A stretch of DNA of 62,811 bases, the filler included, from Sluysia triapertura (Eukaryota), in assembly GCA_046118255.1 (NCBI GenBank). It is 4 parts of 4 records of this genome, joined end to end, with 100 filler letters (N's around TTAATTAATTAA, not from the genome) between each part and the next. Parts side by side here need not be neighbours in the genome. Positions count along the whole stretch, not along the records: positions 32,166 to 46,934 come from JBJNIA010249201.1; positions 47,035 to 62,811 come from JBJNIA010219358.1; 2 more parts are not named here. One strand, given 5' to 3'. Both the position numbers and the translations under genes were made by a program. The notes below the pieces were generated by a model, which saw only the letters and a list, made by a program, of their open reading frames with translations, made no database searches and was not told the DNA's origin. Shown piece after piece: positions 1-62,811 of the stretch (position 1 is the first letter of the stretch; every line of letters begins with the position of its first letter).

Positions 1-691
1 TATTGTCATTATTGTTATATAATATGATTATCAAATAATAACTTTTATAATAAATTTTATATCAACATCAACTATGCGATTATTAACCACGTTGTTGTTA
101 ACATTATTATTTCTTTTATCCTTATTATCAATCTGTCTTCTTATCCTTCCATTTTTTTTCATTTTATATATATTTATATAAGTGTTAATCTGTAAAGTAT
201 GCATTTAATATCCCTATCTCCGCAGTTGCTTCCAAATAGGTATAATGATGTTCAACTTATCGTATTACAAAATCGAGAATTGCAAGCACCATATAGTACT
301 CGTAATGTAAACGTAAATGCAGAGCGATATACATTTTACAATGGCGACTATAAATAGTAAATCTTGACAACGTTGACCATCTGCATCCATTAAGAGGCAG
401 ATTATAAATATATAAAGAGTAGGAATGATTGGTTGTCCAATCGAAACGTAGAATGTGAAGTAGACTATATTAGCAAATGTGTGCCTGTTACCATAGAAAT
501 TTTAATGTTAGTGATTATATCATGTTAAACGGTGGCAGGCAATGAAGTGTTTAATGAAATTATGTCAAGATTGACAGAAACTAAATTAAAATTTGCCAGC
601 AACAAATAATACCAACGAACAACAATGATACTAATAATGATAATAAAAATGCCGATAATAATTATTATAATAAGGTACTTAAATGAAATAA

Positions 692-742
<51 letters not shown>
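692..742. repeat. (AAT)n microsatellite
   Basis: Seen directly. Confidence 0.95.
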
Positions 743-743
<1 letters not shown>

Positions 744-1489
744 TTAATATTAATATTAACATTAAATAAAATAAAATAATAAGTAATAAAATGAGAATAA
801 TAATAACAAAATAAAATTAATAATAAATAATAAAAATATACAATAGTTACATTTACATAAATCTTTCGTAATAAAATTTTTTTAAATAAAATTCTTTTAA
901 GATTTTGTTATTCTGAACTTTATATTCTTTCTATGTACTTTCATATATAAATAAAAGTCTTAAAGATGTTAAAGAAATTCCTTTTTGCTTCTGATGTTAT
1001 ATTGGTTTTAAAATGTTAATTTAATGTTTTCACTGATGCTAATGACTGAGTGTTAAAAGATTGTGAAATGTTTTTGGTTAATATTGAAATATATATTTGA
1101 TGACTTAAGATATAATTGTGGTTCTAATGTTGTGGGATAATGAATAAAATGTTTTAAATGAATTTTTAAATGTACATTGATGGTTTAATGAATGAAAGTA
1201 GAGTTTGGATGTTGAAAGATTGTGAATTTAAAATGCTGTTAAGTATGAAAAATGGTTTTAATGAATCTGAAAATAAAATATGAAAAGGTAAGATAATTTT
1301 TGAAAAGGTAACAATGTAAATGCTAATGAATGTAATAATGCAATTGAATTGATTATTTTGAATTTTTAAGTAGAGGTTGGCCACCACAATGTAAGTATTA
1401 TTATTAATTTCAATTTCTTTAGATATTTCTATTTTAATTTTTGTTGTTTGTTGCGTCACGTCTGGTTTTTTTGGATATATGTTGCGTCC

Positions 1490-1490
<1 letters not shown>

Positions 1491-1537
<47 letters not shown>
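1491..1537. repeat. (ATT)n microsatellite
   Basis: Seen directly. Confidence 0.95.
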
Positions 1538-1539
<2 letters not shown>

Positions 1540-2298
1540 AACGCAATTGTTAATCTTTTGATTTTAGTTATTTTTATTATTATTAAAACTGAAACGTATA
1601 ATAGCAATTTGTACTTGATTTTGAAATTTTTAAATTATTTAGTGGTTATTAATTTGATTTTAAAACATACTAGAGTTGGATAAATATTATTATTAAAATA
1701 AGAGAATTTGTGATAATTTATACTTGATCTAGGGAGTAATGAAATTATTGAGACTCTATTTAGTTAAATTAAATTAATATTTATTTATTGTTACTATTAA
1801 TTTCAACGGCGCAACATTATGAATTTATTGATTTATTTTATTTTCATTAAGATTGTATCAGTAAATTAAAATAAATTATTATAAAATTAAATAAACTTAT
1901 CAAGGTCATTCTCAGACTATATAAGCCATCATAAATTATAATAAACGCAGTCAAAAATTTTTAAGAATTTTAATTATTACAAAGTTTTGGAATCACCGTT
2001 AGGCAATTAAATCTACAATATTAGATAATCCAAGAAAAAAATTAAGAAAGTAAAAGGACCGTCAATATTTTGAAAATGATTATGTTTGCAAAGATTCTTT
2101 GGTTTCACCTAACCTATGATGCAAATAAGCCTAGAAGAGTTCGACCTAACAAAAACGACTTAAGTCTGGACGACGGCGGCCTGTTATGATTTACTGTGCA
2201 AAAGATATAAGCAAACAAAGGCTTAAGATAAGAATTGTTTTTAGATGATTTTAATTTAGTTAAATTATTAAAATCTATTGATAAATTTAATGATTTTG

Positions 2299-2670
2299 AG
2301 TTAGCCTTTTTACGGTCTAACTAATAAAATCAAATATTAAATTAGCCTGTTACGGTCTAATTATTTGAAAACCAAATGTTAATGTTATAATATTGAGCTA
2401 TCCTTATTACGGTATAGCGTTTTTTTACAATTTTAGTAAATAATTAAGAATAAATTTAAAATACACAGTTATATTATTACAATAAAAGAATTAGACTATA
2501 CAGAAGTAGTGGTTACTAATAATAATAATGATTTTATTTAGCTTAAATTCAATTGAATTTAGCTTTCAATATTTTAGAATTAAGTTAACTTATCCTTTTA
2601 CGGTATAAGTTTTGAAAAACTAAAAATTAATTTAAGTTAAATTTTGCTCCTCCCTTCTTACGGTGAGGAG
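2299..2670. other. Array of five covarying hairpins with invariant CC-(N2-3)TTAC-GG-T core (structured cis element)
   Basis: AGTTAG-CC-TTTTTAC-GG-T-CTAACT (2299-2322); AATTAG-CC-TGTTAC-GG-T-CTAATT (2340-2362); GCTAT-CC-TTATTAC-GG-T-ATAGC (2397-2418); AACTTAT-CC-TTTTAC-GG-T-ATAAGTT (2587-2611); CTCCTC-CC-TTCTTAC-GG-T-GAGGAG (2647-2670). Every stem pairs perfectly although the stem sequences differ. Confidence 0.9.
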
Positions 2671-3889
2671 AATAAAATCCTACTAAAAAATAATCTTACT
2701 AATTTCATGGATTTTCTTTGCTGGCTGAAGATTTTTCTGAACAATACTTTACCAAAAACAAATACTGGTTTTTAACCCACAAATTGTTGGTTTTTATATC
2801 CAATTTTTGTTTCTAGCTTCCATATTGTTCACACGTAATTTTATTGATTTAAATAAACAAAATTATCTTTTAAAACCAAAAATATTTTTTAATACTTAAA
2901 TTATTTAGATTAAAAATATCTTTTAATACTTTTAGATTATTTAATAATATTCTTTGTTTATTTCACATTTTTATAATATAATAATAATTTTATTTTTATA
3001 ATTTTTTATAATAATATCATAATAATTAGTTAATAAATAATAATATTAGTCAATTTATATAATTAATAATCACAAATTAGTTATTAAAAATCGCATTTAT
3101 AATTCTTCACAATATTCCAGTCAGTTTCTTCACAAAATATACAGATCAAATATAAAAGGTACCAATGTAATAACAATAATGATCTTTTAACAATTCAGTT
3201 ATTAATTGATTATTTTGAAATTTTAAATGTAAATTACCCAACTCTCTTTAAGGTGTTGGTACGAAACAATTTTAAGAATTTACGAATATTTTAATATTCC
3301 CAAAACTTAACATAAAAAATTACTTATTAAACATGGATCTTCGGAATTCAATCTTGTACTAAAATGTTTTCTAATTTTGTTCTTAAAATCTTCACTTGCT
3401 GCTGTTGTTATTCTTAATGTTTTTGCGTCTTGTTCTAAATTTTTCAATCTATTGATATTAAATTTATAAATCGCCATCTTTAACCTAAATAATTTATTTA
3501 ATTCCTTCTTGACCTAAATAATTTAATTATTTAATTTCTTAACCTAAAAATAAATTTAAATAAATTAGTAATTTAAAACAAAATTACTTTGTAATATTAA
3601 ATTGGTAATTTAAAACAAAATTATTTTTTTAATATTTCCTGATTTATTTTTATTTAATATTTTTTATTTTTTTGATGTTTATATTTTTAATATTTAATGT
3701 TTAATATATTTTAATATATTTTTTAATATTTAATATAATAAAAATAATATTAAAAATTTTATAATATTTACACAAAATTAACAAATATACATAAAACATA
3801 AAACATAAATCATAGAACGTAATTTCTGACATTGCTTTCCCTTTCGGGAAAATTCGTCCACGAATAAAAAAGTTAATTCAATTATTATT

Positions 3890-4780
3890 ATGGATCACAT
3901 TATTATCAATGTTATGTTAGTATTCTTCAAGGAGATAATCGTATGCAATAATACGTGGGTTTTGCTGTCGTCAGGGAATTTTAGTGGCGATCTACGTTGG
4001 ATGGTCGCCTTAGAAACTGTCGTCGGTGCTGATGTTGAAGTCAATGTTGGCGGGTCGCATGATTTTGAATTGATAATTGATGGGATGACGTTCCTAGAGA
4101 GACAGGAGAAGATGAAAAATAGGAAGAAGAACAAGGGATAAGTTTGTGTTTTTTAGGATGAGTAGTAGGTTTCGAGTCAGAATAAGTTTTCTTAAAAAGA
4201 GCAGGAGGGTCATTACACTTTGTGTAGTCGAGAAGGGTCACCAGTTCTGTGGCTAATTGGTGACAAGTTAACACTGGGCTAATAGGAAAGATTAGCCGCA
4301 ATGTTTGACATGCTCTTATAAGAGTCATACGTAGCGAATGGAATCAAATTTTGGTTCTCTAAATTGATTATTCCCCTTAGCAACCCGATAGGTATATTTA
4401 AAGATTTAATAACATATCTGGGGTCTAACGTTAGTAAAATTTCATTTCTCAAAATCCCTAATAATTATAGACGGATTTCATCGATCTCCTGAGCCAACCT
4501 AAGGTCGGTTTCCGTGACGGATTGAGCATTTCTTATGAAATTTGAATGCGACACCGAGGCTTGATGTGAGCCTCAGTGTGAAATTCACGACTGTAGGAGT
4601 ACAGGTCACACATATTAACTGAGTTTTATTTAGAAGGTCAGTGACATTGGAATGCCACAAACATGAGTCGATCCTCGTCATACGCAGGCAAAGGTGGTAA
4701 GTGCATTTGGCTCATATTATCCAAATCCCGCGCGAACGGAAGAAAAGAAGGGGAGAAAAGAGGAGCAGGAGGTAAGACAT
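3890..4780 (-). pseudogene. Degraded intronless secreted/membrane protein gene, probably mobile-element cargo
   Basis: GC-richer coding-like island. ATG at 4780 gives signal-peptide-like MSYLLLLFSPLLFF. Overlapping Cys-containing ORF fragments (4499-4681, 4041-4328, 3895-4134) are broken by stops and frameshifts, with a hydrophobic stretch near 4100-4140. Confidence 0.45.
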
Positions 4781-5279
4781 AAAGTAAAGCGATATGAATA
4801 GGAAATTCGAGAGCTTCACTGTTATATTACAGTCCCTATTTAAATTAGAAAGGTAGTGTTATTGTTATTTTAAGCGTCTCGCTCGCAGATGCTATATATA
4901 ACGTATTGAAATCGTCCGGTGCGATGGTAAACCCTTCAAAGAGATAAGGGAAAGTTCCGGCGACAAAGAAAAATATGGGTTGCCACATTATCAGTTAACT
5001 CGGACTTTAATATACAAGAATTGGGAAAAAATGTAAGAGCAGGCTTTTTAATGCAGTACATATCGAGGGAGGAGTAGAAAATTTGAAATTGATTGATGGT
5101 TTTGGCTTGGACCTTTTGCATTGATTTGGAACTAGGTAAAAATAATAGAATGAAAAGAAATATATACAAAAACCAAAATATAACAAAATAATAAGTAATT
5201 TTTTGTGTTTCAATGTACCTTAGTACTATAATAAGCGATAATAATTAGGAAATGTACTAGTGTTTTAAAAATGGGTTTT

Positions 5280-6040
5280 TACATAATTGTGCATTAGGGT
5301 TAGTAGCATAATTACGTTATTAGCAGTAATTCATTGATGTGGTTGATTACGTAGTAAAAACTTGATAGGTAAATAAATCGATAATTTATGTTACATTAAA
5401 TGGTACACAAATGGCTACATTAAGTTATCTAAGTATGTTACTTAATTGATCTGGTTTGTACATATTTTCGCATAAAGTATATTACTGAATCGATTTTGAA
5501 GTAATGTTGTTTGTGGCTTAATCGTTAATAAAATTGGAGTTAAAGCAGTTCTATTATATTTCGTATGAAAACTTTGCCATAATCATATCCGGTCTTAGTT
5601 TCATTTGATTAACATCAACTTAGATTTTCTAGACTTCTAATTCTAATATTTTTTGCTTACACAAATAAAATACATAAATTAACATGAATTCTTTCGCTTC
5701 TAGCTATTTATCTTTTAATTCTTTATCAACTGAATTATTTTGTAAAAATGCTTTATAATAGTGCTTTAGTTGTGTATATTTGTGTTCAGTTTCTAGCACA
5801 GCTTGTAATTTCTTTGTAACAGTTTCTTCAAAATTATTTATTATCTTCTATTGCAATTCTATTATCTTCTGAATAATGTGAAATCAAGCCAAATAAATGT
5901 GGTGGCAGTGTCGCTGACTTAAGCATCTTAGAAAAATTTATTTGTTCTAAATTTACAGATTTTGGATAATTAGGATTGGATTTAGTTAACATGTTTTTAC
6001 GCCAACCATGAAGTACCAGTTTCAAAAAAAACAGAAACAA
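5280..6040 (-). pseudogene. Degraded intronless ORF remnant with a coiled-coil-like middle
   Basis: ORF 5834-6040 continues in frame past its stop (FEETVTKKLQAVLETEHKYTQLKHYYKAFLQNNSVDKELKDK). No family recognised. Confidence 0.35.
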
Positions 6041-7759
6041 AATAAAAAGGTTGTGATAGGGGTTTTAGAATAGTTTAGATTGTCTTTATAGAAATTTTTA
6101 CTACCGTTTTACTTTGTTACTAAAGTATTATTTAAAGTTTGAGGGATTTTATATGTTGAGCTGTTTAAATAGTTATGTGATTGTGCACTTATTTAATGTT
6201 TAGTGTTATATATATATGTGGTATTTTTTGTGAGTGTGATGTTTTGTTTATTTTAAGTGAAAATATTATGTATTTACGAAAATGTACTATATTAAAAAAT
6301 AAATGTCTGTTAATAAAAGTGTAGAGAAGAGCAATTTATTGTAGTTTAGAGTTTCTATCGAATTATTCTGAAAAGAACATATTGTATTATAGATGCATAG
6401 AAGAATTTTATGACTTCTATTTCGATTTCGATTTCGATTTGATCTTTATATTTGCATTATTTAATGTTGGTTGTAACATGATAGAGTGCTCCAACAATAA
6501 TTATATTTTATATTCATTGATTGAAACAGACTCATCTAATTTATAGTATTTCGAAAATAATAGTATTACTTATTACTTAAGTGATATAACTTATAACTGA
6601 AATTACTTATTCTATTTTACATTATTTTATTTAATTATCACTATTTTATGTTTTATATTTATTATTTCAGCTTTTGCTAAAAGTATTGCATTCCTGATAA
6701 CTACAGATATGTATCGAAAAACCAATAGGTTTGTAATTATTTTTATTGAATTTGTTTTCTAATGATAAAATCTTAATATTTTGAGTTTTGAGATTTTTAC
6801 AATAGTTGCAACACTTGATTTAAATTCACAAAGGATATTATCCTCACACGATTTATATTTTATTGGATTATCAAAAATGTAAATAATAATGGTAGAAAAA
6901 GACAAATTTTTGAGAATTTATTAAAAAAGATATTGTACAACTTATTTTGCATTTGTTTATTCTAATCAATCGGCTACAATAATATCATGAAATACATTGA
7001 GTCCTAAATAGATCTTGGAAGTTCTGTCTAAATAACTGTTATAGACAACGCTATATGTCCTTATATCTTTTAGAGAGGATCTTTCTTTATGTTTTTATGT
7101 TTATCCTATGAATATTTAAAATGTAACACCAAAAATAGGAAATTATTTTCTATATTACACTGTTAACCATAGAAATAAAGATGATTAATCTTCCAAAAGT
7201 ACCGAATACTTCTAAATTGTTTTTCAGATAAGCAAACATCAACTCACGAAGAATAATTATTATTGCCATAAATTAAAGTATTGTATTGATGGTTCAAAGA
7301 CGTATAAGTAAGAATTTTGCAGTTATCGATTTGGTCGGTTACCTATTAAATGTATCTACCAATGCCTTTAATCAATTATAGTCTAAGCACAAGTTTTATA
7401 TTTTTATATTAATTTTACTTTTTAATAACTTATAAGATATCAATTATTCTAATTTTCTTGTACTACGTCCAATCCATCTGGGTTATGGTTGTATTATGGC
7501 GTATCTTACTACTATGAAATTTTACAACATTAATTAATACTATTAATCGCTCTCAGAAATAATAAACAAAAACTTAAATAATATTCTTGAAGGTAAGCGC
7601 GACAATATTGCTAGTATTATTTTTTAATCTACTTTTTGCAAATTAAAGGTTTCTTAACTTATGGGTTCGTTTACAGTTTACGGTTTACGTCTGAACGAGA
7701 ACGTAGCGGTAAGTGTGATTGCTTGATTTTCTTTTATAAATAATTATCCTAAAATTCTT

Positions 7760-9608
7760 ACTTTAATAACTAAAGTAAGGTTTTTAATTTGCAAATTAAC
7801 TGGATTTATGAGTAATTATTCAAATACACTTTCCAAGTTAATTAAATAACAAATAACACACAATTAAATGTATAACAAAATCTATAAAATATAAATTAAT
7901 TACACATCAAATAATTTCGTCAAATGTCAATTAGTATAATTAAATACAACTAAAAACAATACAATTCGGACGATTCGTCGAAAAAATATAATGCAATATT
8001 AAAATATTAGAGTTTTATGCTCTAATATTTGCTAAATATTTTAGAAAGATCGCGTGAAATAATAATTGATTTTAAGTGTAATTTAAGTCTTACGTGCGTA
8101 ATTCCAATGGGTTAAAGGAGACAAAAAACAATGAAAAAATAATTTATAATATGAGAATAGCTGGTAATGTATTAATGGATGGTACTTGTGAAAGAGGTTC
8201 AATAGATTATGAAGAAAAAATTTATCACAACGTAGAAGCTCAAGAAACGAATTAGTAAGTTTAAGATCTTTTAATGAATGTTCTGACTTAGAAAAAGGTA
8301 CAATGATGTCACGTCCATTATGTAATTGTTTTTTAAAAATAATTAAATTTAATTTCCGGATTTATGTATAAAATGAAGATGAACTAGCTGTAGAAGAGAT
8401 AGGTATAAAACAAATTTATAACGATAATTTAGATAAACCAGAAAGGAAAAGATTAAATGAAGTGGTAATTCCACAATTTTAATGGCAAAGAAAGAAGAAG
8501 ATTGATTGATATTTGCATCAAAAAAGTTAATAATAAGATGCGGACAAGAAATCAGAGAGATAAATTATCAAGGAATCTATTTATCTGAAAAACAATTATT
8601 CAAGCAAAGGAAGGCATAGACACAAAAAACTTAAAACAAAATACCTATTTTAATAATAAGATTGATTTTTATTACCACTTAGGATTAATGTCGTTAGAAA
8701 AAGTTTATCAGGCTATGATAATTAGGGATTGCCAACTAAATAAAGAAATACGTAGAACTAAATTAGCGGTAGCAATAACCAACCCAGACTTACTTCCGTT
8801 AGGAGTATTTCGTAGATTGATGGGTGAAGTTTTATATACTTACAAATGTAAAAAAAAGTGGAAGTACAATTCAGGCAAGAAAATGAATGTACTAATGACT
8901 GCCAGTAATACATAAAAATCAAAATACTTATTTAGAACCTGTGATAAGAATAATTATGCCAACTAATAAATTCAAACCGAAAACACTATACTGCTATAAT
9001 ATAATGGCACCGGAATATAAAAATGATGATTATCTTTGGATATCTTTGTCACATAGAAGTTAGGTTAAAACCCCAGTTTGATTGGTTTAACAGGTATAAA
9101 AACAAAATTAAAATTTTCCGCTACCAAAATTATTCCGAGATCAGAAATCTATTCTCTTGAAGATATACAATCAGTTTGGCATGAAATTTTATTTCCTATG
9201 AAGAGATCAAAAGTACTCAGCGATATAGTTAATAAAGCAATTGTAGAAAAAGATGGAAAATTAAATTTTGAAATATTATTAGGACCAGACCATTTTAAAA
9301 AGGCAGCGCATAATACTTTACAACAAATTTGGGGAAATTTTCTAGTAATAGTGCAAGCTTTTTCTGGATTGATAGGTATATATGTAATTGTAAAAGTTAT
9401 TGCTCTTTTAATATTATAAATATTTTCTGTAGTAGGTATTTATAAAATATTGGGATTTACGTGGAAATTAATAACAGGATGTTTCCCGTTTCTAGCTAAA
9501 TTTTTACTACATCATCATGCTCATGCTCAACTAAATGCTTTGAAAAAGAGAGAAAGCAGACTGAAGAAATACCATTTATTTATGGAGATTGGCAAAAGAC
9601 ACAATTAA
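7760..9608 (+). pseudogene. Endogenous chuvirus-like (Jingchuvirales-type, class III/gB-like) envelope glycoprotein, frameshifted
   Basis: Fragments are colinear with chuvirus G / BEL-Pao captured env: IAGNVLMDGTCERG..HNVEAQET; CGQEIRE; TYFNNKIDF; SLEKVYQAMIIRDCQLNKEIRRTKLAVAITNPD; LMGEVLYTYKCKK/VEVQFRQENECTND; YLEPVIRII; SEIYSLEDIQSVWHEILFPMKRSKVL; IWGNFLVIVQAFSGLIGIYVIVKVI (TM); GIYKILGFTWKLITG. Multiple stops and frameshifts. The 5' boundary is approximate. Confidence 0.85.
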
Positions 9609-9619
9609 GGTCAACATTA

Positions 9620-10450
9620 TAATATGTATTTGCTTGTCATGTATCTCTGATACTCATACTGCTACGATTGAAAACTATGATGGACATGGATAACTACTTG
9701 CCACGAAATATCACACATCGAATAACTATCACATCAAATCAAAAAGATATATACGCCATAATACAGATAAATAGAATTAATTTGATTAATCTTCAAATGT
9801 GGTGTTGTATAGTTAATTGGTGCCAAGATTAAGCAAACATGTTTTTATTGGATATTATTCTGTAATAATCAAATACCAATTATTTAATGCTACATTAACC
9901 ATAGAATGTGAATACAACCTTAAATATAACTCAAACTTCGTTCTGCTGAGAAATTATAGGATCAGAAACAAGCCATTCGTTGTTTTCCAGCAATTGTCGG
10001 ATACAATAGAATTCCCAATAGTCATTCACCACTACCTTGGTGATATTGTACGCATGGACAACCCGTTAAAGGATAATACACTAATAATAGCATATATACT
10101 ATACGATTACAGATTGGTGCATTACAGATTGGTAACACCAAAGGCAACAATTCGACCATATCACTTACCGAATAACAGACTAATATTCATCCAAATATGA
10201 AATGCACGATACTCAGGCACTTTTGAAAATGATACTAACATCGATTTAACCATAAAAAATATAGTTAAATATAACATCCTCGTAAGCAGTGAAACAATTT
10301 TATGTGTGCTTGTAAGAGTTCTCCAGAGATAACTGCACCTAATGAGACGGTCACTAATTACGTCAATGTTATAGTTAATAATTACGTTTTAATGATATTT
10401 CTTTTTACAACACTTGCTGTAATAGTCATCCCTTTATAAGGACTTAACAA
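9620..10450 (+). pseudogene. Degraded ORF immediately downstream of the glycoprotein (possible type I membrane protein)
   Basis: Begins within about 15 bp of the G stop, contains the 127-aa open stretch 9817-10200, and ends in hydrophobic YFFFTTLAVIVIP. No introns and no family recognised. Confidence 0.4.
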
Positions 10451-11208
10451 TAGGATCAAAATTGTGAACTGAAATTATTTGCATATCTGACCATATGTGG
10501 TGGTCATATGTAGTGATGTTAATGTTCACATTTATAAAAAGTTTGTAAAATACTGTACCCTTACTTAATTAGGTCATAATAATTTTAATTTAATAGTATT
10601 CTTAATTAAATTTATTAAATTATTTCTTATTTACTTAATATATTTTTATTTTTAGATAGTTAATAATTAATAATTAACAATTAATAATAGTTAACAATTA
10701 ATAATTATGAGTTACACAACCTGTTCAATTTGTTTCTGGTTCATTCGAAAATACTTTGCTAAAGCTATTCCTTGTCTTTACCGATTTTATTTCTCCTGTT
10801 TCTACCTTTTATTTGATACGTCTCTTTCTCCTTTACCATCATCTACTCTATGCAGAGCTACTATTCAGGAATTCAATATATTTTATAAAAGGTCTTTCGA
10901 AAAAAATTACGTCTTCATTATTGAATTCATTTCGGACACGTCAGAGAAACAACCTGGGGTTTGATATCATCTAGCCTATACGGAGTAAATATAAGAAAAA
11001 GCTTAGCAAACATGGTTTGGTGAGACCAGACCCTATTTTTATTTTGGGTCTTACGAAATCTCAAAAACGTAATCATCGTAGATGGCAACTTAAGCACTTC
11101 TATAAAATGACTCAACACCGAATAGTATTAATAATAAACCAATTAACCCTTTTTTGAAAAGGAAATAAGATTAAATATACTTAATATTAAAAAAAAAGAA
11201 TGCATACA

Positions 11209-11693
11209 TGTAACACTAAAAACTTACGATTTTGTACGAAATTGTACAAATTTTTATCTATTGTTCTTAATTTTAGCTCAATTCAAGCTCATATCTTACA
11301 GCAACAGAAAAACTTTTATGTCCAGGTAGAGATGTTTTGTCACAAAAGTATAATCCATACTTTCTTTTCTAACTCTGTAGAAACTACTAGCAATCTTAAA
11401 AGCGAACTAAATCTTAACCTCGCTACGCATTTTTTCATTGTTTCCTTTCTTTTGATGGGTTTTCACAAATACCAGATGATATTAACTCTGTTTATGTAGC
11501 TGTGACTAGATGAATTACCAAAGTTTAACTTTTCATAAAAGCTTGCATTTTATTACCAGGGCTCACAGGTTTTCTGCACTGCACGTGACGAATATCTATA
11601 AAAGTTGTAGTATTGTGATTGAAGCCAACGAGTTCCAACGAGTTCCAACGAGCTTAATTTTAAAGGTTTAAATTTATTTTTTTTTGTGTTACA
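11209..11693. mobile_element. LTR-like or TIR-bounded element (TGTAACAC...GTGTTACA)
   Basis: Perfect 8-bp terminal inverted repeats with TG...CA ends, about 485 bp long, with an internal (CCAACGAGTT)x3 at about 11625-11652. No target-site duplication seen. Confidence 0.5.
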
Positions 11694-11884
11694 TAATTCA
11701 ATGAAACAGATGATAATTAGTTATTTGATTTATTTCATTTCAAAAAAATGCTTTAATAAAATAAATTTTACTGTACACGTTAAAAATATCAAATAAAATA
11801 TATTAAAGAAAACTAATTATAAAATATCGAAAAAGTAATATCACTTGTCTTTATCATGTACTTATAAATAAAGTTTGTCAAATT

Positions 11885-12530
11885 AGTGACCATTAACGAG
11901 GCCAGAATTCTCACCACCTACACTTACTATGTTCGGAATGTCTTCATTACTTTTTGAATCATGGACTCGTTGCTGTTCTTGTTTTGGGTCAAAATAAACC
12001 CAGAGTTAGTTTAAATAGATGATTGAAGATTTAATGGAGTAGATAGAACATTAGACTTTGTTACTTCATTGCTCTTTCAGCTAAATAATCACAGCATTCA
12101 TCTCCAATTACTTTTACATAATTAGTGATGTTATAATCTGTATTTGGATTTAGAAAGACAATATTGACTTTTAGTTGTTTCCTCATTTTCCGTAGATTGC
12201 ATCCACATGTAGCAATTAAAATTGGATGTATTTCTTTAGGTATAAAAATTTGTTCGTCTTTGAGCTCGTAAACAATCAATCACTAAACATATCTCATCAC
12301 GTGCTTTTTTAGAATCTTCTTCGTAACCATGAATAATAACAGTAGATGAACCATTATATTTGCTTCTGAATGTTTCAATATTGGCACCACGTAAACTAAT
12401 CATCCCTTGTTAATTATACTTTGGCGTTCCAAAGACTTATAAGGGCTCGAGACCTTGTGGAAGCTTGAAATAGACTTGGAAAACCTTTGAAGGCATTAGA
12501 GTACCTTTAAGCTCATCTAACACCTTATTA
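11885..12530 (-). pseudogene. Intronless degraded tandem KH-domain fragment resembling the C-terminal KH repeats of vigilin/HDLBP
   Basis: PKYNYKG/MISLRGANIETFRSKYN..TVIIHGYEEDSKKARDEICLVIDCL, then a frameshift to EQIFIPKEIHPILIATCGCNLRKMRKQLKVNIVF..YVKVIG. This matches the vigilin pattern IIGRKGAVI..ITITGYEKNTEAARDAIL..VHARIIGARGKAIRKI..VDIRF. Confidence 0.7.
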
Positions 12531-13010
12531 ACCTTTAGATATTTTTGAAAACTCTATAAGCATATTATAGTGTTTAATATAAGTAATATTATAGTGTTTA
12601 ATATCTCTAAAATAATTGAGATATAAAATCATAGTTATTGGTATTAAAAGTAAATGTAGTAGAGTAATAATTAACATGAAGAAGTAGAAAAGAAATCAGA
12701 GAGGTGAAGGTGAAAACATCTAGAGCCTCCTGAACTCCTTATAAACTACTAAATAACTTTAGAACCTTAATAAAACATTTAAACATAAAATAAGATTAAG
12801 TCTAAAAATAGATTAATTAATTAAGAAAAAGGTAGGTTTTTGAATGCGGAATTCTATGTCAAATTTGAAACTGCGTATGCATTTGTTTTGAAAAGACCTT
12901 TCAAGGAAGATATGGTTTGACCGAGTTCATGCAAGGAAAGCCTTAATATTGAGCAAATTCATATTTTTATTATTTTTAATTATGGAATATTGAATTTTTT
13001 ATACTTAGAG

Positions 13011-13060
13011 CAGTGGTGTCAAACCTTTTTGCTTTACGGGCCGCCACTTTGACACCACTG
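13011..13060. mobile_element. 50-bp internally deleted hAT-like MITE
   Basis: 13-bp perfect TIRs CAGTGGTGTCAAA / TTTGACACCACTG. CAGTGG termini are typical of hAT-Charlie elements. Confidence 0.7.
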
Positions 13061-13081
13061 TATTAAGGTAATAAAATAAAT

Positions 13082-13181
13082 NNNNNNNNNNNNNNNNNNN
13101 NNNNNNNNNNNNNNNNNNNNNNNNNTTAATTAATTAANNNNNNNNNNNNNNNNNNNNNNNNNNNNNNNNNNNNNNNNNNNN
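13082..13181. other. Assembly gap with artificial TTAATTAATTAA linker (also at 32066-32165 and 46935-47034; plain N gap at 25582-25794)
   Basis: The same 44N+TTAATTAATTAA+44N, 100-bp structure occurs three times. Confidence 0.97.
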
Positions 13182-13396
13182 TAAGTTCTGAACCTATTAG
13201 TCGATCAAATATTCAAAAACTATTGAAGTTAAATGCAGCAAATTGCTTAATATTTTCAGTGTATTACTTACATATTGGAAGGTCACATCAGTTATTTTTA
13301 CCTAGCAAAGATTTAATTGAATTGTTAAGCATGCATCGTATTAAAACTCGTGACAAATTAATCAACTTTTGGTGATTTTGATTATTTTACATCTAG

Positions 13397-13752
13397 CTAA
13401 AAACCATGATGTGCGAGATGTTATTGAAGAATATTCGCAAGGAAATATCAATTTAATGATGCGTATCAAAGAGCTTCAGCGAACAATCGATCAATCTATT
13501 GGGAAACCTTACATTTACGGTTATGATTCAAGTTACGAAATTAATAAACAGCACAGTCAGGATAGTTCCAGAGTGAAAAATTGTCATGAAAAGCGAGTTC
13601 GTCATACAGTCCATGGTAGACTGAGTCAATTAGAATATAAATTGAATACCATAGAAACAAATTTAATTCAACTTCAACAGCAAACTATTAAAATTCATTC
13701 TGAAGTGGTGGAATTGAAAAAATTAACTACAATCAATTTTCAAAATACGTAA
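13397..13752 (+). CDS. KCNQ1: Terminal exon of KCNQ (Kv7, KCNQ1-like) potassium channel; helix C/D assembly domain
   Basis: [35 protein letters not shown] matches KCNQ1 [35 protein letters not shown], followed by a helix-D-like [17 protein letters not shown] coiled coil. Acceptor ttttacatctag at 13396; stop TAA at 13750-13752. Confidence 0.92.
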
Positions 13753-14025
13753 AAATAATCCATAAAAACAAATTTTATGATAATAAAAACGACACGTTGT
13801 TGCAAAACTTAATTGAAAAATTGTGCTTCCGTATCTTATAACTATTTATAATTTAACAATAAAAAGAAAAATTAATTTGTAAAATCATAAAAACAAATGC
13901 ATAAAAATTAATCACATTTAATAAACTAATCGATTAATTAAGGCTAATTTTGAAATTGTCATTAGCAATTGGATATTTACATGAAAATTAAAAATTTACT
14001 TTGTTGATCCAGAATTAATTAACTA

Positions 14026-14889
14026 ATGCTTAATTACCTATTATTAGCGTTGGCTTTATTAGCTGTTATTACCATTCGATATACAGATTCACTTAAGTGT
14101 CATCACTGTGAACGTTGCAACGATCCATTTACGTTATCAGATACTATATTAGATAACTGTAAAAGTTGTACTAAACTCATCACTAGAAGTAATTTCGGAC
14201 GTTATTGTTCTGTAAAAACATGCAATAAAATGTGGTTTATATTACTACTGCTTACAAGTTTCAATGAACGCCTATTTTCTAATACAAAATGTACAGTGGA
14301 CAATTTACACGAAACTCACTTTAGTAAGAATGCGTTTGAATTAACAAAGCATTGTTGTTTATTTTTAAATCCATGCTATTCTGCAGTTCATTTTTATATT
14401 ACTGATAATAGTGTAAAATGTGGAAGTAATTATAATGATAGACAAGTTAAATTTTCATTGCTCGATAAAAATAAACCAGTACAAAGTAATTTACCAATTA
14501 TTATGATAAAAGTTTTAATGAAAATTTGGTGTTACGTGTCATTTGAAAATGTTACCTATATATCCAGTTTTTATGTTTTAGAAATTAATACTGATGACAT
14601 CAAAAACTTATCTCTTATAAATTATCTGGTTATTTTATTTCCATTTCCATTATGTCGTTATATGAATATTATATTTTTGGTGTTAACAAATGTTGTCTAC
14701 TTATTAAATTTAATAATTGTTTCTTTGTTTTTAATCGTTTCAGGCATTAAGCCTATTTTTATAATAAAAAAAATAATGTGTTTTAATCCACTTAATTTAA
14801 TTGTAATTAATTTGTTAAAAATAATTTCTAAAATAAATAAAAATAGAATAAATTTAAAATTAAAAAATGTTTTGCCCTCCACACATTAA
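14026..14889 (+). CDS. Secreted/membrane Ly6/uPAR (three-finger)-like protein, intronless ORF
   Basis: Signal peptide, then SLKCHHCERCNDPF...NCKSCTK...CSVKTC...KC...HCCLFLNPCYS, which is LU-domain-like Cys spacing. 287 open codons in very AT-rich DNA; hydrophobic C-terminal third. Confidence 0.7.
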   Translation: MLNYLLLALALLAVITIRYTDSLKCHHCERCNDPFTLSDTILDNCKSCTKLITRSNFGRYCSVKTCNKMWFILLLLTSFNERLFSNTKCTVDNLHETHFSKNAFELTKHCCLFLNPCYSAVHFYITDNSVKCGSNYNDRQVKFSLLDKNKPVQSNLPIIMIKVLMKIWCYVSFENVTYISSFYVLEINTDDIKNLSLINYLVILFPFPLCRYMNIIFLVLTNVVYLLNLIIVSLFLIVSGIKPIFIIKKIMCFNPLNLIVINLLKIISKINKNRINLKLKNVLPSTH

Positions 14890-16198
14890 TAAAATTAGTA
14901 TTAATATAAAATACTAATGTGACCAACTATTCTTAATTCGCAAGCTTTTCACCTCATAAAATCATATTGGTATTTTAAAAGTAATTGTAATAATAGAAAA
15001 ACTTTCTCAAAATATATTAAATAAAATATTTTTGAAAAACACTAATTTATTATATTAAATAAAATATTTTGAAAAACACTAATTTATTAAATTAATTTAA
15101 TGCAATTTTAGAAATCAAACGAATTACAATTACCGTAAATTAGTCACCATTAATTTACTTTAACTACAACAGAATAATCTATAAGCTTCATACTATAAAT
15201 AAATGAATTATTACTTTTACATGAATTCATTCAACACAAATAGTCATGATATCCCAACTCACTTCAAATAAAGTATAAGTTCAAGGTTAATTTAATTTTT
15301 AATAGACTAAAATCAACTTATTTAATATTTTTTAGTCAATTTATTGCAAAAAATGCAATAGAATGTCTAATTTCTAAAAATAGTTTAAGAGATAATTCTA
15401 TTATCCAATGAAATTTTTTATGAAAGAACATAAAATAAAAAGAAATTTTATTGTGTAGATATTGATTTTATTTTCCAATGTTAGATTGAAAAAATGGTAA
15501 ATAAATTTATATATTTTATATTTAGTGATTTAATATATTTACACAGTAAATTGTTTCTTATTTGCGAACTCTTCTAATATATTTTAAAATTCATAGTTTT
15601 AAATAAAAATTTTTACGAAACTGTAAAATTATAATAAAATAAAAATATAATTTCAAATAAATGTCAAAATATTTCAGTAATCTTGAAATAAAATTATAAT
15701 TAAAGATTAATCTAAAAATATTCTAGAATCGCCAAAATAAACATCTCAAATAGTCTTGAAATCAAAAATAAATGAAAGAAAATTAAAAAAGATTAATTTA
15801 AATACACCGTCAAAGAAAATTCTATACTTTTATTAAAATATGAAAACTAACTTACAAAATGATTTTAACATAGTAAACGAGTTATATCAATGAAGCCATT
15901 TCTATAGATTTCTTATTTCTGAGTATCATCTACTATGTAGCAGTGTTTTACAAATTTAACTAACTCTTTTGTATTATATGCAAAATAATGTAAATTAAAT
16001 TAATATAAATAAATATAAACTAATCAATGCAACGTTTCTCTTGTGTAAATGAATCTTTTAAGATATCGTGCTTTAAAGCTAATCGTTAAATTTAATTCTA
16101 CGACATATAGATATGCAAAATAATTTATTCTCACAAATTATATTCTCCTTAAAAATTTTTATAATTATTATATACTTTTAATTTATTTTTCATCTTAT

Positions 16199-16590
16199 CT
16201 TAAGGAATTATATTGGTTGCCAATAAAAGCAAGATTAGAATACAAAATCAGGACAATAATTTACAAATGCTTACATTACAGAAGTCCTGAATATCTCTTA
16301 GAAATAATAAAAAATTTGGAAACCGAAATGAATATTTCATTGAAACATAATAATCTATACAGAATCCACAGTGATAATAAGCCAGATGATAGGTCATGTA
16401 CCGTTTATGTTTCAAAAATATACACCCAGTTACCAGAGAATGTCAAATTACTGGAAGATCATGAAATATTTAAGACAAGGTCAAACTTATTTCTGTTTCA
16501 GAAACATAGTGAATGATTTATTTTAAGCGCTTTTGAGTACTTATTTTGCAGTATATATGAGCGCGATATAAATTAATATATTATTATTAT
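16199..16590 (+). mobile_element. 5'-truncated L2/CR1-group LINE 3' end
   Basis: LKELYWLPIKARLEYKI..IYKCLH..SPEYL...LPENVK....FKTR..LF is the L2 ORF2 C-terminal motif. It is followed by an AAGCGC-TTTGAG..GCGCGATATAAAT stem-loop 3' UTR and an (ATT)n tail. Confidence 0.85.
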
Positions 16591-18044
16591 TTTCAATTAC
16601 TTGCTTAAAAATGAATTCAAAATTAAATTACACAAATATAGTTGTGTAGACACTCGTTGTAATTGTTTATAATGTTTAATTACAGCCTATCTAAGTACAA
16701 TGGATGAAAAGACGAGAGGATTAATAAAAGACACATAGAAATTAATATTTTTATATATTCAGTTTTTATCATTAAAGTATTTTCACTTAATGATTATTGA
16801 AATGCGATTTTGGTTTATGATTTTATCGCTAGCATTATCCTATGCAAAAAGATAAAATGATTTTTAGTATATTTTATGCCTTAATTTAATTAAGGTGAGT
16901 CATGTGTAAAATATATTAAGATTTATGAATCATAAACAATTTGGAAATTAGTACTAATTAATCACAGGTTCTAATGTCGAAAGGAAACCCAGATAATGCC
17001 AATAAATTTTTGTAGCTTTTTCTATTTTTCCAAAGCGCTAAAACTGGTAATAAGGTAACATTTAATTTCCAATTCTTGGTACTAAAATCACAAAACTGTC
17101 ACTTGTAAGGTTGAGGCCGTTCATGTTTAACTTGGTTGAACGTACGAACAAATTTCCAACACGAAACAATAGTTTATCTCGCAAATTAGATAATTTGTTA
17201 TTTCTCTCTCTTATATTATTTTAATGTCTTCTATTTATATACAAATTAAGCGTTCCAAAACATAGTTTTACTAATTTATTACTGTTTATTATTCATATTA
17301 TGCTTTATTTATTATTATTTTATTATCATATTAGTACCAAACTACATTTACAATCTTAATTTTTTAATATAATGCGTAATGAATCGCATAATTTATAATC
17401 TGCCTTAACATTGAATACTAACAAGAACAAACCAACACATCACCAGAAAATGATCGAACATACACAGTAATATAGCCAATAAATACTATTTATTTGCAGT
17501 TATGAATATTTTAGTAAAAAATATTTATTATTAATATTTATCATTATGAATAAAAATCACATATTTTGAACCAGCAATATGAATAAAATAATAATAAAAA
17601 ATTAAAAAAAAATTATTTATTGATCAAGTTCATTATATAAATATTTTTAAACTCAGTAGTATTTTCATTAATACTTTTTAATGACAAAATTATGTAATGC
17701 ACATATTTTATGTTAATAATTACAATTTTGTTGAGATTACTTTTTTGTGCACATTTTGTTTGTGGATGTTTTGTCTGAATACTAAATTTCTCTAATTTTT
17801 TATTCAGAAAAGATAATACTTATGACTGTTAAATCATTGATGATTACAATTTTTAATCTTACAAAAAATTAACATTTTAAGACACATGCTAACTACATCA
17901 GTGAGATTTATCTAGATTCTGATAATATTATGAATCTAATAATCCACTAAGTTAAGTTTTAATGATACTGTGTTCAATAATTTTATAAATTAATGAAATT
18001 CATTGTATCATTTTTTAAACTAAAGGTGCACAATACATGGATGA

Positions 18045-18060
18045 ATTATTATTATTATTA

Positions 18061-18100
<40 letters not shown>

Positions 18101-18112
18101 CATCATCATCAT
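18045..18112. repeat. (ATT)n(ATC)n microsatellite
   Basis: Seen directly; lies just upstream of a splice acceptor. Confidence 0.95.
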
Positions 18113-18128
18113 TTTTACCATTATTTAG

Positions 18129-18180
18129 AAGGAATGGATATACTTGACAATGAAATTGATTTATTAGACAAAAGCAGCAA
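18129..18180 (+). CDS. KSR-like pseudokinase, small upstream exon
   Basis: tttag|...|gtaatt; encodes (E)GMDILDNEIDLLDKSS(K). Its phase-2 end joins in frame to the exon at 20004. Confidence 0.6.
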
Positions 18181-19614
18181 GTAATTTAATTATTTTTTCT
18201 ACATCAACTATATTTTATTATTTTAATAAGATCTTGTTTTAAATTTAATTAATCTGGTTTTGTTAATCATAATAATAATTATTATTTTGTATTTGAAACT
18301 ATTTTTATTTTTCTATTTATAATTTTTTGAAGTCAATCAATGTATAATTTGTTTTTCTGGAATATTTTAGAAATTTCTATAAATTTAAGGAAATAGAATC
18401 TATTGTATTTTCAATAAAAAAAACTTTAGACATTAAATTTGATACTTTAATTAATTTTTGAAATAGAAAAAATATATTTAATTAAACACATTTATAAGAA
18501 TAATTTTAACAAGATAAAATAAAAAATATGGATTCCATTAAAAAGCTTTTATTCACCATCTCTATTTTTGATGTTAATTAGTTTAAATTTAAAATATCAT
18601 ATTAAAGTTTTTCAAGAGCCACAAATAAATTTTTTATTAAATATTAATACTAGCAACAAAATAATGCTATAACAATAATAACAATAAGTATATTTGGGAT
18701 TTTTTCTTGTCAATTTCAGCCTGAAAGATATATATATAAATTCTACATTGTAGAGTCACTTGTGGCTCAAGAGCCTTGGGTTACCAATCATAACTTTAAC
18801 TAGATAATAAAGCCATGATAAAGCTTGATATTTGAATATTGATTAAACGAAATTAAAATTTTTCTTATTAATAACTTCGTAATAAAATAATTTTTAATTT
18901 TATAGATGGTAATTAAGTCAAAAAAATTAAATCTACTTTATACTAAATTATTTTCTTCTGCTGCATAATAATTTAGTAAAAATACATTCACAAAGAATAT
19001 TTTTCGAAGAAAAATTCTATCTCGAATGTTGTCATTTTTTTAATTTTTAAAATAACTTTGTAGTTATAAACAAAATACAAAATACTGAACAAATTTTAAT
19101 CAAATTTGTTCACTTGAATCAAGGAAAATTTTCCATTTAAGCATATTTAATATTGTATTGCCTTTCATTATTATATTTTTTGAAAACAAACAGAGAAATT
19201 CATAGAAATTGACTTGATTAATTAACTGGAATCATTCTAAATTGTAGATTGAATTTAAAATAAATTATATCAAATTTTATATTGAAATTGAAAGTAAATT
19301 TTAATAAAATTTTATAATTATATTTTTAATGCAAAGCACAAAATTTTCTGCAAACCTTAAGAAATGTTTCTTAGAAACGTTGTCGACCAAAGCAATAAAC
19401 ATGTCTTTAAATTAGTTCAATAAATAAGAAATAGTGTTTGTTGTGTTTTTCGCTTTAATGTGAATATAATAAATAATATTATGTTCTATCTTAATAAGAC
19501 TATATAATTTAACTTCTCTATTTTCTGATGCCATTAAATTTTATTTAGTTTCTTCATGTCTTGGAAAAGGTTAAAGTTTAATTAATTTATGAAAAAATTT
19601 ATTGTTTTCTGATT

Positions 19615-19872
19615 AGTAGATATAAATATCCGCGTTAAACCCCCCACACTTGTGTGCACTTAATTTGAATTAGTACAGATCGTTCTAATTGGTTGAATAT
19701 TTTATTGGTTAGAGAGGGTATTATATTAAATTTTAAATTATACTAAATTATATTACATTTTTAAAATTAAACATAGTGCAAATACCCTAATATCACTCAT
19801 CCAATCATAGATTTCTATACCAATTCAAGTTAAGCGCGCACGAGTAAACCAACACGGACATTTCTATCTACT
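19615..19872. mobile_element. MITE with long imperfect TIRs
   Basis: AGTAGATATAAATATCCGCGTT..GTGTGCACTTAATTTGAATT..ATTGGTTGA is mirrored by TCATCCAAT..AATTCAAGTTAAGCGCGCAC..AACACGGACATTTCTATCTACT. Confidence 0.75.
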
Positions 19873-20003
19873 CAATTTACATATTGTTTATGTACTGAAT
19901 ATCCAAATTAAATTTATAAAAAATCATTTCTAGAAACGGAAAAACAATAGCACGATATAAAAGTATTAATTTTCAAAATTAAAAATATTCAAAATGTATT
20001 TAG

Positions 20004-20096
20004 GGTTACCAGTAATTTGTATGAATTCACTATTTCCTATTCAAATATTCGATTAGGGGATTTATTAAAGTCAGGAAATCGGAAGAAAATCTATCG
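20004..20096 (+). CDS. KSR-like pseudokinase exon (subdomain I)
   Basis: tttag|..|gttagt; VTSNLYEFTISYSNIRLGDLLKSGNRKKIY(R), comparable to Raf/KSR EWDIPYEQLELGELIGKG. Confidence 0.85.
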
Positions 20097-20825
20097 GTTA
20101 GTTAATCACTGTTGTTGTGCGTTTTATTGGATTTGTGAAAAATAATTAAGATAATATTGATAATATTGAATCTTCAAAATGTACAGTTTCTTTTCGTATT
20201 TAAATTTTACATATCCGTTGTTTAAAGAGTCATTTCATTTGTATATTATTATGACTTCATGTTATATTGAGTCACATTATTTGTTTTAATTGAATATACT
20301 TAACTCTGCGTGTGAGACTGCATTTAATTAGTAGAATATCACATGAAAACACAAAAGACAAATAATTTTTAAAAATGTATTTAAAAAACAGTATTAATTA
20401 CAAAATATTGTAATTCAATTTATTAATATTGAAAGGTTGTAAATTTTTAAATGTTTTTAGAAACCAGTAAAATCTGAACAAAGCTTAATATCCTAGATCT
20501 GCCACCCATTTTGGGTATCTAGAGTAAGATAATTGAGTAGAGTCTCTCCAGATATACTAATATACTTTAATAATATTTTGATGGTGCTTCTAATTTTGTG
20601 TATTAATTTACGTTGTAATAATTTTTAATCTGCAAAGACTAATAATTTATAATTTTCGGAAAAGTTATTTCAATAAACATTTCTCAAACTCAGTGTATAG
20701 AAAAAAATGTGAGAATTGCCTAAGGAAAATAGAAGTAATATTGATTTAAAATGTACTGATTTCCAACTATATTTTTACGAGTTAATTAAATTTAGTAAAG
20801 CAACGAATTTTTTATTTTTTCCCAG

Positions 20826-20993
20826 AGGTCATTGGCATGGAGATGTTATGGTATTTCTCTATGAAAATCTAAATGAGGACGAACAGAAAAAATTCTGGGA
20901 AAAGGTAAGAAATCTGACAATGATCCGGCATGAAAATATTATCCTATTTATGGGAGTTGCTGTAGAACTACCACAATATCTTATGGTTACCAG
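20826..20993 (+). CDS. KSR-like pseudokinase exon (subdomains II-IV)
   Basis: cccag|..|gtaagc; GHWHGDVMVF...MIRHENIILFMG carries the Raf/KSR WHGDVA and RHENLVLFMG signatures. Confidence 0.92.
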
Positions 20994-21630
20994 GTAAGCG
21001 GTACTATATGCCTTCAATATTGTTTGGTGTACAAAAAATCCAAAATATGTATTCACATTTTAATTGTTAAAATTAAATTTTCAAATAACATTCAATATTT
21101 GGGTTTCTTAAGCAGAAAACATATATTTGTTAAACATTTATATGTAATGAGAAATATTTACAAATATTTGTCATATATATTATATATTTATAATGTTTCG
21201 CATTAAAAATTTATCTTTTTGAAATAAGAAATCATTTTTTATGTTTAATGGAGAATACAAAAGTACTGCACATAAAATTCAAACAATTAAGTAATATTTT
21301 AACTGAATTTTAATATTTTTTAAAAATATTTTACTAAGTATATTCTCCAAATTATCTGGAAGTCACAACTTAACTTAACAATTAAGTTAAATAATAGGTA
21401 TTCCTTCTAACCATTTATAAAGTTAAATCGTTAAATTGTCCCTAAAACTTCAGAAATATTATGTCAAGTTATGTATTCTAGGCGCGTTTAAATACTAATT
21501 TTTAGTAGATATTAATAGTAGATAAATTAATATTGTTAAAGTTATTCAAGAATTATGGCATGTGAAATATTTTGTTAATATCTACTCTGGATATGTTGTT
21601 GAATTAAAATAACTTACAGATGAAATCATT

Positions 21631-23832
21631 TGTCAGATCTGGATCTAGAATTAAATTAATAATAAAAAATAATATAAAAATTACATATAAATAATAATAA
21701 AAAAATTAATAATAATAGAATTTTTAAAATTAATAATATGATTATTGATTGTAATATTAATAATAGTGGAAATAACAATGATAATATTGATAGTAAACGT
21801 AATTAACAGATATATCCTTTTACGACAAGAAAGTATTAATAAAACAACATTATCATATATGCATAATATTTGTAAAATAATAATACATTTAACATAATAA
21901 TTTCTGTAGAATCCTTGAAATTTTTAGATATACAATTGATAAAAGTACATTTGTTATAACAGTACCTTTTATTCTATGTATATATTTTTCCGAAATATCA
22001 CTTTGATTCAAAATTATCTTACGAAATGTATTAATTAATTAAACGTTTGTCAGTTAATTAAAGAAAAATGAATCTAATGTGTCTTGATTGTGTGTTGTTT
22101 ACTGGGATAAGTGCAATTATAAAAGTGGTTTTTATTACTACTTTCACAAATTCAATAATTGGTAAAGCGAACAAAGAATGATATTTTATATCTAAAGACA
22201 TTCGAGTTTCTGAAAAATTACAATTAATTTTGTTTTGTTTAAACTTAATTATATTGAATTTAATATTTTGGGAGATACTTGTGTAGTGGTTCACCTAATA
22301 ATTCAAAGTTTTATATCACATTGTCCATCCACATAAAACAAAAATTCATCACTTAAACAATTGATACATATTAAGTAATCAGAATATGTTAAATGCATTC
22401 AACACAATACTTTAAGCTCTTTATGCCATAACATAAATTCTTAAATAATTCACTCCATTTAAAAACAATGAAACATATTTTATTCTCACATGTTCAGCTT
22501 TTAGATTTTTATATTTTTCTTTCAATTCCCTCATTCTAAACATTAGGCAAATAACAATTGTTGATAGTGACAATAATTAGTCTCATACTAATAATAATAT
22601 TATTATTCTATTGTTTTATTATCATCATTCTTTTTATTATATTTATTTGATTTTTATTACCTAATTATTTTCGGTCTATTTTCTTCGATTTTGAATTTCA
22701 AAGGTATCGCCATAAGTAATATTGCTAAGACCAAGAAAAGAGTAAAATAATGCTTTGCATCCATGATAAAAAGTTCGTAAAATGAGAACTACAGCTACAT
22801 TTAAATTACCTAGAACTTTAAAATCACGACGAAACCCAAAACATGAAAAGAGTAACACAACCGGAGATAATAAATTAGATCAATTTCACATTGTCCGTAA
22901 ACCTTTAACGACTGAATCACCCATGAAAGTTATCCCAATTTAGTAATATTTATGTTCATAATGTTAATTTTGTAACTACAATTTTGTGTGTGCATAATAA
23001 ATCAAAGGATATTTATATTATTTTTAATCAAAGTTAATGCAAGTAACGGTCCTTAAGACCATTCGATATAATTTATTATGTTTAAATCGTAAATATATAT
23101 TAGTAATATTTGCGTTATTTTCTTTGTCAATAATGTAAAAGTAAAATTTCAGATAAAAGTAGTGTTAAGTTATATTCCCAGAAGACAAAAGTTACGTTTC
23201 TATGAACACTATGATTCTCGCGATTTAAAATGTCGAGCATTTATACGAACTTATAAATTTCTACCTTTATTATCAGTAACAAATCAATTGCATGAATATT
23301 ATTTCAAGTCATTATTACTATTTATTCCTATAAACACAAATTTATACATTCCAAATTTACATTCACATGATAAACATCTTGCAGAATTAGATTATAAATT
23401 ATGTACAAAATTTTCTATTTTGGCAAATGGCAGTAATGTATATTTTTCTGATTCAGTAACTTCTTCTATGAACAAGTTCCTAATCATTTTTTTACACGCA
23501 AACTACGAAAATTACCCAATTACGTCTATCTAAAACCTGTATATCCACACTCCAAACTATATCAAATAGAATTAATATCTATTTTATTATCAAAATTCAT
23601 CATAATCAAACATTTGTAAATTACAAAATTTATATAATAACTATTCATTTAATATACAAAAACTTGCATCATCCTTGCTTAATATATTTTTCCAAACTTT
23701 TGTATTATTAGTGCTGTGTAAAGTTAATTGTTAATTAACTATTATTTTAACATTTTTTGATTTAGTAATTATTTTTGATAATTAATAAATTGTAATTTTG
23801 TGATATCGATAATATTATTTCAGTTAGATCTC
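21631..23832. mobile_element. Intronic degraded mobile-element fragment with ORF remnants
   Basis: Starts TGTCAGATCT and ends AGATCTCA. Contains intronless ORF remnants (e.g. 23162-23533) separated by (ATT)-rich linkers, as in 1-10500. Boundaries are tentative. Confidence 0.3.
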
Positions 23833-26281
23833 ATATTTAAAAGGTAAGTAAAGTTGCTTAAAATATTCAACAGTATACTATTATTATTAAATATTTTGTA
23901 TGTCCATAAGGTCAAATACTCATCAGAATAATAGGAAGTTTATCAATCCCTTGAAACAATAGTAGATATAAAATATTGTAAAATACGATATTATTGATAA
24001 TTAAATGAAATGATCTTTCATTTTTTTCAATTTGTTATTTTTAAAAGACACCTTTTCCATTAATCTTATTTTTTCTGTAATATATTTTACACAAAAATAT
24101 AGAAGTAAACGGCATTGACACTTTTAATAAATGTTAATAATTGTATAAAATTTTGATACTTTTAAAAGTTTCATCTGAAATGTAACTATGTTGATATTTT
24201 AAAGTGCAAATTTTGGAATAGATTGCTAAATCGTTTAAACAAAAAATAATCAATTGAAGCTATAAATACAAAATCGTTTTATATACTACTCAGACAGTTA
24301 GAAAATTTGTTAAGGAAAAGAGAAAAAGTGAACTATATCTGTTGAAATAATTTATTGTTTTTATTTGCAAGAAAATTACGACATTTTAACTAAATTTAGA
24401 TTAAAGTTTAATTACCCTAAATATTATCCAAAATTCATTGTACATTTTGGAACAAAAATATTATCAAAATAAAACTTGTATATCTAATTTAATATTAATG
24501 ACTTCAGTACTTATCTTTTACCATCATTAATCCAAAACTTCAGAACCGTACAAAATTTGTCTAATTTTATTTAAAATATTTTTAAATTTTGCTTAAATTT
24601 CAAATCACTAGCTAAAAATCAAAAGATGTAAGAAATCGTTGGATTTTGAAATATATTAAAATTTATTTTTGAAAACATTGAAAGAAAAAGAAAAATAAAA
24701 TTTTGTAATCTGAAATATAAAGTAAATATTTAAAATAAAACAAAAATAAAATGAAAGTTGGAATGTACAAATTAAAATGGAAATCAAAGCATATTATTAA
24801 GTGACTTATAGTCAGTAATTGTGAGCGAATATTCTACAGATTTAAGATTATTGTTTTATCAGATATCATAAAACAAAAATGACACTTTAATCGAACAATG
24901 TAATTTGGAAAAGTTACACTTTCTGTGATAGTAAAGATGAAATTAAAAAGTGGATTCATAAATATTATAAAGTTAAACAGGTCTGAAAAATTACGAATGG
25001 ACAATCCACTGATTTTGTTGGATCCAAGGTAATTTTTAGAACCAAATAAGTCAGTTTGAATAAAGGATAAATAAACGCAATTGTCATAAATGTATAACAA
25101 TGAAATGTGTCCAGTAGTACTAAAATGTAATGCCAAACAGTGGATCTCGAATGAATAATTCTGTTTAAGACGACCAAGTAATTACTGCTAGAAATTACAA
25201 TGTGTTTATTCAAATTATTAACCCAATTAGTACCATTTATTTAACATTTATGTGTATATTTTGGAAGATTGTACCAATGAAAGATCATACCAATAAAGCA
25301 CTTATTTTTTAATTAGATAGCAATTTTATTGAAAGTTTATTTGTTTCCAAGTGGGTATATTTATATTCTTTTGACATACAATTTTATCGGTATTTTGAAA
25401 AAACATCGCTTTTTCAAATAGGAACATTGGTACTGAATGGGTTATTTATTATTTCTAGCGCTAATTTCAAAGAAAATGAAATTTCAAAAACATGGATTAT
25501 AGTTCTTCTTTGTTCTGATAAAATATGTACGATAAAAATCAAGAAATTTTTATGGAAAATTCTAAAAATTCTTGAAGCTTTNNNNNNNNNNNNNNNNNNN
25601 NNNNNNNNNNNNNNNNNNNNNNNNNNNNNNNNNNNNNNNNNNNNNNNNNNNNNNNNNNNNNNNNNNNNNNNNNNNNNNNNNNNNNNNNNNNNNNNNNNNN
25701 NNNNNNNNNNNNNNNNNNNNNNNNNNNNNNNNNNNNNNNNNNNNNNNNNNNNNNNNNNNNNNNNNNNNNNNNNNNNNNNNNNNNNNNNNNNNNNCATTAA
25801 GTATTCAAACTAAAAGATTCAATATTGCAAGAATAATTAAATCTGTAGTATTGATTTTCAAAAGAGCTCTCTTATTGTAACATATATTGTAGGATATCAT
25901 TAGATTTTGTTTCAAGAAACGAAAATTTTACTAAAGCACAAGAGTTCGCACTTTTTGAAGAATATAAAAGATTTTAGATGAAGCAAGAGAAAATATAAAT
26001 GATATTGAAATTATTAAATTGACTGTAGATGAAAAAGTTGCTAAAGAAAATGTATATGAACAACTTGAAGTAAAATACGAAACTAACATCTATAATCTAA
26101 AATACTTAAAATTCGTTTTATTTATTTTTTGTGAATCATTAATCTTATTTCAATCAGAAGTAATAAAAAAATATTTCAAAAGGTAATTAAGGGTTTATTA
26201 ATGAGCACTTATTTGTAGATTTATAAATTATATTCATTATAGTTATTACTTGCATTTTTGTTTATTGATTTTTTGTTTAAG

Positions 26282-26512
26282 TGCTTGTAATGGTCCATCA
26301 CTGTATGAAAAAATACACATGAGTCGAGAAAAAATGCGTCAAAGTTTTAAAATTAGTCTAATGCGTCAGATTGCTCAAGCAGTCGGATATTTGCATGCCA
26401 AAAGTTGTCCTGTTATTGTAAAGAGACTTAATTCAAAAAACATTTACATGGAACCCAAAGTTGTCCTGTGTCTCTTGGATTACAGTAATTTAGATCAGGA
26501 CGATATTGATAT
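26282..26512 (+). CDS. KSR-like pseudokinase exon (subdomains V-VII)
   Basis: tttaag| in phase with the previous exon; SACNGPSLYEKIH..QIAQAVGYLHAK..IVKRLNSKNIYMEPKVVLCLLDYS. The donor gttatt is inferred from phase. Confidence 0.88.
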
Positions 26513-29500
26513 GTTATTATTATTACTATTATTATTGTAATTATGAATTTACTAATGCTATTATTAATATCATTATTATTACTATTGTATTATTATTAGT
26601 ATTAATATCGTTATAATTAATATTATCATTATCACTATTAATATTACTAATAATATTATTATTATAAATATTTTCAATATCAATATTATTACTATTATTA
26701 TCACAATTTAATTTTAAAACATAAGAGCTATTTATATATTGTTAATATTGGCTTTAAAGTGCCAAAATTACGTAACTCTGCATAATTTAAATTTCTCACG
26801 ATAATTTTAGAAAAAGCGAAAAGCTTTTCAACTAACTTTTATATCTCTAAAAATTGTAGTCATAATATTTTTCAAGTGACACAAGCTCTTAATGAAACAT
26901 GCAATAAAGTCTATAAATAGACGATATACGGACTCCAGTACAAGCCAAAAAGGATCCACTATATTCTACCAATTATTTTATAATAGAGCTTTAAAATCGG
27001 TGTTTTTGCTGAGCTAGATTTTGGAGCTCGTTACTAAAATAAGAAACATAATATGTTAAAGCCAATGAGAATGAAGCAAATGTAGTTGTAATGCTAATGT
27101 AACTGAACTTGAATCAAGAACGAGATCCCAGTCAATATAATGAATTTTAATGTAACAAATTGTAATGATAGTATGCACACATTCATTTTTGGTTCACATA
27201 CATTTAATAATTCTAAAATAAATTGTATGTATAGTTAGGAATATTTTGTTTTAATTATTTAAAAAACTGTGTAACTTTAATTTGAACACACATTAAAAAT
27301 ACAAAATGTCAAAAAACAAACTAAATTAATTAGCTTATTAAAATAACGAAAACAAAACTAAAACTGCAAAAATAAATTAAACATGACGATTCTTTTTTAT
27401 TCCATATTCTTTAAATACCGTATTCTTAACAACAAATAATGTGACAAATTTAAAAAACTATCGCAAATCGTAGACTGTCTTGGTGATATATCGAGTTATT
27501 AGTTTTGATTTAGATAGTTTTTGGTGCAATATTATAAAAATTAATTTAGTTTAAATATTTAAACGCCTTCACCGAACTGTTAGGTTGGCATCACGACCAT
27601 CAGAATCACATAACATGCTTTAAAATTATTTATAAATATCTAAAACACTTTAAAAATGTTTATTTTCCAAAAAAGAAAATAAAATTTCGAAAATAAAAAA
27701 TTCATTTCTAAAAATAGAATAAAAGCTTCTAGAATGTTCTAGAACATTCCATCGATTTTCATTGGCTGACGACTAACTAACATCAGTTTACTGAAAATCA
27801 CCATTTTGAAAGTATAATTCAATTTATTTGTAGTCCGTGCCATTTTGAATTTATTAGTCGTCATTTTATCTAGCATTCTGTTAGATTAGCTTCTACAAGA
27901 AATGGAATTTTTAATCAAGTGAATTCGTAGTAAAGCATTACAAGATCTTGGTTTTGAATAAAAATCATCTTCATTATCACAAAAATCGTGTAATAAATCA
28001 CCGATTTCTTTTTCTATTTAATGCTGCTGATGAGCTGATTTTAGGTCATACATACTTCTTTTTTTAAATTCAACTGAACCTGAAACATTAGAATTACATT
28101 CTAAAACTATCATGCATTTATACTCTTAAATAAATGCGTGTATTGGTCATTTTAGATTTTCTGTCATCTAAATAGATAGTCATAGTTATTTATAATCATT
28201 AAAGTTCTAACAAACGAATGTTAAAGGGCTCATGTGAGGTTATCCAAGTCATTTACTACAGAGTCAGTAGAAGTCCAAACAGTTTGTATATAATTTATAA
28301 GATAACAATATTACACTCTGGTTATTTTTCAAATTGGTAATAGGTTGTAACAAACCAATAACACATTTTGTACACATACGTATACAGTCACAATCAAACT
28401 TGATTTGTCAGTGAAGTTATCCAAACTGACTAACAAATCAGTGAACGTGAAATGTTTCCTATCCTAAGATATTTCAAGTACAACCTATTTGATAGTGTTA
28501 AAATAGTTGTGGTTGGAATTCGCTAATGCGGTAAAAAAAATTATATTGATTTTATACATGAATTATGTTTTACTTATTGTACATTTTAGATACGTACATA
28601 AAGAATGTTAAGATTATAAAAATTGTTTCATTTCATTGGATTGGACGTCGTTCTATTTATATAATCACATCTGAAATCCTACATAGTTACATTACTATCT
28701 CAACCAGATTCGCTACATTTTCATTGACTTAATTATCAGAACAAATTATTCTGTCTTTAACAAGCTATGGATCGACCAGTAACATTAAAATCGCTTCACT
28801 TTCATTGGTTTATAGCTCACAATAATGATTCTATTTTTAATAAAGAGCTCTCAAATTCAGTACAAAAATATAACAAGTTTGGGCTGTATGATGTTCATGA
28901 GAGATCATATAGTTTTGTGATTGAGTCTATCAGTCCACTAAAGTATGACATAAAAAATCTTTGAAACCATCAAACATTTTCATAATCAATAGAGCGTCAA
29001 TTTTAGTCCATACCATTTAATAGTATATTCTGTCCTATTAAGAGTTATACGTTATATAAAATCTTAAATATCGGCATTATTTCTAGCTTCTAGCGAGACT
29101 AGACAAAATAAGAACTGAAATATGTAAATTTGAAAGTTTTGAGATAAGACGAGATAAATCCATTTTAAAAATTAGAGGGAGCACAAACACGTTCATGAGG
29201 TACGTAATGTTTTAAAAATCCGAATTAGCAGAATTATCAAATATCAATGAAACGAGAACATCTTCATATACATTTTGAAATTTGCAATCGAATATGATGC
29301 AGAATTGCTAGAATTTCAAACATTTTAATCTATAATATATAATATGATAATAATCTACATTTTAGATTTAAATATTTTACTTATTTTGATTATTTAAACA
29401 AAATGCTTTAAATTGATACTAGCATTTTTAAAAAGGTAGTGAAATTTTGTTCTAAAATCATGTTAAAAATATTTCCTCATTTTTTTACAAATAAAATTAA

Positions 29501-31443
29501 AATTAGTTTAATAAATGTTTAAAAACATTCTACTTATTTTTAAATATTAAGTATTATGTATAATTTATTTTTAAATAAAATTCAATTATGTAATTTAAAT
29601 TATTATTTCTACTTTCTAAATTTTCATTTTTTTACAATTAATTTTATTTCTTTCCCTTCATTGCACTTTTATTTCATTTAAAGCGCGTATATTTTCTAAT
29701 TGAAAATTAGTACTATTCGTAAGAAAATGCAATTTTATAATTTTATTTTTTAAGAAAAGCAAATTAATTTATTGCATAATGTTTAAATAATTATAAATAA
29801 TCTATATTTCTAGGAATGCTAGGAGTTTCATTAATTAATATAGCTATTTTCAAATTAATTGAATCGTTCTTCTAGAAACACGATAATACAGCAAGGGAAA
29901 TCATACAACACTTGGCTAACTATACAATCTACCATTTTTAGATGAAATCTACCAAGTTTTGAGTTTATCGTTAAACATTAAATAAAACAATATCATCTAG
30001 TTTTAAAACACATCACAATAAATTTTTAACTATTTATAGGTATTGCTTTAAAAAATATAAAAGTTCATCACTATAATAATAATAATAATTATTATTATTA
30101 TAATAAAATAAATTTTACACTTTATTTAACTTTATTTTTATAATTTTAAATTATTAAATGGGTATTTTAAACTTTGATTATCGTTAGTACTTTTGACTCG
30201 TCTTTTGTTCAGTAAAGATAAATAAAACTATAAACAATAATATTTAAAATTATTTTTATTAATATTATTGCTTTTAAACAATTAAAAGTTAAGTCAGAAT
30301 TAAGTCGGAACATGTTTAAAATATAATTTATTATCAAAACCACAAATTTAAATTGAAAAAACTGAATTCGTTCTTATTTGAAATATGAATTCCGCAAGTT
30401 TTGGTTTGGTTTTAATTTCATAAAAGAATTAACAAATATTGTTTAACAAATTTTATATTTTTATATAGATTACTCGTTATTTTTGCATGCATTAAAGTTA
30501 TTGTATGAACGTTTTCATTTGTAAGTTATTTTATATATAAATTTATTTATAAATTTATATATAAATGTCAAATCAAGATAAACATTAATCTTTAAGTGCG
30601 ATACAATCTTAAAGTATCGATAATTTTTCTTAGATCATAGATAAAAAGTTTATACATCATATACAAAAATAATGTAATTATGTAAACAAAATATTAAAGA
30701 TATTAATCATGTAGTTGTGTTAATTGAATGGTTACTTATTTAATTAAAGAATTATTTATTAATTATAGGATTTAATATTTTTGAATATATAAAAATTCTA
30801 ATAATGTCTGAAATGTTTCCTAAAAACGGTATTAAAGAAGAATGTGAATAAACTTTTTAAATAAACACTCTTATTTATCATAAGTTATTTTATGAAGTGT
30901 TTAGTGTTAAGAATTTATATAAAAATTATAGTGATGTATCTTAAATGATAAGTCGAATAAAAAGTGCATATTATTTGTTTGTTTTTATTTTATTTTTGTG
31001 CAAAAATGTTGAAAATATGACATACGAAAATTGTATTAATAAATGTGGGCATCAAATACCGTTGTTACATTTAAAAAATCAAATAAATTAATCACTGAAG
31101 TCAGACGAAAATAATACATGGATAATCAATCAAATAAATTTTTTAAATTTTTTAGTCACAACTTCAGTAAGAGATCCACAACAATGAAAATTTAGACATT
31201 TAAGAGGAATAAAAATAATAATTTCAAATTTCTGATATTTTCAACAGTATTTTAAATAAATTAATTGAATTAAAATCTGTCGTAACTAATTTTTTTCGTT
31301 CTGATCTTTCACTAATAATATTTATCCCATTTAATTCATTAAATGAATAAATCACAACTGAAACTAGTTTAATTCGAACATAAAAAATATATTCAATGTT
31401 AACTATTATTAACTATTATTTTAAAGAAATTTAAAATTTGCAG

Positions 31444-31584
31444 AACTGACTACGTCTCAATTCCAAATTACTTAGTCTGGTATACTGCTCCCGAACTGTT
31501 GGAATCAATTCAAGATCTCGATGAAACTCCTTATTTTATACAAAGTTCATATTTCGTTCAAGCAACTGATGTTTACAGTTTTGG
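31444..31584 (+). CDS. KSR-like pseudokinase exon (subdomains VIII-IX)
   Basis: tttgcag|..|gttaat; YVSIPNYLVWYTAPELL...ATDVYSFG, comparable to KSR LSIPPGWLCYLAPE..SDVYAFG. Confidence 0.9.
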
Positions 31585-31654
31585 GTTAATATTTTTATTT
31601 TAAATTGTCTACTTATAATTGAAAATAAATTACATTTTATAATTTTCATTTCAG

Positions 31655-31784
31655 AACTTTACTTTATGAAATTCATGTTGGTCGCTATCCACGCTCAAAA
31701 GCGGAAACCAAAGAATTTATTCATGATATTTGTAATGGACATCGGCCGGATATTAAAGAAATTCGAACAACAGAAACTGTCAAA
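31655..31784 (+). CDS. KSR-like pseudokinase exon (subdomains IX-X); the final exon was not found and is probably in the gap
   Basis: 70-bp intron, tttcag|..|gttcgt; TLLYEIHVGRYP..EFIHDICNGHRPDIKEIRTTETVK. Confidence 0.88.
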
Positions 31785-33558
31785 GTTCGTTTTTTTGAAA
31801 TTAATTCAATTTACCGACTGTTTGACATTGAAGATGTATTAATTAAATTTCGTCTGTAAATTTATCCTTTGTGAAAGTAGAAATTTATCTTTATACCAAA
31901 TTTTATTTTTCACAATGTAATCGAAATTAATTAGAAATTCACATTTCTTTATAAATTTTGATAAATAAATCTTGAATAAAAATTTTTTGGATAAAGTTTT
32001 CATTCATCGGTATTTGTTATTGTAGTATGTTGCATTCGATACAAAACTATTCATACATGGTGGAANNNNNNNNNNNNNNNNNNNNNNNNNNNNNNNNNNN
32101 NNNNNNNNNTTAATTAATTAANNNNNNNNNNNNNNNNNNNNNNNNNNNNNNNNNNNNNNNNNNNNGTATTTGCAATTTCTTTTTATTTTCTTAAGGTAAT
32201 TTTAAAATTTTTAATTCAATTTTTAGCTGCAATTACATGATTCATTATTTCGATATCAATTTCTTTCATACTCATCTTAAATTTTGTTATTGTTTTAGTA
32301 TTAATTTGAAAGTAAACGTGAAAATTTGAATGGTTCTGAAGAAATTTTGATTTGTTAGATATGATCCCAAAAATATTATTTAGAAGATAATTCAGAAATT
32401 GTATTTCATCATACTACTCATGAGTTACTTGCATAAAACTTACGAAATTTAACTGATTACAAAAACAAACGATTAAAATATCAGTCTTTGGATCATAAAT
32501 GAATGATTTACAAATTGCCAATTTTTTAACTTACTCATTCACAGCTTTTTTAATATCTTTTTCAATATTGGAAAAATTAAAATAACTGGTTGCTTAGAAA
32601 TCAATAATTTTGATTGACTTTTAATATAAGTTACAGACCTTTATGTCTTATTTAGAGATTTTCATTGAAATAAGCAACTAATAAAATGCTCATCGAGTGA
32701 GAGAAATAGAGCTAAAAGATAATTAAGAAATGGTTAGAAATTGGATTCTTTTTGTGTTGAATTTATACAGGTTTATTTTAGTGTTGTTGAACCTTGAAGA
32801 ATTATTGGATGTAAATTGTAAACTCCTTTCGTCAAGTGATTTATAGAGGAAGAACTGATCATATTTTAGGCTGAAAATGTTAGAAAGTAGAGTAGTTTTT
32901 GACATATACATATACTATTTGATCTTTGCAATAAACATAGTCACATAATCATACACTAGCTCATTTGTAGTTTGATTTGTCATAAATTAAAGAAAAAACG
33001 CCTTTGAAAGGCAGTTAATTAAACGTTGACAAAATATTAAAACAATTATTAGTCTATTTTTAGAATATTAAATAGTTCACTTTCTCAAAAAGAAAAAAGC
33101 TCAAATTTAATAATATCAGCTTAAAACCAATTAGAGATAGTTCACTACTTATATATAGTATTAATTTTCCAATCAAATATTTCCTGTCTATAATATGAAA
33201 TTACAATATAATTTCAATCTAAGTAAGATAAGAAGATGATACTTATCATATAATTTGTATTTTTTCTATACTTTGCTCTATCGTAGTTTGCATTTTGAAT
33301 TTGAAATTAGATACTGTCAATTTTGTTTGGTAGTTTTATATATTTAAATAATATTTTTTCTTATTTTTGTTTTAATTTTTACTATGTAAATATAAAAAAT
33401 GAAAGGACAAAATTTTTGTTTTGTTTTTTACTTAGTATTTAATAAGTATAAATGAAATATTAGTTGGGATATAGATAGGGCCGGTTACGAGTCGATTTAG
33501 CTTAATCAGATCCACGTCCGTATCCGAAGTGCAATCAATTAGTAAAATTACGTAATTA

Positions 33559-33670
33559 ATAATAATAATATATTAATTTATATTGTGCTCATATCTACTG
33601 CGAAAGTACTCAAAAGCGCTTAAGGTAAATCATTCACCATACTATTTTTGAAACAGAAAGAACTGTGCTT
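33559..33670 (-). mobile_element. Second copy of the L2-type LINE 3' end
   Basis: The reverse complement matches about 16490-16590 (TTTCTGTTTCA..GTGAATGATTT..TTAAGCGCTTTTGAGTACTT..GCAGTA..ATATGAGC..ATATAAATTAATATATTATTATTA). Confidence 0.85.
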
Positions 33671-36516
33671 TTTTCTTAAATATTTCTTAATTTTATACAA
33701 TGAAGAAAAGTTACTCTAAAGTAAAAATTGCAATAAAGTAAAGTACATAAATTTTAAGATTTAACAATCATTTTTGTGAAATAAATAAAATTATTTTTTA
33801 TAAAACATTTTAGTAACAGTAAAGAAATTGGCCGTATTATTACACGTTAAAATCACTTATATAATTTTAACTACAGAAATTATTAGCTGTACAAGTAAAA
33901 TTAATCATATGGATGTCTCAACTGTGGCAAAAATGAAATTGTAAATAAAAACAAAACTGTACATAGTTAAATTAACGGAGTTACACTGGTTTTTACAAGT
34001 ATTTTACAAATATTCAAAAACGGTTATACGATATTGCGTAGTAACAATAAAAATAACTTTATTTTACACAGTTTCATAAAGACAAATTTTGATCATTTAG
34101 AAAAACATTGAACCGATTATTAGATGGATTATTTGCCGATTTGAATATTAAATATTAGAAATAATATTGGATTAATTATTTAAAGAATCGTTTGGAGCAA
34201 TATTGGATCAATTATTAATTGCCATCTTGAATATTGAGTAAGTGCAATATCTAAATTTATAAATTTAATCAAATCAAATCAAATCAATAATTTTAAAACT
34301 GCTAATAACAAGCATATTTAAAATTATATGTGCTCCATTTTATATAACATTTATACATTGAAACATATTAAATTTTGTAATATTAATTGTTTAATTTTAT
34401 TATTTGAAACTTTAAATTGCCGTTATTTCGGAGACGAGTCAAGAATCAAACTCCACAATTTATAATTCACTAATTTGAATTATAAAGTGAAACTTGAAAG
34501 TAACGTTAAAAATTTTTTAATACTTATACATTTTATTTACACATGTTTTATCGAGATAAGAGATTAATTCATTTTTTAGTATTGAGAGTTGATACTTTAA
34601 GTTGTTTTAATTACAAAATTTGTATTGCCATTTCTACCATCAAGGACGAATTCAGAACTAATCTCAATAATATAAATAGACTAATCATAATTCTCTTAAA
34701 AGTTATGCCTAGCACAAACGTAATCATAATATTTAAAATAAAGATAAATTTGTAAATATATTTCCAATTTATATCAATTTGGAAAAGTATTGTGCATGAT
34801 ATTACTATTTGGGTTCAAATTTTTTGTATTTTTTAATTTGTTACAATTGGGACTATTTACTTAATGCAATATTAATAATATTACAGAAATAATTACTCTT
34901 ATTAACATTTTTAACTTCTTTCCACTAAATTATAGACTGGTTTTAAATGTTAATACATGTATAATTTATACAATAAAATCTTGTATATTTAGATATTTGA
35001 CATTGTATATTTGACTTGTGTATTATTTGTATTCTTGAATTACATGTGATAGTAGCATATCATATTTTATAAAAAAATATCAAAACAATTATTCAATTAT
35101 TTTTTGAATTGTATCTCCAATAACATAAATTCATTAATAATTATCATAATTTATTGTAATTATCGATATCTGTAAAACTGTACAACAATTAATTCAATAA
35201 ATCAAACATGTGCATAAACATTAATTTTAATATCCATTACTTAATCAAATTCGTGCATAATAAGCAATCAGAACAATTTATATTTATAGAAATATCATGT
35301 ACACGAAAGTGTCAAACCTTTTTGGACAGTGAGTAAAAATTCGACTTTTCTTACCATGCTGGATCGAACAAGTGACTGCACGTTCATTTTTTTACAAACC
35401 AGTGCTAATAAGAAACTTTTAATTTTGTTCAAAAAAGTTGGGCATCCTTGATGGATGATGTTTTTATGTTATATATAACATAAACCGTTCGGATTTTATT
35501 TTACATTATGTATGAATATCTTTCGATTAAGTGATGTATCTTAAAATTAATAGTTAAAGTTTATTAGATATTAATTTTTATACAATGAATTTCAATCTGA
35601 TATAAGTGCAAGTACTTTCGCACAAAAAGTTGTTTAATGATTTTATTTTAAAATGTTCAAAGACTAATTATAATAAAATTCGATTATAAGGAGGAAATAA
35701 AAATCGATCATGTTTATTTGTCATTGAGTTTATTATGTACTTGGTTATTCACTGGATTTTTACTTCTAAAAAGAATTTGAACGCTATCAGATCTATAGTG
35801 AATTTATTTTAGTCGAAATTGGAATTTTTAATAAGTAATCTGGAGAATTTTAGAAACATCTAAAATAAATGTATTTTCGATTAAGTTTATTTTTAGAAGA
35901 ATTGATTATTCGTGTTTTTCTCTTAAATGTTTATTTTTGAAACCATAGTAATTATTTGTGCAATTCTCTGTTAATAGATTTATATAAATCTAAATTAAGT
36001 TACATAATTTTAACTATTTATTTATTTAATAAATTTATTTAAAATATTTTTTATTAAAATTTATACTATTAGAAATAATATTAAAATGATTTAAAGTACT
36101 TCATTATTTAATGACATAATCCAACATATTACTAGAACCACCTGTTAAAATGTTAGTTTCTTGAATAATTTTCTGTGCCAGCAAAACTTTGATTTTTCAA
36201 TCATTTTACATAATTGTTACTCGATGAAGTTTTTATTCATTAAAATCGGATCCTAATTAAATTTATCGTTTCGATAATAAAACTTGTTTTAAAAGTACTT
36301 TTTTTCAAAAATTTAAAGATAAAACTTTGCTTTATTAATTAACGAATTGTTGCAAGGAAATGTTGAATAAATCATTTACAACGGGTTTATAACATGTGGT
36401 TTTCATAGTTATTTTTATTTTAAGATTAGATTTAAATATTTTCTATTTTTATCAAAGTAAAATTATACCGATATATAAATTTAAAATTGATCAAATTAAT
36501 TCATTGTTTTATTTAG

Positions 36517-36739
36517 AGACAAACCAGTAGATTTAGTACATTGTTTCATGTGTGATTTTGTGTGTTACAACAATACTGAATTGATTAATCATTTACAAGG
36601 TAATTGGCCTAATTCTGTTACTAAATGTGGATTATGTAATCTTGTATTATCATTGGACAAGAAAAATTCTTGTGCTGCTAAAGCTCATGTTTTGTTACAC
36701 ATGGGAATTTATTTAATGTGTCCACGTTGTGGATTTGTT
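36517..36739 (+). CDS. ZNF532/592/687-like C2H2 zinc-finger gene, exon
   Basis: tttag|..|gttagt; HCFMCDF..LINHL..KCGLCNLVL..NSCAAKAHVLLH...MCPRCG resembles the family motif [21 protein letters not shown]..CPECG. Confidence 0.85.
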
Positions 36740-39700
36740 GTTAGTTTTGAGTTTAAGAAATTATGAGGTAGAATTTCTGATAATTATTTAAGATGTCTGT
36801 ACTATTACTAATACATTGTTAAAACTAATTCAACAAAATTATTAACCTCTATTTCTTTATTTGTATTTATAATATAAATAAGTAAATTTATGAGTAATGC
36901 TTTATATATTAGTTTAAATTTCAATTTTAACTTAATTTTATTTGAACAATGAAAATCAGTAAACAAAACTCAACTAAATTATTTATATTTTATAATGTAA
37001 CCTATTGTATAATGTTACATTTATGAATTTTATTCCAATTCTTTATTAAAATTTTGAAAATCTGAAATTAAGCCAGAAAATAATATTATTTAACAGACTT
37101 TATATATTAATGTAACGAATAAGATGTTACATCTTATGTATATAATTTTTACAATAACTATATTTTAAATTTTGTACTGCTGTGAGATGTAAAATAATTT
37201 TTACTTTTTTAATGTTAAATCATCTCAGTAATCTTGAATGTCAAAATTAAAAAATATGATAGAAAACAAAAAGAATACACGAAATACAGATGCGAAAAAT
37301 CCCATAATTCGATTAATACTTAAATAAACAAATAAATACTAGCAAACACAGAAAATGCGTGAATTAATGTAAATTCTAATGTAAGCAAACAAAGATGATA
37401 AATAAAATTAATAACTTCCTGACTAAATTAAGAATTTTTAAGAAAAAATGTGATTTTTTCACATACTTAAATTATACGTTGTATCTTTTCTATTAAAAAA
37501 TAATCTTCCTTATCGACTTTAAACAGAAGTATTTTTAATTTCGCATTATGTATTACTGACAGTTTATAAAATAACGTGATTCAATATGGTATCAAAATCT
37601 ATCAAAGAATTAAATAATATATAGATCGTTATTAATAGATCGTAATTAGTTATAGAAAGTGATTGGCTATGTAATCGAATTAAGTATGGGGTGAAATTAA
37701 CTATAGAATGGAATTGATATTAATATATCAGCTAAAATAATTTTTCTATTCCTTAAATTGTATTATAAGTTTTGTTAAACTTTTTGTTATTTGAATGCAT
37801 AAATTTTCAGTTAATCTAGTTACTTTTGAGTTAAAGGAGAAAATAAGACTGCACTTCCATCTCTTACACCAGAGATGAGTGAACAGTAACCTCCTGTGTA
37901 TTATATTTAGTGTTAGAATATTAGTAGAACACTCTAAACAAGATAAATTTAAGTTTAGCTTTAGTACGCATAAAGACATTTAATAAATAAACCTAACATT
38001 ATAACACGATATATGTTATTAATTGATTTTGATTTCAGTTTAATGTCACATTTAAATTATTCTAATTTTTTATATTGCAGTTTGAACATTTTAACTTTGT
38101 TTAAGTCTAATAATGTATGACCAATGTAACTTGTCCGTTAAGGATATACAATTTCTTGATCAAGAATTTCTTTATCAGCAATTTTCATTGCTTTCTAAAA
38201 AGTTAACTTTGAATTACGATCAAGCCGTCTTAATGATATTATTTTTTTATGATTTTATATTGTCTTACCGTACACTGCATTATTTTTAAATTTTAAAATG
38301 ATTTTTCAAATTCATTTATTGCTTGTTTACGTTTTTCTGAATTATAAATTATACAGTTCTCCAACACATGCCTGACTGAATTTTATTTACAGTAGTACTA
38401 ATTGTAGATACAATTATAATGCACGCCAATGTACAAATAATTTAGTTTGGCTACATACTTTTGAATTGGTTTGGTGTTTTCGTTTGGGTGCTAGGGTTAA
38501 ACCATTTAGATTGTTGTCACTATGAGGTGATATGACTAAATCAACTTCAAAAGCACACCCAATACTAATATTTACAGTATTTACATACATCCATTCTGAG
38601 TTAATATGAAGAAAGTTTGAGGCAACGCCAACTCAGATAAATTATTAACATCTCATCTACTATCACATAATTTATGCAAACAAAAGTTATTCCAGCTGAC
38701 AAACTAAACATTTTTATGTTTACTTTATTGTTTTAATTACTTTAGAGCTAATTCCAAACGTAAATCTTGCAATTATAAAAAATTTAATGGGACCTAATTT
38801 TGTGATTTGAAGGTTTGATCGTTTGAGGTTGGTGGTTTCGGATATCCACCTTCTGACAATGAGTTGTAATAGTGTAATGTAGTTACATGGTTTAAGTTAC
38901 GCAAACACCTTATTTGTCGTAAACTATCGAACGATGACGAATTTATGTAACACGATGGAAGAGAAAAAAGACCTATTGCAACTTACTTTATTAATTGTCT
39001 CAAAATATCCAACAAAGATTTAGCGTGGAGGCCATAATTTGAAGAAAAGGATTGTGATTATAAAAAAGAAAATAAGTTTGTTCGTTAAGAGGCAATTTTA
39101 TATCGTTAATGATTGTAAAAATTACATTAATACAAAAATTTCACTCGGTAGTTTACTGCATAAAAAGGTATTGATTTCGCATGTTACATTAATCCTCAAT
39201 TTTAAATTTCTAGCTAAATTCGTGGGTTCAAATTTTGTCTTTTCATAAGTTATATGAAAATTTAATTCAATCTTAAAATCGTTTATCATCCCGACATTAA
39301 AATTATTAAAACTTATTACTTTATAATGCTATATTTTAAAACTGAATGAATAGAATCTAACTCTGGGGCAAAAATAATCACTAGTAGTCTTGATTATGTA
39401 CAACAAATTTAATCAAAGAATATACATATTTAGTTACCTGCTTAGTTAATGCATCATGCGCATTGGAATCAGATAATCTTGCGATAATTTAACTATATTT
39501 TGGGATCCAATTGAATTTTAATTTCTTTCAGCGAAGACTTTTATTCATTTAGTTTATTCGGAAATTTTATTTCATTCGATTTTCGTGACTAATATAATGA
39601 CTAAAGTCTGTTAATTATTAGTACCAAAATCTCATTTTTCACGAAATTTATTATATGTACTCCTACATAATGTATAGTTAATGGATTATTATTTTTTGTT

Positions 39701-40679
39701 AATGTTGGTTTTGATTCATTTGATTTTGTGATTAAAAAGAAGTTAAATTTATATTACCGTATTTGGTCGTGTATAAAATAATATACAGCATTTAATTTCT
39801 AATATCATGAAAAATAAGTTGTGTTTTTCATTTACATTAATTATACTAATTAAGTGTAACAAATAATTTCCACCTTTTGTTTAAATATTACATTAAACAA
39901 ACTATTGTATTAATGAAGATGATGAAATGAATTTTTGACGATGATGTGCCATTATGCGTTTGTTATGTTTGAAATGTTTTCAAAAGAACTTGAATAAACT
40001 TTTTAAATAAACACTCTAGATTTATCGTAACAATAATTTTATTAAGTATTGGTGTTACAAAATAAATTATAATTATTGTTACATTTACATAAATTAAAGA
40101 TGCACCCTATTTATATATGTAAAAATTGAATTACTTGATTGACTATTCATATATTTCTTTGCGTTTGGATTCAATAATTCATTTTTTATTTTTTTAAAAT
40201 GTGGCGTTTATTTATGAAATTTCTTTCAGATTTTCAACAATTTCACATTAAAATAAAATAAAAGATCAATAATAATCTACTTAAGTTGGACATATGTAGA
40301 ATACTTCGTCATGCAACTTATATTCATTTTTATTTTCCCTAAAACCCATGTTTTTTTATATTGTACAAGTAAATGTATTTGATAATTAATGTTACACAGA
40401 AACTATCATGACTATTAATATTTATAATAAACAATATGTAAATTTATTTTTGTGACTAATAATAAATCGTAATTATTTTTACTTGCAAACTATTTACAAA
40501 TTATAATATGTGATTTATTTTTATGACAAATAACAAAACATAATGACAAACATTTTATATATGTACAATGACTGCTGCTATGATGACGATAAATACTTAC
40601 TATTATTTGGTGTTTTTTAAACTTTAACGTAACATATAAAGATATTTTCAACTATCATATGATTAAAGTCAACATCTAA

Positions 40680-41096
40680 ATTTTTGGCGCCCCAAATTAT
40701 TATCACGCGCTCCTTAGTTTGCGCACATTTGATCTATAGAATCAATTAAATTTTAATGTGATTTCTTGCTGCAGTTGGTATGTCGATCAGTAAAGTTTCA
40801 TAAATCTAATCCGAAGCTTCAGGTACTGAGAAATCAGCGTCTATTTCATTAGATCCACATTTTTCGTCTTCCGATGTAGAAGTTTCATAATCACTTCATT
40901 TTTTATATTGATAAAAAATATCGTAAAAATATTTGAAGATATAATTTCTTGAAAATTTCATAAAAATATAATATAAATTGATAAATTTGAAAATTAACTA
41001 TATTAATTGTCAAATTTAATATTTATCGCAAAAAATTATTTTTTACTGAATGTTTTCTTAGTGGTCAGTTGATCACTAAACTCGTTCTAGGATTAA
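40680..41096 (-). mobile_element. piggyBac-like 5' end remnant
   Basis: The minus strand reads TTAA|TCCTAGAA (cf. TTAA|CCCTAGAA), with a subterminal palindrome TTAGTGGTCAGTTGATCACTAA, then an acidic degraded ORF (SDYETSTSEDEK..EIDADF). Confidence 0.45.
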
Positions 41097-41198
41097 ACAG
41101 TTACAAAATATTTGTAAATTATTTATAAAAACCATCAGAATTATGTAAATAAATTCACCTATTTTGCTTATTTCTAATGATTTCTATTTTACTTACAG

Positions 41199-41424
41199 CC
41201 ACCACCGGATTTAAATCAACGTGATTATGAAATAACATTACGCTTACATTTGCGGTTCGTGTGCTTTCATTTCAATTGTATTCAAATTTATTCGTGTCCT
41301 CATTGTAATCGTGGTTACAATGCCAGTTCACAAGTAATTCAACATATATATGATGAGCATCTGAAAAACGCATATAATTGCCATTTGTGTACAACAAATG
41401 AAGGTAGTACTACTGATCAGAATG
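41199..41424 (+). CDS. ZNF532/592/687-like zinc-finger gene, exon
   Basis: ttacag|..|gttaat, in phase 0 with the previous exon; PPPDL..LRLHLRFVCFHF...YSCPHCNRGY..VIQHIYDEH..AYNCHLC (cf. HVKENCLHY..YRCIHC..SHIQERH..HKCAFC). Confidence 0.87.
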
Positions 41425-42112
41425 GTTAATTTTAATTTATCTTTTCATATTACAATTTCATCTACTTGTAATAATAATAAATTTAATAAAATTGATTAAA
41501 ATTTTGTTCTATTTGATATTTTGGTAAATTTGGCTTTGACTTCTAAGGCATTGAAATAATTCAATTTCTGATGTGTTAGCAGATAACTGATCAGAGTTTA
41601 TTTACTTGTATAAGCCTGAACTTAACATTAAATGTGCAAACTTAGTATTTATTATTATTTCGTGGTTTTTATTCTACAATTACAATTTCTCCCACGCTTT
41701 CGATTAATGAAATTTCCAAATATATAATAACAAATAAAAATATAATAATTAATAATGATAAAAATGTTAAGTAAATTTTTCTTAATATATTTAAGAAAAA
41801 CCTAATCAATTTAAACTAAATAATATATTAAGAAAGAAGTTGAATTCTTGATTATAATTGTGGTTTGATTCTATAACTTTGATTTTTTCGAAAATTCCCC
41901 AAAGCAATACTAAATTTATCAACTATTTAAGTGTTAACAAAAGTTTTTGTAATTGCTATTGTTGCCATAAAACTGAAATCATCAATTGTACTTCATGAAT
42001 TTATGGGTATTGAAATTTCTATTTTATGTCAGGACATATAGTAAAAATTTATAGTCTGATTCATTAATGCTTAATATGTTATTGTCACATAATTAGTACT
42101 TGATTAGTATTG

Positions 42113-42113
42113 A

Positions 42114-42176
<63 letters not shown>
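42113..42176. repeat. (ATT)n microsatellite
   Basis: Seen directly. Confidence 0.95.
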
Positions 42177-43304
42177 GTTCGCTTTCTAGTTTGGAACATT
42201 TATAAAAATTACATAACAGAAAAGGGTTCGCCTGCGTAACACGATTTATTTTAGAAGGACGCGTTCGCAGGATTTAGTCAACGTAAAAGTTTATCAAAGA
42301 GGGTCACTAAACTTCGCTAATATCTTCAAGAAAACTAGAAATTATTCTTCGCACACTGTTGATAAGGATCACTTACTAATTAAATCTTTCTACGTGTTTA
42401 AATCTACTCTGAAATTCTTCGAGATTATTTTAAATCTTTATCGTTTTATATTATGATGTAATAAACGTAATTTATCTTATGTAATTTATCACTTTATATT
42501 ACAATCGTTTATCCGCAATTATGCACTTAATCTATTGTTGTAGATTACACTTTCTTTTCTACAAAAAATCTCAAAAAGACAAGTGTTTAGTAATTAAAAT
42601 ATAAAATATAATGCTTACAATATATAATTTAAATAAAGATAAATTAATTATAATTAATAAATAATTGCAATAAGGATTTTAATGTCAAGTTTGACCCAGG
42701 AGTAATTCTTGGGTTGAAAAGTTATGATTTTAAGTAATATTTTTAGGCAATAGATCTATGCCTATTATGAATAAGCTTACTTATCAATTGATAATTATGT
42801 CTTCTGGTTTTCCCAAAAAATGGATCTGTATCTGGAGGAGCTTGGAACGATTTTTTCGCCAACAATTAAATGCATATAGTGATTCCGACTCGTAGTTTTC
42901 GAAAGTAAATATATATATTTAATCGACTCTCCAACTAGTTTCTTCGTCGCTCGTTTTTTGAGAATTCTCTAATTATAGCGAGTTAATTATTGTGCGTAAA
43001 GATTTACTTGATAATTCCTTTTATAAGTAAGCTTATTCAAATGACTTTTGACCAATAATTAAATGATTAATTCTTTTAATTTTAATCCAAATATTTATGT
43101 TACCAAGATTATTTTAGTTCATAAAAATTTTTCAGTTAATTACAGAATTTTAAATATTTATGTTTCAAAGGTTATAATTTATTTTCGCTTAATTATAAAA
43201 TGATATAATTTTAATTTTATTTCAGTAAAACTTTTTAATATTTAGTAAAACTTTTTTTAATATTATAAAAATTTTTTTTTAATATTTACAAAATTTTAGT
43301 ATTT

Positions 43305-43500
43305 ACAATTTGTATGTCATCATTTACAACCAATATTTACATATGGTATTGAAGACCATATGATTCGATTACACTTGAAACATCATTTATGTATATTATA
43401 AACAACAATGGACCAAGTAATGATCCCTGAGGAACTCCATGCTTTACATGTACCTCATTTGGCTTCTTATTATTCAATAAAACGTATTGTCTCTTTTACT
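43305..43500 (-). mobile_element. Non-LTR (CR1/L2-group) reverse transcriptase fragment
   Basis: [38 protein letters not shown], then a frameshifted degenerate YADD-like VNDDIQI. Confidence 0.88.
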
Positions 43501-46500
43501 AATAAATTATAACATTTTCATGTAATCTAGGAATTGTCCTGGAATGGAACATGCAACTAATGTCGTCAGTGAAGCCTACCGCATATCAAATATACAGTTT
43601 TCAGAAATCAGAATCGTCTATCGACTTCGTGCCCTGGAGATTGGTTCGTAATCTTAATACTTAAACAAACATTCTTAATTTTAATTTCAGGTCGGTAAAA
43701 CAGAAGCACTTGCTCTTCCAATGTCGTGCACGTTAAATATGATCAATAGAATCGAAGTGTACAGGTTCATTTTACGGGCATCAGTGAACGATTTGTCGTA
43801 CAGTCCTTGGTCGAATATTGTTTGTGTTGATATGCCATAATCTGCCAGCCAGTCTGCTCGGCTTTCTTGCTCGAGTAGCACGTGGTGCAGATTCTATTGG
43901 TGGTCTATTTAATAACTTGAAGCCAATATATATTTTATTTAAAAATAATAAGTTGTACATTATTTGTTTTCGTCTATCTTAGATTATTATTTTCTGAATA
44001 ATCATTAAATTCCTAATTCAATATTAACTCTAAGATAGACAGAAGTTTCTGCATAAGCTAGTTTGTAAATAAGAAGCTAATTGAAAGCAGTACTTTGTGA
44101 GATTTTATTCTACTTACCTTTACCTACCTACTTAATTTCAACAGTTCTATCCTTCATTGTTTTCTGTGTACTTTATTAAAATAAGAACGGGTCATCTTCA
44201 TAAATCTTCTAAATCTTTGTAACTAGACAACAGTAACTAGGTACTATTCAAAATTACATTGTTCAAGGTGGATTTCTTCCTGTCTCATCGAGTCGATCCT
44301 TGTAGAACTTGATGATTTTTTCTGATTTGATAAAAATATATAAAGTTATAGTTCATTATTAATTAAACTTGTGATATCTGCGAAACTCAGTAATAAATTT
44401 CAATAAAAACACATTTTAAAGTTATTAAGGATAAAGAGAAACATAACGGTTATGAGTCATGATATAGAAGAATTATGACGAATCATGATAATAAAATAAG
44501 CATATAAATTATTTGAATCAAGACAAAAGAATGAAAGATACGAAAAGATAACCCTTTATAAGGTTTGTTTGTTGAAGTGTTAAAGTACACTTGTTAATTA
44601 ATTTAATTAAAATTTGTTTAATTTGATAATGAATAATGTTCATGATAAATTAATATTAGATTTAGTATAAAAGATGAGTTTTATTAGTATTTTTAATGAT
44701 GAAGTGTTTCGAAGCACGTCGACGTAGATAAGGTAAAAATTAGTTAATAAAATTTCAAATTTCATAAAAATTCCTTATTGAAATAATTTGAGACCATTCC
44801 CAGTTCATTTTTATTAATCAATGTTTATGTTCGACATTAACTATACATTTCTTAAAATCGTTTCCATAGCGCCGTCTATCTTTATTTTTTAACTAATAAT
44901 GCTTCATTTAAGTTTCAGCCAATCAAATTAATTTCATCAATTTTTAATAACCAATTAACTTTAAAATGCGTTTTTACTTGAAATTTATTACTGAATGTCA
45001 TAGGTGTGTCAAGTTTAATGAATAATGGATATCAGAATTTTAATACTTGTACCAAATTTTTTATTATTATTATTATTATAATTATAATTATTATTATTAT
45101 TTGTGATCTTTCTATAATAAATAACTGAAATATTAATCTTTATGCTTTCAAATTTTCGATTTTGAAGATTGAGCGTGCATTATTGTTTCATGCATCTCGC
45201 TTTCAATTTTATATTTCCAGGTAAACATGAAGTAAATTTTCTGATATAGTAATCTATGAAGCACAAAATATACAAAAATCATTAATTAACTAGATTTTTC
45301 ATGATACCAATAATCTGCCAAGGATTGGATTGAAGAGCATGAGTTGTAAATATCTCATTTTCTAAAGTCTTCTGGAATGTCTCTCTGTGTGTATCAATGA
45401 GGCGTTTTTATTCTGTTATGACTTAGTATCCGACCAAATTCTTTTGGAGGGCAAGAGAATTCATATCTATCGTGTTTATTGGTCTTATTATTTCTGGAAA
45501 TTTTCGTATTGGGTATTGTACCAATCAAAATCTAAGTGAATTTTCAGCAAAACGAATCATTGGAGCAAATATTTCACATTCTTATTTTTTCTTTTTCCGG
45601 ACAAGTCAAAGATAGAAAATGGTCATCTTATGAATGTGACTTGTGCGAGAATGTAAAAGTAAATTATTCGACTGAGAATATTCATGATCCAAGTATATTT
45701 TCTGTCATATCGAAAAGTTTGATATGTGTATTTTCTACTTATAATCATGTCATAACAAAATCATAGTGGGATTGGAACATGTTTCGATGTGTGAAATATG
45801 TAAACGAATTACATTCTAGATTCAAATTTCTACAATTTATTGGATTAGAAAGGTAATTGGTGTGTGTTAAATATTAATATCATTCAATTGAATTCTGTGG
45901 GCATAAAATAAGAGTAATGAAGTTGTGGAATTGGAATAATGCAGGAAGTGCTGATACAAATGTTGGACTGATGGGAAATAACTTGGAGTTCCAAGGACTA
46001 TTGTAAGGTATTGAGATCCTTAGAAAACTATTTGAAGAATTAAAGTGCCCTTGAAATTGTGGACCATGAAATAAGTAGAGATATTTGAGTAATCTTGAGT
46101 AATTAATTTAAAATGTTAATATTAATAATTATAATGATGATGATTCTTATAGTAATATAAAATAAAACTACAAAAGATTTGTAAATGTAAATATAAAAAT
46201 TATTGATGAAAACACCCGATTGCGTAACAATATATTGCATAACATTTGAATTTTACTAATTTTGGAAAAGAATTCATTTTTGATTTGGGAAGCAAAAGAA
46301 ATAGTATGCACTACGGAATTATGTTTAATATGTTGATGCAACAGATAAACTTATTTTACTTTGTATTTGATGGATTATATTCATACTCCTTGTATAAAAT
46401 TATTTTTGTTCTAGGTTTGAAATAAACACGAGCACAAATAATAATCCGAAAAAGCAAAATTTGAACTATAGGATTATCCAATAATTTCTTTGCTTTTGTG

Positions 46501-48349
46501 AGAATTGATCCACGATAAACAACGATTGAAATATATAAAATTAATATTAAGAAAGACATTTAATAATAATAATAATCTGTTAATTCTCGTTGATTACCGA
46601 AATAAAGATAATAAAAAACTATTGTTTTTCGATTCGTTATATTATTGGAAATAATTATGAATTACTTGGAAAATGACTATTTGGTTCAACCTAAAAATTC
46701 AAGATTTTGAAATGTTCGTTATATTATAACATTTTTATTGAGTTATGAAATTAAATTAAATTAATTAACAAATGTACTTTAATATTTTAACAGATAAAAC
46801 CTTGTGTAAAGGCTTATTTCTTCGTATTTCTCATTATTTAATCTTGATTTAAATATTTTATATTGTTGGGGTAAAAGGCCTAAAAAGTGCCAAGTAGTAT
46901 AATTGAATATATTGAAAATGAAAAAGTTAGACGGNNNNNNNNNNNNNNNNNNNNNNNNNNNNNNNNNNNNNNNNNNNNTTAATTAATTAANNNNNNNNNN
47001 NNNNNNNNNNNNNNNNNNNNNNNNNNNNNNNNNNATACCTTATCTTAGTTTTTTAATAACGCTCTACTTATCATATTATTCCAAGTTTTGACCCTTATAT
47101 CAACCCTTATCCTTCACTAATCCCAACATGTAGATATAAACATTATTTTACTTTAATATAAAGATAAGCACAAATACCTAACTTTTAATACAAGAAATAG
47201 TTAGACCTGTTTAGAAGTAAGTACCTCAGACGATTATTCACAAATCCATACAAGGAAAACTTTAAGCAAATTCAAATTTAATTAATTTTATAAACCAAAA
47301 CATTACTATATCTATATTTAGAATAATATAATGAGAAGAAACCAAATATAAGTTTAAGAGTTGTTGTGTCTTTGATTTTATGTTACATTGTTTGTTATTA
47401 AATTTAACGTAAATTAAATTATGAACGTTCTTTGAGATATTTATTGCTGTAATTAAACTTAATTTTAAAAATTCTAATTTAATTTCTTTTTTTAACAATT
47501 TTACAGAATAAAGAGATGTATATATATTTATATATATGTACATAAAAATTTGACAATTTTTAATAATTTTTAGATTGTGTAATTACATCATTTATATATA
47601 TATATATATATATAAATGATCTAATTACACAATCTAAAAAATATTAAAAATTGTCAAATTTTGGATCATATTAATTACACCATCAACGTTTAGACATATT
47701 ATGATTCTTCTCAATTGCGGTTTCCTTAAATAAAAAGAACAAAAATCATATGTTAGTTTATAATAAAAATTTAAAATTACTTTAAATCCTGGTTCATTAA
47801 AATGAATGTAAAATATGATTTTGTTCAAGGCTTGCGTTTGAATTTTGCTGATTTGTAGGTTACGATTGATCATGTTGTTTTGTAAAGACGTGAGCAGACT
47901 ATTCAAGCGTTCCTTGAACTATCATAGCTCATCTCCAAAACATTATGAGAATAGTGGCATCAAACTTGATAGATGTCCCGAATTTGTCTACTCGGGATGG
48001 ACATTGTGTATATGAACATTTAGACTTGAATTGATGGTATTAGACTTAACATATTAGCTTTCACGGTATGTTGACTCGGCAGTTGTATTATGTGGGTATT
48101 TGACTTCGTTCCCTTTAATCATATTCTTTTATGATAGTAGGTATTGTGCAGATAAATTTTGTTGAAACATAACTGATGATAAACTAAAACGAAGATTTTT
48201 AAAAACACGATTAAAGATGAATTCTATTATATCAACTTTATCAATAGCATGATAACAACGATACGATTCTTTGTAATCGCTGAATTGTATATTTGGCATG
48301 ATTTGAATATATTTTACATCATTAAATTTTAGTTTAAAGTTAATATCTT

Positions 48350-48860
48350 CACGATTTTGATAAGTTATTAGCATCAAGATTGCCATTTTGAACAACATTT
48401 ATAAACTTTCATTTTGAACGAAATTAAGTTAGTGCAATTTTGTTTACGATAAAATGAAAATGTTCAGGAACAGAATTATTTAGAATAGTAAACTTATCTT
48501 TTTAATACATCGACTTTATTAACCACACGAATAGAAGGTATATCTGAACGATGTTGTCTCAATTCTTTGTACCGATTATCCAGAATTTTGTAAGAAACTT
48601 TTCATGTAAGATGAAACGCCAAGGAATAATACGATGTATGTACATGACGATAACACGAGGTATGCATACTTTGAAAAAGTTCTTGAACAGCTGGATCGTA
48701 GAAATTAATCGTTGTCTTTTTACTACCTAAATCAGTTTCATATTTAAATAAGGTTAGAGCATAAGCAGATAATTGTTGTGGTTGACATTTGTCCATCAAA
48801 AACTGTTCAACTAATATAAACTTTTGAACCACATATCCTGGACAAATTGTTTTCACACTA
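48350..48860 (-). pseudogene. RABL2: Intronless degraded RABL2 (Rab-like 2 GTPase) copy
   Basis: VKTICPG..LVEQFLMDKCQPQQLSAYALTLFKY..INFYDPAVQELFQSMHTSCY..*KVSYKILDNRYKELRQHRSDIPSIRVVNKVD versus RABL2 KIICLG..LMERFLMDGFQPQQLSTYALTLYKH..VDFWDTAGQERFQSMHASYY..KVTYRNLSTWYTELREFRPEIPCIVVANKID. P-loop and DTAGQ are degenerate and there is an in-frame stop. Confidence 0.88.
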
Positions 48861-49291
48861 ATATAAAATACAGATCTTTAGTGTAATACTCAGGTGGTTC
48901 GGACATCATTGAATGTTAATTTTCAATAAAAATTTTTGATTCTTTTAAATAAATACTAATTTTTAATATTTTTATTAGTAAATAATTATCTAATTTTATT
49001 TTAATTAATTTTTAATGATAACAATTGTCGTCAGAAGAGTTTTTATCAAAAAATGATTGGACGGCCATATGACGAACGGTGACACATCTGATTAATTTAT
49101 GTTGGGTGCATTTCTTAATCTAAAAACCTAACCTATAGCAAAATAATTAATTATTCTGAGTCCATTTACAGTATACGACTCACTAATGGCGTACCTGTAA
49201 AATTACGTGAAAACAATTATCAAAATTAATCGTACAAAAATATTCTTTGCCTTAGCTTAACGGTAATGGGCAAAAACGTCGTTTTGACTTG

Positions 49292-49394
49292 GGTATTCCA
49301 TAAGATAGCGTTGGTCTTAATTAGTTTTTAATTGACTTATTAACAATAAATAACTTAAAAACTAATTAAGACCAACGCTAGCATATGGAATATC
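49292..49394. repeat. Short palindromic MITE-like element
   Basis: Perfect 25-bp inverted repeat TAGCGTTGGTCTTAATTAGTTTTTA (from 49306) / TAAAAACTAATTAAGACCAACGCTA (to 49380), extended by TATTCCATA/TATGGAATA. Confidence 0.8.
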
Positions 49395-51254
49395 TAAATT
49401 AATATAAAAATCTAGTGAATAATATTCGTATAAAAACGTGTCGTCTCTTATAACTTCAAATCTTAATATAATGACCGTTAGCACTTTTTAGTTTTTTTCT
49501 TTTAAATTCAATGAAACAATATTGGAATTAACGTCTTTACAATGAAAAATATATTAAAGTTTAAATATTAAGACAAATATAGTAAAAAACAAGGCTTAAA
49601 AATGCTCTAATATTTTTATTGTACAAAACTAAAATAAAAATGACAGTTATTATAAATTTAAAAAAAATTCAATAAAAAACTATTGTCAAAAAACACAAAA
49701 TTTTATGAATAATAAATTTATAATAACAATAATAATGAAGCTATAATAAGGGTTTAGCCAAAAGACTCTACCCTACAATACTGATTTTATAATTGACCTT
49801 AAGGGCCAAGTAAAGATTTGAGATTTTATATTTTAGTTTGATTTTATGATTAGCCTTAATGATCAACCTTGCAAAACAGTATTTTAAGTTGAATTTTTAA
49901 CTCAATGAGAGTTTATAGACTTATGCAAATCAAACTTACGGATCAATTAATAATATGGACAGTCCATATTCAGTAATATGGTTTGTATTTGAATTGATTT
50001 GTTGAACTGCTACTGCTTGAAAAGTGCTATCCCTCTTATCGAATACGCGGGAATCGCACAATGACTTGAATAGTGGATTTGAAATAATAATTTAACAATG
50101 AATATAACAGTGGTGCCGCCAAAAATCTTTTATCGAAATGCTGAATTTCAAAATGTCGCAATTATTTTCTGTCTATTTTTAATGGCTTCTTTATTTGCTA
50201 ATGTCTTTATATATGTACAAACAAATCTCTTAACATTTATTTGATTTGTTTAAGTGTAATTAAACCAACTCCAACATGTTATTGAAATCGACTTACGACG
50301 TATTATATAAAAGATTTCTATGAAAACAAATTTAGTATTTCATTAATTTATCTTTATTTTAAGTTGATAAGTTGTGTTAATAACAAAATATTAATTTTGA
50401 TTTAATTATGTTGAAAAGATAAGGAGATTGTTTAACACAAATCCCATTATCCTTGGGTAATTTCAGGAGAGAATAAAATTGGAAACAGACGGAAATTACT
50501 ATCGAAATTTAATTATTAAAATTGGTGGGCTTATAACCGACTAAAAGGAATGAATAGTCTAATAAGTAATTATTTCCGTATTTTCCACTTTCCAATTTTC
50601 AAGCGATTACCAAACTGCTATATAAACAATCAGATTTCTGGATAAAAAGATTTCTGGACTTTACAAAACCTTACAAAACTTTACAAGACTTTACAAGACG
50701 CTGCCTCAATATATTTGTGATAAACATTGTGTTTCAGGACTCATCTTTAGCAATTGATTAAAATTTAAAAAGAGTGGTTTTGTTTTTGTTAAGGTTAGTA
50801 ACCTACAGTTTTATTTTATTATTGTTAATAATAGGCGTCAATATTTATTGTGTTGCGTCACCCATGGAATTCTATAGATAGTGATTTATAGCTTTAAATT
50901 TCAGTTATTAATTGAAGGCATATTATTGTAAAAGAATAATTGCTAGATTATTGTGCTAGTTAAAAATGTACTGAGATTTCGTGTTAATTCTATTATTGAT
51001 TTATAATAGAACATTTTTTGATGCTTACACAACAAATTCTAAGTAATCAAAAGAAAATGAGTTTGCATTCATCATAATCCAAAATTATTCATAGCCTTTA
51101 TATTTTCAATAACAAATAATTTACATTTCTTTGATGTTATAAAAAGATAATAATATAAAATAAAATATGAAAAAATGCAAGTTTTATTAAATATGAACAA
51201 TTGTGAAGTTCTATAGTTATTTAGCATGAATATAGTAATTAAATTATTTACATT

Positions 51255-51281
51255 ATTATTATTATTTTACTATTATTATTA

Positions 51282-51318
<37 letters not shown>
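51255..51318. repeat. (ATT)n microsatellite
   Basis: Seen directly. Confidence 0.9.
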
Positions 51319-51319
<1 letters not shown>

Positions 51320-51574
51320 GTTGGGATTGCCGTGTAGTGAAACAAGAAATTAATTTAAAAATGCAAGAGGTACTGTGTAAAATGATGAAACATTTTGGAG
51401 TAAGAATGATGAAAATAAAAACATTTATGAATTTTCCAATATTGTGTTCGACAGCTTTTGATATAAAAAATAGCCGTGTCATTTCCTAACAAACTACAGA
51501 TTTCTTCACACTTTCTTATCAATTCCATATTGTACATGTATAACATGTTTATAAATGTCAATATGATCGAAAAT

Positions 51575-52330
51575 GTTTACATTAAAATTACTATTTGACA
51601 ATAAAGAGACATCCATACTTTTAAATGTGCTATATTATGATGTTTTGAATCATAAATTGGATTCATAAATTCTTCTTTATTGTGATTAAAGAAGTCCCAA
51701 ACTGATAATGTGTTTTCTAAAATTAACTTTGATTCAACTCTGTACTTTTCACAGTTTCCGACGAACGTTCCATCTTTGAAACATCCTCAGTAATTTTTCA
51801 TTATATTCGAAATGGACTAGATAAGTGCTCATAAGTTGATATAAACAGTCAAGAAATTGAATAAACACCGGAGCTACTTCAAATGAATTTGAATTCATAT
51901 ATAATTGTCCACATGTGTCCCCAATTTTATGTCCGAATAATCACCAGTCTTCTAATCTTCTAATCCTTTAAAAGTTCACGAATAAGGATTGATTATAACT
52001 TGCGCTAATGCATAACGTGAGATATTCGATCCCAACAACCACTGCAGTGAACCAACACATTTTCTCACATATATATCCAAAATCATTTTTAAATAATATA
52101 GTCATCCACTTTTTCAATAACTGTTATATATTGTGGATAAATTAAATATAAATTGCGACAATCTTGTATAAATTTTCAAGCTACTTCTCATAACATGAAT
52201 ATTTTCAACATCGAAAAACTTCAAATCAATATCTTCATAAACATCAGCAGTTTCAAATCCTGTTCCTTTAGCTTTATTCGTAATTAAGTTAATTATTGGT
52301 CAAGTGTAGATTGTAGTGTTCAATTCATCC
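51575..52330 (-). pseudogene. Intronless degraded myotubularin phosphatase (MTMR6/7/8-like) copy
   Basis: NKAKGTGFETADVYEDIDLKFFDVENIHVMRSSLK; EKSG*LYYLKMILD; ENVLVHCSGCWDRIS (degenerate HCSDGWDRT, 52026-52053); FGHKIGDTCGQL; EVAPVFIQFLDCLYQL; FEYNEKLL; GTFVGNCEKYR. Several frameshifts; missed by the ORF track. Confidence 0.92.
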
Positions 52331-53619
52331 ACGAACCATAAAAAAACTCAACTACAAATATTCCATACGCAGTACAACCTTACCACATCTTTTACACATG
52401 ATAACATCTAAAATATAACATACTTTAAACATATATTAAATATAATCTAATATATTTAGATTACAATAATTAATCATAATAGCATTAACTTTAATCCGCC
52501 GATATTGCCTCTCTCATTTGCATCAACATTGTGTTAATTATCACAATATTAAACAATATTAGATAATAATAATATATAATTATCACTTGTTATATGTGTT
52601 AAATGACTAATTTTATACTAAATTCAATAATTGTAACTAATTCAATTCACTTTGATGACAATTCAATTCACTTTGATGACTAATTGTAACTAATTCATCA
52701 CACATAATTGATTAATTACTATACTAATCTATAAATATATATATTATTGATTAATTGTTATTGATTTTTTGAAATTATTTTTATCTGACTAAATTTATTT
52801 ATTAACTTTATCTGGAAATAATGTATGAATTTATTTATTAATTTTATCTGGAAAATTCTAAAGTATGTTTTATTAATTATTTTATTAAATTTTTATTTCT
52901 AACTTTTAATATTAATTATTAACTTTTAATATTAATTATTATTTTAATCAAACGTGATTATTTTCGAAATATTTTGTTTTAATCTGATCTTTCAAGGTCA
53001 GATTAAAACTACTATAAAAACAAGCTTAATTTTCATAATTTACACATAATTTTTAAAGAAAAAGATTTCATAATTTGTTTACAAGTTTTCAATATTTGGT
53101 GAAGTTGTTAATTTCAAAAGGACCAATCTATTAAAAAAGGAAAAAATCACGTTAGATAATTATTATTAAGACAAGATATTATTATAATATCGTTTGCAAC
53201 ATTTATACTTAAACTCATTGAATAAATCTGGACCATTTATTATTATCATTTTTATTTCACATATCTTTATTATTTTTATTATTATTAAATTTTGTTTCTA
53301 ACCACTACAACCTGCCATCAATTGAGAGTTTTTAATTTAATTTAGTACACATAATTTTGTGAATGCAAATTGATGACAGTTGTTCAATCAGAGTTTAACT
53401 GTTTTAGGAGTTGTCATGTTGTAATATGGGTTGTTGTTTGAGATTAAAAACTTTTAAATAGATTTTTACATTTTACGTTTTATTTCTTTATAATCTTTAT
53501 GGTTTAAATATACTTTATCACATTTAATTCTTCGAAAATATCGTTTAACTTTGGTTGAATAAATAAAAAGATCACTATTTATTATATTTATAATATTTTA
53601 AATTTGATTAACAGATAAT

Positions 53620-55270
53620 TTTAAAGTCCATTTATAGAGAATAACCTCTTCGAATTCAAAATTTTCAAGTTTCTAAATAACAATAAAGGATGATAAAACT
53701 CAATTATAAGAACGTAAATACGGTAAGAAATAATAATTACCTTTAAGTTATGAAAATTTTTATCGTGAAGAGTTTTTCGTTCAAATTTTAAATCAATTGA
53801 TGAATTCTTTGTTTATGATCTGTTAAGTATGACACAAACGAAATTTTCCGACAATTCAGTTCCGAACCTTGTACAATTTCCATCTAAATTCGTAGTATGA
53901 AGACACCAACCAGACTTAAAGTGAAGTATCTCTCGTCCAAAACTTATTGTCTTATTTGAGTTCTGATAGTACATGTGTGGGTCTGAGCGATGTTATCATT
54001 TAAGAATAATCTTCAGTGAATATACTGTCATTTACCGGAAATTTTAATGGCTTCAAAATTTTAATTTCTTTAATTTTAAAAATTTGGAAGAGCCAATTTG
54101 GCATATTTATAAACGATTGTATAGAATTGGTTCTTTATTTACGCATACAATGAAGTCATCTTGTAAATTATTTAATGTAAAGTCAGAATCACGTTTATCC
54201 AATACATAACGCAAAATAACTAAATCATTATCACTGCACTTAAAACGATTGTAACTAATTTCTACTTCATTCTCATCTTCACTAATCCATCCTAAGAAGA
54301 TAGCGTTATGAATATCATAATTCTGTAAACTTTTAATAGGCTCACAAAATTGTTTTCTCTTAGTTTCAAAATTATTTTTTATTAAAAAAGTATAAGAACA
54401 CAAATTTACTTTAAACATTAGTCGTAATATAAGACATTCATGCTTATATTTAATAATTTTACTTACTTATACCCAAATACGTTCAATACTATTATTTAGA
54501 CTATGGGCATTTAGCTTGGTATAAGATACAACTTCTTTTATGAGTGATTTGGATTGTTCCGAAGTTATTAAGTGATCTTCTTAAAATTATTTCCAACAAA
54601 ACGGATAATATTAATTTCTAAATCTTTAATGTCGCCGAAGTGATCGTAATTAAAAATATCTTCATATAAATTGAAAGATTAATAGTTAGAACACGTATCT
54701 CGTCATTTATTTTAATATCTTTTGTAAATTCATCTTGTGTACTGTGGCCATCAGTTATAGAATCAAATAGTAACGTGGTTATTTCAAAATCATCTTTATC
54801 ATTAATCTTTTAGGTCATTGTAATGTGTGATTCAAGGATTAACATGCGACATATTAACTCTGTTCGAGCTTTCGATCTAAACATTATATTTCTTGATAAA
54901 TAAGTGCCATTCAATGTTTTTTGTAAATAATTTTTATTAATTAAAAAAAGTCAGTATACTCTATTGTGATTGACGTGTTACTTATGTTATAAAATATTGT
55001 TATTAAAAGAAGTTTTATACTAGATTATAAATATTGGTAAATTAGGATGATGTGTTTTATATCTGTTTGTATAATGCCAATTGTGATATTAAATTAGGAT
55101 TTGATTATTTTAAAGAGATATGGGCTTGTTCTTCACAAAATTAATTATCTTCAGATAATTGTCAGGCAATCTAAAGTCGGAAATTCATTGGAAATTAATA
55201 TTAAAATTCCATTTTAGTAATGGGTCGGCATAAAACCAACTCTAAGAAAATAGCATGTATAGTAGACATG
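53620..55270 (-). pseudogene. Degraded large type I membrane glycoprotein-like ORF
   Basis: Signal-like start MSTIHAIFLELVLC (about 55270), about 1.6 kb of coding-like sequence including ORF 54107-54418 and Cys-rich GWCLHTTNLDGNCTRFG..FVCV, and a hydrophobic end. No introns. Confidence 0.4.
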
Positions 55271-57348
55271 CAAAATAATTAAATTGAATTCCAGACTATC
55301 TGCTAATTTTTACATAAAATCACAATAAAAATCCAAAAAAAACGTCAACAGTAACAGTTGACAAATTAGTCAAGCACTTCTTGCTATAGGGACGCTGGGT
55401 TCAATTGAGTTGTGGATAATGCTCATTAAATGTTTTTCTTCAGCAATAAGTTTATGTGGTTAGTATAGAGTTAAGATTCATTTTGTTTTTATTATTATTT
55501 TATATTTTATTTTATACACAACATTTATGTTGTGTAACTAATGCGATATTTAATGAGTTTGACAATAATTTATTAAAGAATTTGATTAACTATATAAAAG
55601 TTTGATTTATATAACTGTAATTGTAATATAAAGAATTGTCATATAAAGATGTGATTTGTATAACTGTTATATAAGAATACATCGAGATTTAGTTTTATTT
55701 GTTATTATGTAAAGTGATCGGCTGAACCACCACAATATTATTTCAAGATAACAAAGAAACAATTGAAAATATTAAAGAATATTGAGCTTTTACCTTTCAA
55801 TTGTGTTGATGTTTTTTGAAATTTATTATGATCAAGAGAAAACTCATTTTAAAAATAACAAAAATAATTTGCAAAATTTAATGAAAATCAGAATATATTT
55901 TTATCTTAATTTCACATAAAGTATTAATGGCATTATTAAATTTCTTTAAATGATTGAAGCTTTAATAAAATTTTCATTTCATAAGACACGTATATTTGTT
56001 TTAATATGTTAATCTTATATTCTAAATGTACGATCAAAGTTAAAAAATTGCAAGAATAATCTATAAAATTGCCTTTTTTAACGTAGATTAACATATTTTA
56101 AATATAAAAATAAGTTTTGATTATTATTGAATACCATATGCTATAAGTAAAATATATGTCTATGGAATTGTGGATAGAATAGTATTTGCACACTGATCAG
56201 TCGACTATAAATCACATCTGTATGTTATATTATCGATTATTTCTGCGTTTTACAGTTTTTAGGCCAATACTATTTTCATATACATATTAATCTACCAACT
56301 ATTGTTGTATTAATAAATAAAAATACATTTATTAATTGATTTTAGTGTTGTTTGTACGTAATAAAGATCAGATAATAAAATATAAAAAAATTATTTTAAA
56401 TTATGGAAATTTATAATTATTATCAGATTTTATAATAATGTATTTTGTTAACATTTCCATTTCCTGATTAATTTCCTTATTTATCATACTCTAAATCCGG
56501 CCTTAAACCAAACAAAACATTAATGTTAACATACTTATTGTAATCTTTTCTGTAATATTATCTTTTGTGCACTGAATGTTACAAAAAAGTAAAATATACT
56601 GTCTCGTCAATTAATTATATTTTAAGTTTAAATTAAGAATATTTTATCTAATAAAAATGGACATTATTATTTTATTTGTAAAATTGTAAACAAAAGTGTT
56701 GCATTAATTTACTTTCAAAATTTTATTGCAAATAAGTTTATGCTAAACGTTTATCTCTAAAATTGCATTAGATACTTTTTATCCTGTTAATTAATTAAGT
56801 TATAATTAGTCTTGTGGTGGCCAACCTATGACTTAACAAATTTTATTAAAGTTTTTCTTTATAACACTGCAAAATCAAATTCACTTTCAAAACTTACAAT
56901 GTACATTTTAAGAACTCTTTAAAAACATTTTTTCACATAGTCTTATATCAGCATAATCAAAATCACCCGCATGGTTTTCAATGCATTCATATTTTTTTGG
57001 TAGACGGAAGGTAAGTAAGATTAATTACTAAGAACTTTAATAAGAATGTTAAAGTTTATAAATCTAATTATAATATTACGGATTTATAAAGTATTAATGT
57101 GTAAAGGTGTATAAAATTATTATATTTTTGAATATCAAAAAATGATTGTAAAAATTATTAAAATTACTATTATTTAAAAAATCCTAATAATAATTAAATT
57201 AAAATTAAAATTAGTAATTAATTTTTTTAAAAGTAAACTAAAGGAATGTGCGAGTACAGAGAATTGTTTTATTAAAGTAATTTTTTAAAATATGTCTTTA
57301 TGAATATATAAAGAACACAAAGAAGAAAAAGCCATATTACTTTACCAG

Positions 57349-57609
57349 AAACCTTATTTCATTTGTCAGCAGTTCAATTAATTCGTTATTTTGGTAATTC
57401 AATCCAGTCGTCATCAGAAAAGTTATTAAGTCATTTACATCTTATTTCTGGTGCTCCAGCAGTTCTCAAATTCGTCAACCATCCAACAGCATTATATCCC
57501 GCGTCTACGATAAAAGAGAATACAACTTCCAGTTATCAACAAGCCAAGCAATCAAATTATTTGGGAAAAACAATTCTAGAGCTCGAACACTCTTTTGTTA
57601 ATAAAATTT
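57349..57609 (+). CDS. Internal coding exon, probably the next exon of the zinc-finger gene
   Basis: ttactttaccag| 261 bp open |gtaagt; phase 1-1, compatible with the exon ending at 41424 (..DQN-E-TLFHLSAVQL..). Confidence 0.7.
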
Positions 57610-59507
57610 GTAAGTTTGTTTTGTATAATTTGAACACTCAATGTGAGTTAAAATATCCACGTAAAATATCAAATTTTCGGTTGGTCATTAAGATCAATCA
57701 TAAAATCACTTTAAATTCTAAATTCATAGCTTTTTAGTTGGCACTTAAAGGCAATTATAAAATACTTATCAATAGGTAGAGTCTTCGGGCTAACCTTTTA
57801 TTATAAATCATTAAATCTTATTATTATACTTTTAATATTTACAAAATTTGAATTATTAGTACTTTTCTTTTTATCTTTATAAATTCACCAATGTATTATT
57901 TTAATTTATTCAATTTATTCAAATTGTCGTACAATAAAAATTGGATAGTGTGAAGTTTTTGTTTATGAGAATTTTGTGTTAAATTCGTGAATATAAGTCG
58001 AACTTACATTTTTTATATTGTAGGAAATTTAAAAAATTATATAGGTTATTATTAGTGGAAATAAGTGAATTACAGTTTAAACTCTCTAACATATTAAGTA
58101 ATTGAAGTTAAGCTTAAGAAATAAAATAATATGTTTTTATATAAATATTGTCGATCTTAATCTTATATTAACTTAAATATTGTATATTCCAACGTTGGTC
58201 GTGATTATTTTTTAAGTTATTTAGTGTCAGACTATTTTGTCCATTATTGTTTAAATTAACTTTTAGAATTGTTTTCACGTAATTTTACAGGTACGCCATT
58301 AGTAAGTCGTATAATGTAAAGGACTCTGAATAATAATAATTTATTTTACTGTAAGTTAGGCTCTTTATTAAGAAAAACTCAGCAAATTTTAAAGAAAATT
58401 AATGAAATAATCAATTTTAAAATTTTATAATCACATTTTGTATAATAATAGTGAAAGATAAGTTTAATTATCTGCAAATGATTTTCTAATAGTGGAAAGT
58501 AGTTATATTAATATAATAAAATATAAGAAAACGGCATTATATATAATTTTTAAATTACAATTTTTTTACACTTATCAAGCAATAATATCTCTAAAAAAAT
58601 TGCACTTAAAGTATATTTATCTTTTTAAATGCCACTATTTAAATAAAAGAGATTTATTTGCAGATAATTTATGCAGTAAAGAAATAGAAAATGGTTTTTA
58701 TTTCTTGATTTTAATTTTTTATTAAATATTTTAGTGTCTTTATTTTATATAGATGTTTTATTAATTTTTAAATTAATTATTATTAACAAATAAATAATAT
58801 AATTTTCTTATAAACCGTTTTAACATTTTGCATTAAAAAGTTAGTATTTTAGTATTTTTATAAATAGTTTTATTGTAATATAAATAGAATGTTGTAAAAT
58901 TATTTAATAATTTAATAACTCATTAGAATTCATTTTAATTCCATTTAAACATTCGATTTTCTTCAAAAACAATTATTCAACTTTGTTTAAATTTTCTAAG
59001 TATTCTGTAAGATGAATCAAATTTGAAACAGTAAATTTTTATTTAAATATTTTTTAAAAATTTCTTCAAAAAAATTTATGAATTAAAATATATATATGTA
59101 TTACTTTTATATTACTTAAAATTTTTGCATTATATTTTCCAATTATTAAATTATTATTAAATTATTATATATAATAAATTAAAAAAATTAAAAAATATAA
59201 AGAAAAGTCAATTTAAAATTAAACCTTAAAAAAGAAAGTAAAAAATGGAAAAAATTAAAACTTAAAAATAAAAATTTTTCAATAAAAATTGTTTGTTAAT
59301 GAAATGGAAAAAATAAATGATAGAGAACATCTTAATCGAACAAATTAACGTTTCTTCCTGAGCCGCGTTCATTCATGCAAATATAATGAATAAGGCAAAA
59401 TGGAAAAAATGAAATATATATGTACACGGAAAAATAAAATAAAAACAAAAACTGTAGTAAATTCACTTCAGAAAAAATTGAGTAATGAATTTGGAAAAGT
59501 AGTATTA

Positions 59508-59508
<1 letters not shown>

Positions 59509-59570
<62 letters not shown>
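59509..59570. repeat. (AAT)n microsatellite
   Basis: Seen directly. Confidence 0.95.
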
Positions 59571-59576
<6 letters not shown>

Positions 59577-62500
59577 CAAAAATTTCCTACGATTATAATT
59601 GTAATAAATTAAAAAAGTTTACCTTAATTATATCTAAATTAAATAAAGTTCGTTATTAATTAAATTAATTTTACTATTTTATTAAAATTAAATATGAAAT
59701 ATTAAAAACAAAAATGAATATTTTAAATCAAACTTTAATAATTGTGATATATAATTAAATAATCAATTGACCGAATATGTTCAATAGACAGACAAATATT
59801 TCTTAAGATACTTTTACTAATATTTTTAAATCATATATTTTAATGTAATATAAACAAATAAGATTATAAACAAATAAACAAATAGTTTATAAACTTGAAA
59901 AAGATCTATATAAAAAAGTAATAATTAGATTAATAATTTATTTAAAAATTATGAAGTTTTTTCATTAAATAGTAAGCATATTAAAGAAAGAAAATTAAGA
60001 AATTATTGATTTTTTGCGGAAAATTAGGATAATACATTTTTCACAGTAATATAAATGAGCTTGATTATAGATCAAAAAGGAAAAAAATTTAACAATGTGT
60101 AAAAAATAAATTTCAGCTTGTAGACTGCAATAAGGAATGTCCACTAATACTTTATTTTCAATGTGGCATAGAGCCGGTAATTCCGGCTTTAATGTTATGA
60201 AGTATCGTTTTCCATTTAATTAAAACAAATAATAAATTAAAAATAGTCATTGAAATCGAAACTTTCGTCTTTAACATGATTCATGTAGTTTTGCTAAATG
60301 TGTTACTATACAATCATAAATAAATGTTATATATTTAACCCAAGTCTTACTATAAGAACTTACGAAAGTCAATCTATGTATTTATGCGTGAGGAAAATAA
60401 ATTTTTAAATGATGTTGAAATAAAAGTTTGCAAAGGTCAATAAGGCTAATTGATATTAATTATGTATTTAATTTGAGTTTATGAATTCATTAAATGATTC
60501 AATTTTTCCAAGTGATGGAAGATTTTATTTCCTTTTTTAAATCAGGATTGATTTTAAGAATCGTTTTAAATAGGTCTACAAAGACAAATATAAACGAAGT
60601 TTAAATAAAATGAAATTATATAAGTTAAATATACCTAGATTTTTATCTTCAATTAATGGGGTGTTGCAAAGGCACAAGTTATTTATGCTTTTGAAAGGTT
60701 ATTACGATTTCAGAACAAAATGATTACACAATAATATAACGAAATTTTTTGATAAACTTTTATTAGAATTAATAGTATAAACAAAATATGTACACAGTGT
60801 TATGACAAAACATTTATTGGAATTAATGTTTAATATATATATTTTATTAATATATATTTTATTAATAAAATAAAAAACTGACTTTATCAAATTAATAATA
60901 ATTAATTCTAACTGATCTTACTTTTGCAATATTTTGTCATATATATTAACACGTTGACGTACACTTTTTTCCTCATATTGCCCAAAACGCCCTTTTGTTA
61001 AATTATTTGATGCTGCCTTAAGCAAATAAACATAATTTGCATGTCCAAGAACTAAAGTTATCACGCATTTTCAAAACTTTTGACGGCTATAATCGTAATT
61101 TACTTATCGTAGCATTAATATTCGTACAAAAAATGTTCTTAGCTGTTAAGTAGAATGTTATATTTTTTTGTTGTTGGGGAGATTGCATTAATGCACTGGT
61201 AAATTCTGCGTTTATTGTGGTAAGTTTTTATTAATGGAAATATTTTTGTCGGCTATAGGTGTCATTTACTTTCAAGTTGACAAATAGTGGCGACTATCGG
61301 CGCACTCTGCGGCAACATATTAAAGTATCTGTTGAAAAATTATTAATTGGAGTTTGAGTATATTTTATTTTACTTCTTAAATCGCTTTAAACTTATATGA
61401 AATAAGCTAATGAATTTTAATATTAAATAAATAATTAAATTAAATTAAATTTAATTAAAATAAATAATTAAAATAAATCTGTGGCTCCAGGATATATGCT
61501 AATTAGTACTAAATCAGCTGTCTGTATGTAGGTGGATCCGTTAGATGCAATTCACAAGGACCACCTCTGAAAGTTTCTTCGTTCACCTGTCTCATAAATC
61601 GACTTTTCTTTGCTTTAGATATTTTAATCAATTCTATAAATTATCTAAAAATAATTGGAGTGGAAACACTGCATTTTACTTAGATTATTGAACAAAATGT
61701 TTACAAACCAACATCATTATTTGCCACGTAGGACAATTCGGTAAATCCTAAATAAATAACGTGACTTTAATAGGCTTTACAAAATACTTTAATTCTAATA
61801 TCTTCGTCATATATGTGTCGCTTGACGCAACTGGTTGAAAATCTATTTTAAATTTAATTGTTTGAAAACATCATATACATTGTCCTATCCATACAATATT
61901 TATTATACCTTGGTTCCACAATTTATTCCTTATCTAGTAAATAAATACATATGTGGTGTCGCGGCTATCCATAATAATTTCGTTATCCTTAACTTTCATA
62001 AAATTTCACATTCAACCTTTTCCTTTGAGCCTTCTACATTTTGCATAAACCATAAATAATATCCAATAAACTCTAAATATCACATCTAAATCATTTATAT
62101 TAATATTGTAACTTTCGAACGAACTTTCCATTTCAAACTCATAGTCCCTTTACCTCTACTTATCATTTACATCATCATTATCATCACTATTCGCATTATT
62201 TCTACTATTTTTATTATGCTCTTATTTTTATTATCGTCATTATTTTTATTATTTTCTTTATTTTTCTATTTTTATTACCTTTATTATCATTATTATTATC
62301 AAGACAATTACAAAGATTAGGAATGAATACATTTTATAATAATTTCCCAATAATTAATTGAATTAAAATTCTTGATTTATATTTTTGTAAAAATACTTTA
62401 GTTATTTTGTAATATCTGACTAAAAAATATTTTAAAAGTATTTTATCTAATCAATGTAATATATAAAAATAGACCTATTGTTACAGTTAAATACAGTCTT

Positions 62501-62811
62501 TATTGAAATTTTATTCTTTTATGCCACCTTCGGCTAACGGCAATGTTGTAAGCAAATTAATGAAATTAAGAAAATAAAAGTTACTGTACCAACTAGTACT
62601 AAAAGTCATTTAAATGTTGTTATTCATGGGTTCACTGGCAATTCAAAGATTTAATAATACTCTACATGATCAATCAACAATTAGGTTAGATTATTGCCCT
62701 AAAGTTTTGTTAGGCAAATTAGAGTTGACCTTTTTATTGATAGAATCAAACTCTGATATCACATTAGACGTTACACATCTAATATTTAGTAATTGCAATA
62801 TAATTTTTACT

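Follow-up and report, generated by a model that had tools for sequence, protein, structure and literature searches.

The window (the whole stretch of DNA analyzed, 62,811 nucleotides with filler included, from Sluysia triapertura) contains an intronless, gene-dense, virus-like block in which a hairpin array lies together with an env-type gene and frames that resemble membrane proteins. This much of an earlier, sequence-only reading was supported. The block had been placed at 200 to 11200 (~11 kb); it is real, but its limits were wrong, since it spans at least 199 to ~12,500, and an end at 11,200 is ruled out because a paralogous gene fragment (11,269-11,501) and KH domains lie beyond it. The contig breaks off at position 1 on the left and at the 13,082 gap on the right, and the true ends of the element may lie outside it. 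The remnants had been described as diverging from a single point at ~6050-6700; gene direction instead changes at least three times along the block. AT-rich linkers are present between the remnants as described, along with (AAT)n tracts. The parts of the block, in their order along the DNA, are as follows.

199-600, plus strand (not firm): ORF remnant of no recognized family
1000-1489, minus strand: ORF remnant of no recognized family, with a 107-aa open frame at 1166-1489
2300-2321, 2341-2361, 2397-2418, 2589-2609, and 2648-2669, minus strand favored by folding: five-hairpin array
3307-3477, minus strand: 56-codon open frame beginning MAIYKFNINRL, of no recognized family
3890-5130, minus strand: broken homolog of the protein P0001, with an N-terminal domain of no recognized family and a DEDDh-like C-terminal domain
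5280-6040, minus strand: candidate ORF remnant
6700-7560, plus strand: candidate hydrophobic ORF remnant with a steady period-3 signal of ~2
8050-9608, plus strand: G, a broken chuvirus/gB-type (class III) fusion glycoprotein gene with a C-terminal membrane anchor (PF24664)
9620-10450, plus strand: broken gene whose product is likely a type I membrane glycoprotein
10488-10518, no strand assigned: short inverted repeat followed by TGTAG at 10,509, the LTR start of the earlier reading; not an LTR boundary on present evidence
10710-11150, plus strand: nearly open coding stretch whose first frame resembles a degenerate RING finger
11200-11650, plus strand: inverted paralog of the N-terminal part of the 5130-3890 gene (tblastx)
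11880-12530, minus strand: intronless, frameshifted tandem KH domains of the vigilin type (Pfam KH_1)

Coding remnants of the block

The env-type gene G was borne out by a match to Pfam PF24664 (E 5.5e-27; 94.5 bits against a curated cut-off of 27 bits), which makes it a glycoprotein of the Monjiviricetes type. Its three pieces lie in alternating frames and are colinear with model positions 295-385, 397-445, and 462-611. None of 100 shuffles was as open as the 8050-9608 stretch, a hydrophobic stretch lies at 9336, and the gene terminates at its own stop near 9608, with neighbors that match neither gag nor pol. The sequence upstream of ~8600 is putatively the N-terminal part of G, judged only by its openness and by motifs. 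G had no match among PDB sequences, and word-seeded protein searches found no relative among 5723 candidates or among 677 longer candidates. The flatworm gB-env elements listed with PMC13524379 may include closer relatives.

For the other remnants, the openness of the frame was compared with that of 100 shuffles per region; the regions were chosen by eye, so the figures are optimistic. The test is also insensitive, as the KH stretch, proven by Pfam, was itself matched by 20 of 100 shuffles, and low-scoring candidates are therefore not refuted by it. Several trends were apparent. First, two of the proposed remnants, at 1166-1459 (minus) and 9620-10450 (plus), exceeded chance openness (1 of 100 shuffles each, an optimistic figure for regions picked by eye). 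Second, the MAIYKFNINRL frame does exist at 3477-3307 but is not clearly beyond chance (11/100), and the 5280-6040 remnant was weakly supported (9/100). Third, the remnants proposed at 2700-2860 and 6700-7560 were no more open than chance by this insensitive test (30/100 and 60/100, respectively). Finally, at 199-600, 3 of 100 shuffles were as open, and the opposite strand is nearly as open. No family match was found for 199-600 (Pfam, NCBIfam, and PHROG), 5280-6040 (Pfam, phmmer, NCBIfam, and PHROG), or 6700-7560, and no informative one for the MAIYKFNINRL frame; all PHROG matches in the block were weak (E 0.015 or worse). A 67-nt part of 1000-1489 resembles 3154-3226 (77% identity; blastn E 1.2e-5), a possible second paralog pair, although the protein-level resemblance was not significant (17 of 300 shuffles).

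Three remnants on the right side of the block gave hints of function. The 9620-10450 gene has sequons, a C-terminal hydrophobic stretch, and a weak Ig-like hint (Pfam V-set_CD47, E 0.069), and its product is likely a type I membrane glycoprotein. The 10710-11150 stretch was matched in openness by none of 100 shuffles. Its first frame keeps 5 of 8 zinc-ligand positions of the RING consensus; the pattern matched once across the six frames of the window, in the frame also chosen by a codon model trained on the block's own pieces. The frame matched nothing in Pfam or PDB, and these leads, short of a significant family match, weakly suggest a RING finger. The KH domains (12,390-12,100) matched Pfam KH_1 over its cut-off (E 8.6e-6) and KH_Vigilin (E 7.9e-4), and vigilin was among the weak PDB matches. 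The KH pieces, separated by 32 nt, are intronless, as after capture through RNA.

Membrane-protein-like frames are present, but the general claim of membrane proteins is not demonstrated, since the density of hydrophobic segments does not separate the block from host DNA (3.1 versus 2.9 per kb). Windows with a period-3 signal above 2.5 gave no separation either (14/112 in the block versus 49/497 in host DNA). With the codon model, 19% of the block windows exceeded the host 95th percentile, a figure that is partly circular because the model was trained on the block's own anchored pieces. The host is an AT-rich, intron-bearing animal, and host-type microsatellites and a 50-bp TIR miniature element share the contig with the block, consistent with an integrated copy.

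A partly duplicated gene with a DEDDh-like domain

The leftward remnant proposed at 3890-4780 exists, but it is part of a longer gene that begins near 5130. P0001, an intact relative encoded elsewhere, on a contig of 1,964 bp, matched this gene with a phmmer E of 4.2e-7 in a search of 1.84 billion proteins. A word-seeded protein search recovered P0001 itself and nothing else (1 of 1482 candidates), and its protein cluster has one member and no name. The tblastn matches of P0001 in the window lie at 5079-4888 and 4539-4306; extensions to 4312-4190 or across 4960-4700 were not significant. The end rich in Ser/Thr/Pro, near 4200-3890, could belong to the gene as a tail or form a small ORF of its own.

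The C-terminal part of P0001 and of the leftward gene looks like a catalytically dead DEDDh exonuclease. In language-model (Atlas) comparisons, the C-terminal part of P0001 matched the arenavirus nucleoprotein (0.93, with just 141 of 256 features in common) and cellular DEDDh families (0.90). Weak matches to NCBIfam NF005906 (E 0.076) and to PDB 2p1j (E 0.1, the best match) point the same way. With motif I placed by eye, neither P0001 nor the window copy has its acidic residues at the aligned position; 6 of 2000 shuffles score as well as the motif-I-bearing piece of the alignment. P0001 had no match in Pfam, nor in a further search of PDB sequences, and the structures that AlphaFold predicted for P0001 and for the C-terminal part alone (pLDDT 30 and 37.5) were unusable and gave no Foldseek match. 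The DEDDh assignment is thus one of weak, convergent leads short of a significant family match.

The arenavirus nucleoprotein as the best language-model match raises the explanation that the block is a DNA fossil of a large, loosely arenavirus-like RNA virus with genes on both strands. The negative-strand-virus type of G, a nucleoprotein-like gene with an exonuclease domain, the RING-like frame, and intergenic hairpins would all have a place in it. However, the nucleoprotein match shares barely more than half of its features, and cellular DEDDh families score nearly as high. No RdRp or nucleoprotein family match was found in the block, and its long AT-rich spacers, inverted gene duplicate, and vigilin-like capture are unlike any known RNA virus genome. 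We consider this explanation very improbable.

The inverted paralog of the N-terminal part of the gene was detected by tblastx (E 5e-9) as three colinear pieces (11,269-11,501), with scores of 100 and 62 that none of 300 shuffles reached. The two members of the pair lie 6 kb apart, on either side of G and of the supposed LTR, and so tie the left and right halves of the block together.

The hairpin array

The proposed hairpin array held up: the window contains 5 copies, against a mean of 0.07 in 30 control sequences of window length. Each hairpin has a variable 5- to 7-bp stem, a bulged A, two C-G pairs, and a loop GUAA(N)NA, and folding favors the minus strand. The stems are fully compensating (25 of 25 positions paired, with 2 to 4 pair types per position), and no damaged copy was found within the array. 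Structure is conserved and stem sequence is not, suggesting that the signal is single-stranded. It lies in the structure and not in the hexamer TTACGG, which occurs 13 times in the window compared to 11.9 expected, without enrichment.

The hairpins are better preserved than the surrounding genes. The 5 stops in 573 anchored codons correspond to a decay of ~5-7% per site (range, 2-17%), at which 100 untouched hairpin positions have a probability of 0.0006-0.0045 at the point estimate and of up to 0.17 at the low bound. This fits the expectation for a cis-acting RNA signal. The MS2 operator, the L-A virus packaging site, and the iron-responsive element have a stem with a single bulged base under a conserved loop and a variable lower stem. 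The array resembles such arrays in its bulged stem, variable lower stem, and repeated copies, whereas the loop sequence differs, so that the likeness is one of shape only.

No Rfam match, hammerhead ribozyme included, was found in 900-13,081. A search for tRNAs found none. The exact hairpin did not occur in metagenomes. A looser pattern hit at least 120 loci in viral contigs; among the matches listed, 13 had one structured copy and none had two, and these loci were taken as chance matches and not as relatives.

Nature of the block

A long terminal repeat had been proposed at ~10514, after a G-rich tract. The segment TGTAGTGATG begins at 10,509, and only 8 of the 15 bases upstream of it are purines, so there is no purine tract. 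There is no second copy in the window that could be its partner, and the sequence downstream continues with the RING-like frame and then further cargo; the LTR was therefore not retained. The hairpin at 10,488-10,506 was considered as a Helitron 3′ end and dropped, as its spacing and terminal motif do not fit such an end. The absence of gag and pol from the window agreed with six-frame Pfam scans that covered almost the whole of 1-13,080 (1-620 and 900-13,080) and, beyond 13,200, of all 92 stop-free frames of at least 55 aa: neither the ~13 kb nor the rest of the window matched gag, protease, RT, RNase H, or integrase.

The block is probably one decayed virus-like element. Were it instead a graveyard, in which fragments of separate origin (a solo env, a retrocopy of vigilin, and pieces of several elements) came to be nested in, for example, a piRNA-cluster-like region, it would never have been mobile as a unit. 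Colinear relatives were not found, the block DNA occurred in only one sequencing run, probably its source, several remnants are not beyond chance openness, and solo chuvirus-type glycoproteins are common in arthropod genomes (PMC7642597), all of which such a graveyard would accommodate. The share for that run was 0.89 and no RNA data set carried the DNA, but neither point is taken as evidence. A graveyard should also show transposase or RT fragments, and Pfam recognized none among the pieces. The inverted paralog pair spans 6 kb of the block, and the anchored pieces are similarly lightly decayed (0-2 stops each). A graveyard therefore seems quite unlikely; if the pieces were unrelated, what remained would be an env fossil of an ordinary kind plus a hairpin motif of interest.

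DNA viruses typically have duplicated genes as well as membrane genes of RING-like and Ig-like types, and the block has a duplicated gene and candidate frames of both types. It could be what is left of a Polinton/Maverick-like element, or of a large DNA virus, that integrated into the genome after acquiring host-modulating genes and a class III fusogen and that replicated through DNA, with the hairpins as mRNA or single-strand DNA signals. Intronless ORFs packed in both orientations with AT-rich spacers agree with this, though not specifically. Polintons gather ORFs whatever their orientation (PMC6431247), and in nematode Mavericks a gB-like fusogen occurs alongside cargo (bioRxiv 10.1101/2022.07.12.499685). 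On the other side, Pfam, NCBIfam, and PHROG searches found no polymerase B, integrase, ATPase, capsid, or adenain-type protease in the ~13 kb, which leaves little space for them in a 15- to 25-kb Polinton. No terminal or long inverted repeat lies within 1-14,000, and viral contigs held no relative. We regard this origin as possible but doubtful.

The reading that we favor, tentatively and at somewhat less than even chances, is that the block is the accessory arm of one giant env-bearing LTR retroelement, with gag-pol and the true ends expected beyond the visible contig. The parts, their order, and their breaks are observed; the single element, the LTR class, and every function given to the parts here are inferences. 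The five bulged-A hairpins on the element RNA would be a repeated protein-binding site for packaging or export, on the favored minus strand; gag-pol provided from elsewhere would copy that RNA, and particles would gain entry to new cells through the class III glycoprotein. The accessory genes would be transcribed separately, as short units on one strand or the other, and their products would target the host: the dead DEDDh domain and the KH repeats might bind RNA, the RING-like product might be a ubiquitin ligase, and the Ig-like product a surface protein. A defective copy could have kept moving with help in trans under selection on cis signals only, and decayed genes beside perfect hairpins would follow from this. 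PF24664-type env genes are carried by Ty3/gypsy elements across animals, and the gB/chuvirus type is the only env type reported for elements of Platyhelminthes, Nematoda, and Bryozoa (PMC13524379). A chuvirus-type glycoprotein is also carried by BEL/Pao Anakin (PMC7642597), LTR elements and Terminons are known to bring along DEDD-type exonuclease ORFs as additional cargo (PMC5408684), and flatworms host giant LTR elements with host-modulating cargo (PMC6431247). Against the LTR reading, the window lacks core-gene matches and an LTR pair, no purine tract precedes the 10,509 candidate, and G does not stand between gag and pol; the weak DEDDh and RING assignments and those remnants that do not exceed chance openness weigh here as well. 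The changes of gene direction suit Polintons or DNA viruses at least as well (PMC6431247). Neither G nor the array had a relative in the collections searched, and viral contigs and metagenomes held no related locus, so that colinear, multicopy relatives are a prediction of this reading.

A further, unlikely reading is that the block is the fossil of large enveloped viruses of invertebrates, or of virus-like elements, whose lineage is so far undescribed. Next to its chuvirus-type fusogen, such a lineage would have a set of anti-silencing tools, namely a dead-exonuclease family that has been duplicated, vigilin KH repeats taken from a host, and a RING ligase, and would select its genome RNA via the five operator-like hairpins; the intact P0001 would mean that it is alive elsewhere.

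If the block is one element, its gene set and layout are absent from the literature searched. A stand-alone class III fusogen would be surrounded by a dozen accessory genes, each separate and together occupying both strands, and envelope-bearing mobile elements of invertebrates would then extend over a wider range of sizes and cargo. The hairpin array, short, sharply defined, and outlasting the neighboring genes, is the part most open to testing. It may act in cis as a signal for packaging or transport, which is poorly defined for invertebrate retroelements.

Known systems share parts of this set. The gB/chuvirus-type env Ty3/gypsy elements of Chary and Hayashi have the same env class as G, but in the descriptions given there they are compact GAG-ENV-POL elements, whereas G lies amid accessory genes on both strands with no gag or pol neighbor (PMC13524379). 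Anakin likewise places a chuvirus-type glycoprotein in a host genome; its BEL/Pao domains and LTRs were not seen in the block, and comparable cargo is not described for it in the relevant part of PMC7642597. Nematode Mavericks with MFUS-1 (bioRxiv 10.1101/2022.07.12.499685) pair a class III fusogen with cargo genes, as the block does, but their core genes and TIR were not seen here. Vesta/Juno LTR elements and Terminons of bdelloid rotifers carry a DEDD-family exonuclease and membrane-protein ORFs as cargo; theirs is, where PMC5408684 describes it, a DEDDy enzyme with intact catalytic motifs, compared to the DEDDh-like domain without motif-I acids of the block and P0001, and the hammerhead ribozyme of that comparison had no counterpart in the Rfam search of the block. 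Burro/GYPSM1, the planarian Ty3/gypsy element to which the sequence-only reading had assigned the block, is similar in its very large size, env gene, and possible ubiquitin- or defense-directed cargo (PMC6431247). The label does not fit: the Burro env is of the F type and lies in frame within a 4,873-aa gag-pol polyprotein, whereas G is of the PF24664 type among unrelated frames. Of the BIR, MATH, BCL2, and ankyrin domains reported there for Burro, Pfam matched none in the block, where decayed copies could escape detection. The cargo of the block, in contrast to Burro, is spread over separate ORFs.

Coding remnants and their extent

The block of intronless, virus-like gene remnants lies in the first part of the window (1-13,081), which is cut by the window edge on the left and by a linker on the right; an element could therefore have both of its ends out of view. 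The three joins (13082-13181, 32066-32165, and 46935-47034) are identical 100-base stretches, each a 12-base six-frame stop core between two runs of 44 N, and a further N run lies at 25,582. The window is animal DNA of 23 to 27% GC, with ordinary host-gene exons (KCNQ, kinase, myotubularin, and a Ras/Roc-type domain) past 13,200. With contigs joined in this way, the KCNQ exon at 13,354 is not necessarily what adjoins the block in the genome. Candidate coding regions were picked by eye, and the breaks in each were compared with those in 100 shuffles; a proven KH stretch was missed (20/100), so the test ranks regions rather than proving them.

Candidate coding regions in the block, with the number of shuffles as open
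199-600, ORF remnant: 3/100, supported
1166-1459, minus strand, ORF remnant: 1/100, supported
1900-2330, candidate remnant: 72/100, no support
2700-2860, candidate remnant: 30/100, no support
3307-3477, minus strand, 56-codon ORF: 11/100, weak
3890-5130, minus strand, P0001-homologous gene: 4/100, supported
5280-6040, minus strand, candidate ORF remnant: 9/100, weak
6700-7560, plus strand, candidate remnant: 60/100, no support
9620-10450, plus strand, ORF remnant: 1/100, supported
11,200-11,650, plus strand, paralogue of the N-terminal part of the leftward gene: 1/100, supported

Among the remnants named in the sequence-only reading, 9620-10450 and 1166-1459 thus held up, 5280-6040 and 3307-3477 were weak, and 2700-2860 and 6700-7560 gained no support. 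Pfam, NCBIfam, and PHROG gave no family match of weight for the listed remnants. Given its glycosylation sequons and hydrophobic end, the product of the 9620-10450 remnant was likely a type I membrane protein. The start codon of the 56-codon ORF falls within a 29-bp tandem repeat of about three copies (3461-3563), possibly a promoter element.

When 1.84 billion proteins were searched in full by HMMER using one minus frame of 3250-6099, a single match came back (E 4.2e-7), the intact, unnamed 365-aa protein P0001. It matches the window at 5079-4888 and 4539-4306, which confirmed the leftward gene previously read at 3890-4780 but moved its start to near 5130. For the C-terminal part of P0001, three leads, each of them weak, converge on the fold of a DEDDh exonuclease. 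First, its language-model neighbors were arenavirus nucleoprotein (0.93) and DEDDh_C and RNase_T (0.90). Second, its sole NCBIfam match was NF005906 (E 0.076, weak). Third, PDB 2p1j ranked top with a small profile (E 0.1, weak). Against this fold, P0001 had no match in Pfam and its structure models were unusable. At the place of DEDDh motif I, the acidic residues are missing in both P0001 and the window gene, so their loss likely predates the decay of the latter. The N-terminal part of the leftward gene has an opposite-strand paralogue at 11,269-11,501 (tblastx E 5e-9; 0/300 shuffles), and the pair brackets both the fusion gene and a supposed LTR.

The fusion gene and the supposed LTR

The fusion glycoprotein gene G was recovered with single frames of 8001-9650 (X at stops), which matched Pfam PF24664 (Monjiviricetes fusion) with an E of 5.5e-27. 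Its three pieces lie in alternating frames and are colinear with model positions 295-385, 397-445, and 462-611, so they belong to a single gene that frameshifts and stops have interrupted. No match in G covered the first 290 model positions; the stretch from ~8050 was assigned to it only by its openness and by motifs of the kind found in chuvirus glycoproteins. Word-seeded protein searches returned no relative, which makes even the closest relatives of G remote. The AT-rich membrane-anchor region (9406-9460) matches 43255-43306 (55 bases, 80%, E 1.5e-4), probably for compositional reasons.

An LTR had been proposed from about 10514. The segment TGTAGTGATG begins at 10,509, only 8 of the 15 bases before it are purines, the one purine-tract-like site in the contig lies elsewhere, no second copy occurs in the window, and coding remnants continue beyond; the LTR is therefore not supported, and a very long LTR containing genes is conceivable, though nothing favors it. 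Reading across the region 10,710-11,150 meets a single stop (0/100 shuffles as open). Its first frame, which a codon model prefers, holds the only match in the window to a RING-like cysteine pattern and was not recognized by Pfam or PDB. At 10710-10961, two plus-strand frames are open simultaneously across ~250 bases. Past the paralogue are tandem minus-strand KH domains (KH_1, E 8.6e-6; KH_Vigilin, E 7.9e-4) whose pieces are just 32 bases apart, leaving no intron between them. The gene-dense block read at 200..11200 is real; it therefore reaches at least 12,500, and gene direction switches at least three times instead of diverging from one point (~6050-6700). The observation was partly confirmed and its interpretation partly supported.

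A hairpin array that outlasted the genes?

The proposed hairpin array was borne out, with five structured copies in 370 bases (2300-2669). Read on the minus strand, every copy combines a 5- to 7-bp stem with one bulged A, two C-G pairs, and a GUAA(N)NA loop; folding z was -3.2 to -4.5 there, and -1.7 to -3.0 for the plus strand. Stems vary in sequence, and 25 of 25 bulge-adjacent positions still pair. The pattern, defined after the copies had been seen, occurred 5 times in the window versus a mean of 0.07 in 30 control sequences. With two mismatches allowed, there was no damaged copy within the array and one weak extra site at 3259; Rfam had no match. Anchored coding pieces carry 5 stops in 573 codons, which implies a decay of 5 to 7% per site (2 to 17%). 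At that rate, 100 untouched hairpin positions have a probability of 0.0006 to 0.0045 (as high as 0.17 if decay is set to its lower limit), which suggests that the array remained under selection after the genes broke. The 190-base interval that separates hairpins 3 and 4 contains a perfect 18-bp palindrome (2537-2562).

Nature of the block and other features of the window

One element is the probable reading, given the paralogue pair, the comparable decay of the pieces, and the absence of transposase or RT scraps; a graveyard of fragments is unlikely. As to class, the leading though uncertain candidate is the cargo-carrying arm of a giant LTR element with env, perhaps one whose defective copy would have moved in trans. 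Three points led to this reading. First, Ty3/gypsy elements widely carry gB/chuvirus-type env, the only type in flatworm Ty3/gypsy (PMC13524379), and it occurs in BEL/Pao as well (PMC7642597; PMC10084718; PMC12440569). Second, DEDD exonucleases are known as retroelement cargo (PMC5408684). Third, the intronless vigilin piece and the covarying hairpins indicate an RNA stage. The block may work like Burro, with its giant size, env, and host-directed cargo. However, its env type, env position, and cargo domains differ from those described for Burro (PMC6431247), so the Burro accessory-region label is not supported; PMC11410931, PMC13238120, and PMC8532177 add nothing on layout. Flatworm gB-env elements have the order GAG-ENV-POL, which the block lacks. 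A Polinton or DNA virus would account for the mixed gene directions, with nematode Mavericks as precedent (bioRxiv 10.1101/2022.07.12.499685; PMC6431247), but a core gene would be expected within 13 kb, and we consider this origin less likely; an RNA-virus fossil is very improbable. Neither this gene set nor this hairpin turned up for any element in the full-text literature searched, which covered the main texts of mostly open-access papers. The individual parts are real, and the one decayed copy here joins them in an unusual combination.

Elsewhere, a 50-bp miniature element (13011-13060) is bounded by perfect terminal inverted repeats of 13 bp but lacks a matching target duplication; its terminal heptamer recurs at 50,108 (plus) and 52,044 (minus), which may bound a longer relative. 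The 288-aa open frame at 14023-14889, with a signal-peptide-like start, a cysteine-rich part, and no Pfam match, probably represents exons of a gene for a small secreted protein, joined by read-through of an intron. A ribosomal protein L23a N-terminal fragment (22770-22940; Pfam E 1.5e-6) between same-strand kinase exons at 20,713 and 26,205 is a nested gene or retrocopy in an intron. A 118-bp near-perfect palindrome (47545-47662) and two repeat fragments in inverted orientation ~8 kb apart (49111-49939 and 57610-58375) are ordinary non-autonomous repeats.

What the first reader, a model, noticed from the sequence alone, without database searches (positions are those of the whole stretch)
2299..2670. 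Array of five structure-conserved hairpins with fully covarying stems and an invariant core
Seen: five units of [5-7 bp stem]-CC-[6-7 nt loop ending TTAC]-GG-T-[stem']. The stems (AGTTAG, AATTAG, GCTAT, AACTTAT, CTCCTC) all differ yet each pairs perfectly, the single bulged base is always in the same place, and the spacers (about 17-170 bp) show no obvious repeat unit. This is compensatory change, not tandem duplication, and implies selection on a single-stranded fold. On the minus strand, which the neighbouring ORFs use, each unit reads stem-A(bulge)-CC-GUAA(N2-3)-GG-stem. Known: that topology, a bulged A two pairs 5' of the loop, resembles MS2-type coat-protein operators; on the plus strand, a loop ending TT^AC against the 3' arm resembles CRESS-DNA/HUH nick-site hairpins. 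Inference: a multivalent protein-binding, packaging or processing array belonging to the glycoprotein-carrying element. I do not recognise it as a described motif.
Basis: partly seen in the sequence, partly recalled or inferred. Interest (0 to 1): 0.92.

Follow-up and report, generated by a model that had tools for sequence, protein, structure and literature searches.

The report
Cluster of five covarying hairpins
Five small hairpins with an identical core but different, perfectly matched stems lie within 372 bases of AT-rich non-coding animal DNA; the pattern is real and far beyond chance and suggests a repeated protein docking site on a single strand, but nothing links it to the nearby virus-derived glycoprotein remnant and its function is untested.

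Summary
A script finds exactly five hairpins of the form stem(5-7 bp)-CC-loop(6-7 nt ending TTAC)-GG-T-stem', all in + orientation, at 2299-2670, and none elsewhere on either strand. Shuffled windows give 0.027 on average and never more than one. All 40 base pairs are Watson-Crick. Five of the seven aligned pairs change on both sides between units, and none changes on one side only. The spacers are close to random, with weak traces of an old duplication: two alternating unit types, A and B, and a 34/35-nt B-to-A linker. Rfam, tRNA, tandem-repeat and Pfam searches give no known family. The glycoprotein remnant lies 5.4 kb away on the + strand. No LTR, gag or pol signal lies between it and the array, so ownership by that element is not supported. 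Pattern scans of metagenome and prokaryote collections found no relatives, and the host genome could not be searched. My best reading (0.4) is a selected, multivalent hairpin platform read as single-stranded RNA, with owner and strand unresolved. Rivals are ssDNA hairpins, small-RNA modules, a neutral relic, and a cis element of the glycoprotein element. Interest is moderate.

The parts
2299..2322 (+). Hairpin u1 (type A): outer stem AGTTAG/CTAACT, CC/GG clamp, 7-nt loop ending TTAC, unpaired T. The functional strand is unresolved; + is only the orientation in which the motif is written.
   Evidence: 31.8 bits; RNA -7.5 kcal/mol on +, -7.8 on -; DNA -3.6.
2340..2362 (+). Hairpin u2 (type B): outer stem AATTAG/CTAATT, 6-nt loop.
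   Evidence: 19.6 bits; this unit was not used to build the model; -5.7 / -6.1 kcal/mol.
2397..2418 (+). Hairpin u3 (type A): outer stem GCTAT/ATAGC, 7-nt loop, followed by a run of seven T.
   Evidence: 32.5 bits; -6.6 / -7.5 kcal/mol.
2587..2611 (+). Hairpin u4 (type B): outer stem AACTTAT/ATAAGTT, 6-nt loop.
   Evidence: 22.5 bits; this unit was not used to build the model; -6.4 / -7.8 kcal/mol.
2647..2670 (+). Hairpin u5 (type A): G+C-rich outer stem CTCCTC/GAGGAG, 7-nt loop, directly followed by AATAAAATC, as u1 is.
   Evidence: 31.1 bits; family D4; -11.8 / -11.9 kcal/mol.
2337..2383 (+). Type-B block I: u2 plus about 20 nt of 3' flank, 77% identical in register to 2585-2631.
   Evidence: family D2.
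2585..2631 (+). Type-B block II: u4 plus 3' flank, the partner of 2337-2383.
   Evidence: family D2. The B-to-A linkers are 34 and 35 nt. Linker similarity is only z = 2.0.
3238..3259 (+). Possible diverged sixth unit: perfect 5-bp stem CCAAC/GTTGG, a clamp with one U.G pair on the + strand, and a loop ending TTAA.
   Evidence: 15.2 bits, E 0.057; the - strand does not form the clamp. Weak; may be chance.

Best explanation
The array is a set of old local duplicates of one short hairpin motif. The motif has been kept under selection for two things at once: base pairing of the stem whatever its letters, and an exact contiguous run, TTACGGT on the + strand (ACCGTAA on the - strand), presented half in the loop and half in the stem with one unpaired base. 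That is the signature of a docking site for a protein that reads sequence and shape on a single strand. Five to six sites within about 400-950 nt would load several copies of the protein on one molecule. I think the molecule is most likely an RNA, either a non-coding transcript or an untranslated region of a host gene or of an unrecognised mobile element. Shown: the motif, its excess over chance, the compensated stem changes and the near-random spacers. Inferred: selection, protein binding, RNA rather than DNA. Unresolved: strand, owner, and biological role.
For: Five copies against 0.027 expected. 40 of 40 pairs are Watson-Crick. 5 of 7 aligned pairs change on both sides in 10 of 35 cells, with no one-sided change and no mismatch; shuffles reached the covariation score 0 times in 500, and slid controls pair at 24-47%. 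The invariant positions are CC, the first loop T, TTAC, GG and the unpaired T. Spacers are near background (z 0.7-2.0), so core and pairing are conserved far better than their surroundings. Each stem ends in a mismatch immediately outside the helix. A model built from u1, u3 and u5 recovers u2 and u4 and nothing else convincing in 26 kb of searched strand. RNA hairpins are stable (-5.7 to -11.9 kcal/mol), about twice as stable as the DNA hairpins (-2.6 to -4.9). The window as a whole is not enriched in perfect hairpins (24 against 29.9 +/- 4.4 in block shuffles), so this is not a general property of the DNA.
Against: This is one locus only. No second copy, orthologue or transcript could be examined. 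All evidence for selection comes from five paralogues in one sequence, and related rows can inflate shuffle statistics. There is no G.U pair among 40 pairs, which is somewhat unusual for a selected RNA helix and gives no strand information. No gene, promoter or transcript end can be assigned. The poly(A)-type hexamers after u1 and u5 are not informative, because such hexamers are common on both strands here. No binding protein is known.
Confidence: 0.4

Rival explanations
1. The hairpins act as single-stranded DNA. They would be recognition or nick sites for a strand-specific DNA enzyme (HUH-type Rep or transposase, or another hairpin-binding recombinase) or a replication element of an unrecognised mobile DNA.
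For: All 40 pairs are Watson-Crick with no wobble, so both strands fold equally. This is expected if the DNA itself must pair. The T-rich loop has invariant letters against the 3' arm, and there is a constant extrahelical base.
Against: No Rep, transposase or recombinase family was found in any of the roughly 90 open pieces scanned. The DNA hairpins are weak (-2.6 to -4.9 kcal/mol). Five same-orientation sites in a row with no terminal repeats is not the usual layout of such origins or ends. The 6-7-nt loops are shorter than the conserved loop motifs of the known ssDNA replicons (general knowledge, not tested with letters).
Confidence: 0.13
2. The array is a neutral relic: a decayed minisatellite whose palindromic units were kept perfect by a mutational process (templated correction within quasi-palindromes) rather than by selection. 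It would have no function.
For: It is a single locus in gene-poor, degenerate DNA. There are traces of duplication (two unit types). Another perfect palindrome with a bulged T lies at 2540-2565 inside the array. The long u3-u4 spacer may hold decayed units.
Against: Templated correction should also remove the unpaired T, yet it is present in 5 of 5 units. It does not explain why about 11 core letters are invariant while the spacers have drifted to background. The window is not enriched in perfect hairpins. TRF sees no tandem array here.
Confidence: 0.15
3. The units are parts of small structured RNAs or of their processing signals. These would be two-hairpin modules (type B, a 34/35-nt linker, type A) of about 85 nt, two intact (2337-2418 and 2585-2670) plus a half module ending in u1.
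For: The B-to-A linker length is the same in both modules, and the 47-nt block including B is 77% identical. Module II ends just before AATAAA, and u3 is followed by seven T. Rfam gives a weak two-hairpin-type match over 2591-2693.
Against: That match scores 20 bits against a threshold of 40 (E 1.4), which is chance level. The hairpins are far shorter than those of known two-hairpin small RNAs. Modules lie 15 nt apart, which leaves no room for separate promoters. The similarity of the upstream half module is not significant. No Rfam family is reached.
Confidence: 0.1
4. One reading: the array is a packaging, processing or leader element of the retroelement-like unit that carried the glycoprotein gene.
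For: It has the same orientation as the glycoprotein remnant (+ strand) and lies upstream at a distance that a gag-pol region could fill. Glycoprotein remnants of this kind are often found with LTR/Gypsy fragments in insects (PMC10084718).
Against: No LTR-like repeat occurs anywhere in the window, only low-complexity matches. No gag, protease, RT or integrase hit occurs in the scanned open pieces of 35 aa or more between 2641 and 7846 (27 on the + strand; 26 on the - strand, which covers most but not all of them). The intervening 3900-5250 island has its open pieces on the opposite strand and has no homologue.
Confidence: 0.05

Closest known systems
Cluster of five iron-responsive elements in the transferrin-receptor mRNA 3' UTR
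   Same: Several short hairpins in one untranslated region. Each has an invariant apical loop, one unpaired base at a fixed place on one side of the stem, and stems that differ in letters but always pair, separated by A+U-rich spacers. One protein binds many sites.
   Different: The loop letters and length differ. Here the unpaired base lies 2 bp from the loop, not 5. It is T on the + strand and A on the - strand. No Rfam IRE model, or any other, matches even at E 10. No mRNA is assigned here.
Coat-protein operator hairpins of RNA phages (MS2 / PP7 type)
   Same: Read on the - strand, there is an unpaired A on the 5' side, two pairs below the loop, with variable lower stems.
   Different: The loops are 6-7 nt and their conserved letters differ. 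The context is a eukaryotic genome. No coat-protein family was found in any open piece scanned. The likeness rests on general knowledge of the operator's shape, not on a tool hit.
Repeated hairpin modules of chromatin-regulating long non-coding RNAs (Xist A-repeat; roX tandem stem-loops)
   Same: Several copies of a short G+C-containing structured core are separated by U/A-rich spacers of variable length in one transcript, and they serve as a multivalent protein platform.
   Different: roX boxes lie within long (14-18 bp or more) stems, not in loops (PMC6486548). No transcript is known here, and no sequence relation was tested or found.
Origin hairpins of HUH-Rep replicons and hairpin ends of HUH transposons
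   Same: A hairpin with a T-rich loop, invariant letters next to the 3' arm, and all-Watson-Crick stems that differ between lineages.
   Different: Those occur once per replicon or end, next to a Rep or transposase gene, with longer conserved loops. Here there are five in a row, with 6-7-nt loops and no such gene in 13 kb (Pfam).
Arrays of repeated sites in the 5' untranslated region of insect env-carrying LTR retrotransposons, and conserved-loop hairpin pairs in retroviral packaging signals
   Same: A roughly 350-nt cluster of repeated short motifs, or hairpins with conserved loops and covarying stems, upstream of gag in elements that carry an envelope gene.
   Different: The insect arrays are double-stranded DNA sites without covarying arms. 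Here no LTR, primer-binding context, gag or pol could be shown.

Membership tests
Any Rfam 15 family | Covariance-model score at or near the family's gathering threshold | tested here: not met
   Whole piece at E<=1: 0 matches. 2200-2750 at E<=10: best scores are 20 bits against thresholds of 40 and 88.
Iron-responsive element | Six-base apical loop of fixed consensus and an unpaired C five pairs 5' of it | tested here: not met
   No IRE model match. The unpaired base lies 2 bp from the loop and is T (+) or A (-).
RNA-phage coat-protein operator | Unpaired A two pairs 5' of the loop | tested here: met
   On the - strand all five units read stem-A-CC-loop-GG-stem.
RNA-phage coat-protein operator | Four-base (MS2 type) or six-base (PP7 type, four pairs above the bulge) loop, and a coat-protein gene in the same genome | tested here: not met
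   The loops are 6-7 nt with two pairs above the bulge. No coat family was found in the Pfam scans. The loop letters were not compared, because no operator sequence was supplied by a tool.
HUH-Rep origin / HUH transposon end | A Rep or transposase gene adjacent, and one hairpin per origin or end | tested here: not met
   No such family in any scanned open piece. There are five same-orientation hairpins within 372 nt.
HUH-Rep origin / HUH transposon end | Nicking within the loop by the cognate enzyme | not testable with these tools
   No enzyme has been identified.
LTR-retroelement leader / packaging region | Position between a 5' LTR with primer-binding site and gag, in an element bounded by two LTRs | tested here: not met
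   There is no LTR-like direct repeat. No gag/pol family lies between the array and the glycoprotein remnant. Very old or truncated elements cannot be excluded.
Tandem repeat / minisatellite | Head-to-tail units alignable over their whole length | tested here: inconclusive
   TRF finds no array over 2299-2670. Two unit types share short flanks, but spacer similarity is z 0.7-2.0.
tRNA gene or tRNA-derived element | Cloverleaf detectable by ARAGORN | tested here: not met
   0 genes. The three 7-nt loops fit the generic anticodon-loop pattern, but the two 6-nt loops and the bulge do not.
microRNA precursor cluster | Hairpin with a stem of about 22 bp or more | tested here: not met
   The stems are 7-9 bp in all.
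Nuclear copy of mitochondrial control region | Adjacent mitochondrial genes readable in the mitochondrial code | tested here: not met
   No long open frame near the array under codes 4 or 5. No tRNA.

The most novel reading that the evidence does not exclude
The five hairpins define an undescribed operator-like RNA (or single-stranded DNA) motif of an AT-rich animal genome. It would be read by a dedicated sequence-and-shape-specific protein and used multivalently on one non-coding transcript or untranslated region, making it a eukaryotic counterpart of the iron-responsive-element or phage-operator principle with a new core.
Probability: 0.25. Interest if true: 0.8.

Novelty: new variant of a known kind. 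Interest (0 to 1): 0.5.

Why it matters
If the motif is selected, it marks a regulatory RNA-protein (or DNA-protein) pair that is in no catalogue. A short, exactly defined hairpin used five times in a row would be easy to trace genome-wide and across species. It would also give a clean natural example of compensatory evolution within a single locus. If it is instead a relic, it is a useful caution: internal paralogues alone can mimic covariation evidence.

Tried and rejected
- **Rfam:** the whole piece and the array alone gave nothing.
- **tRNA and tandem repeats:** ARAGORN found nothing. TRF found no array.
- **roX-box idea:** roX boxes lie in long stems, not loops, so I rejected it.
- **Mitochondrial-copy idea:** no mitochondrial-code frames, so I rejected it.
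- **LTR search:** ungapped repeats and sensitive blastn gave only AT-rich low-complexity matches.
- **Pfam:** about 90 open pieces across the window hit only the glycoprotein family (+ strand) and KH domains (- strand).
- **The 47-aa piece that ends 110 nt before the array (2046-2186, +):** searched against 1.84 billion representatives, it gave one hit, a repetitive protein matched through a short repeated motif. I regard it as spurious.
- **Piece 4044-4343 (-):** no homologue.
- **Exact look-up of ten window ORFs:** none is in the collection, so the host genome could not be reached.
- **Three-core pattern scans:** Only GC-rich 36-nt coding-type repeats (L085, L150) passed the hairpin filter, and these are chance matches.
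- **Full-text searches for the core letters:** nothing relevant.
- **Profile of the roughly 100-nt 'modules':** it finds only its own three members.
- **Helitron-end, promoter-element and Sm-site readings:** these rested on memory only and did not fit or could not be tested, so I dropped them.

Full report
**What is there**

The piece (1-13081) is very AT-rich, with G+C of 17-41%. It has trinucleotide runs, no long open frames and no tRNA. It looks like gene-poor animal DNA.

Between 2299 and 2670 a script that asks for a perfect stem of at least 4 bp around CC-N(4-8)-GGT finds five hits on the + strand. They lie at 2299-2322, 2340-2362, 2397-2418, 2587-2611 and 2647-2670. It finds none on the - strand and none elsewhere. 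Each unit has these features:
- an outer stem of 5-7 bp (AGTTAG, AATTAG, GCTAT, AACTTAT, CTCCTC) with its exact complement;
- a CC/GG clamp;
- a loop of 6 or 7 nt that starts with T and ends with TTAC;
- one unpaired T between GG and the 3' arm.

The spacers are 17, 34, 168 and 35 nt.

**Is it more than chance?**

In 2000 dinucleotide-preserving shuffles of the piece, the same architecture (stem of at least 5 bp, both strands) occurs 0.027 times on average and never more than once. Of the eight CC-N6/7-GGT sites on the + strand, five carry stems of 5-7 bp and the other three carry stems of 0-2 bp. TTACGGT occurs six times against 1.16 expected, five of them in the array. Three cores at this spacing never occur in shuffles. 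The piece as a whole is not rich in perfect hairpins: 24 against 29.9 +/- 4.4 in block shuffles.

**Covariation**

I built a covariance model from u1, u3 and u5. It recovers u4 and u2 at 22.5 and 19.6 bits, and it aligns the one-base loop difference inside the loop. On that alignment:
- 35 of 35 cells form standard pairs.
- Five of the seven pairs change on both sides, in 10 cells.
- No pair changes on one side only, and none is broken.
- None of 500 shuffles reaches the covariation score.
- With the 3' partner slid by 1-3 columns, only 24-47% of cells pair.

Counting the full stems, all 40 pairs are Watson-Crick, and every helix ends in a mismatch directly outside it. These are five paralogues in one sequence, so the shuffle control overstates independence. 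The slid control and the contrast with the spacers are the stronger arguments.

**How the units relate**

The units are not unrelated insertions. They fall into two alternating types.
- Type A (u1, u3, u5) has a 7-nt loop and a shared short 5' flank. u1 and u5 are both followed by AATAAAATC.
- Type B (u2, u4) has a 6-nt loop and lies in a 47-nt block that is 77% identical in register. The block includes about 20 nt of 3' flank.

The B-to-A linker is 34 nt in one pair and 35 nt in the other. Beyond that, the spacers are close to background: local alignment against shuffles gives z = 2.0 for the two linkers and 0.7-1.1 for everything else. TRF sees no tandem array. A profile of the putative 100-nt modules finds only its own members.

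The simplest history is an old local duplication of a B-linker-A module. The spacers then drifted to randomness, while the core letters and the pairing were kept. Between u2 and u4 two stem positions were replaced on both sides. The same holds between u1 and u3. u5 differs from u1 at all six outer pairs and is still fully paired.

**Further copies**

The model gives one more candidate, at 3238-3259 on the same strand (15.2 bits, E 0.057). It has a perfect 5-bp stem, a clamp with one U.G pair on the + strand and a loop ending TTAA. On the - strand the clamp does not form. If it is real, it is the only hint of strand (+). It may be chance. The long u3-u4 spacer holds a different, perfect palindrome with a bulged T (2540-2565).

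**Surroundings**

Pfam scans of about 90 stop-free pieces give only two kinds of hit.
- On the + strand, a remnant of a Monjiviricetes-type fusion glycoprotein (PF24664, best piece E 4.9e-15). Its outer bounds are about 8082-9416. It survives as at least four separately open pieces in two reading frames, so there are at least two frameshifts besides in-frame stops. About the first 120 and last 85 of the 653 profile positions are unmatched.
- On the - strand, KH / vigilin-KH pieces at 12064-12409.

Between the array and the remnant, none of the scanned pieces of 35 aa or more matches a retroelement family. That covers 27 pieces on the + strand and 26 on the - strand, which is most but not all of the - strand pieces. 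No LTR-like direct repeat exists. The G+C-richer island at 3900-5250 has its chain of open pieces on the opposite strand and no homologue.

Glycoprotein remnants of this virus order are widespread in arthropod genomes and are often near LTR/Gypsy fragments (PMC10084718).

The 47-aa open piece that ends 110 nt before the array has no credible relative. Poly(A)-type hexamers are frequent on both strands. No gene can therefore be assigned to the array.

**Elsewhere**

Ten ORFs of the window are absent from the protein collection, so the host genome could not be reached. After filtering for hairpins, only a G+C-rich 36-nt coding-type repeat remains, which is a chance match. Absence from these collections says little, because they hold almost no animal DNA.

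**Strand and molecule**

Both strands fold all five hairpins. As RNA the energies are -5.7 to -11.9 kcal/mol. As DNA they are -2.6 to -4.9. The lack of any wobble pair gives no strand information. It leans slightly towards a DNA-level constraint or a constraint on both strands. The stability and the loop size lean towards RNA.

**Interpretation**

The invariant part is one contiguous 7-nt run plus the two bases that pair with part of it. It is displayed with a fixed unpaired base on a helix whose letters are free. That is what a site for a sequence-and-shape-specific protein looks like, and five or six such sites make a multivalent platform.
- Best reading (0.4): a selected hairpin platform, most likely on RNA, with owner and strand open.
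- ssDNA recognition hairpins of an unseen mobile element or replicon (0.13).
- Neutral relic of a palindromic minisatellite (0.15). The constant bulge, the invariant core and argue against it.
- Two-hairpin small-RNA modules (0.1).

**Comparison with known systems**

In architecture the array is closest to the five-hairpin iron-responsive cluster of the transferrin-receptor mRNA. On the - strand its topology resembles phage coat-protein operators. It also resembles the repeated structured cores of chromatin-regulating non-coding RNAs, although roX boxes lie in long stems, unlike here. It meets no family's defining features where these could be tested; the membership table gives the details.

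**Limits, slips and omissions**

- None was entered in a tool, a note or this report, and no conclusion rests on them. I stopped when I noticed.
- My first notebook entry and the generic listing printed by my script give the bounds of separate open pieces, including those of the glycoprotein remnant. That indirectly shows where its frame is interrupted. It should not have been written, and nothing has been deleted.
- I did not fetch loci that encode relatives of the glycoprotein remnant, and I did not scan the viral collection. See referred steps.

Noticed in passing
window 8082-9416 (+): Remnant of a Monjiviricetes-type (chuvirus-like) fusion glycoprotein gene (PF24664). It survives as at least four open pieces in two frames, so there are at least two frameshifts plus in-frame stops. 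Both ends of the profile are unmatched. No LTR, gag or pol was found around it.
   Followed up: partly
window 12064-12409 (-): Two overlapping open pieces in different frames with KH / vigilin-KH domain hits (E 9e-6 and 6e-5). They could be a fragment or pseudogene of a host RNA-binding protein gene, or two exons. No further KH piece was found between 10164 and 12926.
   Followed up: partly
window 690-750 and 1490-1540: (AAT)n and (ATT)n runs form a 49-nt perfectly complementary inverted repeat 748 nt apart.
   Followed up: no
window 1001-1500: A strongly strand-asymmetric G+T-rich block (GC skew +0.55) full of short AATG-like motifs.
   Followed up: no
window 3900-5250: An island of 38-41% G+C in a 17-28% background, with a near-continuous chain of open pieces on the - strand. 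No Pfam hit and no homologue for 4044-4343. Possibly an unrecognised degenerate gene or element.
   Followed up: partly
window 2540-2565: A perfect palindrome (10-12 bp arms) with one bulged T, of a different sequence from the five units, inside the long spacer of the array.
   Followed up: partly
window 2858-2906: A 19-nt tandem repeat, 2.6 copies at 80% identity, about 190 nt downstream of the array.
   Followed up: no
window 7671-7690: Three head-to-tail 7-nt units of the form TTTACNG. They include the sixth TTACGGT of the window, without hairpin architecture, and lie just upstream of the glycoprotein remnant.
   Followed up: no
L085 598-693 and L150 2923-3018: Metagenome and gammaproteobacterial contigs with a G+C-rich 36-nt tandem repeat that happens to contain the core letters. 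This is a coding-type repeat unrelated to the finding.
   Followed up: yes
P0001: A 1346-aa protein built of near-identical repeats. It was the only hit of the 47-aa piece 2046-2186, through a short motif matched ten times. I judge it spurious.
   Followed up: yes

Follow-up and report, generated by a model that had tools for sequence, protein, structure and literature searches.

A broken class III env gene in the genome of Sluysia triapertura, probably left by a Burro-type Ty3/gypsy retrotransposon

The closest described counterparts of the locus analyzed here belong to Ty3/gypsy retrotransposons of flatworms, for which the presence of a chuvirus-type env between gag and pol has already been published. 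In the available part of a review covering the planarian element Burro (PMC6431247), a single ORF encompasses Gag, CCHC, Ubi/SUMO-like, BCL2, env, protease, dUTPase-like and RT regions, and degenerating pieces of Burro, interrupted by stops and frameshifts, are recorded in Dugesia japonica. The accessible portion of a survey of errantiviruses (PMC13524379) places HSV/gB-type GAG-ENV-POL elements in Platyhelminthes, Nematoda and Bryozoa, lists 9 flatworm elements of this type in its supplement and includes a combination of RT clade E and IN clade Y that consists of flatworm elements only (8 of 8 rows). In mosquitoes, Anakin elements of the BEL/Pao superfamily also bear a chuvirus-type G on an LTR retrotransposon, and solo G relics are common, according to the sections of PMC7642597 that we used. 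A further source, PMC10084718, deals, in its available part, with arthropod EVEs. Troyka, as presented in the accessible text of PMC12440569, was considered and set aside as unrelated to the relic described below.

The window, that is, the entire stretch of DNA analyzed here (62,811 nucleotides, filler included), is AT-rich eukaryotic DNA with about 24% GC, short exons and microsatellites. Between positions 8088 and 9605 on the plus strand, three of the seven stop-free pieces match the Pfam family PF24664 (Monjiviricetes_fusion) in colinear order, at profile positions 124-168 (E 0.082), 295-385 (E 1.1e-5) and 462-568 (E 3.1e-15), the last of these being the only match that passes the curated cut-off. 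Frameshift-aware alignment to a 642-column env profile built from 23 relatives assigns 8112..9575 (+) to columns 129-632, with six frameshifts (near 8251, 8466, 8591, 8854, 8898 and 9080) and three in-frame stops (8503, 9061 and 9417); a profile of 6 sequences recovered 8473-9560 only, with 159 identities over 358 columns to L001, an intact relative discussed below. The TM anchor and the next hydrophobic helix of env, with one stop within, are located at 9339..9455 (+) by hydropathy and by tblastn to the relatives. The Pfam pieces and the profile alignment bear out the preliminary description of this locus, made from the sequence alone, insofar as it recognized a frameshifted chuvirus-type glycoprotein on the plus strand with its motifs in order through the TM. 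Roughly four fifths of a chuvirus-type G remains, much broken (about 79% of the gene, from the middle of domain I to the cytoplasmic tail, the 5' end being missing). This copy is incapable of encoding an intact protein and likely yields no protein; the suggestion that it is potentially infectious does not apply to it, given the frameshifts and stops, the lost 5' end and the lack of gag, pol or an LTR in the 62.8 kb window.

The 5' part of the relic, 8112..8326 (+), which comprises pieces of domain I, is weakly conserved: its alignment score of 62.6 was reached by none of 200 shuffles, its Pfam match is the one with E 0.082, and its motifs agree, in a comparison by eye, with domain I-II of Schmidtea ENV. 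Env columns 1-110 are undetectable in 7600-8110, where 186 of 200 shuffles score equally well, and the composition of 7000-8110 is that of the background (A 0.37, T 0.38), as opposed to the A-rich relic (A 0.42, T 0.31). Because it combines background composition with no detectable env similarity, the putative 5' end of the gene at 7760..8110 (+) is left out of the relic, and the earlier delineation of a near full-length gene starting at 7760 is abandoned. The A-rich plus strand spans about 7800 to 10400.

The relatives of the relic were assembled starting from P0001, in which env is followed by aspartyl proteases, and were supplemented with P0002-P0005, with the loci L001 and L002 and then with the best 150 of 1410 representatives. 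The two loci came from a scan with alignment A1 (198 stretches); a scan of metagenome contigs with P0001 confirmed 0 of 137 stretches, a scan of prokaryote genomes 0 of 181, and in a search of sequencing runs one run, which may be the source of this DNA, shares 0.70 of the words, with no RNA run among those listed. By tblastn, 133 of the 167 proteins compared match the relic. The 13 best relatives reach 218-300 summed bits, and the first 21 rows, all of which outscore the top named chuvirus G (130 bits), are envs embedded in polyproteins or unnamed fragments. The names of 20 relatives were checked, yielding two chuvirus Gs, one wasp protein and one protein from a mis-binned bacterial MAG, with the rest unnamed or 'hypothetical'. 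The protein from the MAG (P0010) is a gypsy env-pol polyprotein of 2627 aa labelled Flavobacteriaceae, likely a eukaryotic contamination of the bin.

The env genes of 16 of these relatives are parts of long polyproteins. A protease motif follows env in frame in 14 of the 16 long relatives, the remaining two stopping at env; RT is present in 8, and Gag and putative ubiquitin-like and Bcl-2-like domains precede env in some. The order of domains, assembled from partial contigs, runs in a single ORF from Gag with CCHC knuckles through the ubiquitin-like and Bcl-2-like domains (where present) to a hydrophobic leader, Env and its TM, and continues after the TM with one to four proteases, RT, RNase H, integrase and, in some relatives, further membrane modules. 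For example, the 5'-open ORF of L001 (2-10282; 3426 aa) encodes env, three proteases, RT, RNase H and integrase, and its RT-RNase H is nearest to Ty3-G Gag-Pol (E 7e-97). L001 also contains a signal-ectodomain-TM module between the proteases and another past the integrase, and a separate ORF for an RNase T-type exonuclease (10617-12107) after the polyprotein ORF. L002 encodes a CCHC motif and a candidate ubiquitin-like domain (E 0.0047) upstream of env, and P0007 has a Bcl-2-like match (E 0.00096) of a kind that is weak and recurs among the relatives; the ubiquitin-like and Bcl-2-like matches are below the curated cut-offs. In L002, a single in-frame stop, immediately upstream of the env leader, divides the Gag-ubiquitin-like-Bcl-2-like ORF (61-4266) from env; this could reflect decay, a sequencing error or read-through. 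No LTR was found in L001 or L002, both of which are incomplete. Two to four tandem proteases are present in 7 of the 16 relatives (L001, P0001-P0004, P0008 and P0013), and hydrophobic segments lie past the RT in 6 of the 8 that have one; in the literature searched, no paper was found on 2-4 proteases or extra membrane modules in such elements.

Comparison with the published elements reveals the same architecture. As in Burro/GYPSM1 of dugesiid planarians, described in the part of PMC6431247 at hand, env of the relatives is located in frame between Gag, with putative ubiquitin-like and Bcl-2-like domains, and protease-RT-RNase H-integrase, and both envs resemble mononegavirus-type fusion glycoproteins; the 2-4 proteases and extra membrane modules of several metagenomic relatives are not mentioned for Burro in that part of the review. 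The relatives also share the env type and the gene order with the 'ancient errantiviruses' of Platyhelminthes in the available text of PMC13524379, and, by eye, six Schmidtea ENV domain I-II sequences from that source have motifs in common with L001, P0001-4 and the pieces in the window. The tie of the relic to the Schmidtea elements consists in this comparison by eye and in the order of domains. Because the relatives' domain order and the env motifs match those of published elements, the relic appears to derive from a known kind of element, in accordance with the earlier attribution to a large retroelement, as its env, and not to a virus that has N and L genes. This attribution agrees with the tree described below.

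With a colinear match to the Monjiviricetes fusion profile and a C-terminal TM, the relic is, judged from its sequence, a gB/chuvirus-type class III fusion glycoprotein. The gB-like fold itself is predicted for the intact relative L001. The AlphaFold model of L001 env, built from 89 sequences, has a pLDDT of 92.4 and supersedes an earlier poor model from 7 sequences (pLDDT 57.8). It is similar to herpes gB at E 4e-13 and to chuvirus G at E 9e-41, as the preliminary description had anticipated for a fold search, with a TM-score of about 0.4 to gB and 0.56-0.68 to the best chu-like G. Thus, the G of Chuviridae/Jingchuvirales and herpes gB share with the present material PF24664 (the relic) and the predicted fold (L001 env), whereas at the sequence level L001 env is only about 23-25% identical to named chuvirus G, and the N and L genes of chuviruses are absent beside the relic.

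To place the relic, a tree of 62 rows was built from the relic, entered with X at its breaks, and 61 of the 127 sufficiently covered proteins (from 164), leaving out 7 near-duplicates and the lower-ranked rest of the 127. The relic nests among 16 polyprotein-embedded envs (SH-aLRT 99), as the sister of P0159 (92), in a quick LG+G4 search that includes only two named chuvirus Gs and no named Burro sequence; the named chuvirus Gs, the hymenopteran envs and the BEL-associated env fall outside this group. Accordingly, the relic joins the gypsy polyprotein envs and stands apart from both the named chuvirus Gs and the BEL-associated env, the kinds of protein with which the preliminary description had proposed to compare it by phylogeny. 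In tests on 33 rows, placement of the relic outside the 16-member polyprotein group is rejected by a modest margin (p-AU 0.028), and its grouping with the G of Tacheng tick virus 4 and the unnamed sister of that protein, a grouping picked after the first tree, is rejected with an AU p of 4e-67. The branch of the relic is long (0.84), its composition is atypical, and its identity is at most 40% over 458 columns.

These placements bear on the possibility that the relic is a G that entered the genome directly from a chu-like negative-strand RNA virus, through reverse transcription and insertion along with a neighbouring viral ORF. Such an origin would fit the Pfam family and the fold, which are those of chuvirus G, as well as the lack of retroelement genes near the relic, and in mosquitoes, according to the part of PMC7642597 available, chuvirus EVEs most frequently take the form of a G by itself, with neither N nor L. 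The named chuvirus Gs, however, are much farther from the relic than the polyprotein envs (identities of about 27-33% across the main segments, besides the lower bit score given above), the grouping with the tick virus protein is rejected, and no free virus of the relic's clade came to light in the scan of viral contigs (0 of 111 stretches confirmed). Hence a direct viral insertion seems very unlikely to us, and the tree and the lack of N or L nearby likewise disfavour the divergent Jingchuvirales EVE that had been put forward.

The reading that we prefer, with a probability of roughly 80%, is that the relic is a broken, 5'-truncated env left by a giant Burro-type Ty3/gypsy retrotransposon; probably, it is an ordinary fossil of a known element and not a new virus. 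The Gag upstream of env and the protease-RT-RNase H-integrase downstream in the same ORF, which the relatives have, are absent for the relic. Because it consists of env only, and for this sole reason, the relic does not qualify as a Burro element and is classified as a fragment; since it stands apart from any gag, pol or LTR, its origin from a retroelement is deduced from relatedness. In contrast to Burro as described in the available part of PMC6431247, there is env only, with no LTR and with a candidate membrane-protein ORF next to it, and whereas the flatworm errantiviruses in the accessible text of PMC13524379 are intact and in many cases present in multiple copies (two Schmidtea elements have 45 and 215), the relic is a lone dead piece.

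Under this preferred reading, the parent element would have produced one polyprotein with a cytosolic Gag first, in which an internal signal sequence would direct Env into the ER and signal peptidase would separate Env from Gag. The TM would act as a stop-transfer segment, so that protease-RT-integrase would stay in the cytosol, attached to the tail of Env, until freed by a protease, and Env would trimerize as a class III fusogen that carries particles from cell to cell. The proposed topology follows from hydropathy and general membrane-protein biology. In the copy at hand, the 5' part and the pol region would have been lost by deletion or rearrangement after insertion, followed by neutral decay in an AT-rich genome. 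The dead fragment lengthens by one the list of hosts of a gypsy lineage with env that is known from flatworms, and at least 16 unnamed metagenomic proteins indicate a greater diversity of Burro-type elements than is seen in the few with names. The multiple proteases and membrane modules of these proteins bear on the packaging of Pol in elements where Env sits between Gag and Pol.

Not a protease but a decayed ORF, a likely type I membrane protein, follows the env tail directly, at 9600..10450 (+). It has a hydrophobic start, a beta-rich middle and a TM at about 10368-10445; its longest open stretch, 127 aa, is attained in 2 of 1000 shuffles, and it shows the same A-rich strand bias (AT skew) as env. 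The ORF and the env relic are probably parts of the same insertion. Searches of Pfam, Atlas and PDB detected no homologue of the ORF (only V-set_CD47 at E 0.069), and no similarity was found to 7 modules of the relatives (best E 0.089) or to the flanks of the 16 relatives. Upstream of the relic there is no excess of ORFs (992 of 1000 shuffles attain the open stretch seen there). The packed intronless ORFs reported to flank the glycoprotein thus reduce to one decayed ORF after env, with host sequences and the remains of repeats beyond.

The adjoining ORF may be an accessory module that was drawn near env through the loss of pol, an idea that comes from the hydrophobic segments after the RT in 6 of the 8 RT-bearing relatives and that no sequence similarity supports. 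A related alternative is that the locus derives from a pol-less or rearranged Burro derivative, consisting of env and an accessory membrane gene and dependent on an autonomous partner, or from some other element with a Burro-type env. The env tail leading straight into a membrane-protein ORF with the same strand bias is what such a derivative would look like, and an internal deletion in an element like most of the RT-bearing relatives could join a module to env; against this stand the dissimilarity of the ORF from the modules and flanks of the relatives, the single copy seen and the lack of LTRs in the window, and we consider a derivative of this kind distinctly unlikely. The most far-reaching version of the idea is that the relic is a pol-less Burro-derived unit, in which env is joined to an additional membrane glycoprotein, and that its host is from an animal group without reported Burro. 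The unit would be part of a broader lineage, found in aquatic settings, of giant gypsy polyproteins that contain as many as four proteases in tandem as well as several membrane proteins and are cut in the ER like the polyprotein of an RNA virus. This proposal is speculative and, on balance, unlikely.

An env of the Anakin type, as in BEL/Pao elements, or an env domesticated by the host appears extremely unlikely. Anakin elements do bear a chuvirus-type G in the portion of PMC7642597 at hand, and a BEL-associated env, P0102 (with DUF5641), is among the homologues; but P0102 is distant from the relic in the tree, the relatives bear Ty3/gypsy Pol, and Anakin differs both in its superfamily and in the clade of its env. 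The BEL/Pao lineage proposed in the preliminary description therefore gives way to Ty3/gypsy, with env in frame between gag and pol. Domestication is excluded by the nine breaks.

The other coding pieces in the window are host-like, namely, KH, a KCNQ tail, a Ly6-like protein, a KSR-like kinase, zinc fingers and a Ras/Roc small GTPase. In tblastn with 167 proteins, including 8 RT-bearing polyproteins, only env and a kinase exon matched in the window. The gag-pol genes and LTRs that the preliminary description suggested looking for near the relic were not found: a Gag-side profile has no match in the window, no LTR-sized direct repeat is present in 1-16000 or in the comparison of 1-30000 with the whole window, and nothing ubiquitin-like or Bcl-2-like, no tRNA and no Rfam match was detected in the window. 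A region near 15.6-15.8 kb that aligned with the Pol profile (iE 0.34) was rejected as chance.

Some information on the host comes from an intron-containing gene for a KSR3-like pseudokinase at 20713-31856 (+), which lacks the HRD and DFG motifs. Its kinase exon is nearest to KSR and had one unnamed match in a search made to place the host, and the missing HRD and DFG, read from the sequence, correspond to the description of KSR3, a gene that, in the available part of PMC10322840, is lost in insects, nematodes and chordates and retained in ticks, horseshoe crabs and flatworms. Because of this gene an insect host is unlikely. The label 'non-arthropod' holds insofar as insects, like nematodes and chordates, are improbable hosts, and it does not extend to arthropods in general. 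By analogy with the env clade, the host may be a flatworm.

Several minor features of the window can be noted. At about 12060-12520 (-), KH repeats of the vigilin type, interrupted by stops and showing no evident introns, are perhaps a decayed retrocopy, and 14023-14280 (+) is a candidate for the start of a secreted Ly6/uPAR three-finger-like protein (Atlas 0.86, below 0.9). A block at 3800-5000 has about 40% GC against a background of 22-24% and several frames of 70-100 aa; it has no Pfam match and is probably another repeat fragment. The regions 16124-16600 and 33552-33694 resemble what we take to be the 3' end of a CR1/L2-type LINE, and a 149-nt part of this repeat recurs inverted with 81% identity. 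Finally, in each of 3 of the 4 N gaps, a 12-nt linker that has stops in all frames separates two 44-N runs, a pattern that is likely an assembly artefact.

Follow-up and report, generated by a model that had tools for sequence, protein, structure and literature searches.

The cluster of decayed coding frames described here is, with somewhat better than even confidence, a nested mosaic of separate insertions that have since decayed, in which host mRNAs were probably retroposed and the copy of a Rab-like GTPase, together with the orphan frame behind it (orphan A), was probably amplified. The observed base consists of two gene identities, intronless collinearity, disablements, unequal depth, second copies of two repeats (X and Y) and no enzyme domain. 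In the course of events that we envisage, mRNAs of a myotubularin and a Rab-like gene would have been retroposed through an RNA intermediate. A non-autonomous mobile element, for which rolling-circle, LTR-chimeric and TIR elements are the candidate classes, would have produced some tens of copies of the Rab-like retrocopy and its orphan tail. The separate insertions would have nested among abundant repeats, in an order that we infer, and all parts would then have decayed. A DNA transposon that amplified nested retrogenes has been described (PMC4224331).

The sequence-only reading had proposed one or two insertions of gene-capturing giant elements. Mobile-element amplification is plausible for the Rab/orphan A unit, but a single insertion carrying all parts is unsupported because the myotubularin copy is low-copy, the spacers are separate abundant repeats, and we found no shared termini, TSD or transposition enzyme. 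As we read it, the cluster is an ordinary repeat graveyard of dead gene copies with no expected function, and its modest interest is that the Rab-like retrocopy seems to have been multiplied as part of a repeat.

The stretch and its depth profile

The window is the whole stretch of Sluysia triapertura DNA that was analyzed (62,811 nt). The cluster sits in one gap-free contig (47035-62811). The sequence-only reading had placed it in one intron, but a 100-base assembly gap (46935-47034) separates it from zinc-finger exons on its left. Each depth value adds up, for one 403-nt bin, the depths of the contigs of a single sequencing run that match at 80% likeness; the values are not copy numbers, and bins of mostly unique DNA still give 44-51. 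This run, the single one listed that contains the DNA, contains 0.62 of the sampled words; no RNA run with this DNA was listed, which says nothing about expression. The contig joints behind the depth picture are 15 listed of 388, the contig pieces being likewise partial. Over 12 kb, summed depth fell into classes spread across four orders of magnitude: 44-90 for myotubularin, 437-589 for the GTPase/orphan A unit, 386-765 for orphan B and 1,400-300,000 for the spacers. Unique contigs had a depth of 9.8-18 (7/8 pieces listed), and one of them covers 47103-47488, directly left of a 118-bp palindrome. Because depth is so uneven, a nested mosaic fits better than one element.

Table 1 Features of the cluster, with strand and supporting data (depth summed per bin, not copy number)
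Feature	Coordinates	Strand	Evidence or remark
Palindrome, 118 bp, 59-nt arms 97% around (AT)n center	47545..47662	.	Left edge of Rab/orphan A unit
Orphan A, decayed frame with open pieces of 89 and 94 aa separated by 5 stops	47634..48398	-	Depth 437-589
Rab-like small GTPase, broken, intronless, likely RABL2	48400..48909	-	Pfam Ras/Roc, SEC4 collinearity, bin depth 507-589
Repeat Y, abundant, ORF remnant at far end	49100..50240	-	Depth 3,000-123,000 per bin
Hairpin inside repeat Y	49284..49402	.	~60-nt inverted duplication
Repeat X, diverged copy	50388..50557	+	Matches 55086-55253; bin depth 16,752
(AAT)n array	51252..51319	-	About 275 nt past end of myotubularin homology
MTMR6/7/8 phosphatase-domain fragment, intronless, 5'-truncated	51595..52398	-	Pfam, PDB, collinearity, depth 44-90
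AT-rich non-coding repeat segment, short tandem units	52400..53500	.	Depth 2,000-5,000
Orphan B, decayed frame(s), about 440 codons; pieces of 46, 63, 119, 59 and 63 aa	53621..54950	-	Depth 386-765
Repeat X, very abundant, non-coding; includes claimed start near 55270	54983..55700	.	Depth 25,000-298,000

That the neighborhood is partly an assembly artifact, with pieces misjoined through abundant repeats, is highly improbable. The assembly does have gaps, none of the contigs listed reaches across the stretch, and the run contains the fraction of sampled words given above, but the cluster lies within one gap-free contig and exact unique contigs overlap across 51331-52010.

Myotubularin, the Rab-like GTPase and both orphan frames all lie on the minus strand, as had been claimed. 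When the minus-strand open-frame excess was compared with 200 dinucleotide shuffles, the myotubularin stretch and orphan B (53600-54960) were each exceeded by 0/200, with weaker results for the Rab part (p=0.06) and orphan A (p=0.085). The ORF remnant of repeat Y has this strand as well. That all coding remnants face one way counts against a mosaic and in favor of a single element, although three units share a strand by chance with P=0.25. A six-frame read-through Pfam scan of 47.1-56.1 kb matched only Myotub-related, Ras and Roc, with no transposase, RT or viral hallmark. To the right of the cluster, 9 candidate frames were scanned and none matched better than E=0.02. A tRNA search found 0, and an Rfam search found 0 families at gathering score.

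A truncated, intronless myotubularin copy

The myotubularin assignment was confirmed by Pfam (PF06602, E=2.5e-12) and by PDB, where the top matches were MTMR8 and MTMR6 at E about 1e-19. The subfamily is indicated by their scores of 74.9 and 73.7 bits vs 56-67 for MTMR1/2, and the two homologues recovered are named MTMR8-like and MTMR6-like. From 52344 to 51595 the copy is collinear with reference residues 320-587, that is, 268 reference residues over 750 nt, with no intron-sized gap and a largest insertion of 7 codons. Homology begins at reference residue 214-320, marking a 5' truncation, and the catalytic loop is altered. With 4 frameshifts and 5-6 stops, the copy carries about 3-4 disablements per 100 codons. 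In planarians, the original genome paper reportedly lists a myotubularin domain in an LTR family.

Exact unique contigs on the copy have depths of 18 and 12.6, with bins of 44 and 90. Among the joints listed, a contig of depth 72 joins 52100 within the copy to 53275, and the sole cover at 52222 is one contig of depth 37. The two hint at a few other copies in which myotubularin lies beside the 52.4-53.5 kb repeat, in which every frame on both strands stays below 45 aa (52400-53500), and they count against the mosaic.

As to whether each ORF has a TSD and poly(A) of its own, we found none convincing for the myotubularin or Rab-like copy, which also counts against the mosaic; A/T runs near the two genes stay shorter than 8. 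The myotubularin copy does have the (AAT)n array and an 11-bp AT-rich flank repeat with one mismatch (51245 and 52453). The array is possibly the decayed tail of the copy, and such arrays are frequent in the window; the flank repeat is expected from AT-rich chance by a rough estimate rather than a computed control.

The Rab-like GTPase and orphan A

A RABL2 fusion had been claimed, and part of this stands: a small GTPase runs into an orphan frame. No search tool, however, gave the name RABL2, which we take from sequence motifs and which is absent among 19 PDB matches. The GTPase matched Pfam Ras (E=1.4e-7) and Roc (E=3.4e-7) above cut-off over 48877-48500 and is collinear with SEC4 residues 14-119; Rab30 also matched, and its best atlas matches were Arf/Ras clusters (0.81-0.87). 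An ATG at 48909 lies in another frame, the P-loop and DxxG are lost while NKxD is retained, and we counted by eye at least 2 stops and at least 2 frame changes. On that count myotubularin and Rab are similarly decayed, a point against the mosaic. Presumably the first ~20 residues of orphan A resemble the RABL2 C-terminal helix. Homologue searches among near lengths gave 1 candidate for the Rab part, none at E<=1e-10, and 114 for orphan A, none at E<=1e-3; profile scans gave orphan A no family match. A metagenome scan with the Rab frame returned 3 loci, which we rejected as short chance matches (1 off-frame in GC-rich DNA, 2 in a bacterial-type operon).

Four consecutive bins over the unit read 480, 437, 589 and 507, vs 10-18 for unique contigs; the Rab values of 507-589 are bin averages and may include spill-over from neighboring bins. 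One diverged contig copy covers 47984-48408 (50 mismatches, 18 gap letters, depth 6), and a deletion variant of 48241-48317 is present in 2 contigs. It is plausible that a mobile element captured or amplified the unit, and likely that one spread the GTPase unit further.

These values bear on the alternative that the gene copies are plain, independent processed pseudogenes that were never amplified, the mid depth being AT-rich cross-matching or spill-over and orphan A being the parent's C-terminal extension or 3' UTR. We regard this as improbable. It gains from the 5'-truncated myotubularin copy followed by an (AAT)n array with its flank repeat, from the depth-6 contig, which could be the parent's exon, and from a decayed, frameshifted RPL23A copy between kinase exons at 22.7-23.0 kb, which shows that lone retrocopies exist. 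Yet the interior bins (47846-48651) stand at ~10x the mostly unique bins and do not adjoin a high-depth bin, the deletion variant recurs in 2 contigs, and the flank repeat is of the kind that AT-rich chance supplies.

Retroposition machinery did exist, as shown by a decayed LINE RT remnant at 43.3-43.9 kb (RVT_1, E=1.9e-6). With the RPL23A copy and the KH fragments (12.1-12.4 kb) counted in, the density of host-derived fragments here is about one per 15 kb. Independent retrocopies had been thought unlikely to cluster in this way, but among four randomly placed fragments a same-strand pair within 3.5 kb has P=0.29, and the argument from clustering is unsupported.

Orphan B and the G/KH block

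Orphan B spans what had been called an NC-motif ORF and the coding-like part of a membrane glycoprotein-like ORF. Neither label was confirmed. The former has no family support, its sole match being a sub-threshold zf-CCCH (E=0.0036-0.067). The latter, said to start near 55270, meets a stop after 22 codons, within a repeat of very high abundance; in 54960-55900, at summed depth 25,000-298,000, all minus-strand frames are shorter than 45 aa, what looks like an ORF remnant is limited to 54950-54500, and no tool supported a membrane or glycoprotein nature for that part. Orphan B, with bins of 555, 386 and 765, found 0 matches among 1.84 billion representatives and no usable atlas match, and its single-sequence model was unusable (pLDDT 32). 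It is probably what is left of an ORF belonging to a further mid-copy repeat.

A remnant of a Monjiviricetes-type fusion glycoprotein (G) lies at 8.6-9.4 kb, in a G block at 8.1-9.6 kb. The proposed link between this G/KH block and the cluster found no support: comparing the window with itself by blastn and tblastx gave no match between them, and the two are 35 kb apart along the window with four gaps between them. The likeness of a G-block spacer (10569-10699) to the regions upstream of Rab and myotubularin was also rejected; it is AT-rich and falls within the window-wide empirical null. It is very unlikely that the cluster stems from a large endogenous DNA virus, or a virus-like element, that had intronless host-derived genes and also gave rise to the G/KH block. 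Same-strand intronless ORFs with AT-rich spacers would suit it, as would glycoprotein and KH remnants in the same window, but the cluster has no viral hallmark, IMG/VR scans with the two orphan frames and with a myotubularin gave no relative, orphan B is unmatched among the representatives, and no DNA or translated similarity ties the cluster to the G block across the gaps.

Repeats and the search for element ends

Repeat Y, whose depth peaks at 540,000 (position 49164), has a second, inverted copy at about 57300-58380 (67-86% in local matches) without any gene fragment. The structured segment noted earlier is a real hairpin, with 58-nt arms at 84% and z=-8.4 for 49100-49460; its inverted duplication is absent from the second copy of Y. 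Scanning metagenomes for a repeat-Y motif gave 0 matches. The repeat X pair scored 71, with the next unrelated tile at 38 (932 tiles), and a loose contig end lies at 54983, the edge of repeat X.

Beyond repeats X and Y, we found no direct or inverted terminal pair of element scale, and the only long direct repeats flanking genes are the 170-nt diverged pair of X. Taken as TIRs, the inverted Y pair (67-86% alike) would leave the Rab unit outside. TSD and TIR searches around the genes returned AT-rich, low-complexity short matches, none credible. Between 47.1 and 56.1 kb there were no gag, protease, RT, integrase or env remnants and no Rep/helicase remnant, which non-autonomous Helitron copies would lack. 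A search of 47.0-59.1 kb for the Helitron 3' hairpin plus CTRR end gave 3 weak AT-rich candidates, the GC-rich hairpin being absent; old Helitron copies may have lost both. A TG...CA-type 10-mer in two exact copies (47128 and 51319) is a weak lead.

Against this background we weighed one old, large gene-capturing element on which orphan B, myotubularin and Rab/orphan A all shared an orientation, assembled either by Helitron-type sequential capture or, loosely in the manner of Burro, by template switching into an LTR chimera. Later insertions and deletions would have made depth uneven, with myotubularin a late capture in few copies. We judge this unlikely. Besides the shared strand, it draws on the similar mid depth of orphan B and the Rab unit (386-765; 437-589), the contig joint 52100-53275 and the identical 10-mer. 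Sequential capture with unequal copy numbers is reported for bat Helitrons (PMC4224331), as are multi-parent chimeras for LTR elements (PMC5131818). Against it stand the lack of any transposase, Rep/helicase, gag or pol domain, the lack of element-scale terminal pairs beyond X and Y, no GC-rich hairpin before a CTRR-T end, and a 10-mer count at chance when one mismatch is allowed (5 seen, mean 4.2).

Comparison with known systems

The nested mosaic shares features with several known systems. LINE-made processed pseudogenes resemble it in the intron-free disabled copies, the 5'-truncated myotubularin and the LINE RT remnant nearby; unlike them, the copies here have no clear poly(A)/TSD and the Rab unit is apparently multi-copy. 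Helitron/Helentron retrogenes and captured fragments (PMC4224331 and PMC4067079) likewise show host fragments multiplied some tens of times in non-autonomous repeats and then decaying, but here there is no Rep/helicase and no CTRR-plus-hairpin end. LTR-mediated retroposition (PMC5131818) likewise gives partial intronless copies, possible fusion to another sequence, no poly(A) and further amplification, whereas we see neither a pair of LTRs on the flanks nor a gag/pol remnant.

More speculatively, the cluster could be the wreck of an undescribed large-element family in an AT-rich animal genome, collecting host genes much as Burro does, with its enzyme genes beyond the limits of this copy. Such a family would have had an orphan ORF of its own and serially captured spliced mRNAs of membrane-trafficking genes, namely myotubularin and a RABL2-like GTPase joined in frame to an orphan domain, and would have spread the Rab fusion to tens of loci. 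We rate this as unlikely; if true, it would be an animal example of a large element collecting and fusing trafficking genes, and a route to new chimeric genes. Among the matches listed, no literature tied myotubularin or RABL2 to a gene-capturing element; most subscription papers lay outside that search. Planarian Burro elements are giant Gypsy-like elements with host-like domains and a glycoprotein akin to negative-strand RNA virus fusion proteins, with decayed fragments in a related species (PMC6431247); the word "myotubularin" has 0 occurrences in that paper. A large element bearing host-like domains and a G-type glycoprotein is the point of likeness, but here there is no gag, RT, integrase or LTR, and G is 35 kb away across four gaps. 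The chuvirus-type glycoprotein captured by retrotransposons (PMC7642597) is a parallel for the G block at 8.1-9.6 kb rather than for this cluster.

Host-gene remnants on the minus strand

When 47.1-56.1 kb was translated with read-through in six frames and scanned against Pfam, three families (Myotub-related, Ras and Roc) matched, all in one minus frame. The closest matches of the myotubularin fragment are MTMR8 and MTMR6, names borne by both homologues found. In a frameshift-tolerant alignment, 52344-51595 corresponds to reference residues 320-587 (106/239 identical); a second reference puts its start at 52398, and the N-terminal portion is missing. Its collinearity with the reference, broken by four frameshifts, five stops and short deletions but by no gap the size of an intron, bears out the sequence-only reading of an intronless, decayed myotubularin. 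The RABL2 fusion proposed alongside it stood in part. The Ras/Roc GTPase fragment (48400-48909) is collinear with SEC4 14-119, keeping NKxD and lacking the P-loop and DxxG, but the name came from motifs that we presumed to be those of RABL2, and homologue, PDB and atlas searches did not return it. The frame from 48398 opens with what we take to be the RABL2 C-terminal helix, past which this frame (orphan A, with the GTPase fragment the Rab unit) extends about 230 codons with five stops, either as a putative fusion or as the parent gene's own tail.

Orphan B, a group of decayed frames (54950-53621), has a minus-strand open-frame excess reached by none of 200 shuffles. Large protein-representative, atlas and IMG/VR searches gave no relatives, domain scans gave only a sub-threshold match, and structure prediction gave no usable model. 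The glycoprotein-like ORF once placed in the cluster was not confirmed, as the frame from a start near 55270 opens for only 22 codons.

Depth classes and repeats

We placed 18,579 contig records from one public run holding this DNA on 47040-59100 at 80% likeness and summed their depths; since such sums do not measure copy number and each bin covers 403 nt, depth was used only to class segments (Table). By these classes the Rab unit and orphan B rank as mid-copy and myotubularin as low-copy, with very abundant repeats making up the DNA that separates them. The Rab-to-orphan junction is crossed by one diverged contig over 47984-48408, and a deletion at 48241-48317 is present in two contigs.

Table. 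Features of the window and summed contig depth across the cluster
Feature	Position	Strand	Evidence or depth
Monjiviricetes-type fusion glycoprotein, broken	8082-9605	+	PF24664, E=3e-15 and 1e-5
KH-domain fragments	12064-12409	-	strand opposite to glycoprotein
Assembly gaps (4)	13082-13181, 25582-25794, 32066-32165, 46935-47034		
KCNQ C-terminal exon	13354-13749		
Kinase exons	20713-31856	+	Pfam PK_Tyr_Ser-Thr, sub-threshold
RPL23A (uL23) copy, decayed	22700-23050	+	frameshifted; kinase exons on either side; PDB E=1e-12, Pfam E=1.5e-6
C2H2 zinc-finger gene exons	36500-45763	+	left of gap at 46935
LINE RT, decayed	42114-43900 (RT remnant 43.3-43.9 kb)	-	RVT_1 E=1.9e-6
Exact unique contigs			9.8-18 in 7/8 among pieces listed
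Segment	47443-49054		437-589
Segment	49055-49860		27,000-123,000
Segment	49861-51472		580-16,800
Myotubularin	51473-52278		44-90
Segment	52279-53487		2,000-5,000
Orphan B	53488-54696		386-765
Segment	54697-55905		25,000-298,000
Segment	55906-56308		51

The abundant repeat at 49100-50240 has a second, inverted copy in the window at about 57300-58380, and 50388-50557 recurs at 55086-55253. The structured segment noticed in the first of these copies is a real 58-bp hairpin, but is explained as a local inverted duplication because the second copy lacks the first of its arms; Rfam gave no match. The second copy holds a 141-codon frame (57312-57734, +; p=0.015; depth about 6,000-10,000) with no Pfam match, which may be a remnant of an autonomous partner's ORF. 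A 118-bp palindrome (47545-47662) lies at the border between the Rab unit and unique DNA. The end of a very abundant repeat occupies 47040-47128, with a CCCAACA end motif and a sharp boundary at ~47128 where several contig joints begin; a 10-mer common to 47128 and 51319 offers a weak lead on element ends. Further repeat pairs of ~80% identity, dispersed or inverted, are 16455-16600/33552-33694 and 44325-44424/44956-45057.

Origin of the cluster

The reading that we lean towards is a mosaic of nested pieces, in which copies of host genes would have been retroposed and then died among repeats, and the Rab-like unit was likely multiplied by a non-autonomous element; it is a fresh instance of already known processes. 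The sequence-only observation is confirmed in part and its interpretation supported in part. Its premise that such clustering is unlikely found no support: RPL23A and KH fragments also lie in the window, and if four fragments fall at random in 62.8 kb, two of them lie no more than 3.5 kb apart with P=0.52 (same-strand, P=0.29). Three units share one strand with P=0.25. The cluster is less surprising than first thought. The RPL23A copy is a lone processed pseudogene and serves as a control, and the LINE RT remnant shows that retroposition could occur here. An (AAT)n array ~275 nt past myotubularin could be a retroposition tail; such arrays are frequent in the window. Another, ~1.2 kb downstream of the LINE RT remnant, is a possible microsatellite tail.

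An old composite element, later broken up by insertions, could give the same picture, and we therefore keep it as an unlikely reading. All coding remnants share a single orientation, and the two mid-depth units are alike in depth. Position 52100 in myotubularin is linked to 53275 by a contig of depth 72, and position 52222 is covered by nothing but a contig of depth 37, so a few further copies of myotubularin may adjoin the repeat found here at 52.4-53.5 kb. As precedents, published reports describe sequential capture by Helitrons, with nested retrogenes amplified and unequal copy numbers (PMC4224331; Helentron features, PMC4067079), multi-parent intronless chimeras made by LTR elements (PMC5131818) and planarian Burro elements whose domains include host-like ones and whose env resembles a fusion glycoprotein (PMC6431247). 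An undescribed large element collecting trafficking genes also seems unlikely.

Transposase, Rep/helicase, gag, RT and integrase were all absent from Pfam scans of the cluster; neither myotubularin nor the GTPase fragment has an A or T run of at least 8 nearby; a TSD/TIR search gave AT-rich candidates only and a hairpin-CTRR search just three weak ones. Save for the abundant repeat at 54983-55700, 16 region pairs in both orientations yielded no flanking long direct repeat. AT-rich flanking-repeat matches failed a stricter null and were rejected. The proposed link to the glycoprotein/KH block found no support: the block has no blastn and no credible tblastx match with the cluster, and four gaps lie between. 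No pol domain was matched among natural frames scanned near the block, which sits left of a gap (13082-13181) and the KCNQ exon.

Genomic setting

The window has a GC content of ~23%, and the cluster stands at the start of its final piece without gaps. The three 100-base gaps carry the same 12-base all-frame stop linker, and the order of pieces across them may not reflect real adjacency. KCNQ, kinase and C2H2 zinc-finger exons are seen, and the multi-kb introns of the kinase gene indicate that host genes here are intron-rich; the kinase is presumably KSR/Raf-like, and two of its exons lie close together at 31.4-31.9 kb. A 288-codon open frame (14023-14889, +), unusually long for 24% GC DNA, has no Pfam match; it has a signal-like start and a Cys-rich segment that we take to be Ly6/three-finger-like.

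Follow-up and report, generated by a model that had tools for sequence, protein, structure and literature searches.

The window analyzed here is a stretch of 62,811 nucleotides (filler included) from Sluysia triapertura, and between positions 51509 and 52344, on the minus strand, it contains a dead internal fragment of a myotubularin of the MTMR6/7/8 type (core, 52299–51634). The fragment comprises the second half of the phosphatase domain and the start of the tail, and both of its ends are cut. An earlier note, made from the sequence alone, had placed the catalytic half of an MTMR6/7/8-like phosphatase at this site and on this strand, and Pfam, PDB, and alignment results all agree with that identification. 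The Pfam family PF06602 was matched above its curated cut-off in two of the three minus-strand frames (E = 2.6e-9 and 2.1e-13), and the top PDB matches were MTMR8 (E = 5e-19) and MTMR6 (E = 7e-19), with MTMR2 and MTMR1 ranking below them. When 1.84 billion representatives were searched for homologues, 448 matches were obtained at E <= 0.001, and the top match among the 150 listed was MTMR6/7/8 of the trematode Paragonimus westermani (KAA3679601.1). A frameshift-aware alignment to residues 170–408 of this protein shows 99 of 221 residues identical and corresponds to the core; the extension of the fragment to about 52344 and 51509 rests on weaker matches.

The copy contains four in-frame stops (at 52114, 52102, 51976, and 51941) and four frameshifts (near 52062, 52012, 51956, and 51772), and three of the ten positions of the VHCSDGWDRT motif are altered, with no open frame. 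In the available text of bioRxiv 10.1101/2022.07.27.501705, this motif is the mark of active myotubularins, and MTM1 loses its activity when the glycine of the motif is changed. The stops, the frameshifts, and the altered catalytic motif show that the copy is dead and that no phosphatase is made from it today. It had been described as intron-free and as invisible to an ORF track, and both descriptions are borne out: the only insertions on the window side relative to Paragonimus are two single codons, and the longest stop-free pieces are 61–69 codons long. The PH-GRAM domain, the first part of the phosphatase domain, and the FYVE tail of flatworm proteins gave no signal above control level; for PH-GRAM, the N-terminal parts of three relatives scored 33–34 against 52300–55400, compared with 27–36 for controls.

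We placed the copy in a tree of 67 rows, using a quick IQ-TREE search with SH-aLRT support and a support mark of 95. Apart from the window copy, the rows were the 45 proteins with the best scores among 146 that were usable, and every fifth of those left. The copy falls inside a clade of 30 rows that holds named MTMR6/7/8 members (SH-aLRT 96 in this quick tree). The R6 group of myotubularins is defined in PMC2927912, the main text of which contains no word starting with virus, transpos, or pseudogene. The sister of the copy is a trematode and cestode group made up of Paragonimus, Mesocestoides, and Taenia, and this sisterhood (SH-aLRT 88, under the 95 mark) suggests a flatworm-like host for the copy. 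The branch leading to the copy has a length of 1.21 and would owe its length to neutral hits at slow sites.

To judge from the amount of change, the copy has probably decayed without constraint. It is changed at 12 of 46 columns that are invariant in 18 intact proteins (95% interval, 14%–41%); in a leave-one-out comparison, intact proteins differ at 2–3 of 58–59 near-invariant columns. A rough mutation model at its 10% setting gives 25% of residues changed and 4.8 stops per 230 codons, compared with the four stops observed. Intact metazoan rows are 47%–61% identical to Paragonimus; these values less one quarter give 35%–46%, and the 45% identity of the copy falls inside that range. Because 45% fits the neutral expectation, extra divergence in an element-borne lineage is not needed, and neutral decay of roughly 10% in a host-like copy appears to account for the divergence of the myotubularin.

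The absence of introns points to an RNA intermediate. At two places in the aligned region, one of two Mesocestoides gene models reads through 14 residues that the other does not have, and the Taenia protein has an insertion at the first of these places, which we take to be intron borders. The copy passes both of these putative borders without a gap. Host exons called within the window are about 110–280 bp long, and the fragment spans about 800 bp. The gapless crossing of the two borders, together with the short host exons, makes a spliced-RNA (cDNA) step behind the copy likely.

The earlier note had held that a unique processed pseudogene, with polyA, a target-site duplication, and neutral divergence from the host gene, would speak against a captured phosphatase. 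The neutral divergence is there, with no excess over about 10% decay; a complete 3′ end with an A-rich tail is not, as the last third of the coding sequence is gone, and the repeats flanking the copy are at chance level. An (AAT)n tract at 51252–51319, A-rich on the minus strand, lies 330 nt beyond the end of the phosphatase domain and is among six tracts of at least 10 perfect units in the window. The tail past the domain end is 205–242 residues long in five flatworm rows, as against 330 nt before the tract in the window, and no FYVE remnant was found between the domain end and the tract. The longest exact direct repeats flanking the copy are 10 and 8 bp, which were matched by 41% and 99.7% of controls, respectively. 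Decay of 10% could hide a target duplication of the copy's own.

The myotubularin copy is probably enclosed in a 9,285-bp unit (49100–58384) with inverted arms, TG...CA ends, and a possible flanking duplication that agrees at five of six bases. Self-comparison of the window revealed three nested inverted blocks that flank the copy. The outer pair (49111–49230 with 58255–58375; blastn E = 4e-31) lies within the cores of the terminal inverted repeats (TIRs). The left core (49100–49230, plus strand) is 131 bp long, starts with TG, and agrees at 112 of 127 aligned bases with the right core (58255–58384, minus strand), which ends with CA on the plus strand. The left subterminal block (49294–49437) contains a 99-bp palindrome (49294–49392), and its segment 49343–49437 is found inverted in the right subterminal block (58133–58227), with mismatches to the left arm at 22 of 95 positions. 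The inner pair joins 49698–49939 with 57610–57849 (E = 5e-30). Local alignment of the two arms gave a score of 527, compared with a maximum of 152 in 20 block shuffles. Inward of the outer 330 bp, identity is 57%–74% per 100 bp, compared with 65%–70% outside the arms; the inner similarity consists of two related gene remnants (A′ and A″, below) and near-noise alignment of AT-rich DNA.

The possible 6-bp target-site duplication consists of 49094–49099 and 58385–58390, both on the plus strand. Of 5000 random end pairs, 3.9% satisfy the same end and flank test, and the choice of ends followed inspection of the alignment. An earlier scan for a duplication, limited to exact 6–8-mers, gave one match, compared with 5.2 expected by chance. 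The candidate family terminus TGTTGGG occurs at six sites, compared with 1.9 expected (maximum of five in 30 simulations), and one of these sites falls within the myotubularin copy itself. Mismatches between the arms amount to 15 of 127 (12%), 22 of 95 (23%), and 56 of 236 (24%) positions in the three blocks, and the mismatch expected under the decay setting used for the myotubularin is 0.18 (95% range, 0.12–0.25). These values are compatible with a single age for the arms and the myotubularin, within wide limits.

Searches of all frames of 47600–58500, Pfam among them, detected no transposase, integrase, polymerase, gag, capsid, or envelope, and Pfam, PDB, and plasmid searches detected no integrase-like DDE transposase in decayed frames. 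There is no direct LTR pair around the unit; a 166-bp match between remnants A and A′ is the one direct repeat that the region contains. In a search of sequencing runs, a single run was listed, containing 0.57 of the words, and no RNA run was.

The unit also contains three related, decayed remnants. Remnant A (53620–55270, minus strand) is a decayed gene with a 119-codon open piece; around 53858–53920 it gave a weak match to zf-CCCH_UNK, an Unkempt-type family (E = 0.0036, below the curated cut-off), and Unkempt was matched in the PDB at E = 0.27. Remnant A′ (49750–50550, minus strand) reads outward, and its 3′ part is the inner block of the left arm. At the DNA level, its segment 50388–50550 matches the 5′ end of A (55086–55249; E = 2e-7), and the A/A′ score of 133.5 compares with a control maximum of 58.5; when A was compared with the 3′ part of A′, 433 of 2000 shuffles scored as high, which is not significant. 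Remnant A″ (57251–57849, plus strand) reads outward in the right arm and holds a 141-codon ORF (57312–57737). Compared at the protein level with the middle of A, it scored 56, a value reached by 1 of 2000 shuffles for a pair chosen from some tens, and the score of A′ with A″ was reached by 5 of 2000. Because A′ and A″ make up the inner blocks, the arms hold duplicated, outward-facing genes. When codon positions were tested along the arms, no frame stood out clearly.

Relatives of remnant A were sought widely. Protein-database searches and plasmid tblastn returned no match for it, and an Atlas search returned none for the 119-codon piece or the 141-codon arm ORF. IMG/VR gave eight pattern matches for A, none of them confirmed, and PHROGs and NCBIfam gave weak matches only (best E = 0.0025). 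A single-sequence fold of A had a pLDDT of 40 and no Foldseek match at E <= 0.001. Two candidate readings made by eye, a retroviral integrase core in A and a Gypsy gag/protease in the inward-read arms, found no support in database searches and were dropped.

The earlier note had set the myotubularin directly downstream of two other same-strand remnants. The one at 53620–55270, our remnant A, is indeed coding-like and has two relatives. The other, at 53300–53560, we list (53300–53590, minus strand) as remnant B, a candidate only; its open runs do not exceed about 43 codons, and family searches gave no convincing match. "Directly downstream" proved to be a loose description: about 950 bp lie between, most of which is an AT-rich spacer (52420–53290; 17.7% GC) that contains short tandem repeats.

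The proposed setting, antisense in a host intron, finds no support. The nearest plus-strand host gene, a C2H2 zinc-finger gene (36500–43840), ends in an fn3_4 exon with its stop at 43838–43840, and a gap at 46935–47034 separates it from the myotubularin region. The sole plus-strand candidate in an exon scan to the right of the copy was the ORF inside the right arm. We take the fn3_4 domain of the zinc-finger gene to be an FN3 of the ATF7IP/Windei type. Between this gene and the unit, an inverted pair (44502–44614 with 46748–46863, 81% identical) surrounds decayed coding-like DNA at 45.1–46.2 kb that has no Pfam match, and a third inverted pair joins 44325–44424 with 44956–45057. A LINE reverse-transcriptase fragment (RVT_1, E = 6e-6) is present at 43340–43495.

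Outside the unit, starting about 185 bp beyond its left terminus, is a decayed, near full-length, intron-free Rab-like GTPase gene (48330–48915, minus strand; Pfam Ras, E = 1.4e-8). It corresponds to the RABL2 that the earlier note had reported nearby. A Ras/Rab-family remnant does lie near the unit; its searches gave Ras/Roc in Pfam and Rab30/Sec4 in the PDB (E = 1e-5), and a homologue search with the piece returned no match. The name RABL2 is our presumption. The closeness of this gene to the left terminus gives some reason to suspect that the real unit is larger. Coding-like DNA (48330–47640) follows the Rab-like gene, and there is a 118-bp palindrome at 47545–47662.

A fusogen elsewhere in the window had also been reported, and we confirmed a Monjiviricetes-type fusion glycoprotein remnant at 8589–9416. 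The remnant is broken and extends over 8082–9605 on the plus strand (PF24664, E = 3e-15 for 9069–9416). It lies 40 kb from the unit along the stretch, with three or four host genes and four gaps between them; the intervening sequence includes a KCNQ exon, a multi-exon kinase gene, and the zinc-finger/FN3 gene. Self-searches found no sequence common to the fusogen and the unit. In IMG/VR, the myotubularin, the Rab-like gene, and the fusogen gave 53, 8, and 6 pattern matches, respectively, none of which was confirmed. The idea that the myotubularin belongs to the membrane-trafficking cargo of an enveloped element therefore finds no footing here, with the Rab-like gene outside the unit, the fusogen unlinked, and no viral relative confirmed.

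Decayed pieces of host genes occur elsewhere in the window. A 5′ fragment of RPL23a (22700–22950, plus strand; matched at 22770–22940) lies between exons of the kinase gene, and decayed vigilin KH domains (12064–12553, minus strand), apparently intron-free, lie about 2.5 kb from the glycoprotein on the opposite strand. With these two pieces, such fossils are seen to be common in the window and not confined to trafficking genes. The kinase gene itself (20713–31860, plus strand) has multiple exons and subdomains that look degenerate, and is presumably a KSR-like pseudokinase. The last exon of the KCNQ channel gene (13354–13752, plus strand) is followed by a gene for a cysteine-rich protein with a signal peptide (14023–14330, plus strand), which has no Pfam match and which we take to be Ly6/uPAR-like. 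Segments 4890–5142 and 11251–11501 are inverted and distantly related (about 35% translated identity) and lie within GC-richer decayed coding DNA. Another inverted pair (16455–16600 and 33552–33694, 81% identical) presumably represents LINE 3′ ends. In each of the gaps at 13082–13181, 32066–32165, and 46935–47034, a 12-base AT linker sits between two runs of 44 N, and that at 25582–25794 is a plain gap of 213 N.

A scan of metagenomes returned 547 myotubularin relatives. Among the best 80 of these, 79 match the myotubularin part, and four weak segments (<= 31 bits) match elsewhere in 47600–58500. One metagenomic contig carries a nearly intron-free MTMR6/7/8 gene (positions 5479–7209 of contig L001; 55% GC) in an ordinary eukaryotic context, with neighbors that, read by eye, are ligase-like and LRR-like. 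In the open full-text literature, which leaves out most subscription papers, we found no report of a myotubularin borne by a transposon, an endogenous virus, or a giant virus.

The copy resembles MTMR6/7/8 over the catalytic half and in its place in the R6 clade, and differs from them in the PH-GRAM domain, first part of the phosphatase domain, and FYVE tail that it does not have, and in its disabled frame and motif. In anatomy, the unit is nearest to GingerRoot/IS3EU elements: these have 6-bp duplications, TA...TA or TG...CA ends, TIRs of 100–150 bp, and lengths of 3.9–12.9 kb (available text of PMC6839031 and PMC10045372), and the unit shares the TG...CA ends, a TIR of about 130 bp, the size, and the presence of a host fragment. 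TG...CA is the minority end, seen in 5 of 77 GingerRoot/IS3EU elements in the same texts, and copies that carry fragments keep the DDE region in 6 of 22 cases (available text of PMC6839031). The unit differs from them in that the GingerRoot/IS3EU fragments keep their introns whereas the fragment here is intron-free, in that its arms run inward as duplicated gene remnants, and in that its duplication agrees at five of six bases. We have not filed the unit under GingerRoot/IS3EU because no transposase was found in it to compare and because their fragments keep introns. It is also like animal Pack-TIRs, in which host sequence lies between a TIR pair in an animal genome; the survey of these, in the text available to us, set aside intron-less captures of multi-exon genes as retroduplicates (PMC8277862).

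Two other kinds of element invite comparison. Polinton/Maverick elements share the 6-bp duplication and TIRs (PMC6431247, PMC6839031, and PMC10045372, in part) but have AG...TC ends and are typically 15–25 kb long (PMC6431247 and PMC6839031, in part), compared with the TG...CA ends and 9,285 bp of the unit; the protein-primed polymerase, integrase, ATPase, and protease of Polintons had no Pfam match in six frames of 47600–58500. The giant Gypsy elements of planarians called Burro carry host-like domains and a mononegavirus-type env (available text of PMC6431247), and the window has a glycoprotein remnant, 40 kb off. Burro elements are LTR elements, however, whereas the unit has inverted repeats and no LTR pair, gag, pol, or env, and the domain list given for Burro in the available text of PMC6431247 includes neither myotubularin nor Rab. 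General background on planarian repeats is given in PMC11410931 (available text).

The account that we favor, and hold to be somewhat more probable than all others together, is that the 9,285-bp unit is a fossil non-autonomous TIR transposon that carries a cDNA-derived piece of a host MTMR6/7/8 gene. An internal stretch of spliced MTMR6/7/8 RNA would have been reverse-transcribed and joined into the element, either by template switching or through capture of an earlier retrocopy. The unit, with its three A relatives, two of them in the arms, would then have moved to this site with the help of a transposase supplied in trans. The TG...CA ends and the 6-bp flank are those of the unit itself, and they suggest that this enzyme was probably of the retroviral-integrase type, which leaves such ends and duplications. 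Subsequent decay has affected all parts, at roughly 10% per copy within wide limits. In this account, the myotubularin would probably be a passenger rather than selected cargo. The view that a host phosphatase had been captured by a mobile element is supported by where the copy lies: inverted arms enclose it, the ends are TG...CA, and the 6-bp duplication of the flanks is near-perfect. Capture of a fragment is supported; the enveloped-element theme is not.

A rather unlikely, though still credible, alternative is that an MTMR cDNA landed alone as an independent retroposed fragment, in intergenic DNA rich in junk, either within the inverted-repeat unit or before that unit was there. The other decayed host pieces outside the unit (RPL23a at 22770–22940, vigilin KH domains at 12064–12409, and the Rab-like gene) would fit such an event, as would the LINE reverse-transcriptase remnant at 43340–43495, the A-rich (AAT)n tract downstream of the copy, and a divergence consistent with neutral decay. 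However, the coding sequence breaks off without its 3′ third before that tract, which is itself one of six in the window, the flanking repeats are no longer than in 41% and 99.7% of controls, and the copy has decayed to an extent that agrees with the age of the arms. Capture at the DNA level, in which a single long exon of a host MTMR6/7/8 gene was taken by gap repair as a Pack-TIR/GingerRoot fragment, agrees with the truncation at both ends and with the GingerRoot fragments of 84–1,654 bp taken at the DNA level (PMC6839031, in part); we nevertheless regard it as quite improbable, as host exons in the window are about 110–280 bp long and the fragment of about 800 bp crosses two putative intron borders.

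We consider selection for the phosphatase improbable, if less so than capture of a genomic exon. In this reading, a flatworm family of integrase type not described before (Ginger-, GingerRoot-, or Polinton-like, or a bigger unit that takes in the Rab-like gene) would have kept a trimmed, active PI3P phosphatase together with genes of its own, and the unit would be one of its dead copies. Such a family would have gene-bearing arms of about 1 kb, private A genes, one of them with a zinc finger of the Unkempt type, a once-active phosphatase from spliced host RNA, perhaps the Rab-like gene as well, and intact, selected copies elsewhere. The three A relatives, two within the arms, do look like element-specific genes, the fragment retains the catalytic half, another trafficking gene without introns sits on the same strand 185 bp beyond the unit, and planarian Burro elements, with their host-like domains and mononegavirus-type env (PMC6431247, in part), offer a parallel. 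The fragment lacks PH-GRAM and the beginning of the phosphatase domain, however; the 0.45 identity to Paragonimus is what the 0.47–0.61 of intact rows would become after 25% neutral change; searches of the unit turned up no LTR pair, gag, pol, capsid, or env; and no IMG/VR relative was confirmed. The version in which the family was an enveloped virus is a subset of this reading, with the fusogen unlinked, and we consider it very improbable indeed.

With the unit read as a fossil non-autonomous TIR transposon, the find is a modest one, another fossil of gene-fragment capture by TIR elements in an animal group in which little of the kind has been described. Its uncommon feature is that the captured piece likely passed through spliced RNA. 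Four decayed pieces of host genes lie within 63 kb, and this density may be a property of the genome. The find would weigh more if intact copies of the family exist: the A genes would then form a new family of proteins borne by elements, and the phosphoinositide phosphatase would represent a new way in which selfish DNA acts on the lipids of endosomes and autophagy.
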